From a virus: a stretch of 45,907 nucleotides of DNA. The notes beneath the pieces are model-generated. The model made no database searches and was not told where the DNA came from. It worked only from the letters and a program-made list of their open reading frames with translations. This document shows, in pieces, positions 1-45,907 of this stretch. The stretch lies in IMG/VR virus record IMGVR_UViG_3300005336_000013, positions 1-45,907 of that record; one strand, written 5' to 3'. Each line of letters begins with the position of its first letter. Position 1 is the stretch's first letter. A program made the translations under genes and the position numbers.

Positions 1-40
1 CGGCCGTAGGCATCCCTGGCTTCTGCCCGGCATAGGGATT
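1..40. repeat. Terminal direct repeat copy 1 (identical to 45868..45907); circular-assembly overlap
   Basis: First 40 nt (cggccgtaggcatccctggcttctgcccggcatagggatt) recur exactly as the last 40 nt. A minus-strand reading frame crosses the junction without a stop. Confidence 0.9.
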
Positions 41-889
41 GGCGGCAATTTTCGTCTGACTCTTGAAGGAATCCTGCAGCTTCGTTAAGGCATTGTTAAG
101 ACTCTTGCCGACCTCCGTCTTGGGGGTCTGCAACTTGGCGGCCTCGATAGCATCGATCACCGTCTGTCCGCTGATCTTCACGCCCTGCTTCTCGGCCTGC
201 TTCATCAGGGCGACCTTTTCCGCCCGCTCCGGAATGGCCCTGGAGGAGTAGTCGTCCACGGCCTCCTTGACCTTCTCGCCGAGCTCGAATTCCGCCCCGA
301 CTTTCGGCTCCATCATGGTCCGGTTGAACCGGGCGACCCGGCGCGGGTCCCGGAAGTAGCGGCTGAACTGGGGGGCGACGCCGGCGAATCGGGACAGAAC
401 GTCGAAGGCGGTCCTGACGGCTCCGGTCCCGACTGCCTGCGTCAGGCCGACTTTCAGGGACTCCTTCGGCTTTACCTCGTACTCCGGCTGGTTCAGGTGC
501 CGCAGGGACTGGAAGCCCAAGTCTGCGCCACCCGCCACGGCCCCCTCAAGGGCCGCTGCAGGAAGCAGGCTCATAGGGGCGGTGAACGGCGCAGTAGCAA
601 GCGCAGCGCCTCCCACGAGCAGCCCACGGGCCATTTCGGGGCTAACGGGGCCCTCGCTGGGGATATAAATTGGCGGCGAGGTCATCATCGGTGTTCCACG
701 TGGAACACTCCGAAACGGGTCCTGGCCCTGGGAGTAGTTGTCCGGTGCGGCTCCCGCGGTGGCCGGAGCCACGGATCCGTAGCCCTCGAGCGCCGCCAGG
801 TCCTTGAAGGCCTGCTCCTTCGGGATGCCGGCGGCCTGAGCCTTCCTGAGCAGCTCAGCCCGCTTCTCGTCAGGGAGTGGTTGGGGCAA
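1..889 (-). CDS. Virion-module protein, N-terminal part of a gene that wraps the contig junction (continues 45907..45251)
   Basis: The minus frame is open from 904 to position 1 with G/C-rich third positions, and is in frame with ORF 45251..45880 through the 40-nt overlap. Candidate starts are TTG 889 (AGGAG 7 nt upstream), GTG 772 and ATG 688. Joined length is about 501 aa. It is absent from the ORF track because it is truncated by the window edge. Confidence 0.6.
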   Translation of the reverse strand, partial: MPQPLPDEKRAELLRKAQAAGIPKEQAFKDLAALEGYGSVAPATAGAAPDNYSQGQDPFRSVPRGTPMMTSPPIYIPSEGPVSPEMARGLLVGGAALATAPFTAPMSLLPAAALEGAVAGGADLGFQSLRHLNQPEYEVKPKESLKVGLTQAVGTGAVRTAFDVLSRFAGVAPQFSRYFRDPRRVARFNRTMMEPKVGAEFELGEKVKEAVDDYSSRAIPERAEKVALMKQAEKQGVKISGQTVIDAIEAAKLQTPKTEVGKSLNNALTKLQDSFKSQTKIAANPYAGQKPGMPTA

Positions 890-2114
890 CGCCCTGCTCC
901 TGCTTCAGCTTCTCGAGGAACTGCTGATACTCCTGGACCGCCGGATCGGCCGGAGCCGACCCTGCCCCTGGAACGGTGCGGCCAGCAGCCTTGTACTTGG
1001 CCCTGATGTCAGAAATCATCTGGTTGGTGATGTTCCGAAGTTTTGTCCTTGCGCCATCGACGGTGTCGATGCCTGGAATGGGGAACTGCCCCTCGTAACG
1101 ATCCAGCTCCTCTATCGGGAAGGTGGCCCCGGACTGAGCTCGAACGTAAGGGAACAGAACCGACTTCACCTGGGAGAAGTAGTCCACCAGCTCCTGGGGC
1201 GCAACTATCGGGCCGAAGGTCTGCGGGGCCGCTTTGGCCTGAACGTAACGGATTACCTGGTCCAGCTTGTTGCCACGCCCGCCAAGCGCCTTCTCAGTTG
1301 ATACGAAGGCCTCCTCGAGTCCTGGGATGTTCCCGAGGGCTCCCTGCTCGCCGCCGGTGCCCGTAATCAACCCGGCAGGCGGTTGCGGCTCCAGGATGGC
1401 ACCGCCGGGGCCCTTAACTTCGGTGGCCACACCACCGCTGCCCTTGGAAATCTTCACAAATCTGGCCTGTGGATTCCCATTTTTGTCAACGACCATCCCC
1501 GGCAGTATGGCTGGCCCGTATCCAGCCGGACCCAAGTCAAGCTCGTAAACCTGCTCCTGCGTCACTGGATCAAGGAGCGGCTTCGTCTCTCCAGAGATGG
1601 GATCCGTGAGGCGCAGAAAGCGGTGCGATACCCCATCCACATCTCTGACGAACTCGCTCTTGACACCCTTGGCACCGGTGACCTTCATTTTGGCTATCTT
1701 CTCGGCGCCAGCCTGCTGCTGGCCTTCCTGGAAGACGCTGATGCGGGCTTGGTTCCTGAGCATGCGCTCCGCCGCGGCGTTCTCCTCCTGGCGCTTCTGG
1801 TACTCCCTGACCTGCTGCGCCTGCAGTTCTGCTTGCCGCTGCTGGCTGGCTGCGAAGGCGCCCATCGCCGGCGGCGCTCCACCGGCCTTGACCGCAGCCA
1901 TGGCGGCAATGGCATCCCCCAGGGCGCCGGCAAAGTGCCGCGGCGTTCCACCGAATAGGGCGTCTTGCAGGGCGGTAGGAGGAGCAGGTCCAGCCGGTGG
2001 TGCCGCGGGGGCCGGGGCGGTCTCGAGGGAGGCGATCAGGTCCTGAATCATCCGTGCTTGTGGATCCTCTTCGTCCTGGCCCGCCCCTGCTGGGTACTGA
2101 ATTCCGAATGGCAT
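870..2114 (-). CDS. Virion-module protein, possible internal/ejection protein
   Basis: 414-aa ORF packed tightly against its neighbours. Ala/Pro/Gln-rich N-terminal half with a coiled-coil-like QAELQAQQVREYQKRQEE segment. Lies downstream of the fibre genes. No catalytic motif recognised. Confidence 0.5.
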   Translation of the reverse strand: MPFGIQYPAGAGQDEEDPQARMIQDLIASLETAPAPAAPPAGPAPPTALQDALFGGTPRHFAGALGDAIAAMAAVKAGGAPPAMGAFAASQQRQAELQAQQVREYQKRQEENAAAERMLRNQARISVFQEGQQQAGAEKIAKMKVTGAKGVKSEFVRDVDGVSHRFLRLTDPISGETKPLLDPVTQEQVYELDLGPAGYGPAILPGMVVDKNGNPQARFVKISKGSGGVATEVKGPGGAILEPQPPAGLITGTGGEQGALGNIPGLEEAFVSTEKALGGRGNKLDQVIRYVQAKAAPQTFGPIVAPQELVDYFSQVKSVLFPYVRAQSGATFPIEELDRYEGQFPIPGIDTVDGARTKLRNITNQMISDIRAKYKAAGRTVPGAGSAPADPAVQEYQQFLEKLKQEQGVAPTTP

Positions 2115-2729
2115 CTATCCTCCCATTCCGCCGCCGCCGAAGGCCTGCAGCAGGCTTCCGATCATGGCCGTGTTGGCCGCACTGCTTGTCTGGTCCGCCT
2201 GCGATTGCATCGCGTTTGCGGCTTGAATTCCTGGCAGGCTCTGGCCCTGGCCAGACGAGATGAACTGCAGGATCGTGTCCAGGAGCTGGTAGGTCTGCCC
2301 CACGTCCCCGCGGCGCAGCTGGTCGCTCTCCGTCAGGGCCTGATTGCGAGCTCCCTGCTCGGCTCTGGCCTGGTTGGTATTCAGGGCCTTCTGCAGGGCC
2401 CCCTTGATGGAGACCGGCAGATTGCCGCGCGCGGCCGCTCCAGCCTGCTCAGAACGCAGGTTCCCGTAGTTCTGGCCGATGGACCGCATCTCAGCACCGA
2501 GGCGCGGCCGGATGGCATCCTCGATTCCTGAGCCCATGCCCCCTGGGTTCCGAAGCATCTCGCCGATACCCTGAATCCCCTGACCAAGGGTAGGGCCAGC
2601 CCCTCTCAGCTCAGGAGGCAGGTACCGTCCCAGCGTGCTGTAATGCGCTGCTTCGCCTGCCGTCTTCTTTGCTGCGACCTGTCTGCCGAAATCCCCGCTG
2701 GGATCGATGAAATCGAAGGGCGTAGGCAT
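2115..2729 (-). CDS. Gln/Ala/Gly-rich virion-module protein, paralog of 2729..3370
   Basis: 204 aa. Shares YLPPELR, GIG..RNPG, NLP.SIK, TY.LLDTI.QFISSG.GQ..PG and the C-terminal LLQ.FGGGG with the adjacent gene. Its stop abuts the next start at 2114. Confidence 0.6.
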   Translation of the reverse strand: MPTPFDFIDPSGDFGRQVAAKKTAGEAAHYSTLGRYLPPELRGAGPTLGQGIQGIGEMLRNPGGMGSGIEDAIRPRLGAEMRSIGQNYGNLRSEQAGAAARGNLPVSIKGALQKALNTNQARAEQGARNQALTESDQLRRGDVGQTYQLLDTILQFISSGQGQSLPGIQAANAMQSQADQTSSAANTAMIGSLLQAFGGGGMGG

Positions 2730-3370
2730 CAGCGGCCTCCCCCGCCACCGAAGCCCTGCAGTAGGCTCGCCAGGGCAGCCATGTTGGCATTGGAGCTTCT
2801 CTGGTAATTTTCCGAGCGGTTCTGGGCCGCACCTATGAGGCCTGGGATGGCTTGGCCTCTACCGCTGGAGATGAACTGCATGATGGTGTCCAGCAGCTTG
2901 TAGGTGTGCTGGAGGTCCTCTCTCTTGAGCTGATCGGTCGAGCCCAGCCCCTGAGTCCTGGCGCCTCGCTGGGCTCCCTCCTGAGATGTCCCCAGCGCTT
3001 GCTGCAGGAGCGCCTTGATCGATGGCGGAAGGTTCTTGGCGCCGGCGGCTCCAGCCTGCTGGGTGGCTTGGTTACGGAAGTCCTGCGCGATGCCCTGAGA
3101 CTGCATGGCGACTTGCGGCGCCACGGAAGACGACACCTGCGAGGAGAGCTGGCCAGGGTTCCTGATGAGGTTCCCGATCCCCTCCATCCCAGCGCCGATG
3201 AGGGGCCCGGTCTGCTCTCTACGAAGTTCAGGAGGCAGATAGAACTGCAGGTCCTCAAATGGCCGTCTCGCTTCGTACTTGAGGCGATCGGCTTCAGCTC
3301 CGGCCTTCTGCTTGGCCTTGGACCCCTTGTAGTAGTTGTACCCGGCGGTGGCTATCCCTGCTACGCCCAT
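2729..3370 (-). CDS. Gln/Ala/Gly-rich virion-module protein, paralog of 2115..2729
   Basis: 213 aa with the same conserved blocks as 2115..2729. One-nt TGATG stop/start overlap at 2729. Confidence 0.6.
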   Translation of the reverse strand: MGVAGIATAGYNYYKGSKAKQKAGAEADRLKYEARRPFEDLQFYLPPELRREQTGPLIGAGMEGIGNLIRNPGQLSSQVSSSVAPQVAMQSQGIAQDFRNQATQQAGAAGAKNLPPSIKALLQQALGTSQEGAQRGARTQGLGSTDQLKREDLQHTYKLLDTIMQFISSGRGQAIPGLIGAAQNRSENYQRSSNANMAALASLLQGFGGGGGR

Positions 3371-3759
3371 ATCAGATCTCCCGGCAGAGCATCGAACAGG
3401 GCCACGTCACGTGGCGCCCCGTGCGCGTCCTTGCGCTGCCTCACAATGCCGATGAGGTTGAATCCGATCCTCGCGGCGAAGTTGAGCCCGAGGTGGTTCT
3501 CGCAGTCCACTTCTCCGACGAGCCGATCCAAGTCGTTACGGATCATCAGGTCGTAGGCAGCCTTGCTGCTGAGCGCCGGCCTTCCCATTCCCCTCTTGTC
3601 CCAGATGTAGACGTGAATCGTGCCGACGCTCTCTTCGCCATGGATGATGCTGGACAGGTAGAACATTCCCCACCCATCGCCGATGGGCATGGCGGCCTCC
3701 CAGTCTTGGCACATCTCTGGGCGTTCGGCGATTCTCGAGGCGACGCGATCAGGTGTCAT
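3361..3759 (-). CDS. GNAT-like acetyltransferase-fold protein (putative)
   Basis: 132 aa. C-terminal ENHLGLNFAARIGFNLIGIVRQRKDAHGAPRDVALFDAL resembles the GNAT N..a..fy.k.GF..G motif region. Embedded in the structural module. Confidence 0.4.
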   Translation of the reverse strand: MTPDRVASRIAERPEMCQDWEAAMPIGDGWGMFYLSSIIHGEESVGTIHVYIWDKRGMGRPALSSKAAYDLMIRNDLDRLVGEVDCENHLGLNFAARIGFNLIGIVRQRKDAHGAPRDVALFDALPGDLIWA

Positions 3760-3941
3760 GCTGGCTGATTCTCTTCCGGGGTCGGCACGGCTCTCGGACC
3801 GGCCGGCTCCTTCAGGGCTTCATTCTCTTGGCGCAGTCTATCACCCTCCTCGGCCAGCGCCTCCACCTGAATATGGAGGGCTTCGTTCTCAGCCAGGAGC
3901 TTCAGTACCGCTCGAGCGATAAGATCGGCGTTGAGGTTCAT
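3756..3941 (-). CDS. Small coiled-coil protein
   Basis: ATG at 3941 forms an ATGA overlap with the stop of 3938..4159. Heptad-like LLAENEALHIQVEALAEEGDRLRQENEALK. The longer track ORF (to 4001) overlaps the upstream gene and is unlikely. Confidence 0.5.
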   Translation of the reverse strand: MNLNADLIARAVLKLLAENEALHIQVEALAEEGDRLRQENEALKEPAGPRAVPTPEENQPA

Positions 3942-4159
3942 AGATTGCTGATCGTCACGGTCTGGGTAGCGCCGTAGACGATGGTCCCGTCGGCGATCCA
4001 ACCCATCAGTTTCACAAAATTACGCATCCCGTCTCCCACAAGAAAGCCACGCACCAACTCGAAATCAGCGCTGGTGAAATTGGACTTGCTCTGGGAGCCG
4101 GTCAGGGCCGGGACGCCGTTGTTGAGAAGCTGAATCTGCATGCTAATCGAATAGGCCAT
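3938..4159 (-). CDS. Hypothetical structural-module protein
   Basis: 73-aa ORF translationally coupled (ATGA) to the next gene. Follows the fibre genes. Confidence 0.5.
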   Translation of the reverse strand: MAYSISMQIQLLNNGVPALTGSQSKSNFTSADFELVRGFLVGDGMRNFVKLMGWIADGTIVYGATQTVTISNL

Positions 4160-4183
4160 TGGACCCTCTTCCTGGTCTTACGT

Positions 4184-4738
4184 TTATCGAAGTTCCAGCA
4201 CAACCGTTCCCACGTTTATGAGGTCTGCCGCAGCATTTGCGGCTCCCTCCAACTCAAACACTGCATCCCCCGCATAGGTAGCGGAGTTGAGGGCCTGCCA
4301 CGCGGAGACTCGCGTGATCCAGGCACCCGTAGCGGGGAAAGAGTTGATCGGAGTTATGTTCTGTGTGTTGGTTACATCGACCACCTTAATCGTGATAGCT
4401 GCAGATGAGAGAGCACTGTTGCTGCAGCGGCTCATGAGGCGCGCCTCTCGAAAGCGGGTGAAGTCGAGGTTGTGCAGGTTCATCTGATTCGCGCCGCCGA
4501 AGGGCTGATAGGTCCCCAGGCCTCCTGGATCCACAGTCCAGTTGTATGCAACCTGGTGCACCGTGATGATCTGATAGCTGAAATTGGCCCGCCATGGTTG
4601 CCATGTTCCGCCATCGTCGATCTCTGGGAGATAGAGCTTGCTGCCCGCAGTGGTGTGTATGTAGAGCCGGTTCGCGCTTCCTGCCGCCGGCTGACTTCCG
4701 GTGGTATCGACGCCCACTGCTCTCGATACGATAGACAT
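4184..4738 (-). CDS. Fibre-associated beta-rich protein, function unknown
   Basis: 184-aa ORF immediately downstream of the 632-aa fibre gene. Its composition suggests a beta-rich protein. No motif recognised. Confidence 0.5.
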   Translation of the reverse strand: MSIVSRAVGVDTTGSQPAAGSANRLYIHTTAGSKLYLPEIDDGGTWQPWRANFSYQIITVHQVAYNWTVDPGGLGTYQPFGGANQMNLHNLDFTRFREARLMSRCSNSALSSAAITIKVVDVTNTQNITPINSFPATGAWITRVSAWQALNSATYAGDAVFELEGAANAAADLINVGTVVLELR

Positions 4739-4748
4739 GCGTCATCTC

Positions 4749-6647
4749 TTAAGTCGCGGGTGCTGCGGTTCCGGTGTCAACTACATTTAGGATGACATTC
4801 CCGGTTCCGGCGGCGGTTCGCGCGAAGGAAGCGAAGCCGTCGCTGTCGACAGTCATGGTCATGCCCGAGTTGCCAGTAGCATCGACAAAGGTGCGCCAGA
4901 ACCTGGGAGTGCCCTGCGTGTCCTTGCTCATGAGTCCTCTGCTCGCCGTGTTGCAGAGATAGTCACTCAGCGGGCTCTCGAATGTATTGTCTCCGATGAA
5001 GCTGCGCCGAGTTATGCCGACCGCATGCAACACAGACTGAAAGCCGTAGGCAATGGCAGGTGTTCCCGTGGTGATGGCGGCGGCATGGTAGCTCACGCGA
5101 GTGCTACCGGCAGTGAGCGCGTTGGCCTTGAATCCATAGTGGTTCAAGAGGGTCCCGGAGATGGCAAGCGTTACGGAGCCCTTCGCCTCGAAGCTGATCT
5201 TGTCCGCCACCGCCGAACGCAGGAAAGTGTTCGTAGTAGAGGACTGAAAATCCACTACTGAAGTGACCGTGGTTCCAACGGTGGAAGAATTGACGGTCAT
5301 GGTGGAAGTGCGGAAGCCAACTACCGATCCCTGAAACCTGGAATTGCCGCTGGCGCCGCCGGTCACGGCAATGCGGATCCCCTCGACATTGCGGAAGCTG
5401 GGAGCCGCGGCGGTGGAGAGAGTCCCGGATAGGTTCATGTTTATTCCGGTTATCAGCCCTCCGGCGGCATCCCCAATGTTCGTATTGACCAAGAGCACGC
5501 TCATCGCGGAAGGGCTGACGGCGGCTTCGTCGTAATTGCTCTTGGAGAACGACAGCAGGAGCTGATCGGTCAGGGCCGTACCGGCCATGGAGATATTGCC
5601 GTACTTGCCGACGCGCAATGCGTTGGTGGCGTTGGGCGCCATCAGCGCGATGGCGTTCGCTGCGAAGGTGGTTGAGGCCGTCAGCAGGGCCCCCTCGGTC
5701 CCATCGTCAGTCAGGCGCAGCGTGCGGTTTCGATTCGTCTCAGCGGACAGCGCTTGCGCGTTCCATGTTGCCGTACTCCCCGAGATCGTGACGCTGACGC
5801 CGAAGGTGCTGGAGAACCCCAGGATTCCGCCAGTGACTCCGGAGATGCCGGAGAGCATATTCGTCCAGCTGGTGCCGTCCCAGATCGATTCGATATGGGT
5901 GGTCCGATCGAAGAAGTGAAGGCCCGGCTTCGATGGAGAAGATGGCCGCGCCGTGACGGTGGTCGCGCTCAGGGTGGGCAAGAAGTCATCCGCTGCTGGA
6001 GCCGCAGCGAGTGTCGTCATGAACTCAAACCACGGATTCAGAACCGTGGGATTGGTATCCGGCGTGCCGTCTGCTCCGTCCGGCCAGTCAGCATTGGCAT
6101 TGTTGTAGCCCACCGTGACGTTGCAGTCGCTGGCGATTGCTGCCCAGCCGAGGCCAACCTCGAGGTAAAGAACGTCCCCAGCGACCGTGATGTACCCGTC
6201 ATCCACAATGGGCGTTGCGAGCAAGGCCTGGACGTGCCCGGGGGTGAAGCCATAAAAGTTAGTCGCCGTGAAGGCCTGGACCACAGTCGCCTTGTGCGTC
6301 CCGCCATTGCGGATATGGGCCGCGATTGACCGGCTGACATTGTTGGTGTTGTTCTGCCGGAACCCGGCCAGCTCGGCCCGCACAGTGCCAGTGATCAGAA
6401 GGCCGACCGGCAAGGTGTATTCGTACATGACGTGCATGGTGTAGCGATTCGGAGGCGTGGCAAGGGCCGGCTGCCCAGATGGAGTGGAATAGGATGTCGT
6501 GGTAGGCGTAGTCCCCGAGGGAATCAGTTTGAGCGTCCTACCCGGGACGCCCTGCGGGACCCTCAGATCGGTCGTCCAGGTGGAATCAATCGCCGTCACC
6601 CCGGACGATTGCACGACAGTGTTTTCCATGTAGAAACGTGAGGCCAT
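4749..6647 (-). CDS. Tail fibre / tailspike-like protein
   Basis: 632 aa, very Thr/Ser/Gly/Ala/Asn-rich with repetitive beta-strand-like segments. Lies in the tail gene cluster. Shares internal and C-terminal blocks with 6647..7270. Confidence 0.6.
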   Translation of the reverse strand: MASRFYMENTVVQSSGVTAIDSTWTTDLRVPQGVPGRTLKLIPSGTTPTTTSYSTPSGQPALATPPNRYTMHVMYEYTLPVGLLITGTVRAELAGFRQNNTNNVSRSIAAHIRNGGTHKATVVQAFTATNFYGFTPGHVQALLATPIVDDGYITVAGDVLYLEVGLGWAAIASDCNVTVGYNNANADWPDGADGTPDTNPTVLNPWFEFMTTLAAAPAADDFLPTLSATTVTARPSSPSKPGLHFFDRTTHIESIWDGTSWTNMLSGISGVTGGILGFSSTFGVSVTISGSTATWNAQALSAETNRNRTLRLTDDGTEGALLTASTTFAANAIALMAPNATNALRVGKYGNISMAGTALTDQLLLSFSKSNYDEAAVSPSAMSVLLVNTNIGDAAGGLITGINMNLSGTLSTAAAPSFRNVEGIRIAVTGGASGNSRFQGSVVGFRTSTMTVNSSTVGTTVTSVVDFQSSTTNTFLRSAVADKISFEAKGSVTLAISGTLLNHYGFKANALTAGSTRVSYHAAAITTGTPAIAYGFQSVLHAVGITRRSFIGDNTFESPLSDYLCNTASRGLMSKDTQGTPRFWRTFVDATGNSGMTMTVDSDGFASFARTAAGTGNVILNVVDTGTAAPAT

Positions 6648-7270
6648 TAGGGCGCCGCCGATCCGGTGTCATGGAAATAGGGGATCCCGTCCGTAGACAT
6701 CGCCATACGCCAATAGTGGGGCGTTCCGTCGACCATGACGAAGCCGAAGCCATTGGTCAGAGCCGCGAAATCGCTGGTGCTCCGCCTGACTGCGGTAGAG
6801 TCGACCTTCAGGACCGTACCCGCGGAAGGCTGCAAGGAAATGGCCGCCACGGTGAAACCGGCGGACTGGGTGAGCAACGCCCCATTGGTCATGTCATTCG
6901 TCAGCGTCAACGTGTTGGTCGTGCCCAATGCCATGAGCGCCTGCGGGAACTTGATCGTGGAGTTGATGGCCACTACCGTATTCGTCGTTCCGATTGCATT
7001 GGTCGTGGAGAATGTTAGAGATGGGACCCCGATCGCCGAGGAGGATCCGTTGATGATGTTCGTGATCGACGGAACCAGGCGGGTGACGGAGACCTGCGGG
7101 GTCGCATTGAGAACAATGCTGGCATCGCTGCGCTTGGTGTTCTGTATCGGGCTGGTAAGCGAGGCCTCAAGGCCCGCCAGATCCCGCAGCGTGAGGTTCA
7201 GATGCTCGATATGAGAACGCAGGCGTGGCTCGAAGAGATGAAGAGGGAGAGGTGAAAACTGAATGGCCAT
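6647..7270 (-). CDS. Short tail-fibre paralog
   Basis: 207 aa. LTLTNDMTNGALLTQSAGFTVAAISL matches LRLTDDGTEGALLTASTTFAANAIAL, and the C-terminal PHYWRM...DTGSAAP matches PRFWRT...DTGTAAPAT of the 632-aa protein. Confidence 0.55.
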   Translation of the reverse strand: MAIQFSPLPLHLFEPRLRSHIEHLNLTLRDLAGLEASLTSPIQNTKRSDASIVLNATPQVSVTRLVPSITNIINGSSSAIGVPSLTFSTTNAIGTTNTVVAINSTIKFPQALMALGTTNTLTLTNDMTNGALLTQSAGFTVAAISLQPSAGTVLKVDSTAVRRSTSDFAALTNGFGFVMVDGTPHYWRMAMSTDGIPYFHDTGSAAP

Positions 7271-9183
7271 CAGGCACCCTCTCTCCCGCCAATCGACTCA
7301 ACTCCTGCGATGTCCACGTCCACCCAATGGACCCCGTAGGAACGAGTCCCAACGCTCTGGATCTTCAGTGAGAAGCTGTTCACCTGACGCCCCAGCACGA
7401 CTTCGCTGACATTGCGTTCCTCGGTATTGCTCATGAGCTTGAACTCAGCGTTGGAATCGCGCCGATTGAAGTAGAAGCGGTGCTCGATCCTGGGCGGCCC
7501 GGCATCATGCATCCAGGCCACGTTCCCAAGGTCTGCGACCTGGTGCGCACCGGCAGGCAGGAACTCCTTGCTCTGCATCATGAAGCTCACGGAGCCCACC
7601 GAATCCACGAGATGGGAGTCGTCCACGTCCTGAACGCTCTCCTGATAGACCTGGCCGTTTCCCTGGCGAGAATCGATGGAGACGAGCGTGCGCTTGCCGT
7701 CCGGGCCAGCAACGGTCTGGGCGTCGGCCAATGGACCATGGTCGCCAAAGCTGACGCGCACGCCACGATTGGTGAACTCCTGATAGTCCAGATACCAGAT
7801 CCCCGTGTTGTAGAGTGTGTCGGTGGCGCGCCGGTACAGGAATACCAAGCGCCGGTTCCGCGGATCATCCGTCAGCCGACAGGTCCTCAGGTCCATGGTA
7901 CTGACCCGTCCTTCCCAGTCGATCTTGTCGGTGACGGGAACGGGCGAGGAAGATAGATCGGTGAGCCAGATACCATCCCGTGCCACAAAGGCCGCAAGTC
8001 CATCCGATCCGGTGGGCGTGAACACGGTCGCCCCCCGTCGGCTGACGCACCCTCGGACGTCCGTGACGATGCGCGACATCTCGCCAGCCGCGAAGATGGA
8101 ATCTGAGTCACGCGGCAGCCGGTAGACCGCATGGACCGAGTCGACGCAGAACACCCCGATCCTGCCTGGCATGACGACTCCGGTGACGATTTCGTCCCGC
8201 CGGTGGGTGTCCAAGGGCAACCCATAGGGCCCGGGCCAGGAGTCCGGATACCCGGCCGCGCTGAAACGCAGGTTACGCGGCTCCAGTGGCGAGACCCCCA
8301 GCAGGGAATCGTCGAATGGCCCAAAGATAATCGACAGGACTGGCGGGGCGGTATCTCGTTCGAAGTCCAGCCCACCGAGCGTCACGAGTCCATAGAGTGG
8401 CGTCGTGAGGGTGCTGGTGGGCGCCATCGGGAGAAAGACAGCGGCAGGCAGTTGGGTTATGTCCAGGCCGCCGTCGTTGAAGAAGGTGGTTCCGATGGGC
8501 GTCTCGCCAATCAGGCCACCGTCCGGGAATCCTCCGCCGTCGATGCTCCTGTACCAGCGCAGCGTGTCGGCTGTCGGGTTGACAGTCACCCCAGAGACCA
8601 CCGCCTGGGCCCACATCCGGTCCGTGAACGGCGCCGTGATACAGCTCGAGCCGGTGACGCTCTCGAGACCCCTCACTGAGTCGTATTCCGTCACCCAGTA
8701 GACGAGGCCCGTAGTTGCGCTCATGGAGCCACCAAGCACGGAGACGTTCGCTGTAATCCCAAGCGTGGAGGCGCTCAGCCCAATCGGATAGGAAGTCACT
8801 CCCGAGGTACTGGCCTCGATGCGCCGATTGGCGGTACTGGTAGCCAGATAGTGCCGATTGGCGTAGTGGGTGCCAACCATGGCGGACGAGCCGACCGCGA
8901 AGGTGTCGGCTTGGGCGAAGGTCAGAGCAGTCGATGTGGGAGCTGCATACAGGACATCGCCCGCCTGCGCGAGCACGAAGCCCGGGCTGTCATCGAACCC
9001 GGCCTCGTAAAGGCCGACCCCGTCGACCGCTCCGATATCTCCGTAAAGACCACGACCACGAGCGCAGTACAGGCCGGCTTGCCCTACCCGGTACTCCGAG
9101 CCTTCACAGTCCTGTACGGAGCCGTCCGAGATGAGGGTGGGCTCGGTTTCGTCGACGCCGTCATTGGGACTGAATGGTGGCAT
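7270..9183 (-). CDS. Large tail protein (nozzle / tail-tubular-B-like by position and size)
   Basis: 637-aa ORF between the fibre genes and the adaptor-sized gene. The call rests on position and size only; no motif recognised. Confidence 0.4.
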   Translation of the reverse strand: MPPFSPNDGVDETEPTLISDGSVQDCEGSEYRVGQAGLYCARGRGLYGDIGAVDGVGLYEAGFDDSPGFVLAQAGDVLYAAPTSTALTFAQADTFAVGSSAMVGTHYANRHYLATSTANRRIEASTSGVTSYPIGLSASTLGITANVSVLGGSMSATTGLVYWVTEYDSVRGLESVTGSSCITAPFTDRMWAQAVVSGVTVNPTADTLRWYRSIDGGGFPDGGLIGETPIGTTFFNDGGLDITQLPAAVFLPMAPTSTLTTPLYGLVTLGGLDFERDTAPPVLSIIFGPFDDSLLGVSPLEPRNLRFSAAGYPDSWPGPYGLPLDTHRRDEIVTGVVMPGRIGVFCVDSVHAVYRLPRDSDSIFAAGEMSRIVTDVRGCVSRRGATVFTPTGSDGLAAFVARDGIWLTDLSSSPVPVTDKIDWEGRVSTMDLRTCRLTDDPRNRRLVFLYRRATDTLYNTGIWYLDYQEFTNRGVRVSFGDHGPLADAQTVAGPDGKRTLVSIDSRQGNGQVYQESVQDVDDSHLVDSVGSVSFMMQSKEFLPAGAHQVADLGNVAWMHDAGPPRIEHRFYFNRRDSNAEFKLMSNTEERNVSEVVLGRQVNSFSLKIQSVGTRSYGVHWVDVDIAGVESIGGREGA

Positions 9184-10413
9184 CTAGGTGATGGTGCTCG
9201 TGCCGAAGTAAATGTAGTTGAAGGTATAGACCTCGCCGTGCGTAGGCGTGATGCCGAATATCCAGGCCTGTGGACTGCCAAGGACAGCGACGGGAATGAC
9301 CGTCGGAGAGCTCCTGGCGGCGATCATGACGCCGCGGTGGCCGTCACCAATCAGGGTGCCGTCTCGGGGCGATGGGATGATCGTGGGGAACGCGCTGTAG
9401 GTGGTGCCGCCGGTAGAGATGGTAAAAGTGCCAGCCTGGTCAACCGCCCCAGCCGACACCGTCACGGCAGCCGTGGCGCCCCAGCCGCTGATGGTGAAAT
9501 AGCTGCTCCCGACCAGGTGAGAGCGATTGATGTTGAATCTCATGGCGCCGGTGTTGCTGTCGCCCTGGATCGAGCCCGTCACGCCCAAGGCGCCCGTGAC
9601 TGTCACCGTGTTGCCGAACTTGACGGTTCCGGTGTGATTGTAGTTTCCCGAGGTCCCGACAAGGGTGGCCGTGGCTCCAAAAGTCGCGCTGCCAGTGACG
9701 CCGAAGTTGGCCCCGGCCGTGAGGGTCGAGCCGAAATAGCCGGTCCCGGTGACGCCCAGGGCTCCATGGATCGTGACCGACTGACCGAAGAAGGCCCAGC
9801 CAGTCACTCCCAGGGCGCCGTTGATCGTGACCGTCGCACCGAAGATGGAGGCGATATTGGTGTTGACGCCCTCTGCGATTCCGACATTCAGGTCGGCGAT
9901 GTAGCCCTGGTTGGCCTGGTTGCCGTCCTGGATGATGGCGTCGTAAAACGCCGCCGTATCCGTGTAGAACCGGATCAGGCCATCGGTGTTGGACGTCACC
10001 ATGGAGTTCACATACAGGTCCGCGGCGCTGTCGTCGCGCTGGCGGATGACGGTAGCCGGGATGGTGTACGTCGCCGAGCCACCGGTGACGGTCGGCTGGG
10101 TGCTCCCGATCAGGAAGATTCTGTCGTTCTCGGTGACCGTCAGCGCAGCCCCCGACACCATGATGGAGTTCCCGCCCACCGCTGCCACCTGGCGGATGTT
10201 CGCTGTCTGGATGCCGGCCTGAATCCAGTTGTTCACAGCGAAGCGCGCGGCCACGACGGCTGAATCGAAGGTGATCGTCGTCCCGGTGGAGTCCTGGGCT
10301 GCATAGCCGCCCCGGGGAAAGACGAAAACGCGCCACGAGCTCTTGGGGCCAAGCAGCCCGGTCGTGCCGGAGGCTCCGGTGATGTTGAACTGAGTACCGG
10401 GGATCGTGCTCAT
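9184..10413 (-). CDS. Tail fibre-like protein with GxxGVTG repeats
   Basis: 409 aa. Central degenerate repeats: TINGALGVTGWAFFGQS, TIHGALGVTGTGYFGST, AGANFGVTGSATFGAT, TVTGALGVTGSIQGDS. Confidence 0.55.
   Translation of the reverse strand: MSTIPGTQFNITGASGTTGLLGPKSSWRVFVFPRGGYAAQDSTGTTITFDSAVVAARFAVNNWIQAGIQTANIRQVAAVGGNSIMVSGAALTVTENDRIFLIGSTQPTVTGGSATYTIPATVIRQRDDSAADLYVNSMVTSNTDGLIRFYTDTAAFYDAIIQDGNQANQGYIADLNVGIAEGVNTNIASIFGATVTINGALGVTGWAFFGQSVTIHGALGVTGTGYFGSTLTAGANFGVTGSATFGATATLVGTSGNYNHTGTVKFGNTVTVTGALGVTGSIQGDSNTGAMRFNINRSHLVGSSYFTISGWGATAAVTVSAGAVDQAGTFTISTGGTTYSAFPTIIPSPRDGTLIGDGHRGVMIAARSSPTVIPVAVLGSPQAWIFGITPTHGEVYTFNYIYFGTSTIT
9556..9840 (-). repeat. Degenerate tandem coding repeats (G-x-x-G-V-T-G class) inside the fibre gene
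   Basis: About aa 192-286 of the 409-aa protein contain four copies of a ~20-aa unit ending G(A/N)(L/F)GVTG. Confidence 0.6.
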
Positions 10414-10422
10414 TGTGGTCTC

Positions 10423-11127
10423 CTAGTACCAGTAGCCATAGGGCCCCATGGACCGAGAGCGATCCCCTGGCGCATTGACGTGGGCAGAGATTTCCCGGAA
10501 GGCGTCCTTCGCCTGTGAGAGCGCAACCTCGATGGGCATGGGCCTCCGCCTGGAAGACAGGCGCTTGCAGAACTCGAGCCACGCATAGGCCATGTACGCC
10601 TCGATCGCGTAGTCCGGAATCTCGATGACCTCATCAGGAACCATGGGCGCCGGCGTCACCCGATAGTAGTTGAACCGGGCCGTATACGCAGCCGGTGGAA
10701 TTCCGGCCCATCGAATCTGCCCCGTCTCGAACAGGTTGGGGAGCGTGTAAACGCTCGGCTGCTCGGTGAGGAGCAGGGAGTAAGCCTCCACGAAACGCTC
10801 ATAGGCGACGTACCCGATCTGGCGGTTCAGGGGCCCTCCGGAGCTGTCCGTGTAATGCATGGCCAGGGGCTTCTTGACCGCGCTACTGATCGTGGTGAAC
10901 GCGACATTCGGGGTCATCTCGAGATCCTCGTCCAGGATCTCCCAGGGCCAGAGGCCCTTGCGGTTCATGGTCCGGACGGCGGCCCGGAATGCATCTCCAG
11001 CGGTCGCCAAGACTGTCTCGTCGGACCCATCGATCGTCCGGGCCATTTCGCTGGTCACGTCCAGCAGCGTCCGGCGCCCGGTGGCCTGCGTGCCTGTCGC
11101 GACGACGATCCCGGAGATGGTCGGCAT
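10423..11127 (-). CDS. Head-tail adaptor / tail-tubular-A-like protein (by position)
   Basis: 234-aa ORF two genes downstream of the capsid gene and just upstream of the tail genes. The assignment is positional only. Confidence 0.35.
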   Translation of the reverse strand: MPTISGIVVATGTQATGRRTLLDVTSEMARTIDGSDETVLATAGDAFRAAVRTMNRKGLWPWEILDEDLEMTPNVAFTTISSAVKKPLAMHYTDSSGGPLNRQIGYVAYERFVEAYSLLLTEQPSVYTLPNLFETGQIRWAGIPPAAYTARFNYYRVTPAPMVPDEVIEIPDYAIEAYMAYAWLEFCKRLSSRRRPMPIEVALSQAKDAFREISAHVNAPGDRSRSMGPYGYWY

Positions 11128-11495
11128 CAGTGGACCACGATTCCCGGGAAGACCTCTCCCACGCCCAGGTCCTCGGTAATGCCCCGCATTTGCTCCTCGG
11201 TCAGGTATCGCATGGCCTTGCGGAAGGACTGCCTCCAGCCCGGCCGGTGCAGCTTCAGCCCCGCATAGATGGTGGCCGAGGTGACGTATCCCCGCGGGAA
11301 ACTCCCCAGGGTCACGTCCGGGATCTGCCGTTCTACCTTCCGGGTGCTCAGCTGGTCGCGCCAGGGAATGTCCCGGTAGCCCCGGCAGAGCGTGATGTAG
11401 CCGCCATTCTCCCGATAGTCCCGGACGTAGCAGTCCGGAACGTGGTTCTTGAAAGCCGAGATGATGTCTCCGAGATAAATCGATCCGTAGTACAT
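11127..11495 (-). CDS. Hypothetical structural-module protein
   Basis: 122-aa ORF directly after the capsid gene. One-nt overlap with the next start. Confidence 0.5.
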   Translation of the reverse strand: MYYGSIYLGDIISAFKNHVPDCYVRDYRENGGYITLCRGYRDIPWRDQLSTRKVERQIPDVTLGSFPRGYVTSATIYAGLKLHRPGWRQSFRKAMRYLTEEQMRGITEDLGVGEVFPGIVVH

Positions 11496-11512
11496 GGGTC
11501 CTCCGAACGGCC

Positions 11513-11533
11513 GGGGTGGCCCGTCACCACCCC
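11513..11533 (-). promoter_or_regulatory. Stem-loop just downstream of the major capsid gene (possible attenuator or RNA-stability element)
   Basis: GGGGTGG (11513-11519) pairs with CCACCCC (11527-11533) across a 7-nt loop. Lies in the 55-nt gap between the capsid gene stop and the next start. No clear U-tract. Confidence 0.35.
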
Positions 11534-11550
11534 AGCCATCCAGAAATTGA

Positions 11551-12654
11551 CTACAGGTTCCAACGCAGAGAGTCGTCGTCCTGAGTCAGGTTCTTGGCGC
11601 GGGTCGTCACGACCTTGATGATTTCCCCCGCCAGCGGGTTAAGAACGCCACCCGTGGCGTGGTACATCTTCCAGGTCAGGATGCCCATCAGGCCGTAAGG
11701 ATCGGCCTTGTCCGGCTTGCTCGGCGGGATGAAGTTCACGCTCGGCGTACCCCGTCCGGTCGCGTGGCTGATGGTCGCGCAGTATCCCTGCCCGACCACC
11801 GGGCACCGGACGATCTGGTCCGTGGTCGTGATGGTTCCGGGGAACTGGACGCTGACGTTCTCGTCCTCGATGACCCGGATCCCGAACACTTCTCCGATCA
11901 TCGCCTTCTCGAACTTGTCCTCGCCCCGCTGGGTCCCCTTCAGGGCGATGTCCTGGAAGGTGGCATCGGTTCGGAGGTCGCCGGCGATTTCCGGAGCGAT
12001 CAGGCAGTCGTAGGCGTTGCGAATGGACCCACTCCGGGGCTTGGCGCTGCGGCTGCGCATGTTGGTGTAGGCGGTGTTGAAGGTCTCCGCCGCGATGCGG
12101 TGCGAGGGGTTCGCTGCATCCAGAGTGGCTTCGGTGAGGGTCTGGCTGCCGTCTCCCCAGGTCACGTTGACCGAGATGGAGGCGCCGAAGTAGGTCACGC
12201 TCGGCACCGTCGCGCTGTTCGTGTTGCCGACGTTGCACACCATGATGTTGATGACGCGCTGGTCGAGCGTGTCCTTGGCGTTGTACAGGAACCGCTCGGT
12301 GAGGGTCGGAATCGGGTTCGGCTCGGACGTCATGATCGCCTGCTCGGTGATCTCGAGGTCGTTGCCGATGAGCTCCAATCCGTAGACGACCGAGTCCACG
12401 GTGAACGAACGGCCCTTCAGGCCGGCGGGAGTCATCCACCCCAGGAACTGGGAGATGCCAGTCACCTGCTTGGGGAACGAGTTGATGCGGTGGAACTCGA
12501 TAACGGTCCCGGAATTGGCCGGGATCACCTGCTTGTCGCAGAGATCCGTAGCCATGAGCTGGTTGTCCAGGATGTCGAGGAGCTGCTCTTTCCAGTAGTT
12601 CCGCAGGATGCCCTGGGGGCCGCCCGCGGTAGTCGTGAGGGTCAACTGAGCCAT
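11551..12654 (-). CDS. Major capsid protein (HK97-fold type)
   Basis: 367 aa, directly downstream of the scaffold-like gene and portal. Its size and the N-terminal MAQLTLTTTAGGPQGILRNYWKEQLLD... region resemble podovirus major capsid proteins as I remember them. Confidence 0.75.
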   Translation of the reverse strand: MAQLTLTTTAGGPQGILRNYWKEQLLDILDNQLMATDLCDKQVIPANSGTVIEFHRINSFPKQVTGISQFLGWMTPAGLKGRSFTVDSVVYGLELIGNDLEITEQAIMTSEPNPIPTLTERFLYNAKDTLDQRVINIMVCNVGNTNSATVPSVTYFGASISVNVTWGDGSQTLTEATLDAANPSHRIAAETFNTAYTNMRSRSAKPRSGSIRNAYDCLIAPEIAGDLRTDATFQDIALKGTQRGEDKFEKAMIGEVFGIRVIEDENVSVQFPGTITTTDQIVRCPVVGQGYCATISHATGRGTPSVNFIPPSKPDKADPYGLMGILTWKMYHATGGVLNPLAGEIIKVVTTRAKNLTQDDDSLRWNL

Positions 12655-12677
12655 GGATTACCTCATGAATGCGGGGC

Positions 12678-13613
12678 TCAGCGGTACTGCTCCACCGAGG
12701 CCCTGACGAGGGCCGAAATCGCTGCATCGCGCTCTTTCTGTGGCAGCTTGTGGAGATTCAGTTCCTTGGAGCCCGCAATCGGTTGTTTTCTGGGTGCAGT
12801 CGCAGGGGCCGACGCGGCCCGGGCGGCTTCTTTCTGGGTCTTCTGAATCGACTTCACGGCGTTCACAGTCTCGGCCCGCTGGGTTGCTCGCACGGCTTCG
12901 CGGGTCGTCTCCTGCCAACTCCGGTGCGCGAGTCGCAGGAAGCCATCGAGGCTCTGGTAGGCCACGGCCTGTTCTGCTGGCGTGAGAACCCTGGATCCGT
13001 CGGTCTGGATCCATCGTCCGAACTCTTCCTGCTCCTCGATGGTCATGTTCTTCTCATTGAGGAACCGGTTGAGCACGATGGCCTTGTCTTCATTGTCCTC
13101 GGCTTGCGCCGGGGGCGGAACGTAATTGGCAGAGGCGGGATTGAGGGTGCCCTGAATGTCCTGAATGACCTGGTCGACTTCGTCCTGGGTCACTCCCTCC
13201 TGGGTCTTGCTGCGCTGGAGTACCTGCCTGGCCCGATCGGCCGCGGCGGACTTGCGCAATAGGCGCTCCCGGAGGATGCGCTCATTCTCGGATGCCCGAT
13301 CCTGCATGGCTTTCCAGCGCGAGTCATCGAGCTTCTTGCGCTCGGCATCCTGCGCTTCGCGGTCGGCCAGCCTCTTTTTCAGCGATTCTAGATCGTCTTC
13401 CGCCGCCGGTGTTTCTGCTGGCTCATCGGCCGCTCCAGCAACAACCTCTGCTGGGGCCGATTCGGCAGCCTCCGGTGTCTCTGCTGGCGTCTCTTCTGCT
13501 GCTCCAGCAGTTACGGTCGTGGTCTGCGGCTGCTCGTTCTCGTCGAGATGGCCTTCGAGAACATCCTTCAGCGCCGCGGCCGCTTGTTCCTGAGTGATCT
13601 TTGGATCTGGCAT
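12678..13613 (-). CDS. Scaffolding protein
   Basis: 311 aa from ATG 13613 (AGAGAGG upstream). Acidic, Ala/Glu/Gln-rich, helical and low-complexity. Lies between the portal and capsid genes. The track start at 13733 would overlap the upstream gene. Confidence 0.65.
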   Translation of the reverse strand: MPDPKITQEQAAAALKDVLEGHLDENEQPQTTTVTAGAAEETPAETPEAAESAPAEVVAGAADEPAETPAAEDDLESLKKRLADREAQDAERKKLDDSRWKAMQDRASENERILRERLLRKSAAADRARQVLQRSKTQEGVTQDEVDQVIQDIQGTLNPASANYVPPPAQAEDNEDKAIVLNRFLNEKNMTIEEQEEFGRWIQTDGSRVLTPAEQAVAYQSLDGFLRLAHRSWQETTREAVRATQRAETVNAVKSIQKTQKEAARAASAPATAPRKQPIAGSKELNLHKLPQKERDAAISALVRASVEQYR

Positions 13614-13635
13614 GGCTTGCCTCTCTGGGGCCCGG

Positions 13636-13977
13636 CTATGCCGGTTGCTCCCGGTCATCTTGTTCCAGATTCGATGGCGAGGAATGGTAGAGGAACTCCA
13701 GCTTGCCCAATAACCATTGGAGTTCTCGATCACGCGCCAGCATCGATTTGGCTACCAAGGGGTCGCTCGGCTCCGGAACCATTTGCCGGCCCCCGATTCG
13801 TGCTTTGATGATACCGATTATCGCTTCATAAAGTGGGGCGTTGCCGCGCAACTGAAGTGCAAGGACCTCGTCTTCCTTGCTCAGCCTGTTCCGCAAAGAC
13901 GGTACGAGCTCGCGAACCATATCGGCCACGCGCCTCATCCCGCTCTCGGCGAACCTGGGAACAGTCATCCAATCCAC
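13636..13977 (-). CDS. Hypothetical protein
   Basis: 113-aa ORF between the HNH and scaffold genes. Short overlap with the HNH stop. Confidence 0.45.
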   Translation of the reverse strand: MDWMTVPRFAESGMRRVADMVRELVPSLRNRLSKEDEVLALQLRGNAPLYEAIIGIIKARIGGRQMVPEPSDPLVAKSMLARDRELQWLLGKLEFLYHSSPSNLEQDDREQPA

Positions 13978-14495
13978 CGCGCATCATGTTGGCGTTGGTC
14001 CTCGTGCGGACAATGGCCATTTCTGGCCCGCCCACGGTTGCAGTTGGAGCACAGGAGTCTCAGATCTCCGATGCGCCCTCGCACCACGTCTCTATAGAGG
14101 CTGTCCTGGCTGAATCCGGCAGTGTTCCGATGCTGCTGGCCGTTCCCAAGAACGTGATCTATTTCCAGAAAGGCCCTCTCGGACTCTCCACAGCAGGCGC
14201 ATTTGCCGCCCAGGGCCGCATAGGCAGCCAATCGTAGCCTTCTGAGATAATCCCTGGATCTGGCGTTATAGGCGCTTCTCTTGGATGGATCGGCCAACAA
14301 TTGGGCCCTTTGCGCCCGCCATGCCGCCCTTAGGATCTCTGGATGCTTTGCCCGGTAATCCCGAATGTAGGCATTCATGCAGGCTTTGCACCAGCTAGCA
14401 CTTCTTCCCTTGCGCCGCGGAGAGAACTCGGATCTTGGCAGAACCTGCAGGCACTTTGCGCACGGACGGTTCCATTTGTTGCCGACTGGCCTCAT
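13965..14495 (-). CDS. HNH endonuclease with N-terminal Zn-ribbon
   Basis: CACCGESERAFLEIDHVLGNGQQHRN...LLCSNCNRGRARNGHCPHE gives the HNH core. N-terminal CAKC...CKAC. Clear paralog of 28798..29433. Confidence 0.85.
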   Translation of the reverse strand: MRPVGNKWNRPCAKCLQVLPRSEFSPRRKGRSASWCKACMNAYIRDYRAKHPEILRAAWRAQRAQLLADPSKRSAYNARSRDYLRRLRLAAYAALGGKCACCGESERAFLEIDHVLGNGQQHRNTAGFSQDSLYRDVVRGRIGDLRLLCSNCNRGRARNGHCPHEDQRQHDARWIG

Positions 14496-14496
14496 G

Positions 14497-14691
14497 CTAT
14501 TCCTTCAGCTTTCTGAAAGCGTCACACAACTCCCTGATTTCCTCTGTCATGAGTCCGGAGTTGGACGCCATGGTGACGAACCCATCCACCGGGAGTCGCG
14601 AGAGCAGATCGCAGAGTCGGGATTGCATGTTCAACTCGTCGGCCATTGCCTCAGAGTCGGACTGGCGTGACTTCGTCTTCTTCGGCGGCAT
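14497..14691 (-). CDS. Hypothetical small protein
   Basis: 64-aa ORF filling the gap between the portal and HNH genes. Confidence 0.45.
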   Translation of the reverse strand: MPPKKTKSRQSDSEAMADELNMQSRLCDLLSRLPVDGFVTMASNSGLMTEEIRELCDAFRKLKE

Positions 14692-14701
14692 GTGATCTCC
14701 T

Positions 14702-16669
14702 CTAGGCGGCTTCGCCTGCCTGTTGTGCGGGGACTACCCCGCCTGTCCCGCCTCCGTTGGCCGGGTTACTGCGGCCCTTGGGGCCAGGTGGAGCGGCGCC
14801 ATTCCCATTGCCGGACGGCTTGATCGTGTTCGCGAGCCCGAGCGACTGCATGCGAGCGACGATCTCCTCGGGATCCTTGAGCATGAGATTCTCCAGGCCT
14901 TTGACCTGGAAGCCCTCGTCGCCCCAGCGCCGGATGAACTCGTTCCAATCCGTGCTGGCCATAGTGAAGGGGTTGGAGGCCAGCATGGTCGCCATGTCCC
15001 GGAACTGATTGGAAATCTGGCTGCGGGTGAGCATAGAACGCGCGCCCACGAAGGTGATATCCGAGACGGCGTCAATGTCGAAGTAGGACACCTCGGTAGT
15101 CTCGGACTCCCCCACCCGGCGGAATACCTTGGACTCGTCATCCAGGTTGCAGTAGTACAAGTCGTTGATCAGCCGGCCCTGGACCGGAAGCTCGTCGCGC
15201 TCGATGAGCACCGCCAGCTGGTCGGTGTTCTGCAGGGCCGCCTGCGTGACCGTGTTGGTCTCGGTCGCCGTGGTATCGCCCTGCTGCATGATTCCCTGGA
15301 CCGGGTCTCGGGCATTCATGGCGTTGCGCATCGTCTGCGACATCAGCCCCAAGGCCTGCACGGCAATCCCCAGCCCGGCGTAGTCCTTGGCAAGCGGGAT
15401 AAGCTGGCTCACATCGGCGCTTTGGGACGTGAACACCTCTCTGGGGCGGCGCGTCTCAAGCGTCCTGGCAAAGTCAGGCCCCCAGTCTCCCGAAACGACG
15501 TAGTTCTGATAGACCGATTCGATGAGCGCCTGGACCGTCAGGATGAGCTGGGTGTCGCTCACGTCCTGCAGGTACCTCACGATGGTCAGGGGTGACAGGC
15601 CGTAGATGCCCCTCCCTGTGGGGAGGATGGTGAAGACTCCCCCCTGGATCTGGCCGTTGCGCTGTGGCGATTGAATCGCCTGGATGCAGATCCCGTCGAT
15701 CATCTTGAGGACGACGCTTCCGCGCGAGTCGATGTCGCCGATCTTGTCTGCGACCTCCTTCGGGATGGTTCCCTCGAACATCCAGCCGCCATAGTACCCA
15801 TAGGCAGCAATGTCCTTGGTGTCTTCCTCGACCAGGTTATCCGTCAGCAGCTTCGGCGGATCGCTGCGGGAGTGGCTGGTGACGATTCGGCCGGAGGGCG
15901 GGCTCCTAAGGACCTGGGCAATACCCTCGCTGTCCCAGTTCTCATCGCCCTGAAGGCCCTGCAGCTCCTCGTCCCTCATCTGGAACAGTTTGCACTTCCA
16001 GTTGAGTTGGTCGAAACGATTCGCTGCTGGGTCGAACCATGTCTTGAACAGGTCGTCCGTCTCGATCACCGGGTCATCGAATACCGGGGCCATGACATTC
16101 TGCAGGATCGTCATGATGCCGCCGGTCTGCGGGTTGCGGACGAACTCGCCGGGAGTGAATGGGTCCGGCACTGGGAGCCTCCGGGGGACCAACCGGACCT
16201 CGTTCTTCCAGCGCGCCGAATAGGACCCCAGCCCAAAGATCAGGCTGTCCCCCAGGCATTCAAAGTTGGTCCGGAAGTTCCCAGGACGCTCCAGGCCGTA
16301 CATGACGAGCCGACTGACCCGCTTGGCCTTCTCGATATCCTCGTCTCCCACTGGATCGGCCTGAACGTAGTCCCGCGTCCCGAACAGGCCGGCCAGCAGG
16401 AGGGCACGAAGAGTGTTGACTCCCTGGTGAGATTCCGGGGTCTTCAGGAAGTTGATGGGAGACATCTCGAAGCGATTGGCGGTGCCGGAAGCCAGGGGAT
16501 ACTGCTTGCTATTCTGGCCGGTTCCATAGGTGCTCTCGACCCGGTAATTGCCCCAGTTCTCGTACCAGCCGGGCTCGAGCTCCTCTCGGACGGAGTTGGC
16601 CTGCTCAATGCAGTCGTCGATGAAGTCGCAGACGGCGGTGTCTCGTGGGCGATACCCGTAGTTAGCCAA
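14702..16669 (-). CDS. Portal protein
   Basis: 655-aa ORF upstream of the scaffold and capsid genes. Size and position are typical of a portal. Gly/Pro-rich, disordered-looking C-terminal tail. Confidence 0.7.
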   Translation of the reverse strand: MANYGYRPRDTAVCDFIDDCIEQANSVREELEPGWYENWGNYRVESTYGTGQNSKQYPLASGTANRFEMSPINFLKTPESHQGVNTLRALLLAGLFGTRDYVQADPVGDEDIEKAKRVSRLVMYGLERPGNFRTNFECLGDSLIFGLGSYSARWKNEVRLVPRRLPVPDPFTPGEFVRNPQTGGIMTILQNVMAPVFDDPVIETDDLFKTWFDPAANRFDQLNWKCKLFQMRDEELQGLQGDENWDSEGIAQVLRSPPSGRIVTSHSRSDPPKLLTDNLVEEDTKDIAAYGYYGGWMFEGTIPKEVADKIGDIDSRGSVVLKMIDGICIQAIQSPQRNGQIQGGVFTILPTGRGIYGLSPLTIVRYLQDVSDTQLILTVQALIESVYQNYVVSGDWGPDFARTLETRRPREVFTSQSADVSQLIPLAKDYAGLGIAVQALGLMSQTMRNAMNARDPVQGIMQQGDTTATETNTVTQAALQNTDQLAVLIERDELPVQGRLINDLYYCNLDDESKVFRRVGESETTEVSYFDIDAVSDITFVGARSMLTRSQISNQFRDMATMLASNPFTMASTDWNEFIRRWGDEGFQVKGLENLMLKDPEEIVARMQSLGLANTIKPSGNGNGAAPPGPKGRSNPANGGGTGGVVPAQQAGEAA

Positions 16670-17501
16670 TCGAGATCCTCTGGGAATCGGTCGTCTGCTT
16701 GCCGGCGAGCTCCATGGCCTTGCGGGCGCGGTAGTACGTCTCGACCTGGCGCAGCGCCAGGGTCTTCATGTGGTCGAACCAGACCTGCGGATGAACGGCC
16801 AGGACGAATGCGGCGCGGTTGCATTCCACGCTGAAGTTGACGTCCTCGCCGCCTCGGACCTTCCGGGACTCTTCGTGGGTGAAATAGAAGGGGGCATCGC
16901 CAACGCCATGCGGTCGGGGTGCGAAGACACGACGCCTGATGGCGAGTGCCCCCGTGCCAACAATCGGCACTCGGTAGGGCTGCTGGACCTCATCTCCCGG
17001 GATGGGCAGGTTGTAGCAGTGATGCTTGTCGTCCACGCCGTAGTTGTTCACCCGGAGCATGGCCTCCGGGTCCATGTTCCCCACCCAGACCGGAGTGAGG
17101 GCACTCACGACGTCGGCATCCTTCACGGTGCACAACTGCCAGAAGTTCTCGGGGACGACCTGGTCGTCATCGATCATCACCAGCCAGTCGCAGTCGGACT
17201 CTTCGAGAAAGGTTTTGACGATGCAGTTCCGGGCGTAATCGATCCCTCGCTTGCCGACCTCCATGTGGATCGTGAACCGGAATGGGCACTCCGGGGTTGC
17301 CGATGAGGCCATGGCACGCCCGAACAGCATGGCGATGGTGAAATTGACCTGACCGCTCTCGGTGGGGACGGCCAGGAAGATCCCGGGCTTGCGGTCTCCG
17401 TGGAGGGATTCCCTACGGGAACGGCGTTCGGCAATGTTGACGATGGGTGCTGGAGCTGTCGCTGAGAACCCTCGGGTTCTTTGATGCCGTACCTGCGCCA
17501 A
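16662..17501 (-). CDS. GT-A fold glycosyltransferase-like protein
   Basis: 279 aa. IFLAVPTESGQV..., then ARNCIVKTFLEESDCDWLVMIDDDQVVPENF, which reads as a DxD-type nucleotide-sugar-binding signature. TTG start at 17501. Overlaps the portal start by 8 nt. Confidence 0.55.
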   Translation of the reverse strand: MAQVRHQRTRGFSATAPAPIVNIAERRSRRESLHGDRKPGIFLAVPTESGQVNFTIAMLFGRAMASSATPECPFRFTIHMEVGKRGIDYARNCIVKTFLEESDCDWLVMIDDDQVVPENFWQLCTVKDADVVSALTPVWVGNMDPEAMLRVNNYGVDDKHHCYNLPIPGDEVQQPYRVPIVGTGALAIRRRVFAPRPHGVGDAPFYFTHEESRKVRGGEDVNFSVECNRAAFVLAVHPQVWFDHMKTLALRQVETYYRARKAMELAGKQTTDSQRISIG

Positions 17502-17735
17502 TCAGTCCCCCTGGAGGTAGCGGTTTGTCCGATTCTTTCCCTCTACGACATTCTTGCCGGCTGTCTGAACCCGGAGATCGCCCTTGCGCGCGCGCCGCTT
17601 GATCGCCTCTCGCCTCGCATCGGCCTCTTGGCCGAAGGCGCTGGTTCCGGGCTTGAATGGGTTCCTCGGGATGGGCTCGGCAGCCTTCTTCTCCGGCATA
17701 CCGCGCTTGCGGCGTCCGGTCAGGTCATTTGCCAC
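17502..17735 (-). CDS. Small basic protein
   Basis: GTG 17735 is preceded by GGGAGGA. Arg/Lys-rich, 77 aa. Overlaps the upstream stop with a GTGGCAAATGA junction. Confidence 0.4.
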   Translation of the reverse strand: MANDLTGRRKRGMPEKKAAEPIPRNPFKPGTSAFGQEADARREAIKRRARKGDLRVQTAGKNVVEGKNRTNRYLQGD

Positions 17736-17937
17736 GGGTAGATCCTCCCAATCGCTTGCGCTGTCGTTTCTGAACGCCCTTGGCGTAAGAGTACCGCTGA
17801 GCGCTTTCTTCGTCATCGACGTTCTTGAACATATCGTCCAGTAGCTTGCCCTGGCGATGGACCGCCATGTCAGAGATGTTCACTGGCGGCTTGATCCCGG
17901 CACGCTTGCGCCGGGTCCTCAGGGGGTCAAAGGCCAC
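17725..17937 (-). CDS. Small basic protein
   Basis: GTG 17937 overlaps the upstream stop (GTGGCCTTTGA junction). 70 aa, Arg/Lys-rich. Confidence 0.4.
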   Translation of the reverse strand: MAFDPLRTRRKRAGIKPPVNISDMAVHRQGKLLDDMFKNVDDEESAQRYSYAKGVQKRQRKRLGGSTRGK

Positions 17938-18157
17938 TTTTCCTGCCCACGGAGGCGAGCCCTGCCCTTCCGGCGCGCCCCAGCCTGCGGCCAGCGCCGC
18001 CAACGCGCGTCGGGGTGCCACCTCCGGCGATGACCCCGAATAGGCCCTTCTGCTTCGTAGTCAGGGGCCGGCCCTGGGCCGAGTCGTCAGCCAGCATCTT
18101 CCCGGCCTTGGCCTTGCTCGGGAACCCTCTGGATCTCCTGCCTGCCAGGAAGTCCAT
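17927..18157 (-). CDS. Small basic Gly/Arg-rich protein
   Basis: ATG 18157 overlaps the stop of 18157..18564 (TGATG). 76 aa. Confidence 0.4.
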   Translation of the reverse strand: MDFLAGRRSRGFPSKAKAGKMLADDSAQGRPLTTKQKGLFGVIAGGGTPTRVGGAGRRLGRAGRAGLASVGRKSGL

Positions 18158-18564
18158 CAGTTGTACTCCCCGGCGAAGAAGACGTTCGCCGTGTACCCGA
18201 TCGGATTGGCTCCGCTAGCGCTGCTGAAGCCAACGGCATAGGGCCGCGGGATGCCCTGGTTTTGGACCGCTCCGGAAACCCCGACATAGCTGACGAGCGG
18301 AATTGGGAAACTCCCAACCGTACTCACGGCGTCACGCTGGGCGATCAGGTAGGTGGCGCCTCCGACCCCGCCGAAGATCTTGACGCTGAAGGTTCCGGAA
18401 ACCCCCTGCGTGGTGGTCAAGGCAAACTGGCCAAAATTGAAGAATTTCGCCGGCACGGCATTCGTGCATCCCGTAAACATCGTTGAGGCGCCACCCTGCA
18501 GCGTCGTAACGCCCTGGGCGCCCGTGAATGCCAAACTACAGATCAGGCCGTTATAGTTAGCCAT
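18157..18564 (-). CDS. Beta-rich protein of unknown function (possible virion or decoration protein)
   Basis: 135 aa, Gly/Val/Thr/Ser-rich with beta-strand-like character. Sits between the terminase and portal genes. Confidence 0.45.
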   Translation of the reverse strand: MANYNGLICSLAFTGAQGVTTLQGGASTMFTGCTNAVPAKFFNFGQFALTTTQGVSGTFSVKIFGGVGGATYLIAQRDAVSTVGSFPIPLVSYVGVSGAVQNQGIPRPYAVGFSSASGANPIGYTANVFFAGEYN

Positions 18565-18574
18565 CGGCGCTCCC

Positions 18575-19441
18575 TCAGTTCTTCATCAGCGAGCCGCGGC
18601 CCGTCTTGGCGAGGACCACGACTCGAGCGTCGGACACCCCGCCGGCGGAGACCACGTCCCAGATGATCTGAGTCGGGTTGGGCGACATGCCGTACAGGAG
18701 GTTGGTGATGGCGACCTTGTCTCCGGCCGCTGTGATGGCCCCCGCAACACCGGTGGAGGCGACCACGACCGTGTTTCCGCCAATGCGGCCTACGATGTTC
18801 ACATCATGGGTTCCAGAGAGCGACACGCCCGCCACGGCCCAGTACATGGCATGATCCCAGAGGTGCAGGCGGTGCATTCCGAGAGCGCTTCCGGTGGTTC
18901 CGAGTATGAAAGTAGCGTCGGCTGAGATCCCAGCGTCGGACCCGAAGGCGCCGCCGGTAGAGGTGCCCCGGAGCAGATTTCCCTGGATGATGCGCTCTGC
19001 GGTCTTGGCACCAGCCGTCCCAAGAACCCCACGATACTGTCTGGCAAGAGCGAAACACTGCAGCCAGATGCCGCCGCCGGCAGCCGTCTGGTCGATGAAC
19101 AGATGGGTCGGAAGGGCAGATGCGGTTCCGTGGTGAAGATTGTCCATGACGACCGCGCTCTTGGTGAGCGGCCCGATGGTGGCCCTGGCTATGGGTAGGC
19201 CGGTATAGCCCACGACGGCGTCCGTTTGGACGGTGATGGTGTAGGATCCACCGGTGGCTCCGCCAGCGACGGACACGCCGCGCAGGATAAAGGCGCAGTC
19301 ATCCCACATGAGACTGCCACGCAGCGGATTGTTTAACCCGGTGAATGTTCCAGCGGAACTGTCTCCCGCAGTTAGTCGCACGTCGGAGTTCTGGTTGGTT
19401 GCTCCGAAGATCCGGACCTCTCTGGACTTGTCGAAACCCAT
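18575..19441 (-). CDS. Beta-rich protein of unknown function (possible virion or decoration protein)
   Basis: 288 aa, Gly/Ala/Thr/Val-rich. The two halves have similar beta-rich composition. Sits between the terminase and portal genes. Confidence 0.45.
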   Translation of the reverse strand: MGFDKSREVRIFGATNQNSDVRLTAGDSSAGTFTGLNNPLRGSLMWDDCAFILRGVSVAGGATGGSYTITVQTDAVVGYTGLPIARATIGPLTKSAVVMDNLHHGTASALPTHLFIDQTAAGGGIWLQCFALARQYRGVLGTAGAKTAERIIQGNLLRGTSTGGAFGSDAGISADATFILGTTGSALGMHRLHLWDHAMYWAVAGVSLSGTHDVNIVGRIGGNTVVVASTGVAGAITAAGDKVAITNLLYGMSPNPTQIIWDVVSAGGVSDARVVVLAKTGRGSLMKN

Positions 19442-19462
19442 TTTCTTCCTCCTACGGCTCTT

Positions 19463-20047
19463 TTAGGCGTCCGCTGGCCTGTCTGCATGAATGGTTCGTG
19501 AGTGCCACTCCAAATACCGGATCGCCGCTAAAAGCACTTCTCTGCTGTCCTTGCACATACCAAGAATGGCGTTGCACTTGGTGCAGAGCAGTCCCCTGAC
19601 GGCACCGGTGAGATGATCATGGTCAAGACAGAACGATCTATTGGTCCCAGGAGAATCCGAGCGGCAAATCGCACAGCGCCGATCCTGCGCCTCCAGCATC
19701 GCCTGATAGGTGTCCTCGTCTATCCCGAGATAGGCCTTTCGTTTCCAGGCTACCGTTGTGGCACTTCTACATCGTTTGCACGTCGGCTTGACGTAGTTGG
19801 TGCTCTTCTCCAAGAATCCAGAGATCGGCTTGGTCTCGCCACATCGCTTGCACTTCAGGGATTTCAGTTTGAGCCTTTTGGCGTTGGCTAGGCTGTTCAC
19901 ATATCCGGTAGTCCTGGGAGCCGCTCCTGCCATCAACTCCGCACATCGCGAGCATCCCTTGATCCTATGTTTCCACACCGGCGGGTGATTATGTCCGCTC
20001 AGGTTGCCGAGCTCGTCAACGCCCTGGAAGCCCTTCCGCTTGCTCAT
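19463..20047 (-). CDS. Endonuclease VII family (HNH-type) nuclease
   Basis: CAICRSDSPGTNRSFCLDHDHLTGAVRGLLCTKCNAILGMCKDS matches the recombination endonuclease VII signature. Extra CxxC pairs upstream. Confidence 0.8.
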   Translation of the reverse strand: MSKRKGFQGVDELGNLSGHNHPPVWKHRIKGCSRCAELMAGAAPRTTGYVNSLANAKRLKLKSLKCKRCGETKPISGFLEKSTNYVKPTCKRCRSATTVAWKRKAYLGIDEDTYQAMLEAQDRRCAICRSDSPGTNRSFCLDHDHLTGAVRGLLCTKCNAILGMCKDSREVLLAAIRYLEWHSRTIHADRPADA

Positions 20048-20058
20048 TGGACCCTCGG

Positions 20059-21831
20059 CTAATGTACGAGTATTGCGGGCAGACCCGTATACCTCGTCGC
20101 AAACGGGATCGGCTCTCGATGTCGAACTTCCTCAACCACCGGAACGGCAATCGGCACCCAGCGGCTCAGGATCTCGTCAGCATGGGCCTGGCCCATCATG
20201 TCGAGCGTGTCTCGCTTGATGCTGGCCGGGTATTCGTTCACGGTGGTTTTCAGCACGTTCAGATGCAAGGCCGGGATGCTCGTCAGGTAGTACCAGTGGC
20301 CCATTTTTGCTTGGGCACCCACCAGGCTGATTCGGTCGTTCTTGGCCTTCTTGTTCCAGGCCTTCACATCGATGAAGCGCGGCATCTGAGTCGGCCTGGC
20401 GTCCCGAGGAGTGGACTTCCAGATCCGCTTCATCAGGCCGACGATCCCCTTGTCAGCCGGGGATTCGCACGAGTAGAAGTGGGTGTGCCAGATGCGCATC
20501 ATGCGCTGCATCTCATCGGCTCCCATGTCGGATTCCATCTCGTTGCTGACGCACAGGTCGAGAAGGATGAAATCGATCTCGCCAGCGATGCTGTAGGAGT
20601 CGATAGTCCCGATGACGGCGTCCGAGCCCTCCTGGTGGTTGTCGTCCCCCTTCCAGGCCGGGTCGCAGTAAACCGCCCGGAATTTGGGCAGATTCCCGTA
20701 GCGCTTGGCGAATTCAGCTGGCGTTAGCGGCTGGAAGAACTCCCATTGCATCGCCTGCTCGCCCGTGAGCGTCGGGTCGAGCTGGTACTGCAGATACCAG
20801 AACCGGTCGGTCCCGCGGCGCTTCATCTCGTTCGCGCGCTCCTTCGCCAGAGCTTCCACGGACAGCCTGGGTATGGTCGGGAAGTTCGGCTTATTGTCGT
20901 CGGTAAGGGCCGGCGTCTTGACGATGAAGTATCGCGGCCTCCCGTCTTCGTGCTTGTCCTCGAGCATGGGCTTGTAGAGCGACTGGATGTGGTAGGGGGT
21001 CCCGGCGGAAACCTCCCGGGACCAGGGAGGAGCGTTCAACTGCCGGAGTTGGTCGTACCGGTCCTTCAGTTCTTCCCGGACCGTTACAGAGTCCCGCGAG
21101 TCTTCCGCCTCCCAGTCGTCCAGGAGTTTGTAGTTGAACCCGGCGCCGGCCTTGCGGCTGCCCGCGGCCTCGGCCGTCATGTTCTTCTGGTCGCTCATGA
21201 ACTCCAGGTCACGGCACGGCCAGTCCCACTGCTCCTTCTCGCCCCACTCCGAGGGCGGGATCGTGAAGCGCGCTGGCTTCCCGGAGAGCGTCAGGCAGCC
21301 CTCTCCGAAGTGCTGCCGAATGTACCGGTTGTGGCGGTTCATGTTCTTGATGGATTCGAGGGCCCCCTTCGCGCGACGCTCCAGGTTGTGGGAGTAGAGG
21401 ACAAGAATGTCCAGATCGTCAACGATCTTGTGGCGCTTGGGGGCCCAGTCCGCGAACATTTTCAGGTGGAACGACTTCAGGGCACGCCGTGGCCATTCGT
21501 TGTGCATCCCGTCATAGGAATCGAGCTCTCCGAGCGCGAGCTTCAGGTAGGCCGCGCAGAGCTCGTCCCGGTGCCGCGGAGGGTGTAGGAGGGCCCGGTA
21601 GACTGGCCGCTTGTACCAGGTTTGCAGCGCGTAATGCCAGAAAGGGTTGTGATCCAGCCCGATTACGGCCACCGGGCGGCCCGTGACGAGCTGAAACACG
21701 ATCGCGGGGTCCCCTTCCGAGTACCGGGCTACCAATTCCGCCCCGGTGAGGATGGAAAGGTCGCGTTCGATGGCGATATTGGCCTGAAGGAGTATCTCGG
21801 GGTCGACGTCGGAGCGTTTTGGGGCGCTCAA
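20059..21831 (-). CDS. terL: Terminase large subunit
   Basis: 590 aa. Walker-A-like WPRRALKS, Walker-B-like YKLLDDWEAED, and a C-terminal nuclease-like AVYCDPAWKGDDNHQEGSDAVIGTI. TTG start overlaps the upstream stop (TTGA). Confidence 0.7.
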   Translation of the reverse strand: MSAPKRSDVDPEILLQANIAIERDLSILTGAELVARYSEGDPAIVFQLVTGRPVAVIGLDHNPFWHYALQTWYKRPVYRALLHPPRHRDELCAAYLKLALGELDSYDGMHNEWPRRALKSFHLKMFADWAPKRHKIVDDLDILVLYSHNLERRAKGALESIKNMNRHNRYIRQHFGEGCLTLSGKPARFTIPPSEWGEKEQWDWPCRDLEFMSDQKNMTAEAAGSRKAGAGFNYKLLDDWEAEDSRDSVTVREELKDRYDQLRQLNAPPWSREVSAGTPYHIQSLYKPMLEDKHEDGRPRYFIVKTPALTDDNKPNFPTIPRLSVEALAKERANEMKRRGTDRFWYLQYQLDPTLTGEQAMQWEFFQPLTPAEFAKRYGNLPKFRAVYCDPAWKGDDNHQEGSDAVIGTIDSYSIAGEIDFILLDLCVSNEMESDMGADEMQRMMRIWHTHFYSCESPADKGIVGLMKRIWKSTPRDARPTQMPRFIDVKAWNKKAKNDRISLVGAQAKMGHWYYLTSIPALHLNVLKTTVNEYPASIKRDTLDMMGQAHADEILSRWVPIAVPVVEEVRHREPIPFATRYTGLPAILVH

Positions 21832-22508
21832 TGCTCTACCTCAGGGTCTTTGCCCCCCGGAGCCAGCGCAAGAGCCTCGAAAGTTGACTTAGCGGCCGCG
21901 GCAGCCTCCTCCATGACGGCTTCTCGGGCCTTGTCACGCTGTTCTGACGGCAATCCGAGGCCCTTGACCGCCTGGGAGACCATTCGGAAGCATTCACGGA
22001 AGTCCTTGGCGCTGATGTCCTCGCCTTTCCACGTTTCCCCATCGAGATGAGCCCTCATCTGGCCTTCGATGCCCTTCCTGCCGAGCGAAAACAGGTCTGA
22101 CAGGTTGGCGATCTGCTTGTCGGCCTCCGCTTTCACCTGGTCAACGGCCGCGCGCGCCTCGTCCGTGAGGTCCTTGATGGTGTTCTTGAGCTCAACGTGC
22201 GTGACCTGGACTTCATGAAGCGAGCGATCGGTGTCGATCACCGTGGAAATCTTGCGCTGACGCAGAGCCTGCCACCTCCGAGCCGCTCGGCCAAGATAGA
22301 TCACGCCGGAATCGGTCTTCCCTGGATCGAACGGGACGTTGACGAGTCGCTGGAGCTGGCCGACCCCAGTTGGAAGGGGGTACGCCTTGGCCGCATGGAC
22401 GGTTCGGAAACCCTCAGGCAGCAAGAGCCACGATCGACCGGCCTCTGCATCCTCGATATTCAGGCGCAAACTGGCGATCGTGTAGCGGTTTCCCAGCGGA
22501 GCCAGCAT
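21828..22508 (-). CDS. First gene of the late block; possible small terminase subunit (positional)
   Basis: 226 aa with a central coiled-coil-like region. Translationally coupled to the large terminase gene. No motif recognised. Confidence 0.3.
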   Translation of the reverse strand: MLAPLGNRYTIASLRLNIEDAEAGRSWLLLPEGFRTVHAAKAYPLPTGVGQLQRLVNVPFDPGKTDSGVIYLGRAARRWQALRQRKISTVIDTDRSLHEVQVTHVELKNTIKDLTDEARAAVDQVKAEADKQIANLSDLFSLGRKGIEGQMRAHLDGETWKGEDISAKDFRECFRMVSQAVKGLGLPSEQRDKAREAVMEEAAAAAKSTFEALALAPGGKDPEVEH

Positions 22509-22587
22509 CTTGGCGATGACATTCTCCCATAGGCGGTGCCGGCCAGAGGATGCGCTTCAATAAACAATCGTGCAAGATGAATGATCG

Positions 22588-22616
22588 TTGACAACTACGA
22601 ACGTTTACCGTAGATT
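22588..22616 (+). promoter_or_regulatory. Sigma70-type promoter for the plus-strand block
   Basis: TTGACA (22588-22593), exact 17-nt spacer, TAGATT (22611-22616). The ATG at 22626 is about 2-3 nt from the expected start site, with no Shine-Dalgarno. A 5-bp inverted repeat CTACG-N9-CGTAG (22595-22613) overlaps the spacer and -10. Confidence 0.6.
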
Positions 22617-22625
22617 TCCGGCCCG

Positions 22626-22907
22626 ATGACCTCCGAACGGACACGCCTGACGCGGATCTATCGGCAATTCTCTGGAGCCAAGCTGAAGGCCGCCCGAGAG
22701 GCCATTGGGGTCTCGCGCAACCGCCTCGCGCCGTGGGTTGGCTGCACGGTGATGTCGATCTACAACTGGGAAACCGGGCGCAAAGTGCCGAGTGCCCAGT
22801 ATCTGGACGCACTGGCAGCCAATCTGCGGGTCAAGGTCGACGAGTTCTATGACGTGCAGGAAGGAATGGTAAGGACCGAGGATGCCAAGAGTCCAAAGCG
22901 GCGCTGA
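22626..22907 (+). CDS. XRE-family helix-turn-helix transcriptional regulator
   Basis: 93 aa. LKAAREAIGVSRNRLAPWVGCTVMSIYNWETGRKVPSAQYLDALAANL fits the XRE HTH pattern. Confidence 0.8.
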   Translation: MTSERTRLTRIYRQFSGAKLKAAREAIGVSRNRLAPWVGCTVMSIYNWETGRKVPSAQYLDALAANLRVKVDEFYDVQEGMVRTEDAKSPKRR

Positions 22908-23580
22908 AGTCACGATCGTGACTCTGGTTTACAGAAATTTAAAATGGCTAGATTTCTGCATGGAAGGCGTTGACTCGACCAGACAGAAGACGAAGTACCG
23001 ATGGCTGGTGGTGAGCAATGACGGCACCCCAGAGGTCCGCAGTGACCAGAGAATCACGGTAGATTTCATGAATGCCGATCCGAAGGAGTGGTACATCCCG
23101 AGAGTCTACAGAGCCTGGAACGAAGGGTTCCGACTGAGCCCAACGCCTCTCGTTGTGAATCTCAGCAACGATATGTACGGCTCCGACTATTGGCTCGATG
23201 AGCTGATGGATCTGAAGCGCAAGGATCCGAAGACGATTCCGTGCGGACTGCTCATCGAAAGTGGCCGCATTCCATCGGCGATGCCGGAATACGCACAAGA
23301 CTTTGGGATCACTCCGGGGACATTCAACAAGGCTGGCTTTCTGGCAGCGGCTGCGAGGTTGCGGCGGCGCGGCGAATACGAACCTGGCAGATTATTTGGT
23401 CCGACTCTTTTTGAGCGCCAGGAATGGTACGACCTCGGCATGTACCCCGAGGGCAACCCCGGCGGAGTCCCAGGCGACCGCTATCTCTATGAGAGATACC
23501 AGGAAGCTGGGTTCAGGTGGAGTACTTGCAGGGGGGCGGTTCTCTACCATACTCAGCTTGGCGAGCAAAGCGATTTATGA
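22882..23580 (+). CDS. Glycosyltransferase family 2-like (GT-A)
   Basis: VTIVTLVYRNLKWLDFCMEGV...WLVVSNDGTPEV...AWNEGFRLSPTPLVVNLSNDMYGSDYWLDELM follows the GT2 N-terminal layout. Confidence 0.55.
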   Translation: MPRVQSGAEVTIVTLVYRNLKWLDFCMEGVDSTRQKTKYRWLVVSNDGTPEVRSDQRITVDFMNADPKEWYIPRVYRAWNEGFRLSPTPLVVNLSNDMYGSDYWLDELMDLKRKDPKTIPCGLLIESGRIPSAMPEYAQDFGITPGTFNKAGFLAAAARLRRRGEYEPGRLFGPTLFERQEWYDLGMYPEGNPGGVPGDRYLYERYQEAGFRWSTCRGAVLYHTQLGEQSDL

Positions 23581-23616
23581 AAATCCTTACCCCTTAACCC
23601 GCCAAAGGAGGTGGCA

Positions 23617-24150
23617 ATGGGAAAGCTGACAATCACTGAGGCGCTCGCCGAGATCAAGACGATCAACGCGCGTATCGCCAAGAAGAGAACCGCGGTGATG
23701 CTGTACTTCGCGCGAGACGGAAGGCTGCGCGATCCGCTGGAGACCGATGGCGGCTCGATCGAGTTCGTGAAGCGAGAGCGCCAGGCCATCTCGGATCTCG
23801 AGGACCGCTTGGTCGCCATCCGCTGCGCGATCCAGGCATCCAATCTCGCGACCACGACCACGGTTGGAGAGATCTCGAAGTCCATCGCCGGCTGGCTGAA
23901 TTGGCGCCGGGAGATCTCCAAGGGCCGGCAGCAGTTCCTGGGAACGATGACGCAGCGCCTTACCGTCGTGCGCCAGGAATGTCTCAAGCAGGGCTGGTCC
24001 ATCACTGACAAGGACCCGCAGCCAGGAGAAGTCATCGTCTCGGTCAACGAGAAGCAGCTCGCCCAGGAGACTGAGGCGCTCGAGCATCTCCTTGGAGACC
24101 TGGACGGGAAATTGTCACTGCTCAACGCTACAACGACCATCGAGCTGTAA
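23617..24150 (+). CDS. Helical protein resembling the DIP1984 family (tentative)
   Basis: ATG 23617 lies 5 nt after AAGGAGG. N-terminal KLTITEALAEIKTINARIAKK and C-terminal LDGKLSLLNATTTIEL resemble, from memory, the ends of DIP1984-type proteins. Confidence 0.35.
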   Translation: MGKLTITEALAEIKTINARIAKKRTAVMLYFARDGRLRDPLETDGGSIEFVKRERQAISDLEDRLVAIRCAIQASNLATTTTVGEISKSIAGWLNWRREISKGRQQFLGTMTQRLTVVRQECLKQGWSITDKDPQPGEVIVSVNEKQLAQETEALEHLLGDLDGKLSLLNATTTIEL

Positions 24151-24155
24151 AGAAT

Positions 24156-24443
24156 ATGCCTTCGGTTGCGAAGCGGGAAAAGCGGCTGAATATGGGCTTG
24201 GCCTCTAAAGCCATCCCCCCTATCCCTTATGAAGGGATGCCAATGGAGCATGCCGGTGACAACCGGCGCAATGCAAAGCTCAAGGCTGACGAGGGAAAGC
24301 TGCTTATTTCACGAATGACCGATGAAAGTCTAAAGTTGCGCCAAATCCTGCGCTCGCGTGACGCACGGCGAGATCCGTGCGGCGTCCTTTCAGTTGCGGA
24401 CGCTCCCGGCGTGCAGGCTGCAATTTGGAGGCATATCCAATGA
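24156..24443 (+). CDS. Hypothetical protein
   Basis: 95-aa ORF with an ATGA overlap to the methyltransferase gene. Confidence 0.45.
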   Translation: MPSVAKREKRLNMGLASKAIPPIPYEGMPMEHAGDNRRNAKLKADEGKLLISRMTDESLKLRQILRSRDARRDPCGVLSVADAPGVQAAIWRHIQ

Positions 24444-25045
24444 GTCGAGAAGACGATTCCGTCGTCCATGCCCTGGCTGAACTATGTCAGCTCTATCAGA
24501 TAAAAACTCTGTTTCAGGTCGGGGCCTGTGACGGGTACGAGGCCTACGCGGTGGCTAGCAAGACGCAGTGCCGCGTCGTCCTCTTCGAGCCGGATCCTCT
24601 GTGCGCTGCGATGGCGCCCAGCCTCGACTGGCATGCGGTCATGGTCGGTGCTACCGACTGCGTGACAACCTTCTATGCCCATGGCGCGCGTGGGCTGTCG
24701 AGTCCGATCAAGCGCGGAGACGGAGAAGAGACTGAGATGCAACTCCGGCAGACGCGGCTGGACACCTTCTGCGAGAAGCATGAGATCTGGCCGGACGCGC
24801 TACTCGTGGACACTGAAGGGACCTCTCTGGATGTGCTTGAGGGATGCGGCGATCGGATTCTGAATAGTCTCAAGGTAGCGTACCTTGAATGCCAGACCTC
24901 GGCGTTTCGCCCTGGTATGCGATTGGTCGGAGAAGTGGACGCGCTGCTGGTTGCGCATGGCATGACTTCGCATCAGGGACCGCCTTCCTATGGAGCTGGC
25001 GATGCGCAGGGCAATTACACCTTCGTTCGGATGGCTGGGAAATGA
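24440..25045 (+). CDS. FkbM-family SAM-dependent methyltransferase
   Basis: 201 aa. LFQVGACDGYEAYAVA...VVLFEPDP...RLDTFCEK...ALLVDTEGTSLDVLEGC follows the FkbM (Methyltransf_21) pattern. Confidence 0.7.
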   Translation: MSREDDSVVHALAELCQLYQIKTLFQVGACDGYEAYAVASKTQCRVVLFEPDPLCAAMAPSLDWHAVMVGATDCVTTFYAHGARGLSSPIKRGDGEETEMQLRQTRLDTFCEKHEIWPDALLVDTEGTSLDVLEGCGDRILNSLKVAYLECQTSAFRPGMRLVGEVDALLVAHGMTSHQGPPSYGAGDAQGNYTFVRMAGK

Positions 25046-25530
25046 CTGCTTTTCGTCCCCTTGCCGAAAGGTTCTGGGAGAAGGTTGAGAAAACCGACTC
25101 CTGCTGGAATTGGACGGGCGGGACATGCAGGGGATACGGAGCCATTGGGCTGGGCGGAAGGGGGGCCTCGCAAGTCGGAGCGCACCGCGTCTCGTGGGAA
25201 TTGCACTTCGGACCAGTCCCGCCAGGGCTGGAGGTCTGCCACCATTGCGACAATAGGCGATGCGTGAATCCATCCCATCTCTTTGTCGGCACAAGGCAGG
25301 AGAACGCGCTTGATGCGGTCAGGAAGGGACGGCACAAGTGTAACTTTCCAAAACCGCCGACAGGGGAGAGAGCCTATCGTGCAAAGCTGACCCTGGAGCA
25401 GGTGAGAGAAATTCGCGCCCTCAGGGAGCGCGGTGCTTCAGGTCTTGCGATAGCCAAGATGTTTCCGGTAGTTACATGGCAAACGATATACAGCGTACTC
25501 TCTGGCAGATCGTGGGTGTGCGATAAATGA
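25042..25530 (+). CDS. HNH endonuclease (HNH_3-like) with C-terminal HTH
   Basis: CWNWTGGTCRGYGAI...AHRVSWELHFGPVPPGLEVCHHCDNRRCVNPSHLFVGTRQEN. ATGA overlaps at both ends. Confidence 0.8.
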   Translation: MTAFRPLAERFWEKVEKTDSCWNWTGGTCRGYGAIGLGGRGASQVGAHRVSWELHFGPVPPGLEVCHHCDNRRCVNPSHLFVGTRQENALDAVRKGRHKCNFPKPPTGERAYRAKLTLEQVREIRALRERGASGLAIAKMFPVVTWQTIYSVLSGRSWVCDK

Positions 25531-26444
25531 AGGTAGTTGTCGTCAACGATGCGATCACGCAAATTCCAGGAACCAGAACCTTCTGGTCAGACTTGGTGGA
25601 ATGGTTCGGCGCCGAGTTTGTTTGCGCTCCATTTCAGGATCTTCCAGCGCTAGCGTCCTCGATCGAATGCGATGTGATGATTCGCAACGGCTCATACTGG
25701 CCGGCCATCACGAGCAACGCCAAGCAGGTATCTCTGATTCAGGACATATTCGACGATTCACCTCTCAGGGCCATGCAGCGCGAGGCGATCGCTTCCTCAG
25801 TCCCGATTTATAACTCTTCTTTCACTGCAGAGAAATGCGGCGATGCCGGAGGCAAAGTAATTCCTCTGCCGGTGGATTTTAGAAGTTTTGAACCTCAGAA
25901 CGCGATGGGATGCCAGCAGGCTCTTGGCCTGCCCGATGGTTGCATTTGCTGGGTAGGAGCCACCCAGGGGCCTGCTGGCCATGTGAAGGGCTACGACATC
26001 TTTCTGAAGATCGTTCGCATGAATCCGGATCTCCACTTCGTTGGTGTCTTCAAGGACGCCATTCCTGATTCGTTCCCTCCGAACCTGCGATGCTTCCTGA
26101 GGCTCACTCACGAGGAGCTGGTGAAGGTGATTGGTGCCTGCCGCGTCGGCCTGTGTACCTCGAGAATGGAGAGTCAGCACCTGGCGGGAATCGAGATGGG
26201 GGCATGTGGATTGAAGCTCATTGTCCCCGACACGGGGGTCTATTGGAAGCGCGAGGATTTACCGATCTGGAGAGTCACGGATCCGACTCCGCAGAATTAT
26301 GCCGCTTCTATCCGCGGAGTATTGCCCGAGTCATCGTTCAATGAGCATGTGCGCGGACTGTGGCAGAAAGAATTCGACCGCCCGGTGATTCGGGCGCAAT
26401 GGGAGAAACTGATCGCGGAGGTGGAGAATGATCCCCCTAAATAG
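25527..26444 (+). CDS. GT-B fold glycosyltransferase (GT1/GT4-like)
   Basis: 305 aa. WVGATQGPAGHVKGYDIFLKIV...LCTSRMESQHLAGIEMGACGLKLIVPDTG resembles the GT4 C-terminal E..g....E.ma.G motif region. Confidence 0.6.
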   Translation: MKVVVVNDAITQIPGTRTFWSDLVEWFGAEFVCAPFQDLPALASSIECDVMIRNGSYWPAITSNAKQVSLIQDIFDDSPLRAMQREAIASSVPIYNSSFTAEKCGDAGGKVIPLPVDFRSFEPQNAMGCQQALGLPDGCICWVGATQGPAGHVKGYDIFLKIVRMNPDLHFVGVFKDAIPDSFPPNLRCFLRLTHEELVKVIGACRVGLCTSRMESQHLAGIEMGACGLKLIVPDTGVYWKREDLPIWRVTDPTPQNYAASIRGVLPESSFNEHVRGLWQKEFDRPVIRAQWEKLIAEVENDPPK

Positions 26445-26700
26445 GGAGGTGAACACCGTCACTGAGGAGGAATGGATCACCGCCACCTCAGTCGAGCAGC
26501 GTGCGTTCAGACAGTATTGGCATAGCAAGGGCTACGGCTGGTTCAGCTGCCGTCGGTGCGGCTACCCCACGAGCCATGGAACCGTGGGATGCGATGCCTG
26601 CCGACAGATCGAGAGTCCATGGGAGAAGCGCCAAGCGGAAGAGGCCAAGGCCAAGCGGCAATGTCCGCAATGCAAGGGACGCGGAGAAGTTGAGAAATGA
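26428..26700 (+). CDS. Small Zn-ribbon protein
   Basis: 90 aa with CRRCGYP...GCDAC and CPQCKGRGE (CxxCxGxG). GGAGG upstream of the start. ATGA overlap with the next gene. Confidence 0.5.
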   Translation: MIPLNREVNTVTEEEWITATSVEQRAFRQYWHSKGYGWFSCRRCGYPTSHGTVGCDACRQIESPWEKRQAEEAKAKRQCPQCKGRGEVEK

Positions 26701-27443
26701 TCTGGTCGATTCTCATCGCAGGAATTCCGGAGAGGTACCATGTCGTCCAGCCGCTCCTACTTTCGCTTCTCGAGCATCAGTCAGTGGCGCGTATGCCCGA
26801 CGTTGAGCTCCTTTACCTACTTGATAATCGACGACGTTCTGTCGGAGCGAAGCGCAACGCCCTCCTTGGAGCGGCTACTGGCGAGTATGTCTCGTTCGTT
26901 GACGACGATGATCAAGTCGCGAACGACTACGTCCAGAAAATCTACCGGGAGATCTGCAAGACGAGGAAACTAGCAGTGCCTGGGGATTGCCCGACCTGCG
27001 GAGGAACGGGATGCAAGACGTGCGGTGGCGGACATCCGGAATGTCAGCACAACTGCCCGGGGTGCGATGGAACAGGAGACACTCCGGGTCCATTCAGGGC
27101 CGACGTGATCTGCTTCGGTCAACGCTGCACACTTCAGCCCGCCGGCGTCATCCACGAATGCACCTACTCGCTGGCGCACTGGAAGGATCGGGCACCGGAG
27201 GCACGGCGACAACTCGCGCCCTCCGACAAGCCGAACATGCTGAACTGGAGCGGGCCCCCCTCGCACACCATGGCCTGGCGGCGCGAGACTGTCCAGGGGG
27301 TCCGCTTCGAAGAAAAGCAATTTGGTGAGGACGTGAGCTGGGTGGACAAGTGCTGTGAGCGCGCGCAGCGAGAGATTCAGATTCCAGGGCCTCCAATCTA
27401 TTTTTACAACTTCAACGAGATGACGAGCGCGACAAGGGGGTAG
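26697..27443 (+). CDS. Glycosyltransferase family 2-like with an inserted CxxCxGxG zinc-finger segment
   Basis: MIWSILIAGIPER...GAKRNALLGAATGEYVSFVDDDDQVANDYV gives the GT-A DxD region. It is followed by CPTCGGTGCKTCGGGHPECQHNCPGCDGTG. Confidence 0.6.
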   Translation: MIWSILIAGIPERYHVVQPLLLSLLEHQSVARMPDVELLYLLDNRRRSVGAKRNALLGAATGEYVSFVDDDDQVANDYVQKIYREICKTRKLAVPGDCPTCGGTGCKTCGGGHPECQHNCPGCDGTGDTPGPFRADVICFGQRCTLQPAGVIHECTYSLAHWKDRAPEARRQLAPSDKPNMLNWSGPPSHTMAWRRETVQGVRFEEKQFGEDVSWVDKCCERAQREIQIPGPPIYFYNFNEMTSATRG

Positions 27444-27445
27444 CC

Positions 27446-27679
27446 ATGGCAGACAAAGTCTCAGGACGAAGAGTTCGGGGAGCCAAGCTGGGAATGACCG
27501 TGCAGCCCAAGAAGCCGGGACCATTCGACAAGCTCGGCAAGATCATGGAGCAGGGAGCCGAGGAAGAGAACAAACTCGAGCTGCGTGGTCAGCGTCTGGC
27601 GGGTCGCGCAGCAGCCAAAGCACAGGGGAAGATCCCGAAGGCCAAGCCTGATTTCAGAAAGCGCGGAGTGAGGGCGTAG
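27446..27679 (+). CDS. Small basic protein
   Basis: 77-aa Lys/Arg/Gly-rich ORF that fits exactly between its neighbours. Confidence 0.4.
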   Translation: MADKVSGRRVRGAKLGMTVQPKKPGPFDKLGKIMEQGAEEENKLELRGQRLAGRAAAKAQGKIPKAKPDFRKRGVRA

Positions 27680-28798
27680 ATGTCGCAGGCCGGGGTTTAC
27701 TCAGAACTCAAAATGCCGTGGCTCTTCGCTCGGAAGCCAGAGTTACCCGAGGCCCCCCGTCAGGTCCACTGGATTCTTTCGGATCTCTGCAACCAGGACT
27801 GTTCGTTCTGTTCTTATCGTGTCTCGGGCAATCCCTCTAACGAGCTCTTTTCCGAGGGGGCGCGGCTCTCGGCCTATGGCCACGACAATCCTGTCCGCTG
27901 GGTCGATACCGATCGCGCGCTGCGGCTCGTGGACGAGATGGCATCCATTGGAGTGCGGGCTATTCAAGCGACCGGAGGAGGTGAACCCAGTTCGCACCCC
28001 GATCATGAGTTGATCTTTGAGAAAGTCGTGGATTCCGGGATGAAGTTGGCGCTTGTGTCGAATGGTTTCCGCTGGCGTGATCGACTCTTCCCTCTCATTC
28101 CGAGAATGGAATGGCTGCGCGTGAGCGTGGATGCCGGGACTGCGGCAACCTACTCCAAGATTCGACGCACACCCATGTCTGCCTTCACAAAGGTCCTGAC
28201 CAATATCGCCCACGCCAGAGAGATGATCTGGAACGCCTCATCTAAGACTACGCTTGGAGTCGGGTTCACTGTCACCCCTGACAACTGGATGGAAATCGTA
28301 GAAGGGTGCCAGATTGCCAAGGAATCAGGTGCCGACAACATTCGCATCAGTGCCATGTTTGGACCCGAAGACGAGCGCCCGTTTCTTCCGATCTATGATT
28401 CCATCAGGGCGCTCATCCTGAAAGCAAAGGGTCTGTACGAAGGCGACGGATTCACCGTCTACGATAACTTCGGATCGCGCCTTGACGATTTGAAACAGCA
28501 CAATCCGGACTACAACTTTTGCCCCTACCAGTTTTTTACAACCTACCTTGGGGGAAATCTCCAGATTTTTAGGTGCTGCGTGCTCTCGTATTCTCGCAAA
28601 GGGATGGTGGCTGGAGGAGATCTCACCCACAAGCGTTTTGATGACTTCTGGCGCTCAGAGGAGCGAAAGCGCGACCTGGAGTCTCTAGATCCACGAGGCT
28701 GCCCAAAATGCATGTTCAACGGCAAGAACAGGGCAATGCTCTACGTGATGGGCAACACGGAGTCCGACACAGCGCCACGTCACATGGATTTCCCCTGA
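27680..28798 (+). CDS. Radical SAM enzyme with a Cys-containing C-terminal (twitch/SPASM-like) region
   Basis: 372 aa. SDLCNQDCSFCSYR gives the CxxxCxxC motif and IQATGGGEPSSHPD the GGE SAM-binding motif. C-terminal Cys residues lie in FCPY, RCCV and GCPKC. Confidence 0.8.
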   Translation: MSQAGVYSELKMPWLFARKPELPEAPRQVHWILSDLCNQDCSFCSYRVSGNPSNELFSEGARLSAYGHDNPVRWVDTDRALRLVDEMASIGVRAIQATGGGEPSSHPDHELIFEKVVDSGMKLALVSNGFRWRDRLFPLIPRMEWLRVSVDAGTAATYSKIRRTPMSAFTKVLTNIAHAREMIWNASSKTTLGVGFTVTPDNWMEIVEGCQIAKESGADNIRISAMFGPEDERPFLPIYDSIRALILKAKGLYEGDGFTVYDNFGSRLDDLKQHNPDYNFCPYQFFTTYLGGNLQIFRCCVLSYSRKGMVAGGDLTHKRFDDFWRSEERKRDLESLDPRGCPKCMFNGKNRAMLYVMGNTESDTAPRHMDFP

Positions 28799-29433
28799 TG
28801 AAGTTCTGCAAGAAGTGTTCAACCGATAAGGCAGAATCAGAGTTCTATTTCGATTCTTGCAAGCAGCGCCTGTATTCCTACTGCAAGGCCTGCCATCTCT
28901 CCTTGACATCCGATTGGGCTGGTCGCAACAAGGCTGTAATAGCCGAGAGTGCGAGAAAGAGATATCGCACCAATCCAGAGCGCTTCAAGGAGCAATCGGC
29001 AGAATGGCGAAAGTCGCATAGGGCGATCTTCCTGAAGAAGAATCGCTATCAGTGGTACAAGCGATGGCATCATTGCGTTGAGGGTCTCGGAGGAAAATGC
29101 GCCTGTTGCGGCGAATCCAGATTAACGATGCTGGAGATCGACCATGTCGGCGGAAAGGGGAACATTCATCGAAAAGCAACTGGCGGATCAGTGGGCACCT
29201 ACAATGAAATCATCGCACTAGGCTTTCCGAGGGACAGGTTCCAGGTCCTATGCTGCAACTGCAACAAGAGCAAGATGCGAAATGCCGGGTTCTGCGAGCA
29301 CGAGACCGGGCCGGTGGCCAAGGACGGAGCGCTACTGTCCAGGGAATCAGAGATTCAGCTTCCCCTGATAGTCCCCGAGTCCCGCTTCGATCGTTTCAAG
29401 CGCCGTTTCGACGCCTCTATCGGCATCGCATGA
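28798..29433 (+). CDS. HNH endonuclease with N-terminal Zn-ribbon (paralog of 13965..14495)
   Basis: LGGKCACCGESRLTMLEIDHVGGKGNIHRK...VLCCNCNKSKMRNAGFCEHE. TGATG overlap with the radical SAM gene stop. Confidence 0.85.
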   Translation: MKFCKKCSTDKAESEFYFDSCKQRLYSYCKACHLSLTSDWAGRNKAVIAESARKRYRTNPERFKEQSAEWRKSHRAIFLKKNRYQWYKRWHHCVEGLGGKCACCGESRLTMLEIDHVGGKGNIHRKATGGSVGTYNEIIALGFPRDRFQVLCCNCNKSKMRNAGFCEHETGPVAKDGALLSRESEIQLPLIVPESRFDRFKRRFDASIGIA

Positions 29434-29660
29434 CCTACCACGTCCGTCTGATCCTGCACGAGGCTGACAGCACTCCCTGCTGCGATGTGGATAATCCCAT
29501 GGAGACCGAGGTGTCGCTGGTCTGGCTCTATAAGCCAGGGATGGCAATCATGATGGACAACGGTCCGTTCCCTTGCCGGCATGGCAAGCCGGCTGTGATA
29601 CGAACCTGCACGCTGGAGGTGCCGACGAATGAGCAAGTGCGACCAGCACCGCAGTTTTGA
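29430..29660 (+). CDS. Hypothetical small protein
   Basis: 76 aa from ATG 29430, which forms an ATGA overlap with the HNH stop. Confidence 0.4.
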   Translation: MTYHVRLILHEADSTPCCDVDNPMETEVSLVWLYKPGMAIMMDNGPFPCRHGKPAVIRTCTLEVPTNEQVRPAPQF

Positions 29661-29859
29661 TGGGCGGGACCACCACGAGTGGGGAAGCTGGGAATCGAAG
29701 GAGGAGGGCGGGTTCATCATCTACACCCGGGGCGCCCGGGTGGGCCATCTCGAGCCGTTCTCCAGACGCTGGCAGGAGCGCAAGTGCGCCGAATGTGGCT
29801 TCGTGGACGCTTCAGCGATCCTGGGGAGCGTCGACATCCTTGGGCTGGTGCCACGATGA
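29629..29859 (+). CDS. Hypothetical small protein
   Basis: 76 aa. GGAGG lies 9 nt upstream of the start. ATGA overlap with the next gene. Contains one CAEC pair. Confidence 0.45.
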   Translation: MSKCDQHRSFDGRDHHEWGSWESKEEGGFIIYTRGARVGHLEPFSRRWQERKCAECGFVDASAILGSVDILGLVPR

Positions 29860-30701
29860 AACTGACCGCGTGCCTGACGATCAACAACCGAACGCCTGAA
29901 GTCTGCGGGAAGGTCGCTGACTCTCTCCTGCTGCCCGGGAACCTGCCAGACGAGCTCGTGGTCGTGCTGGACCGCTGTACCCCGGAGGTGAAAGACGGGG
30001 CCCATGCCGCCTATGACCAGCTGGATTGTCCCGTGCGCTGGATCACCATCCCCGGGGAGCCTGGCTGGCGCTCGCCGGTGAAGGCATGGAACCTGGCCTT
30101 TCTGGCAGCCACCGGTGACGTGCTCTACTGCTTCTCGAGCGAGACGGTGCAGGAAGCTGGGAACCTCATCAGGGTGAGACAGCAAATGCAGGACGAACAC
30201 TACGGGTACTTCGATGGCTGGGCTGGCGATGGCCCGCGTCCGGAGTTTGGTAGTCACTGCGAGGTCTCCGTCTACCACGGCTCCGTCTCCTGCTCCTGCG
30301 GTCCTTACGGCCAAGAGGTCAACTGGAACGGCTCAGCGCCCGGAAACCTGTTCTGTGATGCCGCTCACCCGCGGCCCCTGGGCTTCATCTGGGCCGCTCC
30401 CCGCTCTGCCGTGAGCGCCATAGGCGGGTACGATGAGGAGTTCGCGAAGGGCTTCTGGTACGACGACAATGACTTCTTCTATCGCCTCTGGAAGCAGGGC
30501 CTGGACTTCGTGTTCGACGACTCCATCTCGGGGACCCACCTGCACCATGCCAGGCAGACACTCGAGACTGAGGAAGGGCGTTGGGGAATCGCCAAGAATC
30601 AGCAGACCATGCTGGCCAAGTATGGCTGCGTGAATCCGCTGGAGACTGAGATGATCAGGGAGGAACGCAAACCCGGCAGGACTATCTGGAGGCACCCGTG
30701 A
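29856..30701 (+). CDS. Glycosyltransferase family 2-like (GT-A)
   Basis: 281 aa. LTACLTINNRTPEV...ELVVVLDRCTPEV...AWNLAFLAATGDVLYCFSSE...GGYDEEFAKGFWYDDNDFFYRLWKQGLDF follows the GT2 layout. Confidence 0.6.
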   Translation: MKLTACLTINNRTPEVCGKVADSLLLPGNLPDELVVVLDRCTPEVKDGAHAAYDQLDCPVRWITIPGEPGWRSPVKAWNLAFLAATGDVLYCFSSETVQEAGNLIRVRQQMQDEHYGYFDGWAGDGPRPEFGSHCEVSVYHGSVSCSCGPYGQEVNWNGSAPGNLFCDAAHPRPLGFIWAAPRSAVSAIGGYDEEFAKGFWYDDNDFFYRLWKQGLDFVFDDSISGTHLHHARQTLETEEGRWGIAKNQQTMLAKYGCVNPLETEMIREERKPGRTIWRHP

Positions 30702-30916
30702 AGAAAAAGAAGACCGAGAAGACCGAAGCAGAGCCGTTCCCCAGGCACCTTCCCGACAAAGCCATGGAGGACGAGCAGTGGAAGGACCGCATGGGCACTG
30801 CCATGCACGCCGCTGTCAACGAAGCCCTGCGGGGGATGGAGCCGACCGCCAATGGCCGTGCCGTGTACTGGGGCGGGGACAGGCTCAAGGCCATGCTATT
30901 CATCGCGCGCCGGTAG
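30698..30916 (+). CDS. Hypothetical protein
   Basis: 72 aa. GTG start forms a GTGA overlap with the upstream stop. Confidence 0.4.
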   Translation: MKKKKTEKTEAEPFPRHLPDKAMEDEQWKDRMGTAMHAAVNEALRGMEPTANGRAVYWGGDRLKAMLFIARR

Positions 30917-30925
30917 GAGGCACCC

Positions 30926-31384
30926 ATGAAGAAATTCTCCAAGGAAGACCTGATCCGCCTCGCTGAGAAGGTGAGAGCGCAGAACACCCCGCGATGGGTC
31001 CAGGAGATCGAGGATAGCGCAAAGAAGTACGGAGCCGGCTTCACCGGCGATGCCACGATTGATGAACTACCTGCCATTGAGAAAGAGAGCCAGGAGGGAC
31101 TGCGAATCGGGAAGTACGGGAACCTGCCCAGCCCCGAAGGAGAGACGCCCACCTTCGCTGTGGCGACTGGCACGAAGGTGTCCAGCTATACCGGATTCCG
31201 TTTCACCGAGGCACCCTCACTCTTCGAGTCTCACCGACCAAAGCAGTCCACTCTGCTCGACTGGGAATGGGCCACCGTTCCCTGGTACGCCCGCCTGCTG
31301 GGCCTCCTACGTCTCCCCTACGACCTCCTGAAGTTCATCGTCACCGGCCGCCTCATCGTCATCCCCTGGCCCTGGAGGTGGTGA
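30926..31384 (+). CDS. Hypothetical protein with a Trp/Leu-rich hydrophobic C-terminus
   Basis: 152 aa. AGGAGG lies 5 nt upstream of the start. C-terminal WYARLLGLLRLPYDLLKFIVTGRLIVIPWPWRW. Confidence 0.5.
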   Translation: MKKFSKEDLIRLAEKVRAQNTPRWVQEIEDSAKKYGAGFTGDATIDELPAIEKESQEGLRIGKYGNLPSPEGETPTFAVATGTKVSSYTGFRFTEAPSLFESHRPKQSTLLDWEWATVPWYARLLGLLRLPYDLLKFIVTGRLIVIPWPWRW

Positions 31385-31385
31385 G

Positions 31386-31640
31386 GTGATGGACCGCCTT
31401 GTGAACTGGTTCCTGGCCCCCAGGAAAGCCGCCATGCAGGTCGAATTCGATCTCCTGGTGGCCGGGTCCAACTTCCACGAGAGAGTAGTCCGAGCCAAGT
31501 TCATCCGAGAGCTCGCCCCGGTGGTCGGCCTGGACCTGTCCCGTCTGACCAAGCCCCTGGAGTCCTACCACATCCGAACCCTGAACATCCTGGTCACTGA
31601 AATCATCAAGCGCGTCGAGGACGCCAAGGATTCAGAATGA
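31386..31640 (+). CDS. Hypothetical protein
   Basis: 84-aa ORF starting at GTG 31386 or ATG 31389. Overlaps the next start by 4 nt. Confidence 0.45.
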   Translation: MMDRLVNWFLAPRKAAMQVEFDLLVAGSNFHERVVRAKFIRELAPVVGLDLSRLTKPLESYHIRTLNILVTEIIKRVEDAKDSE

Positions 31641-31864
31641 CCAAGAAGCCCAAGCCCCACCAGCTCACCGCCAAAGAATTCAACAAGGCCTACCTGGCAC
31701 TCAAGGAAGACTCCATCGTTGGCTGCCAGGTCCATGACTGTGGTAGACCGTTCCATGCCCTCCTGCCAGCCATAAATCGCTGGGTCTGCAAGAAGCATCT
31801 CGCCGAGTACTTGAGGCTCCCCTCCTGGCCCCTGCCAGGTCACCGGCCCAACCGTTCCACATGA
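31637..31864 (+). CDS. Hypothetical protein
   Basis: 75-aa ORF with ATGA overlaps at both ends. Confidence 0.45.
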   Translation: MTKKPKPHQLTAKEFNKAYLALKEDSIVGCQVHDCGRPFHALLPAINRWVCKKHLAEYLRLPSWPLPGHRPNRST

Positions 31865-32019
31865 AACAACTCCTCGGCTGCTCCCTATTCGGCCTCGGCC
31901 TCCTCCTGGCCTCCTTCTGCTTCCTCCTCTGGAGCCGCTCACTCGCATGGAGCGCAGGCCTCACCCTCGCCGGCTTCCTCCTCGCCTACCTCGGATATAA
32001 ACTCACCGAAGAGGAATGA
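31861..32019 (+). CDS. Small membrane protein (two hydrophobic segments)
   Basis: 52-aa ORF below the track cutoff: MKQLLGCSLFGLGLLLASFCFLLWSRSLAWSAGLTLAGFLLAYLGYKLTEEE. ATGA overlap with the upstream stop. Confidence 0.45.
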   Translation: MKQLLGCSLFGLGLLLASFCFLLWSRSLAWSAGLTLAGFLLAYLGYKLTEEE

Positions 32020-32020
32020 G

Positions 32021-32335
32021 ATGACCCTCGCCTACCACCTCCTGCCCCCACGCCGCATCTGGTGGTTCCTAACCGACTGGAAGACCCTCTGCATGTTCGA
32101 CTGGCCCTGCAGTCACTGCGGCCAGAACGTCCGACTCAACGGAGTAGGCTTCCATGCCATCTGGTTCGACCACCATGACCCCACCTGCAAGCAGTCCAAC
32201 TGGCTCAACTGGCCCAACCGCCACAAATGGCGCCGCTGCCTGAAATGCTTCCGACGTGACATGCACGTCCTCCTCGACTACATCGGTGCCCGCTGGGACT
32301 TCAGAAAGAAATGGAACTGGGGCATCGAAAAATGA
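32021..32335 (+). CDS. Trp- and Cys-rich hypothetical protein
   Basis: 104 aa with unusually many Trp residues plus CSHC and CLKC pairs. Confidence 0.45.
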   Translation: MTLAYHLLPPRRIWWFLTDWKTLCMFDWPCSHCGQNVRLNGVGFHAIWFDHHDPTCKQSNWLNWPNRHKWRRCLKCFRRDMHVLLDYIGARWDFRKKWNWGIEK

Positions 32336-32547
32336 AGCGCTCCTGTCAACGCTGTGGTCACGTCCCATCCGTCTCCCATATCTTTACCTCATCCGGTCTC
32401 CTGAACTACGCCTCCGTCATCCTCTGCCCCTCCTGCGCCAGAACCCTTTCCCACCAGATCCGCTCCTTCCTCTCCGACCTCGGCTCCCCTCAACCAAAAG
32501 GCCCCAAAGTACCCAAATTAAGGGTCATTTCCTATGACGAAGAGTAA
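32332..32547 (+). CDS. Small Zn-ribbon protein
   Basis: 71 aa from ATG 32332 (ATGA overlap). Contains CQRC and CPSC pairs. Confidence 0.45.
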   Translation: MKRSCQRCGHVPSVSHIFTSSGLLNYASVILCPSCARTLSHQIRSFLSDLGSPQPKGPKVPKLRVISYDEE

Positions 32548-32622
32548 CCAATCTGGTTGACAAAACACTTATTGCCCAAAACCCGAACCCCTTCATTCTT
32601 CACCAATTCCCCAAATCTGCTC

Positions 32623-32650
32623 TTGACATACTCATACCGACTGCTCTAAA
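32623..32650 (+). promoter_or_regulatory. Promoter-like element (weak -10)
   Basis: TTGACA (32623-32628), 16-nt spacer, TCTAAA (32645-32650). Further TTGACA hexamers occur at 32557 and 32807 without convincing -10 boxes. Confidence 0.25.
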
Positions 32651-32655
32651 GAGAG

Positions 32656-32880
32656 ATGAACACCTCTCTCCAAGTAGGTAAAGACCTCAGAAATTCTGCA
32701 GAAAATCTGACAGACAACTATCGAATCCGACAGCTCGCTCAGGGGGACACCCTCCCCACCGTCTGGGTGGCCCTCGCTGTCACCTCTGCCAATCTATTGA
32801 CACTCACAGATATGTCATTGATTCCATTACACTTCCAGACATACATGAAGGGATATGTACCAGGGGAGATGCATCAATAA
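32656..32880 (+). CDS. Orphan ORF in the AT-richer island (doubtful)
   Basis: 74-aa ATG ORF with atypical composition for this genome. No motif recognised. Confidence 0.25.
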   Translation: MNTSLQVGKDLRNSAENLTDNYRIRQLAQGDTLPTVWVALAVTSANLLTLTDMSLIPLHFQTYMKGYVPGEMHQ

Positions 32881-33104
32881 CTCTTGCTGCTGTGCATCGG
32901 ATCGGCCCAAGTGCATGACACTGCGATAGATATAGGAATCTTCGCTGGGTTACAGAATATCCCTTACGGGACTACGCGATAGTCGTATATTGTCAACTGT
33001 GCCTGCTGTGGGCTCGGTCAGATATCCGCCTTCGGCAGCGACTGTAGGCTCTGTCTACTCACTCTGATACAGCCATCAAACAGTATTTACTCAAGGAGTT
33101 ATCT

Positions 33105-33587
33105 GTGTCTGGTCGTCCAATGATAGATCCTAAGAAGGCTTTGGATATGCGTCTTGCTGGCTGTTCGAACATGGTGATAGCTGAGGCCTTTGAAGTGAGC
33201 AAGGCAGCGGTGACGCATCACTTCAAGCGCAAGGTGCGGAGGCGGAACAAGGTTCGAAGACCGCGTAAATGTCTGTGTGGGTGTGGGGTTTTGACGCAGC
33301 GGCGAAAGTACGCATCGCGGGAATGCTATTTCCGGTATGTGTGCAAGAGGCCGTATGTGTCGTGGAGGCAGGGTCAGAGGATAGCGCGAGTACTGGTGAG
33401 TCAGCATTTCGAGTTGAGGCCTGGAAACGTGGTTCACCATGTAGACGGCGACAACCGGAACAACGCCTTGGGGAATCTGTGGGTTTTCGAGTGTCACGCG
33501 GATCACATGAGCCACCATCGCGGGGGATTACGAAAGCCGATATGGAAAGGCTCGGACTGTCAAGTCTTTGTCGCTGATTCTCCTTGA
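33105..33587 (+). CDS. HNH endonuclease with N-terminal HTH
   Basis: GNVVHHVDGDNRNNALGNLWVFECHADHMSHH gives the HNH core. N-terminal LAGCSNMVIAEAFEVSKAAVTHHFKR is HTH-like. Starts at GTG 33105 or ATG 33120. Confidence 0.8.
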   Translation: MSGRPMIDPKKALDMRLAGCSNMVIAEAFEVSKAAVTHHFKRKVRRRNKVRRPRKCLCGCGVLTQRRKYASRECYFRYVCKRPYVSWRQGQRIARVLVSQHFELRPGNVVHHVDGDNRNNALGNLWVFECHADHMSHHRGGLRKPIWKGSDCQVFVADSP

Positions 33588-33844
33588 CGGGATGGTAAAC
33601 GCTCTTATATTCCACTGTGTAGTTGAGACCGCGGTAGGCGGCACCTACCAACCCAGCCTTGCGAGTGTCACAAAATGCCGGGGAATCAGGAATCCTCCCC
33701 GCGTGTCGTGGCGGAGTGTTGGACGTGTGGCGCAGCAAGTAAACATCCGCGTATTCCGCGCCGATTCTATTCAGAATCCACCATGCTTGAATTTTGCCGC
33801 GCCGCAGGCCACGACGTTCGCGAGGTAGGTGAAAGGGGGAGCAA

Positions 33845-34075
33845 ATGAGCCACCAAGCGAAGCATGGGTGGCCGTGCGGCTGCCAATCTGAGGTAGGTCC
33901 GAATGGAGAGTTTTACGAACACTGTCCGCTTCATGCCGCCGCACCGGAGATGCTTGAGGCGCTTGAGGCCGTAATCACATCGTGGCACGCCAAGGACGCC
34001 AACCGCCTAAAGCGGGAGCCTGAATGGCTTAAGCAAGTCCGCACCGCCGTCGCCAAAGCGAAGGGGCAGAAATGA
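33845..34075 (+). CDS. Hypothetical protein
   Basis: 76-aa ORF with GGGGGAG upstream of the start. Overlaps the next start by 4 nt. Confidence 0.45.
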   Translation: MSHQAKHGWPCGCQSEVGPNGEFYEHCPLHAAAPEMLEALEAVITSWHAKDANRLKREPEWLKQVRTAVAKAKGQK

Positions 34076-34260
34076 GCCTTCTCTGGACAGACACGCAGCG
34101 CAGCAATAACCCCTCGTGGCTGGCCCCGGTGGTCCTTGGGTTGCTCTTCGGCCTTGCGGTGATAGGAATCACAGGAGCGGCGGAGAGGCCCGTGTGGGAC
34201 GTTCTGACGGGTTCCTATGGGCTGCAGGAAGTGAGCAGCCCGGAAAGGATGGACTACTGA
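34072..34260 (+). CDS. Small membrane protein (one hydrophobic segment)
   Basis: 62 aa. WLAPVVLGLLFGLAVIGITGAA is a transmembrane-like segment. Confidence 0.45.
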   Translation: MSLLWTDTQRSNNPSWLAPVVLGLLFGLAVIGITGAAERPVWDVLTGSYGLQEVSSPERMDY

Positions 34261-34454
34261 TGGTCAGCGTTATCTGTTATCGCTGTTCGGTGAGTTGTGA
34301 CCTGACTGAAGAGTCCAGAGCCATCGAGCAGGCGCATCGGCATGCTCGTGACTATGGCCATAACGTGGGCGTATACGCCACGGAGAGCCTCGGCGAAGGA
34401 ATGAAGCGGGAAGTCTTGGTAGTCGTGCTGAAGTCACGCGGGAGGGCAGCATGA
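34260..34454 (+). CDS. Hypothetical small protein
   Basis: 64 aa from ATG 34260 (TGATG overlap). Confidence 0.4.
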   Translation: MVSVICYRCSVSCDLTEESRAIEQAHRHARDYGHNVGVYATESLGEGMKREVLVVVLKSRGRAA

Positions 34455-34582
34455 GCGCAAATTGCCCCCATCCTCCGACAAGGCTCTATGCGTGGTACGC
34501 CTTGGATTGCAGGGAGCCCAATGGAAAGATCCTGGTGGTCTGTTGCTTGGCTTGCAAATCTGTCCTTCGCGGCGGTTGCTAG
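34451..34582 (+). CDS. Small Cys-rich protein
   Basis: 43-aa ORF below the track cutoff: MSANCPHPPTRLYAWYALDCREPNGKILVVCCLACKSVLRGGC. ATGA overlap with the upstream stop. Confidence 0.35.
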   Translation: MSANCPHPPTRLYAWYALDCREPNGKILVVCCLACKSVLRGGC

Positions 34583-34672
34583 GCCATCCCAGGTTTTGAG
34601 CTTTCCCCTCTGACCTGGGGTCGGGGGTCCGGGTTTGAGAGGGTTGCCCGGGCCCCTTTTCACGGAGGAAGC

Positions 34673-34894
34673 ATGACTGAATCTACTGCACCGCTACCGG
34701 CAGGGATCTCGTCTCAGCATGTCATGGAGGGGGAGTGCTATTGCTGGTTCCGCCTCTACTGCTTCGGCTGTGGTCACTTCTTTGCGTGGGCTGCCGGTCA
34801 TGGCGAGACCCTGCCGAAGAACTGTCCAGGGTGCGCCAACATCGCTGCGGGGGTACTGGACAGCAGGCGGGAGGGTCAGCACGACCCCACGTAA
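34673..34894 (+). CDS. Small Cys-rich (Zn-ribbon-like) protein; last gene of the plus-strand block
   Basis: 73 aa with CYC, CFGC and CPGC. GGAGGAAGC precedes the ATG. Its 3' end overlaps the convergent gene 34876..35271. Confidence 0.45.
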   Translation: MTESTAPLPAGISSQHVMEGECYCWFRLYCFGCGHFFAWAAGHGETLPKNCPGCANIAAGVLDSRREGQHDPT

Positions 34895-35271
34895 GCTGAC
34901 AGCGGAGCTTGCGCCTTCTGGCCAGTCTCGAAATCCTGAAGCGTGATCTCCTGAATTCTGGGCTCCCAATGCTTCGCCTTCCCCCGAGGGCCACGCTTGG
35001 ACCATGAGATCACCTGAATGCGATTCCCGCAAGAGAGCCAAAGGCGAGCAATCGACAACTCGAGAATTTTAGACACTCGCGCCGAGTGATTGGTCCCGCT
35101 GGTACACTGGACAGCAAGCGTGGCACATCCCGAGCGCAGCGCAAGGACATCGACAAACCCGAAGAGATCTTGGCGAATTCTGCAATGAGGATTCCAATGC
35201 TCTGTGATTCCAACGGCCCATCCATCCGACCGCAACCGCGCCAAGGTTCTTTGAGTCGGGCTGGATGGCAT
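34876..35271 (-). CDS. PD-(D/E)xK-type nuclease, possible Holliday-junction resolvase
   Basis: 131 aa. TLARLRSDGWAVGITEHW....RQDLFGFVDVLALRSGCATLAVQCTSG resembles the archaeal-Hjc-like E...D...(E/Q)xK layout. Confidence 0.4.
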   Translation of the reverse strand: MPSSPTQRTLARLRSDGWAVGITEHWNPHCRIRQDLFGFVDVLALRSGCATLAVQCTSGTNHSARVSKILELSIARLWLSCGNRIQVISWSKRGPRGKAKHWEPRIQEITLQDFETGQKAQAPLSAYVGSC

Positions 35272-35352
35272 CCTAGAATGCCCCGCGCTGTCGCTGGGCT
35301 GCCTTGTAATGCATTTGCAATTCTACTATCATGGCCTCGCCTTGGGAGGCCT

Positions 35353-35823
35353 ATGCCAAAGATAGGCAGGACTCATGAAGTAATCTTTGGAAATGTCCTG
35401 GCGGTAAGGACTTATTGCGATGCCTGTCGGAGGCCTGCTCTGATAGTCAAGGGCCTGTTGGCTTGCTGCGGCAAATCCGTAGATCGTGAGCCAACCGGAC
35501 AGAAGCGCGAGTGTGAGCCATGCCAGAAACGACAGCGCCCCCCATTGAAAGCGAGGCTTCGCCAGCTCGCAGAGCAAAACAATCGCTGCGCCTATTGCGA
35601 TTTGGAATTCGGATCGATGATTTCCAGGAGGGAGATATCGCTCGTCCTGGTGGTCAACTGGGACCATTGCGTCCCCTATGCCTATGGCCAGAACAACTCC
35701 ACCACGAATTTTGTTGCCGCTTGCCAAGTCTGCAATAGTATCAAGCGCGACATGACCTTCCCGAGCACCGATGAGGCCAGGGCCTATGTCATCCAAAAAA
35801 GAATTGCCAAGGGCTATTTGTGA
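35353..35823 (+). CDS. HNH endonuclease, antisense to the surrounding operon
   Basis: CAYCDLEFG...NWDHCVPYAYGQNNSTTNFVAACQVCNSIKRD gives the HNH core. ATG 35353 follows GGAGG. The longer track ORF (35086) would overlap the resolvase-like gene on the other strand. Confidence 0.75.
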   Translation: MPKIGRTHEVIFGNVLAVRTYCDACRRPALIVKGLLACCGKSVDREPTGQKRECEPCQKRQRPPLKARLRQLAEQNNRCAYCDLEFGSMISRREISLVLVVNWDHCVPYAYGQNNSTTNFVAACQVCNSIKRDMTFPSTDEARAYVIQKRIAKGYL

Positions 35824-35944
35824 GCACTGCCATGCTGAGTTTCAGCCGAAGCGGGCTTGGCAGAAATACTGCTCAACTTCCTGTTGCTGGAAAGCATGGG
35901 ACAAAAGACATCCGCGGCAAGCGCCGACCATCCATACCTAGAAT

Positions 35945-36376
35945 TCACTTCTTCGCCCTGGCGGTCTTCAGGAACTCAGCTCGGGCGGCTTCTCTCTCGG
36001 CCTCCCATCCCTGGTGCCAGGTCAAGGCCTTTGCCTTCTCGGCCTGGTCTATGGGCCCGGGATCTCGCCTGTCGCCTTCCGGGAGCCCCATGGCCTGGCT
36101 GGCGGTGTACCTCATGCGGGGCTGGTACTCATCGTGCCAGCGCTGGCCATTCAACCAGGACGCCGGGTAGGGCCTCGGATCGCGTCCATCACTGGACAGC
36201 ACGTGCTCAAGACAGCCGCCGGGGAGCTGCTGGCACTTGATGGCTACCTTGAGGATTACCATGGCGGGGAGTTTACGCCCTTCGTAGAGCTTCCTGAAAG
36301 CCTTTTCTGCTGCGGCCCAGGCTTCTCTTCGGGGGTACCAGGATCGGAAGTCGTTCCAGGCGGTATCGGCGGACAC
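35945..36376 (-). CDS. Hypothetical early protein
   Basis: 143 aa. GTG 36376 follows AAGGAGGG. The PYPASWLNGQRWHDE motif looks like ones I have seen in phage replication-associated proteins, but I cannot name the family. Confidence 0.5.
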   Translation of the reverse strand: MSADTAWNDFRSWYPRREAWAAAEKAFRKLYEGRKLPAMVILKVAIKCQQLPGGCLEHVLSSDGRDPRPYPASWLNGQRWHDEYQPRMRYTASQAMGLPEGDRRDPGPIDQAEKAKALTWHQGWEAEREAARAEFLKTARAKK

Positions 36377-36572
36377 GGTCCCTCCTTCTTCCTGCCTGCA
36401 GCGGCGCAGAGTTCAGCGGCTCGGATGGTGTCCTCTGAGGGAGGTCCCCACCATCGAGTCTCTCTGGGTCTCCCATAGATCTTTCTCATGAGAATAGATC
36501 CCCGACCTAGGACCGGGTTAAGAACGGTGGTGCCGCTCTCCGCTCCCAGAGGGTAGGCGTAGGGCTCCCCCC

Positions 36573-36905
36573 CTACTCCGTCTCTGGTGAACCTCCGGCC
36601 TGGCCTCGGTTATGTTTCCAGATGGCCCTTCCGAGGACTATTGCCACGCGGGTTTCAGGACCAGCCCAAGAGGGGGACACCCTCTCGACCCTTTTGGTCC
36701 TCCCCGGATCGGTAGCGGGGTTGTATTGTTCGGCAGCGACCTTCAGCATTTGCCGGCGTGCCCCCAGGTAAAAGCACCTATCCCCGCGTGGCGCTGTAGG
36801 AATCCATCTCTGCCAAACTTGATTTATTGGTAGGTCTTCCGGTAGGATCAGCGCTACCTTTTTGTTTGGCAGCGAGAAGGTAACCCATCTAGACCTCCAA
36901 TGCAA
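36573..36905 (-). CDS. Hypothetical protein (start and frame uncertain)
   Basis: 110-aa ORF with a TTG start. A competing 36-aa ATG ORF with a GGAGG site overlaps its 5' end in another frame. Confidence 0.3.
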   Translation of the reverse strand: MHWRSRWVTFSLPNKKVALILPEDLPINQVWQRWIPTAPRGDRCFYLGARRQMLKVAAEQYNPATDPGRTKRVERVSPSWAGPETRVAIVLGRAIWKHNRGQAGGSPETE

Positions 36906-36932
36906 GGGCCTCTTCGGGGGCCCTTCGCATTT

Positions 36933-37154
36933 TCAGGGCTTCCGCTTTCTGATGACTTCACCTTTAAGCAGCTCAGGTAACAAGAACTCGGTTGTCCAGA
37001 GGTCGCGCCCAAGAACCAACTCCAGGGCTGCCTGGAAATCTCCGAAGGGCATACAGAGGCGTTCCTCCCAGAGCTGGAAGTTGACGATCTCTTCCGGAGT
37101 TGCCTTTTTCCACCAGCCAGAGTCGAAGAGGTCAATCGCCTGCTTTTCGGTCAT
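36933..37154 (-). CDS. Hypothetical small protein
   Basis: 73 aa from ATG 37154 (ATGA overlap with the upstream stop): MTEKQAIDLFDSGWWKKATPEEIVNFQLWEE... Confidence 0.45.
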   Translation of the reverse strand: MTEKQAIDLFDSGWWKKATPEEIVNFQLWEERLCMPFGDFQAALELVLGRDLWTTEFLLPELLKGEVIRKRKP

Positions 37155-37477
37155 GGAGCTCCGACCCAGTAGACCCATCCCTCTTTCGGCACAGGAATCG
37201 AGTCCATGTCGATGCAGTCGAATGCGTCGGCGAGAGGTGCCCACTGAATGCACTCACTACAGCCCACGATGTCGACGTACCCGCAACCCTTCGTGCAGCC
37301 AGATACCAAAGAGCAACCAGTGCCTCCAGCGGTTATCCAGCAAGGACACAAATTGCAGCGGGCGTCATTGGAAGAGATCGAGCCATCGTCCCAGCGCTTG
37401 ACCACGGTGAGCTCGAGCTTGGCGGGTGAGGATGAAACCTCGAGGCAGATCAGAGAGACCAGCAGCGCTAGGAACAT
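37151..37477 (-). CDS. Secreted or membrane-anchored Cys-rich protein
   Basis: 108 aa. The N-terminal hydrophobic MFLALLVSLICLEVSSS is followed by a dense Cys cluster: CNLCPCWITAGGTGCSLVSGCTKGCGYVDIVGCSEC. Confidence 0.5.
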   Translation of the reverse strand: MFLALLVSLICLEVSSSPAKLELTVVKRWDDGSISSNDARCNLCPCWITAGGTGCSLVSGCTKGCGYVDIVGCSECIQWAPLADAFDCIDMDSIPVPKEGWVYWVGAP

Positions 37478-37484
37478 TTGTGGT

Positions 37485-37820
37485 TCACGTTTTGTCCTTG
37501 GTCAACTTGAAGACGTGAAGCCCGCCCCTGCCAGTTAACTCCCAATGAACTATCCAGAACCAATGCATATCCTCCAGGATAGCAATGATCTCCTCGTTGC
37601 CACTCCAGCCGCCGGTAGCAAGCCTGAGTCGTCCTCGTTTAAGTCGAACGCCTCCATCCGGCATCCACCAAATCGATTCGATGAATTTGCAAATGCCATC
37701 GACATCGCCAAATGGCCACTCCTTAAGTCGCGCTAGTTCTTCATCCGTTGGATATCCGTCTTGGTCAGGCATTAGCAACTCCACATCCCGGATCTCTATA
37801 AGGGTGCCCATGAGTTTCAT
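37485..37820 (-). CDS. Hypothetical protein
   Basis: 111-aa ORF. Contains an ATGGWSGNEEII segment. No function recognised. Confidence 0.45.
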   Translation of the reverse strand: MKLMGTLIEIRDVELLMPDQDGYPTDEELARLKEWPFGDVDGICKFIESIWWMPDGGVRLKRGRLRLATGGWSGNEEIIAILEDMHWFWIVHWELTGRGGLHVFKLTKDKT

Positions 37821-37953
37821 ACTCCGTCCCGCAGTGGACCAGGACGACGCCGCGATGGCCGAGTACCCACTTGATTCCAGTCCACCAGGATTCCATCCAG
37901 TCCTCGTAGGTGCGCGGGGAGGGGTGGCACAGGCATAGATCCAGGTGCTTCAC

Positions 37954-38061
37954 TTAGTTCCTTTCTGTCGGATCTTGAATAATCGCTTTCCAAATATCGT
38001 ACAGTCCGAAGATGACAACTATTAGTTCCAACACGATAACTACCAGAAGCCAGTTAGTCAT
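37954..38061 (-). CDS. Very small single-pass membrane protein
   Basis: 35-aa ORF below the track cutoff: MTNWLLVVIVLELIVVIFGLYDIWKAIIQDPTERN. ATGA overlap with the upstream stop. Confidence 0.4.
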   Translation of the reverse strand: MTNWLLVVIVLELIVVIFGLYDIWKAIIQDPTERN

Positions 38062-38315
38062 CCCCTCACCTTCGCGAGGCAGTCGCGGCGATTCTTGGCG
38101 CAGTCATGCAGAATTGCATCCTTCCCCATATAGTACCCACGCAGATCGCAGTCTTGGCGTACACGGTTCGCCTCGCAAGGCTCCCCCTCTGCCAACCTCT
38201 CCAGCGCGGCGAGGGCTGTGCGGAAGTAGGGATCAGCTCGTCGGTCTCCATCACGTAGTTCGATGCCCTGCCGCAAGGCTGCCGCCACAATCCCATAATC
38301 GTCAGGTCTACTCAC
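38058..38315 (-). CDS. Hypothetical protein
   Basis: 85-aa ORF with short overlaps to both neighbours. Confidence 0.45.
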   Translation of the reverse strand: MSRPDDYGIVAAALRQGIELRDGDRRADPYFRTALAALERLAEGEPCEANRVRQDCDLRGYYMGKDAILHDCAKNRRDCLAKVRG

Positions 38316-38493
38316 GATAGCTCCTTTGCCTCAACGGCTTCCCACAGAACGGGCAGAAGCGCATCCTGTTATTCTTCGGAGTGCCGTTGTCCTGCTCAGG
38401 AAATACCCAATCGCTCTTGCTGCAAGAAGCGGTCCAGACGCCATCAATGTCGCTTGCCCACAGACACTTCGAGGAATCGTCAGGTCGGGTCAT
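38308..38493 (-). CDS. Small Zn-ribbon protein
   Basis: 61 aa with a C-terminal FCPFCGKPL. Confidence 0.4.
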   Translation of the reverse strand: MTRPDDSSKCLWASDIDGVWTASCSKSDWVFPEQDNGTPKNNRMRFCPFCGKPLRQRSYRE

Positions 38494-38692
38494 GGCTTCT
38501 TCCAGCGATGCGTACAGCCAGCAGATACAGGTCGCGCACTGTAGCTAGCGCCTCCCCCGCACTCACCTCCAGCAAAGCGCGGAGGCGCTCTTGAAGTCCA
38601 ATGACACGCCCACAACAAGGTGAGAACAGTAACTCTGCCCCGCAATGCTTACACTTAGTCTCCCCCTCCGGCAGCTTGCGCTCACTTCCCAC
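38480..38692 (-). CDS. Small Zn-ribbon protein
   Basis: 70 aa with CKHCGAELLFSPCCG. Confidence 0.4.
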   Translation of the reverse strand: MGSERKLPEGETKCKHCGAELLFSPCCGRVIGLQERLRALLEVSAGEALATVRDLYLLAVRIAGRSHDPT

Positions 38693-38975
38693 GGGAGGAC
38701 TCCTCGATTCGTTTCTCCGTCGCTGTGCAATCCGGGCACGATTGCACTGTCACGACCAGTACCGGCCCTTCCGGTCCCGCGCACGTCGCCGCGTCCTTCA
38801 GTTCCAGCCGCGCTCCGCAGAAACATCGAGCGATGACGGGGGGCGCGACGATCTGCTCCAGGACCTCAATCACATCCTCTGCCGCCGCCATCGCAGGGCC
38901 GATCTCGTCCGTGTCATTGCGATGCGCGGCTACGATGTCCGCGAGTCGCATCGCGATCCTGGCTTTGTCGAGCAT
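38682..38975 (-). CDS. Hypothetical protein
   Basis: 97-aa ORF containing CFCG and CPDC pairs. Confidence 0.45.
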   Translation of the reverse strand: MLDKARIAMRLADIVAAHRNDTDEIGPAMAAAEDVIEVLEQIVAPPVIARCFCGARLELKDAATCAGPEGPVLVVTVQSCPDCTATEKRIEESSRGK

Positions 38976-38986
38976 CTTCTTCCCCT

Positions 38987-39425
38987 CTACACTTTCAGCC
39001 GTGGAGGCTTACGCATGATCCTAGCGGCGCCGAGCTCCACGCCGAGAAGCTGAGCGGTGCTCCTGACCAGCGCTCCGTATACCCGGGCCGTCTCCAAATC
39101 GATCTGCACATTCAGCAGCATGGTCGAAACGACGTTGACTTGGTGCGTCAACTCGCCCACCGTGCTTGGCTGCGGCCAAGGACTTCTCGAGCCTTTTGAC
39201 TGCGAGCCTGAGAGCATGGACTTCGGCAGGAACAACTTGGCCTGTCCTGGTTTTCCACTTCCAGACCCATCGCGCACGTTTCTCGGGGTTCCGCGCTTGG
39301 TAGGCGATGACGGCTTTCCTGTGAGCCTTCCCGACTTCTGGGTCTTTCCTGTAGGATTGGGCATAGCACCTCGGGCACGGGCCTGTCAGGGACCGCTTAT
39401 GCTTCCTTCCGCACTTGGGGCACAT
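38987..39425 (-). CDS. Zn-ribbon protein whose coding signal switches frame near 39160 (frameshift, indel, or two overlapping genes)
   Basis: Frame A (ATG 39425, TAAGGA upstream) encodes MCPKCGRKHKRSLTGPCPRCYAQSYRKDPEV..., with G/C-rich third positions down to about 39165. Below that point frame B (ends 38987; ...VGELTHQVNVVSTMLLNVQIDLETARVYGALV...) has the G/C-rich third positions, while frame A becomes Arg-rich with A/T third positions. Confidence 0.35.
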
Positions 39426-39437
39426 GGGAATCCTTAG

Positions 39438-39506
39438 TCCCCGCCCACCCATCGGCTCACCCCCGGATGGGTGCCCCTCATGTCAATGAGGGAAGGTGGG
39501 CGGGGA
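39438..39506 (-). promoter_or_regulatory. 69-nt nested inverted repeat (12-bp outer stem enclosing two hairpins) in an intergenic gap
   Basis: TCCCCGCCCACC (39438-39449) pairs perfectly with GGTGGGCGGGGA (39495-39506). Inside, CCCTCAT/ATGAGGG (39475-39481 / 39486-39492, loop GTCA) and a weaker CATC..GATG hairpin. The RBS TAAGGA of the next gene follows immediately. Confidence 0.45.
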
Positions 39507-39590
39507 TGTCCTACTGGCGGGCCTTCGTCTTTCGGTCCTGAATGAAATCGAACCCATGAGCCGTCACGATTGCCGGCTCATGGTCTTCGT

Positions 39591-40271
39591 TCACTGCTTG
39601 ACGAGCTCGGGTGGCTTCGGCGGCGGTGTCGGCCCGTCCAGTGGTCCGGCCGATAGCCACGACAGCTTTCTCGTTGTCCATTGGGTGATGCCTCCCTGTG
39701 CGCTCTGAAGCCGGGATACCTCCATGGACATGCTCCCACTATCAACGGCTTCCTGAACGAGCAGATCCAGGTCAGCCGGTCCATTAAGGTTCCCCGCTCT
39801 GGTGTCCTGGACCATCGTGATGAAATCCCCGGACCTCATGCCCCCTCGTTCGGCTACGGATCCAGCGCGAACTCTCTCGACATAGAACCCGAAGGCAGAA
39901 GTGAAGCCCATGCGGTCGTCAGGCGTGGCCAGCCGAATCGTGACATGGCGCTTCATGGTGCCGGGGCCTTCTGGGGCTGACAATACCAGTAAGTCCGCGG
40001 CCTGCCACAGGGCCTGCTCGCGGATCTGGCTTATGAAGTCTTGGAAGCTCACTCGGTCCCGGATTCCGCGTCCGCCCGTGGCGAGGATGACATCCCCGGG
40101 GCGCAGGCCTGCCCGCTCGGCAATGGAGCCAGCCTGCACATCACTGACAATCAGAACCGGAGAAGAGTTGATACCGAGCCGAGCCTCATAGGGGCGAGCA
40201 TTCACGCATTCGGCGGCCATGGCCGCACCGCACAGAGACGCCATCGCGATCGGGACCACCAGCCATTTCAT
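39591..40271 (-). CDS. Secreted tandem-PDZ-domain protein
   Basis: 226 aa from ATG 40271 (GGAGG 5 nt upstream). Signal-peptide-like MKWLVVPIAMASLCGAAMA. Two PDZ-like units: VLIVSDVQAGSIAERAGLRPGDVILATGG and FYVERVRAGSVAERGGMRSGDFITMV. No protease motif seen. Confidence 0.7.
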   Translation of the reverse strand: MKWLVVPIAMASLCGAAMAAECVNARPYEARLGINSSPVLIVSDVQAGSIAERAGLRPGDVILATGGRGIRDRVSFQDFISQIREQALWQAADLLVLSAPEGPGTMKRHVTIRLATPDDRMGFTSAFGFYVERVRAGSVAERGGMRSGDFITMVQDTRAGNLNGPADLDLLVQEAVDSGSMSMEVSRLQSAQGGITQWTTRKLSWLSAGPLDGPTPPPKPPELVKQ

Positions 40272-40290
40272 GGAAACCTCCAACTTCAGG

Positions 40291-40563
40291 TCAGTTTGCG
40301 ACACAGGAATTGCAGGGCGAGTGCCCACCATCAGACGTTCGGCAGTCCCCGCAGCATGCACCGGCTCCGGTGTTGTAGACGCAGCTTTGGTTTGTACAGG
40401 TGTAGTAGTAGACGGTCCTGCAGGTGACGGTGCCGTCACTGCTGCCGGTATCAGGGCCGCGCGTGATCTTCCTCTTGGACGCCCCGCCAAGATTCTCGAT
40501 GGCCATGGATTGTGATGCGATGAGCAGAACACAGACGAGGATCGCGAACCAGCGCAGCCTCAC
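40291..40563 (-). CDS. Small secreted Cys-rich protein
   Basis: 90 aa. GTG 40563 lies 5 nt after GGGAGG. Signal-peptide-like MRLRWFAILVCVLLIASQSMA. The mature part has ten Cys: CRTVYYYTCTNQSCVYNTGAGACCGDCRTSDGGHSPCNSC. Confidence 0.55.
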   Translation of the reverse strand: MRLRWFAILVCVLLIASQSMAIENLGGASKRKITRGPDTGSSDGTVTCRTVYYYTCTNQSCVYNTGAGACCGDCRTSDGGHSPCNSCVAN

Positions 40564-40584
40564 AGAGCCTCCCTTCAGCCGACG

Positions 40585-40839
40585 TTAAAGAGTCCACTTC
40601 CTATTGGGACACAGTTCCTGGTCGTGATTGTTGCTGGTGCCGGTTGTAACCTCTTGGCGATCGCAATCAAGTGGCTTCGGAATGAACCGCCTAGGGCAGC
40701 CAGCACCCTGCCACAGCCAGACGTAATGCTCTAGCATGTCCTCCTTGGTGCAGCCACGCTTGAGATATGGGGCGCTGCAAACATCCCAGAAGGAATCGAA
40801 CTCGGCGAGCTGCTTGCTAGAAGGGCGCTTCGAGGTCAT
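40585..40839 (-). CDS. Hypothetical protein
   Basis: 84-aa ORF overlapping the upstream gene end by 23 nt. Confidence 0.4.
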   Translation of the reverse strand: MTSKRPSSKQLAEFDSFWDVCSAPYLKRGCTKEDMLEHYVWLWQGAGCPRRFIPKPLDCDRQEVTTGTSNNHDQELCPNRKWTL

Positions 40840-41671
40840 CGCAGATCGCCTTGTATTTGCCCTTCGTGACTTGCTTGGTGGTCCCGAATCCGAAATCCCG
40901 CACCAGATTGTTTAGCTTGCTCTTGGCCCATTCGGAATCCATGCCTTCTTTCTTGGCCCTGGCGAATGCTAAAGCCCACATGCGACTGTGTTGCCCTTCC
41001 GAGATAGTCTCGCCAGGCCCTTCCTCTTGATTCTGTGGCGCTGGCTTAGGCTGGCGTGGTGCAGCATCCTCATCGGCATCGCTGGCTTCGGGCATGTCTT
41101 CCATGTCCTGAGTGAAGAAATCGCTTGTGCGTGTCGCCGTAAGAACCGCGTCAATGAAGGCCCGCTTCTTGGCCATCTTCATGATGGTGTTCTCGGCATC
41201 ATCAGCATCCACCGTCAGGTATTTCTTCTCCCAGTTGTTACAGGTGCCGACGCCCTCGCCAACCTGGATGCCTATTCCATCTGGGCGCGTCCGATGAAGA
41301 GTGCAGCGATAGGAGTATTTGATGTAGCCCCGGCAGTCGCCTTTCTTCTCGTACTTCTCCCAGTGCTTGGTGGCCGTGCGGTCGTAGACGCGCTCGGTTT
41401 CCTCGAAACGCGGGTTCATGCCATGGATATTGGTGAGCAGTTCGGCCCCCGGTTTTAGCAGTGTGGGCTTCCCGTTGGTGCCGGGAATCTTTCCATAATG
41501 AGTGCCCACGACCATCTGGCTTTGGATAAATCCCTTCATGGCGTCAATGCGGGCACCCTCGAAGGCGATGCGATCCCGGAAAGCCTGAATATCTAGGCTT
41601 TCATCCGCCTCCCGCCTGATTAGCTGGCCCTCTAATGGGGCTTCGTTTGTGAGCCCTGCGGTGCTGGACAT
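40817..41671 (-). CDS. Possible single-strand-annealing / recombination protein (weak)
   Basis: 284 aa. HYGKIPGTNGKPTLLKPGAELL and MAKKRAFIDAVLTATR, followed by an acidic linker and a small C-terminal domain. The layout resembles phage Erf/Rad52-type annealases, but I cannot assign a family by eye. Confidence 0.3.
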   Translation of the reverse strand: MSSTAGLTNEAPLEGQLIRREADESLDIQAFRDRIAFEGARIDAMKGFIQSQMVVGTHYGKIPGTNGKPTLLKPGAELLTNIHGMNPRFEETERVYDRTATKHWEKYEKKGDCRGYIKYSYRCTLHRTRPDGIGIQVGEGVGTCNNWEKKYLTVDADDAENTIMKMAKKRAFIDAVLTATRTSDFFTQDMEDMPEASDADEDAAPRQPKPAPQNQEEGPGETISEGQHSRMWALAFARAKKEGMDSEWAKSKLNNLVRDFGFGTTKQVTKGKYKAICDDLEAPF

Positions 41672-42186
41672 TACTTCACCGCCGCAATCTGCCGGGCAAG
41701 TCGCTGAATCTGGGTCTTCACATAGCTCAGGTTGCGATAGATCGTGTGCTCATCAAACATGCGATACTGCGGAAGCGAATGGTACTTAGGGGCAAAGTCC
41801 TGGTAATGGGCACAGTCAAACCCAAACCACCAGACATGATCGTCTTCGCCAGACTGAACCACATGGCAGATCCCATGCTCGCTCTCGGTGCACTTGTCGG
41901 AGTAGGTGAGTCCGCCATGCACTCTTACTGTCGATCCGGGACCATGATCGCAGTAGTCCTCGCCGCACGTCGGCTTCTGGGCGCACGCCGAATAATCGAC
42001 CCCGAACCATGGGTGACCCCTCGCGACTCCGACGTAGCCACAGAGCGCTCCCGCGGGTCCGCGCACGATGAGGCAAGGAAGGCCCGTCTCTTCGTCCTGC
42101 CACTGCATCTTATCGGGCTCGTTCTGCCACTCTCCAGGCCCCCATTCAGACTTGTCTGTGAAGCGCCATTCTCTGGTTTCCATCAC
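41671..42186 (-). CDS. Conserved-looking Cys/His/Trp-rich early protein, function unknown
   Basis: 171 aa. ALCGYVGV..GHPWFG...VHGGLTY...WWFGFDCAHYQDFAP. One-nt overlap with the next start. Confidence 0.5.
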   Translation of the reverse strand: MMETREWRFTDKSEWGPGEWQNEPDKMQWQDEETGLPCLIVRGPAGALCGYVGVARGHPWFGVDYSACAQKPTCGEDYCDHGPGSTVRVHGGLTYSDKCTESEHGICHVVQSGEDDHVWWFGFDCAHYQDFAPKYHSLPQYRMFDEHTIYRNLSYVKTQIQRLARQIAAVK

Positions 42187-42383
42187 TGTGCCTTTCTCAG
42201 CGCATCGCGCCTGCGAGCTGCGTCAAGAAGTTGACGGAGGCGCTTCGAGATGGCTGGACGTGTCTGCACGATTCCTGTTTCCCATCTGATGACCGATCTC
42301 TCCGAGGCGAAAACGGCACGCCCAAGCTGTTCATGTGTCCAGCCTCTGCGCCGACGCAACTCTCGAATGTCATGAGTAGTCAA
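42183..42383 (-). CDS. Cro/XRE-type HTH regulator; first gene of the early minus-strand block
   Basis: 66 aa. IRELRRRRGWTHEQLGRAVFASERSVIRWETG fits the XRE HTH pattern. TTG start lies 4-5 nt after GGAGGA. Confidence 0.65.
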   Translation of the reverse strand: MTTHDIRELRRRRGWTHEQLGRAVFASERSVIRWETGIVQTRPAISKRLRQLLDAARRRDALRKAQ

Positions 42384-42406
42384 TGAATCCTCCGATAGTA
42401 AACGGG

Positions 42407-42435
42407 AATATGCTCCCGTCAGGTGTCATTGTCAA
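42407..42435 (-). promoter_or_regulatory. Sigma70-type promoter for the early minus-strand block
   Basis: On the minus strand: TTGACA (42435-42430), 17-nt spacer, CATATT (42412-42407). This leaves a leader of about 17 nt carrying GGAGGA before the TTG start. Confidence 0.5.
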
Positions 42436-42450
42436 GGGGAAAGAAGGGGT

Positions 42451-42470
42451 GCCCCGGGTTTCCCCGGGGC
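42451..42470 (-). terminator. Perfect 8-bp GC hairpin (secondary terminator or insulator)
   Basis: GCCCCGGG-TTTC-CCCGGGGC. On the minus strand it is followed by ACCCCTTCTTTCCCC, just upstream of the early promoter -35. Confidence 0.35.
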
Positions 42471-42565
42471 TCTCTCTCACGGCCTCTGGCTTCTACTCAC
42501 AGAATTGGGTGTGAGGCCGGTGGCGCTTAAATGGAATCTACGCCGAGGGCCGTGAATGCGCAATG

Positions 42566-42592
42566 AAAAAGGGCCCCAAATCTCGGGGCCCC
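42566..42592 (-). terminator. Rho-independent terminator ending the late block
   Basis: On the minus strand: GGGGCCC-GAGATTT-GGGGCCC stem-loop followed by TTTTT (plus-strand AAAAA at 42566-42570). Lies 23 nt after the stop at 42615. Confidence 0.7.
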
Positions 42593-42614
42593 TGGGCACG
42601 GAGGTGCGGTTAGC

Positions 42615-43220
42615 TTAGGGGAGCGGATCGCCTTCTGCCACGGACGGGCCGATGACGATTCCGAGGGTTGCGGCTTCGGGTCGGCTGGCCGCCACAACGG
42701 TCACGTCGATGGTGTCGATGAGGTCGCGCAGTTCGCCAGCATCCAGGTCTGCGTCGGCGTCGATATTCACCGAGGCGGTCCCGGCCTTCAGGAAGTGAAG
42801 CTGAAAACTGAGACCGTCGGTGGCGAGGTCTGAGACCGACACCACGGCGTCATCGGTACTCGTCACTGTGACTGGGTGGTCGGTCTGGTCAATGGGGGCT
42901 GGGTCGTTATTGCTGTCGGCCGGGTGGAGACTGACGAGACACTTGTTTCCTGCGGTCTGGCTGGTCACGAGGTTCATGCGGATGGCTCCCTTGGTTGTAG
43001 GTAAAGGCTTCCCCTCGGGCACCGGTGGGCCGAGGGTCGTGTTCAGAGTGACGGCTTCTCTTCTATTCAAAAGCTCAAGGATCTTCTTGAGCAGCGCTTC
43101 GATCCGATCGAGCTGGCTCTTACGGCGGCTGGGCTTGCGTCCCGGCTCGCCCGTGAATTTCGTCTCGCCGAGCAGCTCCTTGCAGTCATTGAATTCTCGG
43201 TGAAGGTCCTTCTCCCTCAT
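42615..43220 (-). CDS. Protein with an Ig-like (Big_2-type) C-terminal region; last gene of the late block
   Basis: 201 aa from ATG 43220 (GGAAGAGGA upstream). VTVTSTDDAVVSVSDLATDGLSFQLHFLKAGTASVNIDA resembles bacterial Ig-like domains. Confidence 0.4.
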   Translation of the reverse strand: MREKDLHREFNDCKELLGETKFTGEPGRKPSRRKSQLDRIEALLKKILELLNRREAVTLNTTLGPPVPEGKPLPTTKGAIRMNLVTSQTAGNKCLVSLHPADSNNDPAPIDQTDHPVTVTSTDDAVVSVSDLATDGLSFQLHFLKAGTASVNIDADADLDAGELRDLIDTIDVTVVAASRPEAATLGIVIGPSVAEGDPLP

Positions 43221-43312
43221 AGCGTATCCTCTTCCGTGTGGTTTTAGGCGTGATGGAAGCCGCAAGGCCAATGATCTCACCTTCAGCCGAGAAGCGCTAT
43301 GGGGCGAACACC

Positions 43313-43516
43313 CTACTTCCTGGTGGAGGGCTGGACTATCGTGCCTCCGGTGACATCATGGTCCTTCGCGAAGGTACCGAGCAGGCCAACCAGAATGCCC
43401 AGGAGCACGACCATCCAGTTGATGTTGCCGTCCGGGCCGAACCAGCCTACCGTGGTCACTCCGACGATTGCCGCCACCCATCCTAGCACCGTTGTTTTCC
43501 AGTTCTTAAGCATCAA
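43313..43516 (-). CDS. Small membrane protein with two hydrophobic segments (holin-like candidate)
   Basis: 67 aa: MLKNWKTTVLGWVAAIVGVTTVGWF...INWMVVLLGILVGLLGTFA. Confidence 0.4.
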   Translation of the reverse strand: MMLKNWKTTVLGWVAAIVGVTTVGWFGPDGNINWMVVLLGILVGLLGTFAKDHDVTGGTIVQPSTRK

Positions 43517-43531
43517 GGCTCCTTTCAGGAT

Positions 43532-43789
43532 TTAGACGCGCTTCCAGTAGGCGTTGCTCAGGACTTCCATTTCCAACTCCGCATTCCAGGTCTGCCCGGC
43601 ATTGTCTTTCATCTCGTGCCAGGACCTGAACGGACCGATGGCGCTTCCATAGATTGTGATGATTCCAGCCGTGTCTACCTCCACCGTGACCCCGGTCCGT
43701 GGGTGAGTGAAATAGGCCGGCAGCTTGGCTCCAGTCCGCGAGTGCCAAGGCTCATGTTTTCCGTGCTTGGTCACCGGGTTATCAGCCAA
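43532..43789 (-). CDS. Hypothetical protein
   Basis: 85-aa ORF in the lysis-proximal region. Confidence 0.4.
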   Translation of the reverse strand: MADNPVTKHGKHEPWHSRTGAKLPAYFTHPRTGVTVEVDTAGIITIYGSAIGPFRSWHEMKDNAGQTWNAELEMEVLSNAYWKRV

Positions 43790-44112
43790 GTGATGATGGT
43801 GACGACTCCACCGCCGAGCAATGATGCGGCACCAGAAACCACCGCAATGCGCCCGAAGATGTTTGCTTGGGCGTTCTCCAGTGCCCGGATGCCCTTGGTC
43901 AGATCGTCCATCTTCGCCTCAAAGACCTCCCGCGGCACATAGCTGCTCTGCATCTCGCGGAGCCTACCGGCCTCGCCATTCAGCTCAGACAGGCGCCGCA
44001 TATTTTCTGCGTGCTGATGGGATAGGGCAGTGTCTCTCCCCTGGAACAGAAGATCCGTGCGGTCCTTGTTGGCCTGAATCTTCTCTGGGAGAAGTATCTC
44101 CAGGATCGCCAC
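43771..44112 (-). CDS. Coiled-coil protein with a C-terminal transmembrane anchor (start uncertain)
   Basis: GTG 44112 (GGAG 8 nt upstream) avoids overlap with the holin candidate. C-terminal IAVVSGAASLLGGGVVTIITWLI. Confidence 0.35.
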   Translation of the reverse strand: MAILEILLPEKIQANKDRTDLLFQGRDTALSHQHAENMRRLSELNGEAGRLREMQSSYVPREVFEAKMDDLTKGIRALENAQANIFGRIAVVSGAASLLGGGVVTIITWLITR

Positions 44113-44150
44113 CCTGGACTCCAGGGAGTATTTGCAGTCATCCCCATTCC

Positions 44151-44354
44151 TCACCTTCCGTCGACCCTCGGAACTTGGACATTGCTGATGCTGCTGAAGA
44201 CTCCAAAGACGGAGAGCAACCAGAGGACTACGGCGATGATCACCACGACGTTGACGATCTTCTTGATGTTCGCGTCCAGGGGAATGTAGGTGTTGACCAG
44301 CCATAAGCAGATACCGACAATGATCAGCGTGATCACCAAACCGATGAGAGACAT
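44151..44354 (-). CDS. Holin candidate (two transmembrane segments)
   Basis: 67 aa, MSLIGLVITLIIVGICLWLV...VVVIIAVVLWLLSVFGVF. Lies immediately downstream of the endolysin gene. Confidence 0.5.
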   Translation of the reverse strand: MSLIGLVITLIIVGICLWLVNTYIPLDANIKKIVNVVVIIAVVLWLLSVFGVFSSISNVQVPRVDGR

Positions 44355-44362
44355 GGGGACTC

Positions 44363-44725
44363 CTATGCGTCGAAGGTCCAGCCGCGCATTACCTGAACGT
44401 GGATGTGCTCATTCGGCTTGCCGCGGTCCTCGATCTGGGCAAAGAAACCCGAGCCCAGCATCTGAGACAACGTCAGCAGAAAGCGGTCTTTCACGTCTTC
44501 GGCCAAGTCATGGGAGCGGATGTCGACGGCCTCGTTCGTGAAGTGCCGACTCAGCGGAATGGCGCTGTGGGTACTGTCATTGGCGGAGGTGATGTCGAGC
44601 TGGCCGCCAGGGAACCACTCCGGGAAGGCCCGGGCGATGTGAATCAGCACATCCAAGATCCGGACAAGGCCCCAGGTGAAGCCTTTGAATACCACGCCCT
44701 CTTTGCAGATCACCTTCACGCTCAT
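44363..44725 (-). CDS. Endolysin, peptidase M15-like (Zn D-Ala-D-Ala / L-Ala-D-Glu peptidase fold)
   Basis: 120 aa. ITSANDSTHSAIPLSRHFTNEAVDI and NEHIHVQV match the H...D...H zinc-ligand layout of M15 peptidases. Confidence 0.6.
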   Translation of the reverse strand: MSVKVICKEGVVFKGFTWGLVRILDVLIHIARAFPEWFPGGQLDITSANDSTHSAIPLSRHFTNEAVDIRSHDLAEDVKDRFLLTLSQMLGSGFFAQIEDRGKPNEHIHVQVMRGWTFDA

Positions 44726-44877
44726 GCGGCATTCCCAGTCAGCTTGGCGTCATGCCTGGCCTTCCACTGTATGGCCATCTCGTTCTGGGCTCTCTTCCGG
44801 AGTTCGGCCTCTTCCTCAGACGTGGAGCGCCGGTCCTCGGTGATGGCCTTCACGAGCTGCGCCGCAGTCAAGGGCAT
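44722..44877 (-). CDS. Small charged protein
   Basis: 51-aa ORF below the track cutoff: MPLTAAQLVKAITEDRRSTSEEEAELRKRAQNEMAIQWKARHDAKLTGNAA. ATGA overlap with the endolysin start. Confidence 0.4.
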   Translation of the reverse strand: MPLTAAQLVKAITEDRRSTSEEEAELRKRAQNEMAIQWKARHDAKLTGNAA

Positions 44878-45254
44878 GGATCCAGGCTCCTGTTCCCGGC
44901 CTCATCGACAGCTTCCACGGGGGCGGGATTCTCGGGACTTGGCCAAGGCCAGGCGGATAGCCCGCCGATCGGGGGTGTGGGGAGCAGCGGCCCGGGGTTC
45001 AGCACGGGGTCAAAGGTGGTGGAGACCGTCGTGCCGGTTCCTGGGTCCGGTATGTCGGGGGTGAACCGGATCGGGGTTCCTGGCAGAGTTATCGTGCAGC
45101 TGTAAGGCTGGCCTTGGTCATCGAGACAGGTGGATTCGGAACTCTGGCGCATGGTGGCCTGGAAATAGTAGTAGGAGGTCGTCTCTGGGGCACCGAGGCA
45201 GTCGACTGTCACGCGGTCCCAAATCCACAGAGAGAGTAGCAATGAGAGAATCAT
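44868..45254 (-). CDS. Protein with an N-terminal hydrophobic segment and a Pro-rich C-terminus
   Basis: 128 aa. MILSLLLSLWIW..., then DPVLNPGPLLPTPPIGGLSAWPWPSPENPAP. ATGA overlap with the upstream stop. Confidence 0.45.
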   Translation of the reverse strand: MILSLLLSLWIWDRVTVDCLGAPETTSYYYFQATMRQSSESTCLDDQGQPYSCTITLPGTPIRFTPDIPDPGTGTTVSTTFDPVLNPGPLLPTPPIGGLSAWPWPSPENPAPVEAVDEAGNRSLDPCP

Positions 45255-45907
45255 GGTGTAGCCTGAGATGGGCCGATGCGCCCCTCGAGTTTTCTGATGC
45301 GCCGCTTCTCCTTACGAGCCGCCACGGTCCCAGAGACGCCCGGGGCGATGAGAGACTGCAGGGGCGCCGTGAGCTTTGCCGCGGGACGAGCGACAGCGCC
45401 GCGGATGAGCTCGAGGATGGCATCGAGACCCTTAGCGGCCATGCGCTGATCAGGGCTGAAGGCCCGCTGCTGGGCCAGCTTGAAGGCCTCTCCCTCCAGG
45501 TCGACACCCATCTTCTCCCCGACATACTTGATGGCCCGGCGCTCACCCTCGTTCCCTGGCTTGAAGAGGTTCCGGATGGAGGTCTCCAGGGAGTCGAGCT
45601 CCGGCTTGATGGCCTTCTCGGCAACCTCGCGCTTGGACAGCTCGGCGAAGATCTTGTCGGTCAACTCCCGCGCTTCGGCCGGCAACTTCGAGAGAAGGGC
45701 TTCCTTGATCTGGGGCCGCACGTTCGCGAGCGCTTCAGCGAGGGCTGCATCCTTCGGTTCGCCGGAGGCTTTGTAGATTCGATTGTCCAGTTCCTTGGTC
45801 AGGAACTCATCCACTTCGCTGGGGGTCAGGTCGGGTCGCACCTGCCGGATCACCTTGGCCGGGGTCCCGGCCGTAGGCATCCCTGGCTTCTGCCCGGCAT
45901 AGGGATT
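45251..45907 (-). CDS. C-terminal part of the junction-spanning virion-module gene (see 1..889)
   Basis: The frame of ORF 45251..45880 stays open to 45907 and continues in frame at position 41 onward on the minus strand. Confidence 0.6.
   Translation of the reverse strand, partial: NPYAGQKPGMPTAGTPAKVIRQVRPDLTPSEVDEFLTKELDNRIYKASGEPKDAALAEALANVRPQIKEALLSKLPAEARELTDKIFAELSKREVAEKAIKPELDSLETSIRNLFKPGNEGERRAIKYVGEKMGVDLEGEAFKLAQQRAFSPDQRMAAKGLDAILELIRGAVARPAAKLTAPLQSLIAPGVSGTVAARKEKRRIRKLEGRIGPSQATP
45868..45907. repeat. Terminal direct repeat copy 2 (identical to 1..40)
   Basis: Exact 40/40 match to the first 40 nt. Confidence 0.9.

Follow-up and report, generated by a model that had tools for sequence, protein, structure and literature searches.

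About one-fifth of the 46-kb genome of an uncultured phage (IMG/VR record IMGVR_UViG_3300005336_000013; the window is the whole 45,907-nucleotide stretch analysed) encodes five glycosyltransferases (GTs), a methyltransferase and a radical SAM enzyme (rSAM), which raises the question of what these enzymes modify. We tentatively favor a possible answer in which a soluble cytoplasmic pathway puts a methylated, radical-tailored glycan on the phage's own virion proteins. The relevant features are as follows.

16662-17501, minus strand: GT-A glycosyltransferase overlapping the start of a portal-like gene (head-module GT-A)
22588-22616, plus strand: sigma-70-like promoter candidate, TTGACA-17-TAGATT
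22626-22907, plus strand: XRE-type HTH regulator, the operon's first gene
22882-23580, plus strand: GT2a, a GT-A fold glycosyltransferase
23611-24150, plus strand: p179, a coiled-coil-like ORF
24156-24443, plus strand: small 95-aa ORF
24440-25045, plus strand: FkbM-family methyltransferase
25042-25530, plus strand: HNH_3 homing-type endonuclease
25527-26444, plus strand: GT-B (GT4-like) glycosyltransferase
26428-26700, plus strand: CxxC-rich 90-aa small protein
26697-27443, plus strand: GT2 with Zn-ribbon insert
27446-27679, plus strand: basic 77-aa ORF whose end coincides exactly with a recombination breakpoint
27680-28798, plus strand: rSAM, with a twitch/SPASM-like C-terminal Cys domain
28798-29433, plus strand: HNH/EndoVII-like endonuclease
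29430-29859, plus strand: two overlapping 76-aa ORFs
29856-30701, plus strand: GT2c, a GT-A (GT2/GT7-like) glycosyltransferase and the conserved partner of rSAM

The plus-strand ORFs from 22626 to 31864 are closely packed, each overlapping its neighbor by 1-32 nt or lying no more than 36 nt from it, in agreement with the tight operon described in an earlier note on this DNA. The consensus promoter of that note is present and is the only such site found by a motif scan of the genome (0.14 expected), lying in the 117 bp that separate the divergent structural (minus-strand) and island (plus-strand) operons, but its −10 element agrees with the consensus at only 4/6 positions and it precedes the HTH gene (Pfam HTH_31, 1.6e-10, and HTH_3) rather than the first GT. 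The HTH ATG is 10 nt 3' of the promoter candidate, which would leave the mRNA with almost no leader. With a regulator first, many small ORFs, and divergence from the structural operon, the island operon looks early, which counts against virion proteins as the target.

Six of the seven product families previously assigned to the island are upheld by profile or structure evidence. GT2a has 133 homologues and matches Pfam only at E = 0.07, but the call is confirmed by its AlphaFold model (pLDDT 95.8), which Foldseek matches to GT-A structures of families GT2/GT27 at E about 1e-10. The FkbM enzyme, presumably a sugar O-methyltransferase, exceeds the cutoffs of both Methyltransf_21 (PF05050, 37 bits vs 22.7) and TIGR01444 (47 vs 37.7), and relatives have Methyltransf_24 or class I methyltransferases in place of it or alongside it. 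The GT-B protein itself has no Pfam match and hits phrog_2170 (1e-9); its assignment is supported by orthologues that match Glyco_trans_1_4 and by their profile, which finds the GT4 structures WbaZ-1 (3e-6), Tll1590 (7e-6) and MshA (4e-3) in the PDB. The GT2 at 26697 matches Glycos_transf_2 (35.5 bits vs a cutoff of 23.3), and the zinc-finger insert noted before is real, comprising 39 aa (about residues 97-133) with three CxxCxGxG motifs; it is missing in seven orthologues, including that of the near-identical phage L045, and is lineage-specific. GT2c rests on sub-threshold Pfam matches (Glyco_tranf_2_3, 6.7e-5; Glyco_transf_7C, 2.9e-4) together with a profile match to TarS (1.6e-3). The seventh product, a supposed DIP1984-like protein at 23617, found no such backing, as p179 matches only phrog_1491 (5e-16), with nothing in Pfam, NCBIfam or the PDB; its gene is missing from the orthologous islands of relatives and does not belong to the conserved cassette.

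Two HNH endonuclease genes absent from the earlier list are interspersed among these enzymes. That at 25042 (Pfam HNH_3, 2.5e-17; phrog_826, 2.5e-33) was overlooked by gene callers and joins the FkbM gene through an ATGA stop-start overlap, and HNH gene positions differ among relatives; that at 28798 (gene call; phrog_2255, 2e-15) is paralogous to 13965-14495 on the minus strand (5e-22). Both are selfish insertions, the second of which separates rSAM from GT2c. Comparison with relatives found none of the island's small ORFs to be conserved, among them the 95-aa ORF, the CxxC-rich protein and the two 76-aa ORFs (predicted by gene call).

Enzymes of these classes might instead remodel the host envelope, with the soluble GTs, methyltransferase and rSAM modifying, on the cytoplasmic side of the membrane of an infected cell, lipid-linked or cell-wall glycans (O-antigen, capsule, or teichoic-acid-like polymers), and thereby masking receptors, excluding competing phages, or aiding release. 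GT2, GT4, FkbM and radical SAM enzymes are the usual content of cellular polysaccharide loci, and it counts against a virion-protein target that O-antigen and capsule loci just as typically contain GT2/GT4/FkbM sets. Among the best structural matches of GT2a in Foldseek are enzymes that act on wall teichoic acid or polysaccharides (TarP, RmlT and K4CP), to which the TarS match of GT2c may be added, and a chromosomal cluster of Zavarzinella formosa combines GT9/GT2, GT2, a member of the island's rSAM family and a methyltransferase. Phage GT clusters are usually assigned such a role in the literature (PMC7029224). However, genome-wide Pfam sweeps found no flippase, lipid-carrier or oligosaccharyltransferase families and no GtrA/B/C, initiating phosphoglycosyltransferase or Wzx/Wzy, bearing out the reported lack of a Gtr-type flippase, and a crude hydropathy scan likewise agreed with the earlier claim that the island proteins have no transmembrane segment, so that these enzymes are predicted to be soluble. 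The same sweeps found no integrase; the phage is apparently non-temperate, and a lasting benefit from seroconversion is thus unlikely. Envelope remodelling also leaves unexplained the head-module GT-A and the place of the rSAM-GT2c pair in the structural operons of other phages (see below), and we regard it as rather unlikely.

The radical SAM assignment is clear in the Pfam score (64.5 bits vs a cutoff of 29.5) and in the invariance, across 25 homologues, of the CX3CX2C motif (C37/C41/C44), the GGGEP motif and five C-terminal Cys (C281/C299/C300/C341/C344). Profile searches of the PDB give BlsE (9e-12) and DesII (1e-7) as the nearest solved relatives, with alignments limited to the core barrel (residues 82-226) and NCBIfam scores far under the cutoffs of those families (33 vs 400 and 16.6 vs 450), and sequence searches found no solved relative of the C-terminal Cys domain. 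That BlsE, an enzyme of nucleoside antibiotic synthesis, is the best solved relative raises the idea of a glycosylated small molecule or peptide, with rSAM maturing a precursor for subsequent glycosylation by the GTs, as in mycofactocin with its radical SAM enzyme MftC, GT2 MftF and methyltransferase. There are several small ORFs within the island, and in NCBIfam rSAM weakly matches MftC (3.7e-7) and the Zn-finger GT2 weakly matches MftF (2e-3), but these matches are all far under the family cutoffs, GT2c alone co-varies with rSAM, no small ORF is conserved, and there are no peptidase or other pathway genes, making a product of this kind very improbable.

The co-variation of rSAM with GT2c was not seen before, and this pair is the real conserved core of the island. 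The two occur together in 21/24 viral loci, including those of T4-like myoviruses and a podovirus, and are neighbors in podovirus MW202801 as well as in several loci from genomes or MAGs. The MW202801 pair comes after the major capsid gene, from which a single small ORF separates it, in the same orientation, and genes for a dioxygenase, a methyltransferase, a NodB-like protein and another GT accompany it. In the T4-like contigs it is flanked on one side by gp13/14- and gp15-like genes and one small ORF and on the other by terminase large subunit, sheath and tube genes, and it lies two genes 3' of a gp15 homologue that bears a mucin-like SPSxS tail. Such placement within the structural modules of unrelated phages is circumstantial support for virion proteins as acceptors, against which stands the pair in jumbo phages (L014-L016), where it is found among metabolic genes.

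In the T4-like contigs the pair is also immediately upstream of the terminase large-subunit gene, and in a Laterigemmans element it is near ParB-like and McrBC-like genes, as might be expected if the island served DNA hypermodification. One GT would then sugar a phage DNA base and the others extend or tailor it, with rSAM creating the attachment point or tailoring the sugar, to shield the DNA from restriction and CRISPR nucleases; phage GT-A (TarP/JGT-like) and GT-B enzymes are known to build DNA glycans (bioRxiv 10.1101/2023.12.21.572611). All known routes, however, depend on 5hmC or 5hmU, produced either by a thymidylate-synthase-like hydroxymethylase or by a C5-methyltransferase together with a TET-like dioxygenase. 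When the ORFs outside the island (minimum length 60-75 aa) were swept with Pfam, neither route was found, nor any kinase or DNA polymerase, in line with the earlier statement that a hydroxymethylase and a base-modification kinase are missing. The island enzymes are all acidic (pI 4.9-6.5), which also argues against a DNA target. Moreover, four or five GTs and an O-methyltransferase imply a longer glycan than any DNA glycan known to us, and we consider DNA modification quite unlikely.

The earlier note had suggested looking for synteny in related phages, and the island is indeed at the same place in all relatives whose contig extends that far; its presence in every assessable relative is again circumstantial support for a virion-protein target. 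In one relative with core proteins that are 95-97% identical, the rSAM and GT2c alleles are only 46-48% identical and were replaced as a single block, and alleles are reshuffled against the core phylogeny. Cassettes are exchanged between close relatives, a feature that was missed before. Such reshuffling would be expected of an exposed, selected structure; it also resembles the evolution of O-antigen loci, and swaps between near-identical phages would suit an arms race with nucleases.

The fifth GT-A gene that had been placed beside the portal gene is confirmed by family Pfam matches (Glyco_tranf_2_3 in 17/27 members) and by a structure model that matches GT-A structures at E about 3e-9. It carries a conserved, disordered N-terminal peptide of ~35 aa, and its identity of 66-75% in relatives and 95% in L045 is similar to that of TerL, portal and MCP, conservation like that of core structural genes that circumstantially favors a virion-protein target. 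Its best structural matches are the protein O-glycosyltransferases LH3, COLGALT1, Mimivirus R699 and ppGalNAcT, with a GT of mycobacteriophage Che8 among the viral matches. Against a virion-protein target, the modelled structure resembles protein GTs only weakly (TM about 0.45-0.5), and GT-A folds are all alike.

Hence, we propose that the island and the portal-adjacent GT-A would constitute a cytoplasmic glycan-assembly line acting on phage-encoded virion proteins, a model in which we infer what is glycosylated, in which order the steps run and what reaction rSAM catalyzes. Nucleotide-sugars would be drawn from the host, as the phage has no sugar-activation genes. The twitch-type rSAM would tailor one sugar by a BlsE/DesII-type decarboxylation, deamination, oxidation or epimerisation, its substrate being either a nucleotide-sugar that GT2c then transfers or a residue newly added by GT2c. 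GT2a, the GT4-like GT-B and the Zn-finger GT2 would extend the chain, the FkbM enzyme would O-methylate it and, as pure inference, the head-module GT-A may start the glycan by adding its first sugar to a capsid or other particle protein during assembly. Recombination, by swapping the rSAM-GT2c block and other GT alleles, would make the glycan differ from strain to strain, rather like a phage 'serotype'. The GT, methyltransferase and radical SAM folds on which the original proposal of a soluble virion-protein pathway depended were recovered in profile and structure searches, and that proposal retains the circumstantial support given above, but its argument from extremely Thr/Ser-rich fibres fails, as the fibre proteins are 22-24% S+T. 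No mucin-like or collagen-like tract was found in any window ORF and the capsid C-terminus is not Ser/Thr-rich, which further counts against virion acceptors.

Among known systems, the sugar-tailoring enzymes BlsE (a cytosylglucuronate decarboxylase) and DesII have as substrates sugars linked to a nucleoside or nucleotide, although the island enzyme, as noted, aligns with them over the barrel only. Bacterial O-antigen and capsule clusters and Gtr seroconversion modules share the GT2, GT4 and FkbM classes and allelic replacement, whereas the island is without membrane, flippase or polymerase parts and is found in an apparently non-temperate phage and all its assessable relatives. Chloroviruses and giant viruses assemble methylated oligosaccharides on their capsid protein with virus-encoded cytoplasmic enzymes, including PBCV-1 A064R-type multidomain GT-GT-methyltransferase proteins. 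GT2c relatives similarly occur in larger proteins (800-980 aa) as fusions with additional GT and methyltransferase domains, but the hosts of those viruses are eukaryotic, any sequence relationship is undetectable beyond the GT-A fold, and we know of no radical SAM enzyme in their machinery. Phage DNA-glycan clusters likewise pair GT-A (TarP-like folds) and GT-B enzymes in metagenomic phages, yet they combine these with C5-MT plus 5mYOX/TET or with ThyS, hmC-generating enzymes that are absent here, and their description does not mention a radical SAM enzyme (bioRxiv 10.1101/2023.12.21.572611). Virion glycosylation is reported for mycobacteriophages Che8, Corndog and Myrna (Freeman et al., 2023, as cited in PMC12619734 and PMC12801897), and PMC12619734 provides the precedent of capsid and tail-tube subunits glycosylated at their C-termini. 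The present phage is unrelated to these and uncultured, and it differs in having five GTs with one embedded in the head module, a radical SAM enzyme, and no recognisable C-terminal acceptor tail. In the mycobacteriophages, soluble phage-encoded GTs, joined in some phages by methyltransferases, reportedly act in the cytoplasm to glycosylate the capsid and tail proteins of the phage itself, and a Che8 GT is among the structural neighbors of the portal-adjacent GT-A.

The conserved couple formed by the radical SAM enzyme (rSAM) and the GT2-like glycosyltransferase GT2c of the plus-strand island (22882-30701) is a concrete and testable lead, with a function that we infer. The phage genome that carries it is complete and circularly closed, with an exact 40-nt terminal repeat (1-40 = 45868-45907) and a unit of 45,867 bp, and the identical genome is present in two other public assemblies with its ends at other points. 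Among 50,697 deposited phage records there was no relative of the island at the DNA level (megablast) and none at the level of the terminase (tblastn), and rSAM gave only matches of about 25% identity. A host assignment from MAG labels was rejected as the labels disagree (Saccharibacteria, Thermodesulfobacteriota, Planctomycetota, Omnitrophota), which probably reflects the binning of phage contigs.

Features of the phage genome (coordinates, strand, description)
11551-12654, minus, major head protein (MCP), phrog_1357
13965-14495, minus, HNH/Endonuclease-VII-type gene
14702-16669, minus, portal-sized gene, left structural arm
16662-17501, minus, glycosyltransferase beside the portal gene (head-module GT-A)
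18157-18564, minus, p135
18575-19441, minus, p288
19463-20047, minus, HNH/Endonuclease-VII-type gene
20059-21831, minus, terminase large subunit (TerL), left structural arm
22882-23580, plus, GT2-like enzyme (GT2a)
24440-25045, plus, FkbM methyltransferase
25042-25530, plus, HNH/Endonuclease-VII-type gene
25527-26444, plus, GT-B/GT4-like enzyme (GT-B)
26697-27443, plus, GT2-like enzyme with zinc-finger insert (Zn-finger GT2)
27680-28798, plus, radical SAM enzyme (rSAM)
28798-29433, plus, HNH/Endonuclease-VII-type gene
29856-30701, plus, GT2-like enzyme (GT2c)
33105-33587, plus, HNH/Endonuclease-VII-type gene
35086-35823, plus, HNH/Endonuclease-VII-type gene
39591-40532, minus, PDZ-domain protein

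Fibre genes lie at 4749-6647, 6647-7270 and 9184-10413, and the scaffold gene at 12678-13733. Genes recognisable as replication, recombination or integration genes were found nowhere in the genome. The PDZ-domain protein (313 aa; PDZ_6, 1.7e-16) lies in a right arm otherwise without annotatable genes, and GC skew is markedly negative (-0.16 to -0.25) at 31000-33000 and 38000-39000 relative to the rest of the genome. The proteins p288 and p135 (288 and 135 aa) are conserved, Gly/Ala/Thr-rich and of very low charge, with only 6 charged residues in p135; neither has homologues of known function, p288 found nothing in the PDB, and their genes lie between those of the terminase and portal and adjoin the head-module GT-A, an odd place for structural-looking genes. 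The island operon begins in a 117-bp divergent gap, and from an HTH gene (22626) to past 31.8 kb the ORFs are coupled translationally, or almost so. Of the consensus promoter proposed to drive it, the plus-strand sequence TTGACA-17-TAGATT (22588-22616) is indeed unique in the genome and sensibly placed, but its -10 element agrees at only 4/6 positions and the gene that follows it is the HTH gene; counted together, sites in the island region that resemble promoters or terminators are no more frequent than chance predicts, and only the strict TTGACA site is above it.

ORFs are present at all the places where the earlier note had put the island genes, and most of its enzyme assignments could be sustained, on evidence of differing kinds. 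The Zn-finger GT2 passes the curated threshold directly (Pfam GT2-type, 35.5 bits against a gathering score of 23.3) and has an invariant DDDD, its GT-A assignment coming from the sequence profile; the zinc-finger insert is real, with three CxxCxGxG motifs across 39 residues, and is missing in 7/7 orthologues examined, including one phage protein otherwise 84% identical. GT2a remains under the Pfam gathering score (E=0.07, 13.5 bits) and shows, where an acidic DxD-type motif would be expected, only an invariant D97 in NSDM, and its AlphaFold model (pLDDT 95.8, from an alignment of 24 of its 133 homologues) matches GT2/GT27 structures at E ~1e-10 (K4CP, RmlT, TarP, WrtF, GalNAc-Ts). GT-B, though it has no Pfam match of its own, is matched to GT4 enzymes by profile (profile A2, 7 sequences, against the PDB: WbaZ-1 3.3e-6, Tll1590 6.8e-6, MshA 4e-3), two of its orthologues match Glyco_trans_1_4, and it appears from its sequence to resemble the GT4 C-terminal nucleotide-sugar domain. 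The GT2-like call for GT2c is in keeping with sub-threshold GT2 and β4GalT-type matches (Pfam 23.4 bits against a gathering score of 27) and a profile match to TarS; its GT-A assignment comes from sequence profiles, and it has SSE at the usual place of the DxD with a DDxD further downstream. The FkbM methyltransferase also passes its curated cutoffs directly (PF05050, 37 bits against 22.7; TIGR01444, 47.3 against 37.7). A DIP1984-like protein at 23617, by comparison, had to be abandoned, with no NCBIfam or Pfam match at E 0.01 or 0.1 and no PDB match, and its gene is missing from orthologous islands.

The glycosyltransferase predicted beside the portal gene is likewise borne out, in that 17/27 members of its family match Glyco_tranf_2_3 (E <=0.01), the protein itself being without a Pfam match, and its model (core pLDDT ~90) matches GT-A structures (E 1e-9 to 1e-10 for this model and that of GT2a). 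It has D111-x-D113, an ED and an invariant His; its profile found nothing useful among PDB sequences, and its identity is settled only by structure prediction. The best structural matches, with modest TM scores, are the protein O-glycosyltransferases LH3, COLGALT1, Mimivirus R699 and ppGalNAcTs. Collagen-like acceptors, which LH3 and COLGALT1 suggest, were discarded, as the coding frames contain no GXY runs. Residues 1-35 (17397-17501, minus strand) are predicted to be disordered (pLDDT <50) yet are strongly conserved, with P19, V21, N22, I23, A24, R27 and R30 invariant in 27 sequences, and this segment resembles a peptide used for docking or targeting.

Two HNH endonuclease genes within the island had been overlooked, one at 25042, the start of which overlaps the FkbM stop, and one at 28798, which is paralogous to the nuclease gene at 13965 (34% identity, E 5e-22). 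They are among six such genes in 46 kb, and their slots differ among close relatives, as expected of free-standing homing endonucleases. Hence we regard them as mobile insertions and not as members of the pathway.

The radical SAM call also passes the curated threshold directly (PF04055, 64.5 bits), and both C37/C41/C44 (CX3CX2C) and GGGEP are invariant in 25 homologues, as are the C-terminal cysteines C281, C299, C300, C341 and C344. The latter would fit a single auxiliary cluster (twitch-like) and not a full SPASM domain; the SPASM Pfam match of the window protein has E=0.049, and PF13186 is recorded for several family members. By profile the closest solved relatives are BlsE (9e-12) and DesII (1e-7), which both tailor nucleoside- or nucleotide-linked sugars, followed by PqqE, SkfB, viperins and MoaA. 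The enzyme falls in no named NCBIfam family (score/cutoff: N_Twi_rSAM 62.7/170, BlsE 33/400, DesII 16.6/450, MftC 29.6/265, viperin 45.9/180), and its subfamily comprises 205 clusters at 50% identity (E <=1e-30). Two homologues (P0363, P0082) carry an intein precisely at the third Cys of CX3CX2C (…CSF/C…VVHN/CAYR…), and in many other family members, 500-1150 aa long, the match is split into 2-3 stretches, suggestive of further inteins near GGGEP.

Besides the close relatives, 19 IMG/VR contigs encode homologues of rSAM (38-45% identity), and when the ORFs of 24 loci were clustered the GT2c family was the sole gene to travel with it, in 21/24 loci, those without it including incomplete contigs. 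The two genes abut in most loci, and in the window an HNH gene and two small ORFs alone stand between them. In T4-like myovirus contigs the genes for neck and sheath stabiliser, with one small ORF, flank the pair on one side, and those for sheath, tube and the terminase large subunit flank it on the other. The gp15-type tail sheath stabiliser of this group (L009, 8562-9500; also L005, L007, L008, L010, L012 and L018; Pfam 1.8e-60), encoded two genes upstream of the pair, has an extra C-terminal tail of ~95 residues that finishes in a conserved mucin-like SPSxS repeat, and this tail is a candidate O-glycosylation acceptor. In jumbo contigs the GT2c domain is fused to more GT domains (L016, ~800 aa), and other long fusions contain methyltransferase domains (L002, 822 aa; L017, 983 aa); a 965-aa protein of L002 found nothing among the phage records. 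A deposited 40-kb podovirus (L053, MW202801.1, 19640-24303) has a GT2c-like gene together with a distant homologue of rSAM (25% identity); the two come after the major capsid gene and one small ORF and are followed by genes for a PhyH-type dioxygenase, a methyltransferase, a NodB-like deacetylase and another GT, of GT-B type, so that the whole set stands between the capsid and tail genes. The methyltransferase slot varies across loci (FkbM, Methyltransf_24 or class I enzymes, one to three at once), and the remaining three island GTs are confined to the window lineage and a few others (L001, L003, L027).

A GT2c-like GT2 also adjoins or is near rSAM in four MAG or genome contigs (L028, L034, L037, L039). 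In Candidatus Laterigemmans baculatus (L028, NZ_WRPR01000047.1) the pair is carried by an element of 55 kb that also has Prim-Pol, ParB-like and McrBC-like genes, and in Zavarzinella formosa (L039, scaffold 3) it is in a chromosomal GT/methyltransferase cluster with a transposase adjoining; these planctomycete assemblies are a possible host clue. A different phage with a family A DNA polymerase (L027, Logan SRR14194034, 47.5 kb) has an expanded cassette with two rSAM genes, a Glyco_transf_25 enzyme and Methyltransf_24. Its shared homologue of p637 was set aside as a candidate co-transferred acceptor, since to us it looks like a conserved tail protein of the podovirus nozzle type.

Relatives of the window phage were located via the terminase (70-97% identity), and in every one whose contig extends that far the island has the same position and order, while the GT-A adjoins the portal gene in all. 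The GT-A is conserved at 66-75%, equal to TerL, portal and MCP, the island enzymes have 40-68% identity, and the small ORFs are without conservation. We therefore rejected a RiPP or mycofactocin-like pathway as the main model, and a small-molecule or peptide product in general seems to us far-fetched. The closest relative (L045, IMGVR_UViG_3300025910_000022) is almost the same phage (TerL 97%, portal 95%, MCP 96%, GT-A 95%, FkbM 93%), while GT2a (60%), GT-B (58%), Zn-finger GT2 (70%), rSAM (48%) and GT2c (46%) diverge. Nucleotide identity is 81-90% over the structural arm, FkbM and part of GT-B, ends exactly at 27679/27680, is absent over the rSAM gene and nearly all of GT2c, and is back at ~30663. 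Hence the segment from rSAM to GT2c was swapped essentially as one block, within which ~200 nt of the HNH/small-ORF segment still align. The mosaic breakpoints lie at gene boundaries, with another break inside GT2a, over most of which similarity is also lost, and the pairwise identities of rSAM and GT2c conflict with the TerL relationships.

Taken from this context, glycosylation of virion proteins is the reading that we favour, tentatively and at somewhat less than even confidence. The GT-A has a constant place in the head module and by structure comes closest to protein O-glycosyltransferases, the pair lies within late structural gene blocks of unrelated phages (in the T4-like group two genes downstream of the gp15 homologue with the SPSxS tail), and retention of the island throughout the lineage while its alleles reshuffle fits an exposed, selected structure. 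Mycobacteriophages offer a precedent (PMC12619734). The extremely Thr/Ser-rich fibres that the earlier note had offered as acceptors did not hold up: the fibre proteins have 22-24% Ser+Thr, which we consider ordinary for such proteins, no ORF in the window has a mucin-like tract, the MCP C-terminus is ordinary, and the window structural proteins have no recognisable Ser/Thr-rich acceptor tail. Our preference also weighs points against two other targets. Modification of the host envelope is less likely; against classical seroconversion, membrane proteins, a flippase, lipid-carrier enzymes and an integrase are missing, and in agreement with the earlier note the GtrA flippase, membrane GtrB and GtrC Pfam families were absent and none of the enzymes shows an obvious transmembrane segment (maximum 19-residue hydropathy <1.3). 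Modification of DNA is less probable still. The known phage DNA-glycan pathways require enzymatic production of 5hmC or 5hmU, by either a dCMP/dUMP hydroxymethylase or a C5-methyltransferase with a TET-like dioxygenase (bioRxiv 10.1101/2023.12.21.572611; PMC12838424). As anticipated, no thymidylate-synthase-like hydroxymethylase or kinase came out of Pfam sweeps that covered the non-island ORFs of 60-75 aa or longer, and there was no C5-methyltransferase, TET-like dioxygenase or DNA polymerase either; the sweeps detected only PDZ, DUF7736, HNH, Endonuclease VII, an SU10-type adaptor, Phage_capsid_4, three coiled-coil-type matches and a weak DUF4394, and the island proteins are accounted for and its enzymes all acidic. 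A more radical variant, in which rSAM would make a new attachment point on DNA and so permit glycosylation without 5hmC, we consider very improbable.

Extending the virion reading beyond this lineage, we suggest, with more doubt, that the pair could be a two-enzyme module widespread in environmental podoviruses, T4-like myoviruses and jumbo phages that puts a radical-tailored sugar on virion proteins and, together with exchangeable GTs and methyltransferases, gives a variable glycan coat, with phage serotypes that recombination swaps among genomes otherwise nearly identical. Genes of the rSAM subfamily are often within structural modules, and if this proposal is true, glycan coats would be common among soil, freshwater and marine phages and would matter for how phages and hosts recognise each other, for stability, for escape from defences or grazers, and for how the 'auxiliary metabolic' GT genes of viromes are read. 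The block replacement in near-identical phages is a natural experiment, and the gene set is defined and synthesisable. Even with the host envelope or DNA as the target instead, the two conserved enzymes would make a new rSAM-GT2 couple that merits characterisation. Environmental phages often have clusters of several GTs, and the finding is to that extent less exceptional than the earlier note suggests. To our knowledge phage virion glycosylation has so far been demonstrated for only a few mycobacteriophages, and no viral glycan has been tied to radical SAM chemistry. In the searchable literature we found no description of the radical SAM partner, of the GT-A in the head module or of block exchange between near-identical phages. 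While at the sequence level a member of none of them, the island is in its working best likened to the particle-glycosylation systems of phages and giant viruses.

Follow-up and report, generated by a model that had tools for sequence, protein, structure and literature searches.

Why should a phage carry a radical SAM enzyme among its glycosyltransferase genes, and on what would such an enzyme act? The question is raised by a viral DNA stretch of 45,907 nucleotides (hereafter the window), a phage genome of 46 kb that encodes a major head protein (11551-12654) and a large terminase (20059-21831) and whose host is possibly a member of the Planctomycetota. Glycosylation of phage virions or DNA is a recently recognised means of evading host and immune recognition, and the pathways described in the literature searched consist of glycosyltransferases (GTs) and methyltransferases only. 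The explanation that we favour, with modest confidence, is that the enzyme tailors a sugar by radical chemistry, in conjunction with a GT of a phage glycan cassette (Table 1).

Table 1. Features of the radical SAM gene, its cassette, and the head/packaging module (positions in the window).
Feature	Position	Strand	Remarks
GT-like gene in head/packaging module	16662..17501	-	weak phrog_34859 and phrog_2456 glycosyltransferase matches
XRE-type HTH protein, head of + strand cassette	22626..22907	+	Pfam HTH_31 1.6e-10, HTH_3
Conserved cassette protein, 232 aa (cluster c4)	22882..23580	+	in 18 loci, on the strand of the radical SAM gene
FkbM-family SAM methyltransferase	24377..25045	+	Methyltransf_21 7e-9; TIGR01444 46.9 bits vs cut-off 37.7
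HNH homing endonuclease, inserted in cassette	24889..25530	+	Pfam HNH_3 2.5e-17; phrog_826 2.5e-33
GT-B-like glycosyltransferase (cluster c2)	25527..26444	+	phrog_2170 1.1e-9
GT2 glycosyltransferase (cluster c3), directly upstream	26697..27443	+	PF00535 1.2e-8; phrog_14775 8.7e-21
Basic ORF, 77 aa, between GT2 and radical SAM gene	27446..27679	+	unconserved, possibly no gene
Radical SAM enzyme	27680..28798	+	372 aa, ATG start; C-terminal twitch-type auxiliary Fe-S domain (predicted)
CX3CX2C motif, LSDLCNQDCSFCSYR (C37, C41, C44)	27788..27811	+	predicted SAM-cleaving [4Fe-4S] cluster site
SAM-binding 'GGE' motif T98-GGGEP103, QATGGGEPSSHP (98-103)	27971..27988	+	conserved across alignment
Twitch-type auxiliary-cluster region	28520..28711	+	C281, predicted β-hairpin 287-297, C299/C300, helices, C341-x2-C344
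HNH/EndoVII-type endonuclease, between radical SAM and partner GT genes	28708..29433 (probable start 28798)	+	phrog_2255 HNH 2e-15
Partner glycosyltransferase, GT-A fold (cluster c1)	29856..30701	+	281 aa as called; longest ORF from 29679

Identity of the Radical SAM Enzyme

A preliminary description of the window had reported a radical SAM open reading frame (ORF) with CxxxCxxC and GGGEP motifs; both motifs are present where they had been placed, and the ORF matches the Radical_SAM profile of Pfam (PF04055) with an E-value of 1.8e-17 and 64.5 bits, against a cut-off of 29.5. The three cysteines of the CX3CX2C motif are conserved in 99-100% of 112 full-length homologs and kept in all 11 distant relatives, and T98, G99, G100, G101, and E102 of the SAM-binding motif are invariant in the homolog alignment (A1) as well as in the distant relatives. 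Each of the eight motif cysteines of the enzyme reaches 99-100% in the same 112 homologs; the figure for C210, the sole cysteine outside the motifs, is 6%. Six arginines are invariant in the alignment (R47, R73, R147, R162, R222, and R267), a pattern that would be compatible with a phosphate-bearing substrate. In the AF2 model (pLDDT 93, pTM 0.91), strand and helix elements alternate over residues 28 to 262, and the top Foldseek matches of the model are all radical SAM enzymes. Judged from its sequence, the 372-residue ORF is confirmed as a real radical SAM enzyme.

The enzyme might belong to a known housekeeping or defence family, namely QueE, the anaerobic RNR activase, MoaA, or viperin. In a scan of NCBIfam models, every match falls far below its curated cut-off: N_Twi_rSAM (NF033640) scores 62.7 bits against 170, on a match that covers residues 24-230 and leaves the C-terminal domain outside; viperin (NF038283) scores 45.9 bits against 180; the MoaA models TIGR02666 and TIGR02668 score 30-33 bits against 284-325; and the models of the sugar-directed enzymes BlsE (TIGR04466) and DesII (TIGR04426) score 33 bits against 400 and 16.6 bits against 450, respectively. 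The sub-threshold matches to viperin (45.9 bits) and MoaA (~30 bits), together with viperin-like structures in the Foldseek list, would favour such a family, but the scores lie 4- to 10-fold under the curated cut-offs and the models of QueE and the RNR activase, the two families that the preliminary description had held out as grounds for giving up its reading, do not match the enzyme at all. No QueC, QueD, FolE, or NrdD was found in the scanned ORFs of the window, which bears out the remark that the gene stands without QueC, QueD, or FolE for company. Viperin, QueE, and the activases are also not known to have an invariant four-cysteine C-terminal cluster site of the kind present in the phage enzyme. 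As far as profile scores and cysteine conservation can tell, a housekeeping or defence assignment is effectively refuted, and we regard it as extremely improbable.

A C-Terminal Domain of the Twitch Type

Twitch domains comprise a C-terminal β-hairpin followed by a helix, with one cysteine before the hairpin, one after it, and two after the helix (PMC6231123). The translation of the phage gene contains the motifs NFCPYQ (C281), FRCCVL (C299 and C300), and RGCPKCMF (C341 and C344), and the AF2 model places predicted strands at residues 287-290 and 295-297 and helices over residues 320-335, so that the predicted layout (Table 1) matches the twitch definition. None of 11 relatives at 21-31% identity has lost C281, C299, C341, or C344, and nine of them retain C300 as well; loss of the C-terminal cysteines among homologs, which would have spoken against the earlier reading, is not seen, all five being conserved at 99-100% in the 112 full-length sequences. 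SPASM domains are recognised by the seven-cysteine motif CX9-15GX4C-gap-CX2CX5CX3C-gap-C and a score above the Pfam threshold; the sequence of the phage enzyme does not qualify, with 14.4 bits to PF13186 under a cut-off of 21.5. As it possesses only five C-terminal cysteines, the predicted domain is a twitch, with one auxiliary cluster, and not a full SPASM domain with its seven cysteines. The initial comparison of the extra cysteines with twitch/SPASM domains is thus retained for the twitch layout and the five conserved cysteines, and abandoned for full SPASM.

The same arrangement of cysteines, hairpin, and helix around a single auxiliary cluster characterises the twitch subclass of BtrN, SkfB, and MoaA (PMC6231123). 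The four invariant cysteines of the phage enzyme would permit full ligation of the cluster as in BtrN, and the view in the literature is that auxiliary clusters with full ligation, those of BtrN and anSME, oxidise the radical intermediate (PMC6231123). BtrN is, however, a weak structural match (rank 37, TM 0.37/0.54), and the phage enzyme adds to the four cysteines a fifth conserved one, C300. The C-x17-C ... C-x2-C spacing of the phage enzyme is one that we take to be equal to that of BtrN.

A Large and Mostly Viral Family

The family to which the enzyme belongs is large, uncharacterised, and made up mostly of viral sequences: 147 homologs were found at 39-81% identity, the family comprises ~1000 clusters (at 50% identity) at E ≤ 1e-30, and at least 431 stretches of IMG/VR contain a member. 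A tblastn search against 50,697 phage records returned four matches, all at 28% identity or less and without useful annotation; homologous clusters also occur in bacterial genomes. A Streptomyces homolog (24% identity), with a GFO/IDH/MocA oxidoreductase, a sulfotransferase, and a second radical SAM enzyme as neighbours, was considered as a guide to a characterised gene cluster and dropped, its context being different and uninformative. The literature search returned no relevant paper linking radical SAM to phage or viral glycosylation; the earlier statement that such a role is rarely described for phages thus holds for the literature searched and fails for the gene family itself, which is common in phage metagenomes.

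The Glycosyltransferase Cassette

The GT neighbourhood first noticed around the gene is real and consists of the three cassette GTs of Table 1 and the FkbM methyltransferase. The order HTH, GT-like, methyltransferase, GT-B, GT2, radical SAM, GT2 is conserved and is split in the window by HNH endonuclease insertions. The HTH gene is divergent from the terminase operon and has a counterpart in equal position in two related loci (L001 and L157); the c4 protein has no Pfam or NCBIfam match. Glyco_trans_1_4 is matched by the representative of cluster c2 and by the L001 and L003 orthologs, and the upstream GT2 contains a DnaJ-like zinc-finger insertion of ~34 residues. Cluster c3, to which this GT2 belongs, has members in 19 loci, where the median gap to the radical SAM gene is 3 nt. 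In close relatives, the GT2, radical SAM, and GT2 genes overlap by 4 nt; the radical SAM and partner GT genes do so in L001 and L002, with no gene in between, at the place where the window has an endonuclease gene paralogous to that at 13965-14495.

The partner GT is modelled by AF2 with a pLDDT of 93 and resembles chondroitin polymerase, WrtF, RmlT, and ppGalNAc-T in Foldseek; the representative of its cluster matches Glyco_tranf_2_2, GT2, and Glyco_transf_7C. Because this is a generic GT-A fold with mixed matches to polysaccharide, teichoic-acid, and protein O-GalNAc transferases, it gives no acceptor identity. An NCBIfam scan of the cassette GTs for a clue to the sugar produced nothing at cut-off (six far-sub-threshold matches for the upstream GT2, none for the others), and the window holds no recognisable nucleotide-sugar synthesis gene, which counts against a sugar substrate.

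Linkage to Glycosyltransferases across Loci

The co-occurrence with GTs, a check put forward in the preliminary description, is seen in about 100 viral and cellular loci. The partner GT2 (cluster c1) is present in 73 of 102 radical SAM loci, or in 66 of the 87 that extend at least 900 nt downstream, and in 54 of 101 it lies immediately beside the radical SAM gene, on either side. GT-A-like genes reach a density of 2.97 per 10 kb within 1.5 kb of the radical SAM gene and 0.17 per 10 kb at 7.5-10 kb, a 17-fold difference in which cluster c4 is counted as GT-A-like from the appearance of its sequence alone. The linkage extends to the cultured bacterium Zavarzinella formosa and to an Omnitrophota MAG; the radical SAM gene and the gene of the GT-A-fold glycosyltransferase form a conserved two-gene module. 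Methyltransferases, including TylF-type and FkbM-type enzymes, are present in 38 of 102 loci, and a nucleotide-sugar epimerase/dehydratase (cluster c14) in seven. Since GT genes lie beside most family members, the enzyme probably acts on a sugar of a phage glycan; against this stands the observation that about one-fifth of the loci have no GT within 7 kb at the sensitivity used.

Nearest Structural Relatives and the Nature of the Substrate

A sugar or nucleotide-sugar substrate, to which the neighbouring genes had seemed to point from the outset, gains support from the GT linkage and from similarity to DesII and BlsE, the best matches of the AF2 model in the structural comparison with the PDB that had been recommended with it. 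The two rank first in Foldseek (TM 0.57-0.64, 13-20% identity), and a profile of the family matches BlsE at 1.5e-11 and DesII at 1.6e-7 among solved structures; a search of the BFVD found no close viral structure (best TM 0.58/0.67). The top Foldseek match (E 6e-15, TM 0.63) is DesII (PDB 8HZV and 8HZY), the radical SAM enzyme dTDP-4-amino-4,6-dideoxy-D-glucose ammonia-lyase, whose substrate is a nucleotide sugar; it shares with the phage enzyme a partial TIM barrel and a C-terminal extension, but identity is 13-15% and DesII is ~100 residues longer. DesII is also not known to have an auxiliary cluster, whereas the phage family has a conserved four- or five-cysteine site. BlsE (PDB 7VOB), the cytosylglucuronate decarboxylase of blasticidin S biosynthesis, is similar in size to the phage enzyme, comes ahead of every other solved structure in sequence and profile searches (2e-7 and 1.5e-11), resembles it in fold (TM 0.60/0.67), and acts on a nucleobase-linked sugar (PMC3715490). 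The alignment of BlsE with the phage enzyme nevertheless spans the barrel core alone (residues 83-227), and its gene resides in a Streptomyces antibiotic cluster and not in a GT cassette. A sugar substrate is in keeping with what these nearest solved relatives act on, namely sugars linked to nucleotides or nucleosides; we infer it from genomic context and from a distant similarity (TM ~0.6, 13-20% identity), in a radical SAM subfamily for which there is a published warning that fold and function are not predictable from sequence clustering (PMC6231123).

The fold itself would also suit an enzyme that modifies a protein or peptide, either a virion protein later glycosylated by the cassette or a small precursor peptide, in the manner of twitch/SPASM maturases (SkfB, SuiB, anSME, peptide epimerases). 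SkfB, SuiB, PqqE, anSME, and TigE rank high in the structural and profile comparisons, and the RiPP maturases SkfB, SuiB, and PqqE score nearly equal to DesII and BlsE by fold, which counts against a sugar substrate. The 77-residue ORF directly upstream in the window, and a 66-residue ORF at the equivalent position in L002, might be taken for precursors. The 77-residue ORF, however, has no family match and no similarity to the 66-residue one, and the closest relatives (L157, L001, and L005) have neither, their GT2 and radical SAM genes overlapping; the 77-residue ORF was on these grounds rejected as a RiPP precursor. Moreover, there is no room for an N-terminal RiPP-recognition domain, because the protein starts ~30 residues before the CX3CX2C motif, and the conserved neighbour is a glycosyltransferase and not a peptide, protease, or transporter gene. 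A protein or peptide substrate is thus unlikely in our judgement.

Destination of the Glycan: Virion, DNA, or Host Envelope

If the enzyme tailors a sugar, the surroundings of the cassette bear on where the finished glycan may end up. Mycobacteriophage cassettes (Corndog of cluster O, Che8) place several GTs and an O-methyltransferase at or within the structural module (PMC4351075); in the Corndog genome these lie between portal and protease, and no radical SAM gene is named there (PMC4351075). The window shows the same type of gene arrangement, with GTs and an FkbM methyltransferase by the structural module: the cassette (22626-30701) adjoins the terminase operon, and a further GT-like gene, whose orthologs in L005-L007 give weak Glyco_tranf_2_3 matches, abuts a 655-residue ORF that from its position and size may encode the portal. 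Ser/Thr-rich tails were sought in the structural proteins of the window as candidates for O-glycosylation, with nothing convincing on the major head protein, a result that counts against the reading we favour.

An envelope glycan (LPS, capsule, or S-layer) serving superinfection exclusion or receptor masking would leave the role of the radical SAM enzyme the same. It would fit a cassette that opens with an XRE-type HTH gene and diverges from the operon of late structural genes, a partner GT similar to those of polysaccharide and teichoic-acid synthesis (chondroitin polymerase, WrtF, RmlT), and the existence of homologous clusters in bacterial genomes. Scans of the window, however, found no integrase, flippase, polymerase (Wzy/Wzx), or GtrA/GtrB-like membrane protein, and the additional GT is located within the head/packaging module; we thus give the envelope little weight as a destination.

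The cassette could also hypermodify phage DNA; glycans would then be placed on a modified base, and the radical SAM enzyme would tailor what has been appended. One precedent is the part played by radical SAM enzymes in the hypermodification of thymidine. Papers on thymidine hypermodification that the literature search returned mention radical SAM several times (PMC5889632, PMC8989533). Another is found in metagenomic phages, whose GT-A and GT-B genes are, as here, related to LPS and teichoic-acid GTs, and whose GT clusters near structural genes can add mono- to tri-saccharides to 5hmC in DNA (bioRxiv 10.1101/2023.12.21.572611); the term "radical SAM" is absent from that paper. A neighbour cluster of the family (c11) has a weak, sub-cut-off match to a TET-associated glycosyltransferase (E=0.0022). 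The C5-methyltransferase and TET/5mYOX (or hydroxymethylase) genes that define DNA sugar-hypermodification clusters are nonetheless missing from the scans: with Pfam and PHROG, no cytosine C5-methyltransferase, TET/5mYOX dioxygenase, pyrimidine hydroxymethylase, 5-hmdU kinase, or DNA polymerase was found among the larger ORFs of the window outside the structural module and those structural-module ORFs, a part of the total, that were included. The methyltransferases present are of the FkbM, MT24, and TylF types, i.e., small-molecule or sugar O-methyltransferases, and three to five GTs accompanied by several O-methyltransferases are more easily explained by an oligosaccharide than by a base adduct. 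DNA hypermodification is accordingly a distinctly unlikely function for the cassette.

Proposed Mechanism and Significance

For the sugar-tailoring role that we favour, the following course may be envisaged. Reductive cleavage of SAM at the N-terminal CX3CX2C cluster would yield a 5'-deoxyadenosyl radical, and the twitch domain at the C-terminus would house a single auxiliary [4Fe-4S] cluster, with C281, C299, C341, and C344 as its full set of ligands and C300, the fifth and nearly invariant cysteine, beside it. The radical would take a hydrogen atom from a sugar carbon; this sugar would most likely belong to a nucleotide sugar that the host provides, or failing that to the glycan under construction. 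The product would be an unusual sugar: a keto sugar, if the reaction is an oxidation in which the auxiliary cluster serves as electron sink, or else an epimer, a deoxy sugar, or a decarboxylated sugar. The partner GT would then put this sugar into a methylated oligosaccharide, the radical SAM-GT module being set in a cassette of several GTs and SAM methyltransferases, and the target of the glycan would most likely be a virion protein; we infer substrate, reaction type, and target alike. A bolder version, which we advance only tentatively, is that the radical SAM-GT2 pair is a self-contained and widespread viral module in which a sugar that the host does not provide is made by radical chemistry and built into a methylated glycan specific to the phage, carried by the virion or, with lower probability, by DNA.

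With a large, conserved radical SAM family linked to a GT of its own, the phage repertoire would extend to radical sugar tailoring, and unusual sugars in phage glycans would be indicated. Should the bolder version hold, viral glycosylation would gain its first radical SAM step, and perhaps a sugar-tailoring reaction of a new kind, one that employs the CC pair beside the auxiliary cluster. For radical SAM enzymology, the family offers a compact twitch enzyme of 370 residues, a genomic partner that narrows the search for the substrate, and ~1000 diverse sequence clusters open to comparison.

Inteins in the Catalytic Motifs

Inteins recur in the cluster-binding and SAM-binding motifs of the family. 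Their insertion in catalytic motifs, together with the homing endonucleases nearby, suggests a strong functional constraint on the radical SAM gene in phages.

Genomic Setting of the Radical SAM Gene

The window is essentially an entire contig of ~46 kb (listed at 45,954 nt; related contigs span 45.4-45.7 kb) and encodes, besides the major head protein and the large terminase, an internal-virion-protein-like gene. The radical SAM (rSAM) gene starts with ATG, encodes 372 aa and belongs to a glycosylation cassette on the plus strand, divergent from the terminase operon. The closest relatives (loci L157, L001 and L005-L007) share the gene order HTH, c4 (a cluster of conserved neighbours), MT24 methyltransferase, GT-B, GT2, rSAM and GT2. 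Neighbouring genes of the GT2-rSAM-GT2 run overlap by 4 nt wherever they are not separated by a homing endonuclease; the two HNH genes of the window cassette are thus insertions into a conserved operon. The L157 cassette has its own HNH gene and extra small ORFs, and the 77-aa ORF preceding the rSAM gene is not conserved in the relatives' loci. The upstream GT2 carries a ~34-aa insertion (at about residues 95-130) with DnaJ-like CxxCxGxG zinc-finger repeats (CPTCGGTGCKTCGGG...CPGCDGTG), missing from its L001 ortholog; the 90-aa ORF likewise terminates in CxxC...CPQCKGRG.

Features of the window and of homologous loci
Feature	Position	Strand
Glycine-rich tandem paralogs	2115-2729; 2729-3370	-
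Major head protein	11551-12654	
HNH/EndoVII-type endonuclease	13965-14495	-
Putative portal (655 aa)	14702-16669	
GT-like protein	16662-17501	-
Endonuclease (motif only)	19463-20047	-
Large terminase	20059-21831	
XRE-type HTH protein	22626-22907	+
Conserved 232-aa protein (c4)	22882-23580	+
FkbM methyltransferase	24377-25045	+
HNH endonuclease	24889-25530	+
GT-B-like GT	25527-26444	+
90-aa zinc-ribbon ORF	26428-26700	+
GT2	26697-27443	+
77-aa ORF	27446-27679	+
Radical SAM enzyme	27680-28798	+
HNH/EndoVII-type endonuclease	28708/28798-29433	+
GT-A-fold GT, partner of rSAM	29856-30701	+
HNH/EndoVII-type endonucleases	33105-33587; 35086-35823	+
PDZ-domain protein	39591-40532	-
phrog_2164 protein	41671-42186	-
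Intein-bearing rSAM homologs	L138:9428-11041; L087:8690-10999; L082:6015-8036	
Radical SAM pair, Omnitrophota MAG	L092:6892-8058; L092:9725-11071	
Ser/Pro-rich protein (cluster c21)	L026:1656-2594	

Motifs and Predicted Auxiliary Cluster

The motifs quoted in the preliminary description (CxxxCxxC, GGGEP, FCPY, RCCV and GCPKC) are all present in the translation, as the SAM-cluster motif CX3CX2C (LSDL-C37-NQD-C41-SF-C44), the GGE motif (T98-GGGEP103) and the C-terminal motifs NF-C281-PY, FR-C299-C300-VL and RG-C341-PK-C344. The protein matches the Pfam Radical_SAM model (E=1.8e-17, 64.5 bits against a cut-off of 29.5), and residues 296-344 give a sub-threshold SPASM match (14.4 bits against 21.5). 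A search of 5.8 billion proteins returned 147 relatives of 39-81% identity, all metagenomic and none with a functional name. In the 112 full-length relatives, C37, C41, C44, C281, C299, C300, C341 and C344 are 99-100% conserved, and C210, the sole cysteine outside the motifs, is 6% conserved. The GGE motif, too, is invariant. In an alignment of 11 distant relatives (archaeal, Streptomyces, Elusimicrobia and others; 21-31% identity), C281, C299, C341 and C344 are retained in all 11 and C300 in nine.

In the confident AF2 model (pLDDT 93, pTM 0.91), C281 lies immediately before a β-hairpin (strands 287-290 and 295-297), C299/C300 immediately after it, and C341-x2-C344 after the next helices. This corresponds to the twitch arrangement, with a single cysteine on either side of the hairpin and two more behind a helix, which fully ligates the cluster in BtrN (PMC6231123); cluster binding by rSAM is a prediction. 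The twitch/SPASM-like layout suspected at first is thereby borne out as a twitch pattern. Since there are five cysteines against the seven of the SPASM motif, a single auxiliary cluster is predicted; C300 is an extra residue beside a putative cluster ligand.

Relationship to Characterised Enzymes

The housekeeping families that the preliminary description had named as competing assignments, QueE and RNR activase, gave no match in an NCBIfam scan, and rSAM rises above no curated cut-off: N_Twi_rSAM scores 62.7 bits (cut-off 170), tungsten-cofactor maturase 49.6 (380), viperin 45.9 (180), BlsE 33 (400), MoaA about 30 (284-325) and DesII 16.6 (450). Among solved structures, the best sequence match is BlsE (2e-7), and the family profile ranks BlsE (1.5e-11), TigE (2.7e-9) and DesII (1.6e-7) ahead of SkfB, PqqE and viperins. 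By fold, DesII comes first (E 6e-15, TM 0.63), together with BlsE (TM 0.60/0.67), followed by SkfB, SuiB, PqqE, viperin-like enzymes and anSME. BtrN, proposed initially for comparison along with DesII, ranks 37th, and RiPP maturases score almost as high as DesII and BlsE. A fold search of the viral BFVD library gave no close structure. The nearest characterised relatives are enzymes acting on nucleotide- or nucleobase-linked sugars, at remote similarity. When 1.84 billion representatives at 50% identity were searched with the profile, 1000 proteins passed E<=1e-30 and 8087 passed E<=1e-10; the family is common and descriptions of it are rare. One 1631-aa representative, P0240, whose match is confined to residues 241-529, is a possible fusion to other domains.

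Linkage to Glycosyltransferases

Of 156 loci gathered (80 IMG/VR, 68 GTDB genomes and 8 exact-protein look-ups), 101 were fetched and encode an enzyme with >=35% identity to rSAM; the neighbouring genes of these and of the window (102 loci in total) were clustered. Cluster c1, that of the window's downstream GT (Pfam matches Glyco_tranf_2_2, GT2 and Glyco_transf_7C), occurs in 73 of the 102 loci, in 66 of the 87 whose downstream sequence extends for 900 nt or more, and immediately beside rSAM in 54 of 101 (32 downstream, 22 upstream). HMMs of GT-A-like clusters detect one or more such genes within 7 kb in 83 of the 102 loci (median two). Their density, examined as internal control, is 2.97 per 10 kb at <=1.5 kb from rSAM and 0.17 per 10 kb at a distance of 7.5-10 kb. 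The co-occurrence that the first reading had proposed to check is therefore present. Methyltransferases are found in 38 of the 102 loci (including a TylF-type one in L004); recurring neighbours include a nucleotide-sugar epimerase/dehydratase (c14) and an MptE-like protein (c12). Cellular genomes show the same GT linkage: the Zavarzinella formosa DSM 19928 gene has GT2, GT9 and methyltransferase genes around it, and the one in an Omnitrophota MAG neighbours a GT2 and another rSAM/SPASM gene. Around a distant Streptomyces homolog (24% identity) the gene context differs. Genomic coupling of rSAM to a GT2 within GT/methyltransferase cassettes is obligate-looking.

Of the two Omnitrophota genes, which are 1.7 kb apart, one encodes an unambiguous SPASM-domain protein (PF13186, 1.8e-14), the other is a member of the window's rSAM family, and the GT2 comes next.

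Proposed Reaction

We lean towards reading rSAM as a GT-coupled, sugar-tailoring enzyme, and give any single chemistry much less weight. The sugar or nucleotide-sugar substrate originally suggested is what we infer from the GT linkage and from DesII and BlsE as nearest relatives, although that similarity is remote. The enzyme would remove a hydrogen atom at a carbon of the sugar, in a nucleotide sugar or a nascent glycan, and the fully ligated auxiliary cluster would conduct or take up electrons, a role suggested for BtrN and anSME (PMC6231123), to give a keto sugar. Six invariant arginines would fit a diphosphate-bearing substrate. Alternatively, the reaction may be a redox-neutral epimerisation, dehydration or decarboxylation; in the twitch epimerase NeoN a cysteine serves as hydrogen-atom donor, and by this likeness C300 is a candidate donor. 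As a sugar-tailoring enzyme, rSAM would hand its product to the partner GT for transfer.

The literature that could be searched gave no relevant description of radical SAM enzymes in phage or viral glycosylation, which agrees with the early remark that such a role is rarely described for phages; the gene itself, however, is common (at least 431 viral stretches in IMG/VR encode relatives). The radical SAM fold class and phage glycosylation cassettes in general are already known; the searchable literature gave no description of a conserved radical SAM component in these cassettes, and its family rises above no curated model. The lead is well supported and experimentally tractable, and not surprising in kind.

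Possible Targets of the Glycan

By analogy, a virion protein is the favoured target. A GT-like gene abuts the putative portal gene within the head/packaging module, a placement reminiscent of cluster O mycobacteriophages, whose O-methyltransferase and GT genes lie between portal and protease (PMC4351075). L001 and L005-L007 conserve this GT-like gene (280 aa, weak Glyco_tranf_2_3). A later paper reportedly linked structural-module GT/methyltransferase genes of the mycobacteriophage type to virion glycosylation.

Deposition on the host envelope is a less likely alternative, to which the HTH gene heading the cassette and the likeness of the partner GT to polysaccharide and teichoic-acid GTs would point; neither an integrase nor Wzx/Wzy/Gtr-type membrane proteins were seen in the scanned window ORFs. 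The partner GT model (pLDDT 93) has a generic GT-A fold that resembles, to about the same degree, chondroitin polymerase, the fucosyltransferase WrtF, RmlT and polypeptide GalNAc-transferases, and so does not discriminate between acceptors. Phage DNA, with a modified base as handle, is likewise less probable: phage GT clusters can put mono- to tri-saccharides on 5hmC, but for this they need a C5-methyltransferase together with a TET-like dioxygenase (bioRxiv 10.1101/2023.12.21.572611), and scans of the window's larger ORFs (the structural module in part) found neither of these, nor a hydroxymethylase or DNA polymerase.

In one group of viral contigs (L026, and also L024, L028 and L042), a conserved protein encoded two genes upstream of rSAM terminates in an extended Ser/Pro-rich tail (SPSSSASPSFSPSASQSPSAS...). 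Its own sequence and a nearby terminase-like gene suggest a structural protein, and the tail is a plausible O-glycosylation substrate.

Inteins, Homing Endonucleases and Other Genes

Inteins repeatedly interrupt the rSAM family at two catalytic motifs: before the second or third cysteine of CX3CX2C (C...HN|C junctions; L138, L087, L082 and protein P0136) and before T98 of TGGGEP (S...N|T, LAGLIDADG motifs; P0125 and P0136, the latter bearing inteins at both sites). P0082 is another intein-bearing homolog. Among the 150 top family representatives (50%-identity clusters), at least 24 reach lengths of 480-1150 aa; in these the match is split or cut short near profile position 43/44 or 97/98.

The 46-kb genome itself has at least six HNH/EndoVII-type genes; two break the cassette relative to L001 and L005, and those at 13965 and 28708 are paralogs (34% identity, E 7e-20). 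In the right arm, the PDZ-domain protein (PDZ_6, 1.6e-16) and the phrog_2164 protein, with weak MazG-like similarity, show no link to the rSAM finding. The adjacent tandem paralogs of the structural region are 48% identical over 168 aa (E 1e-41) and have Gly-rich ends (GFGGGG).
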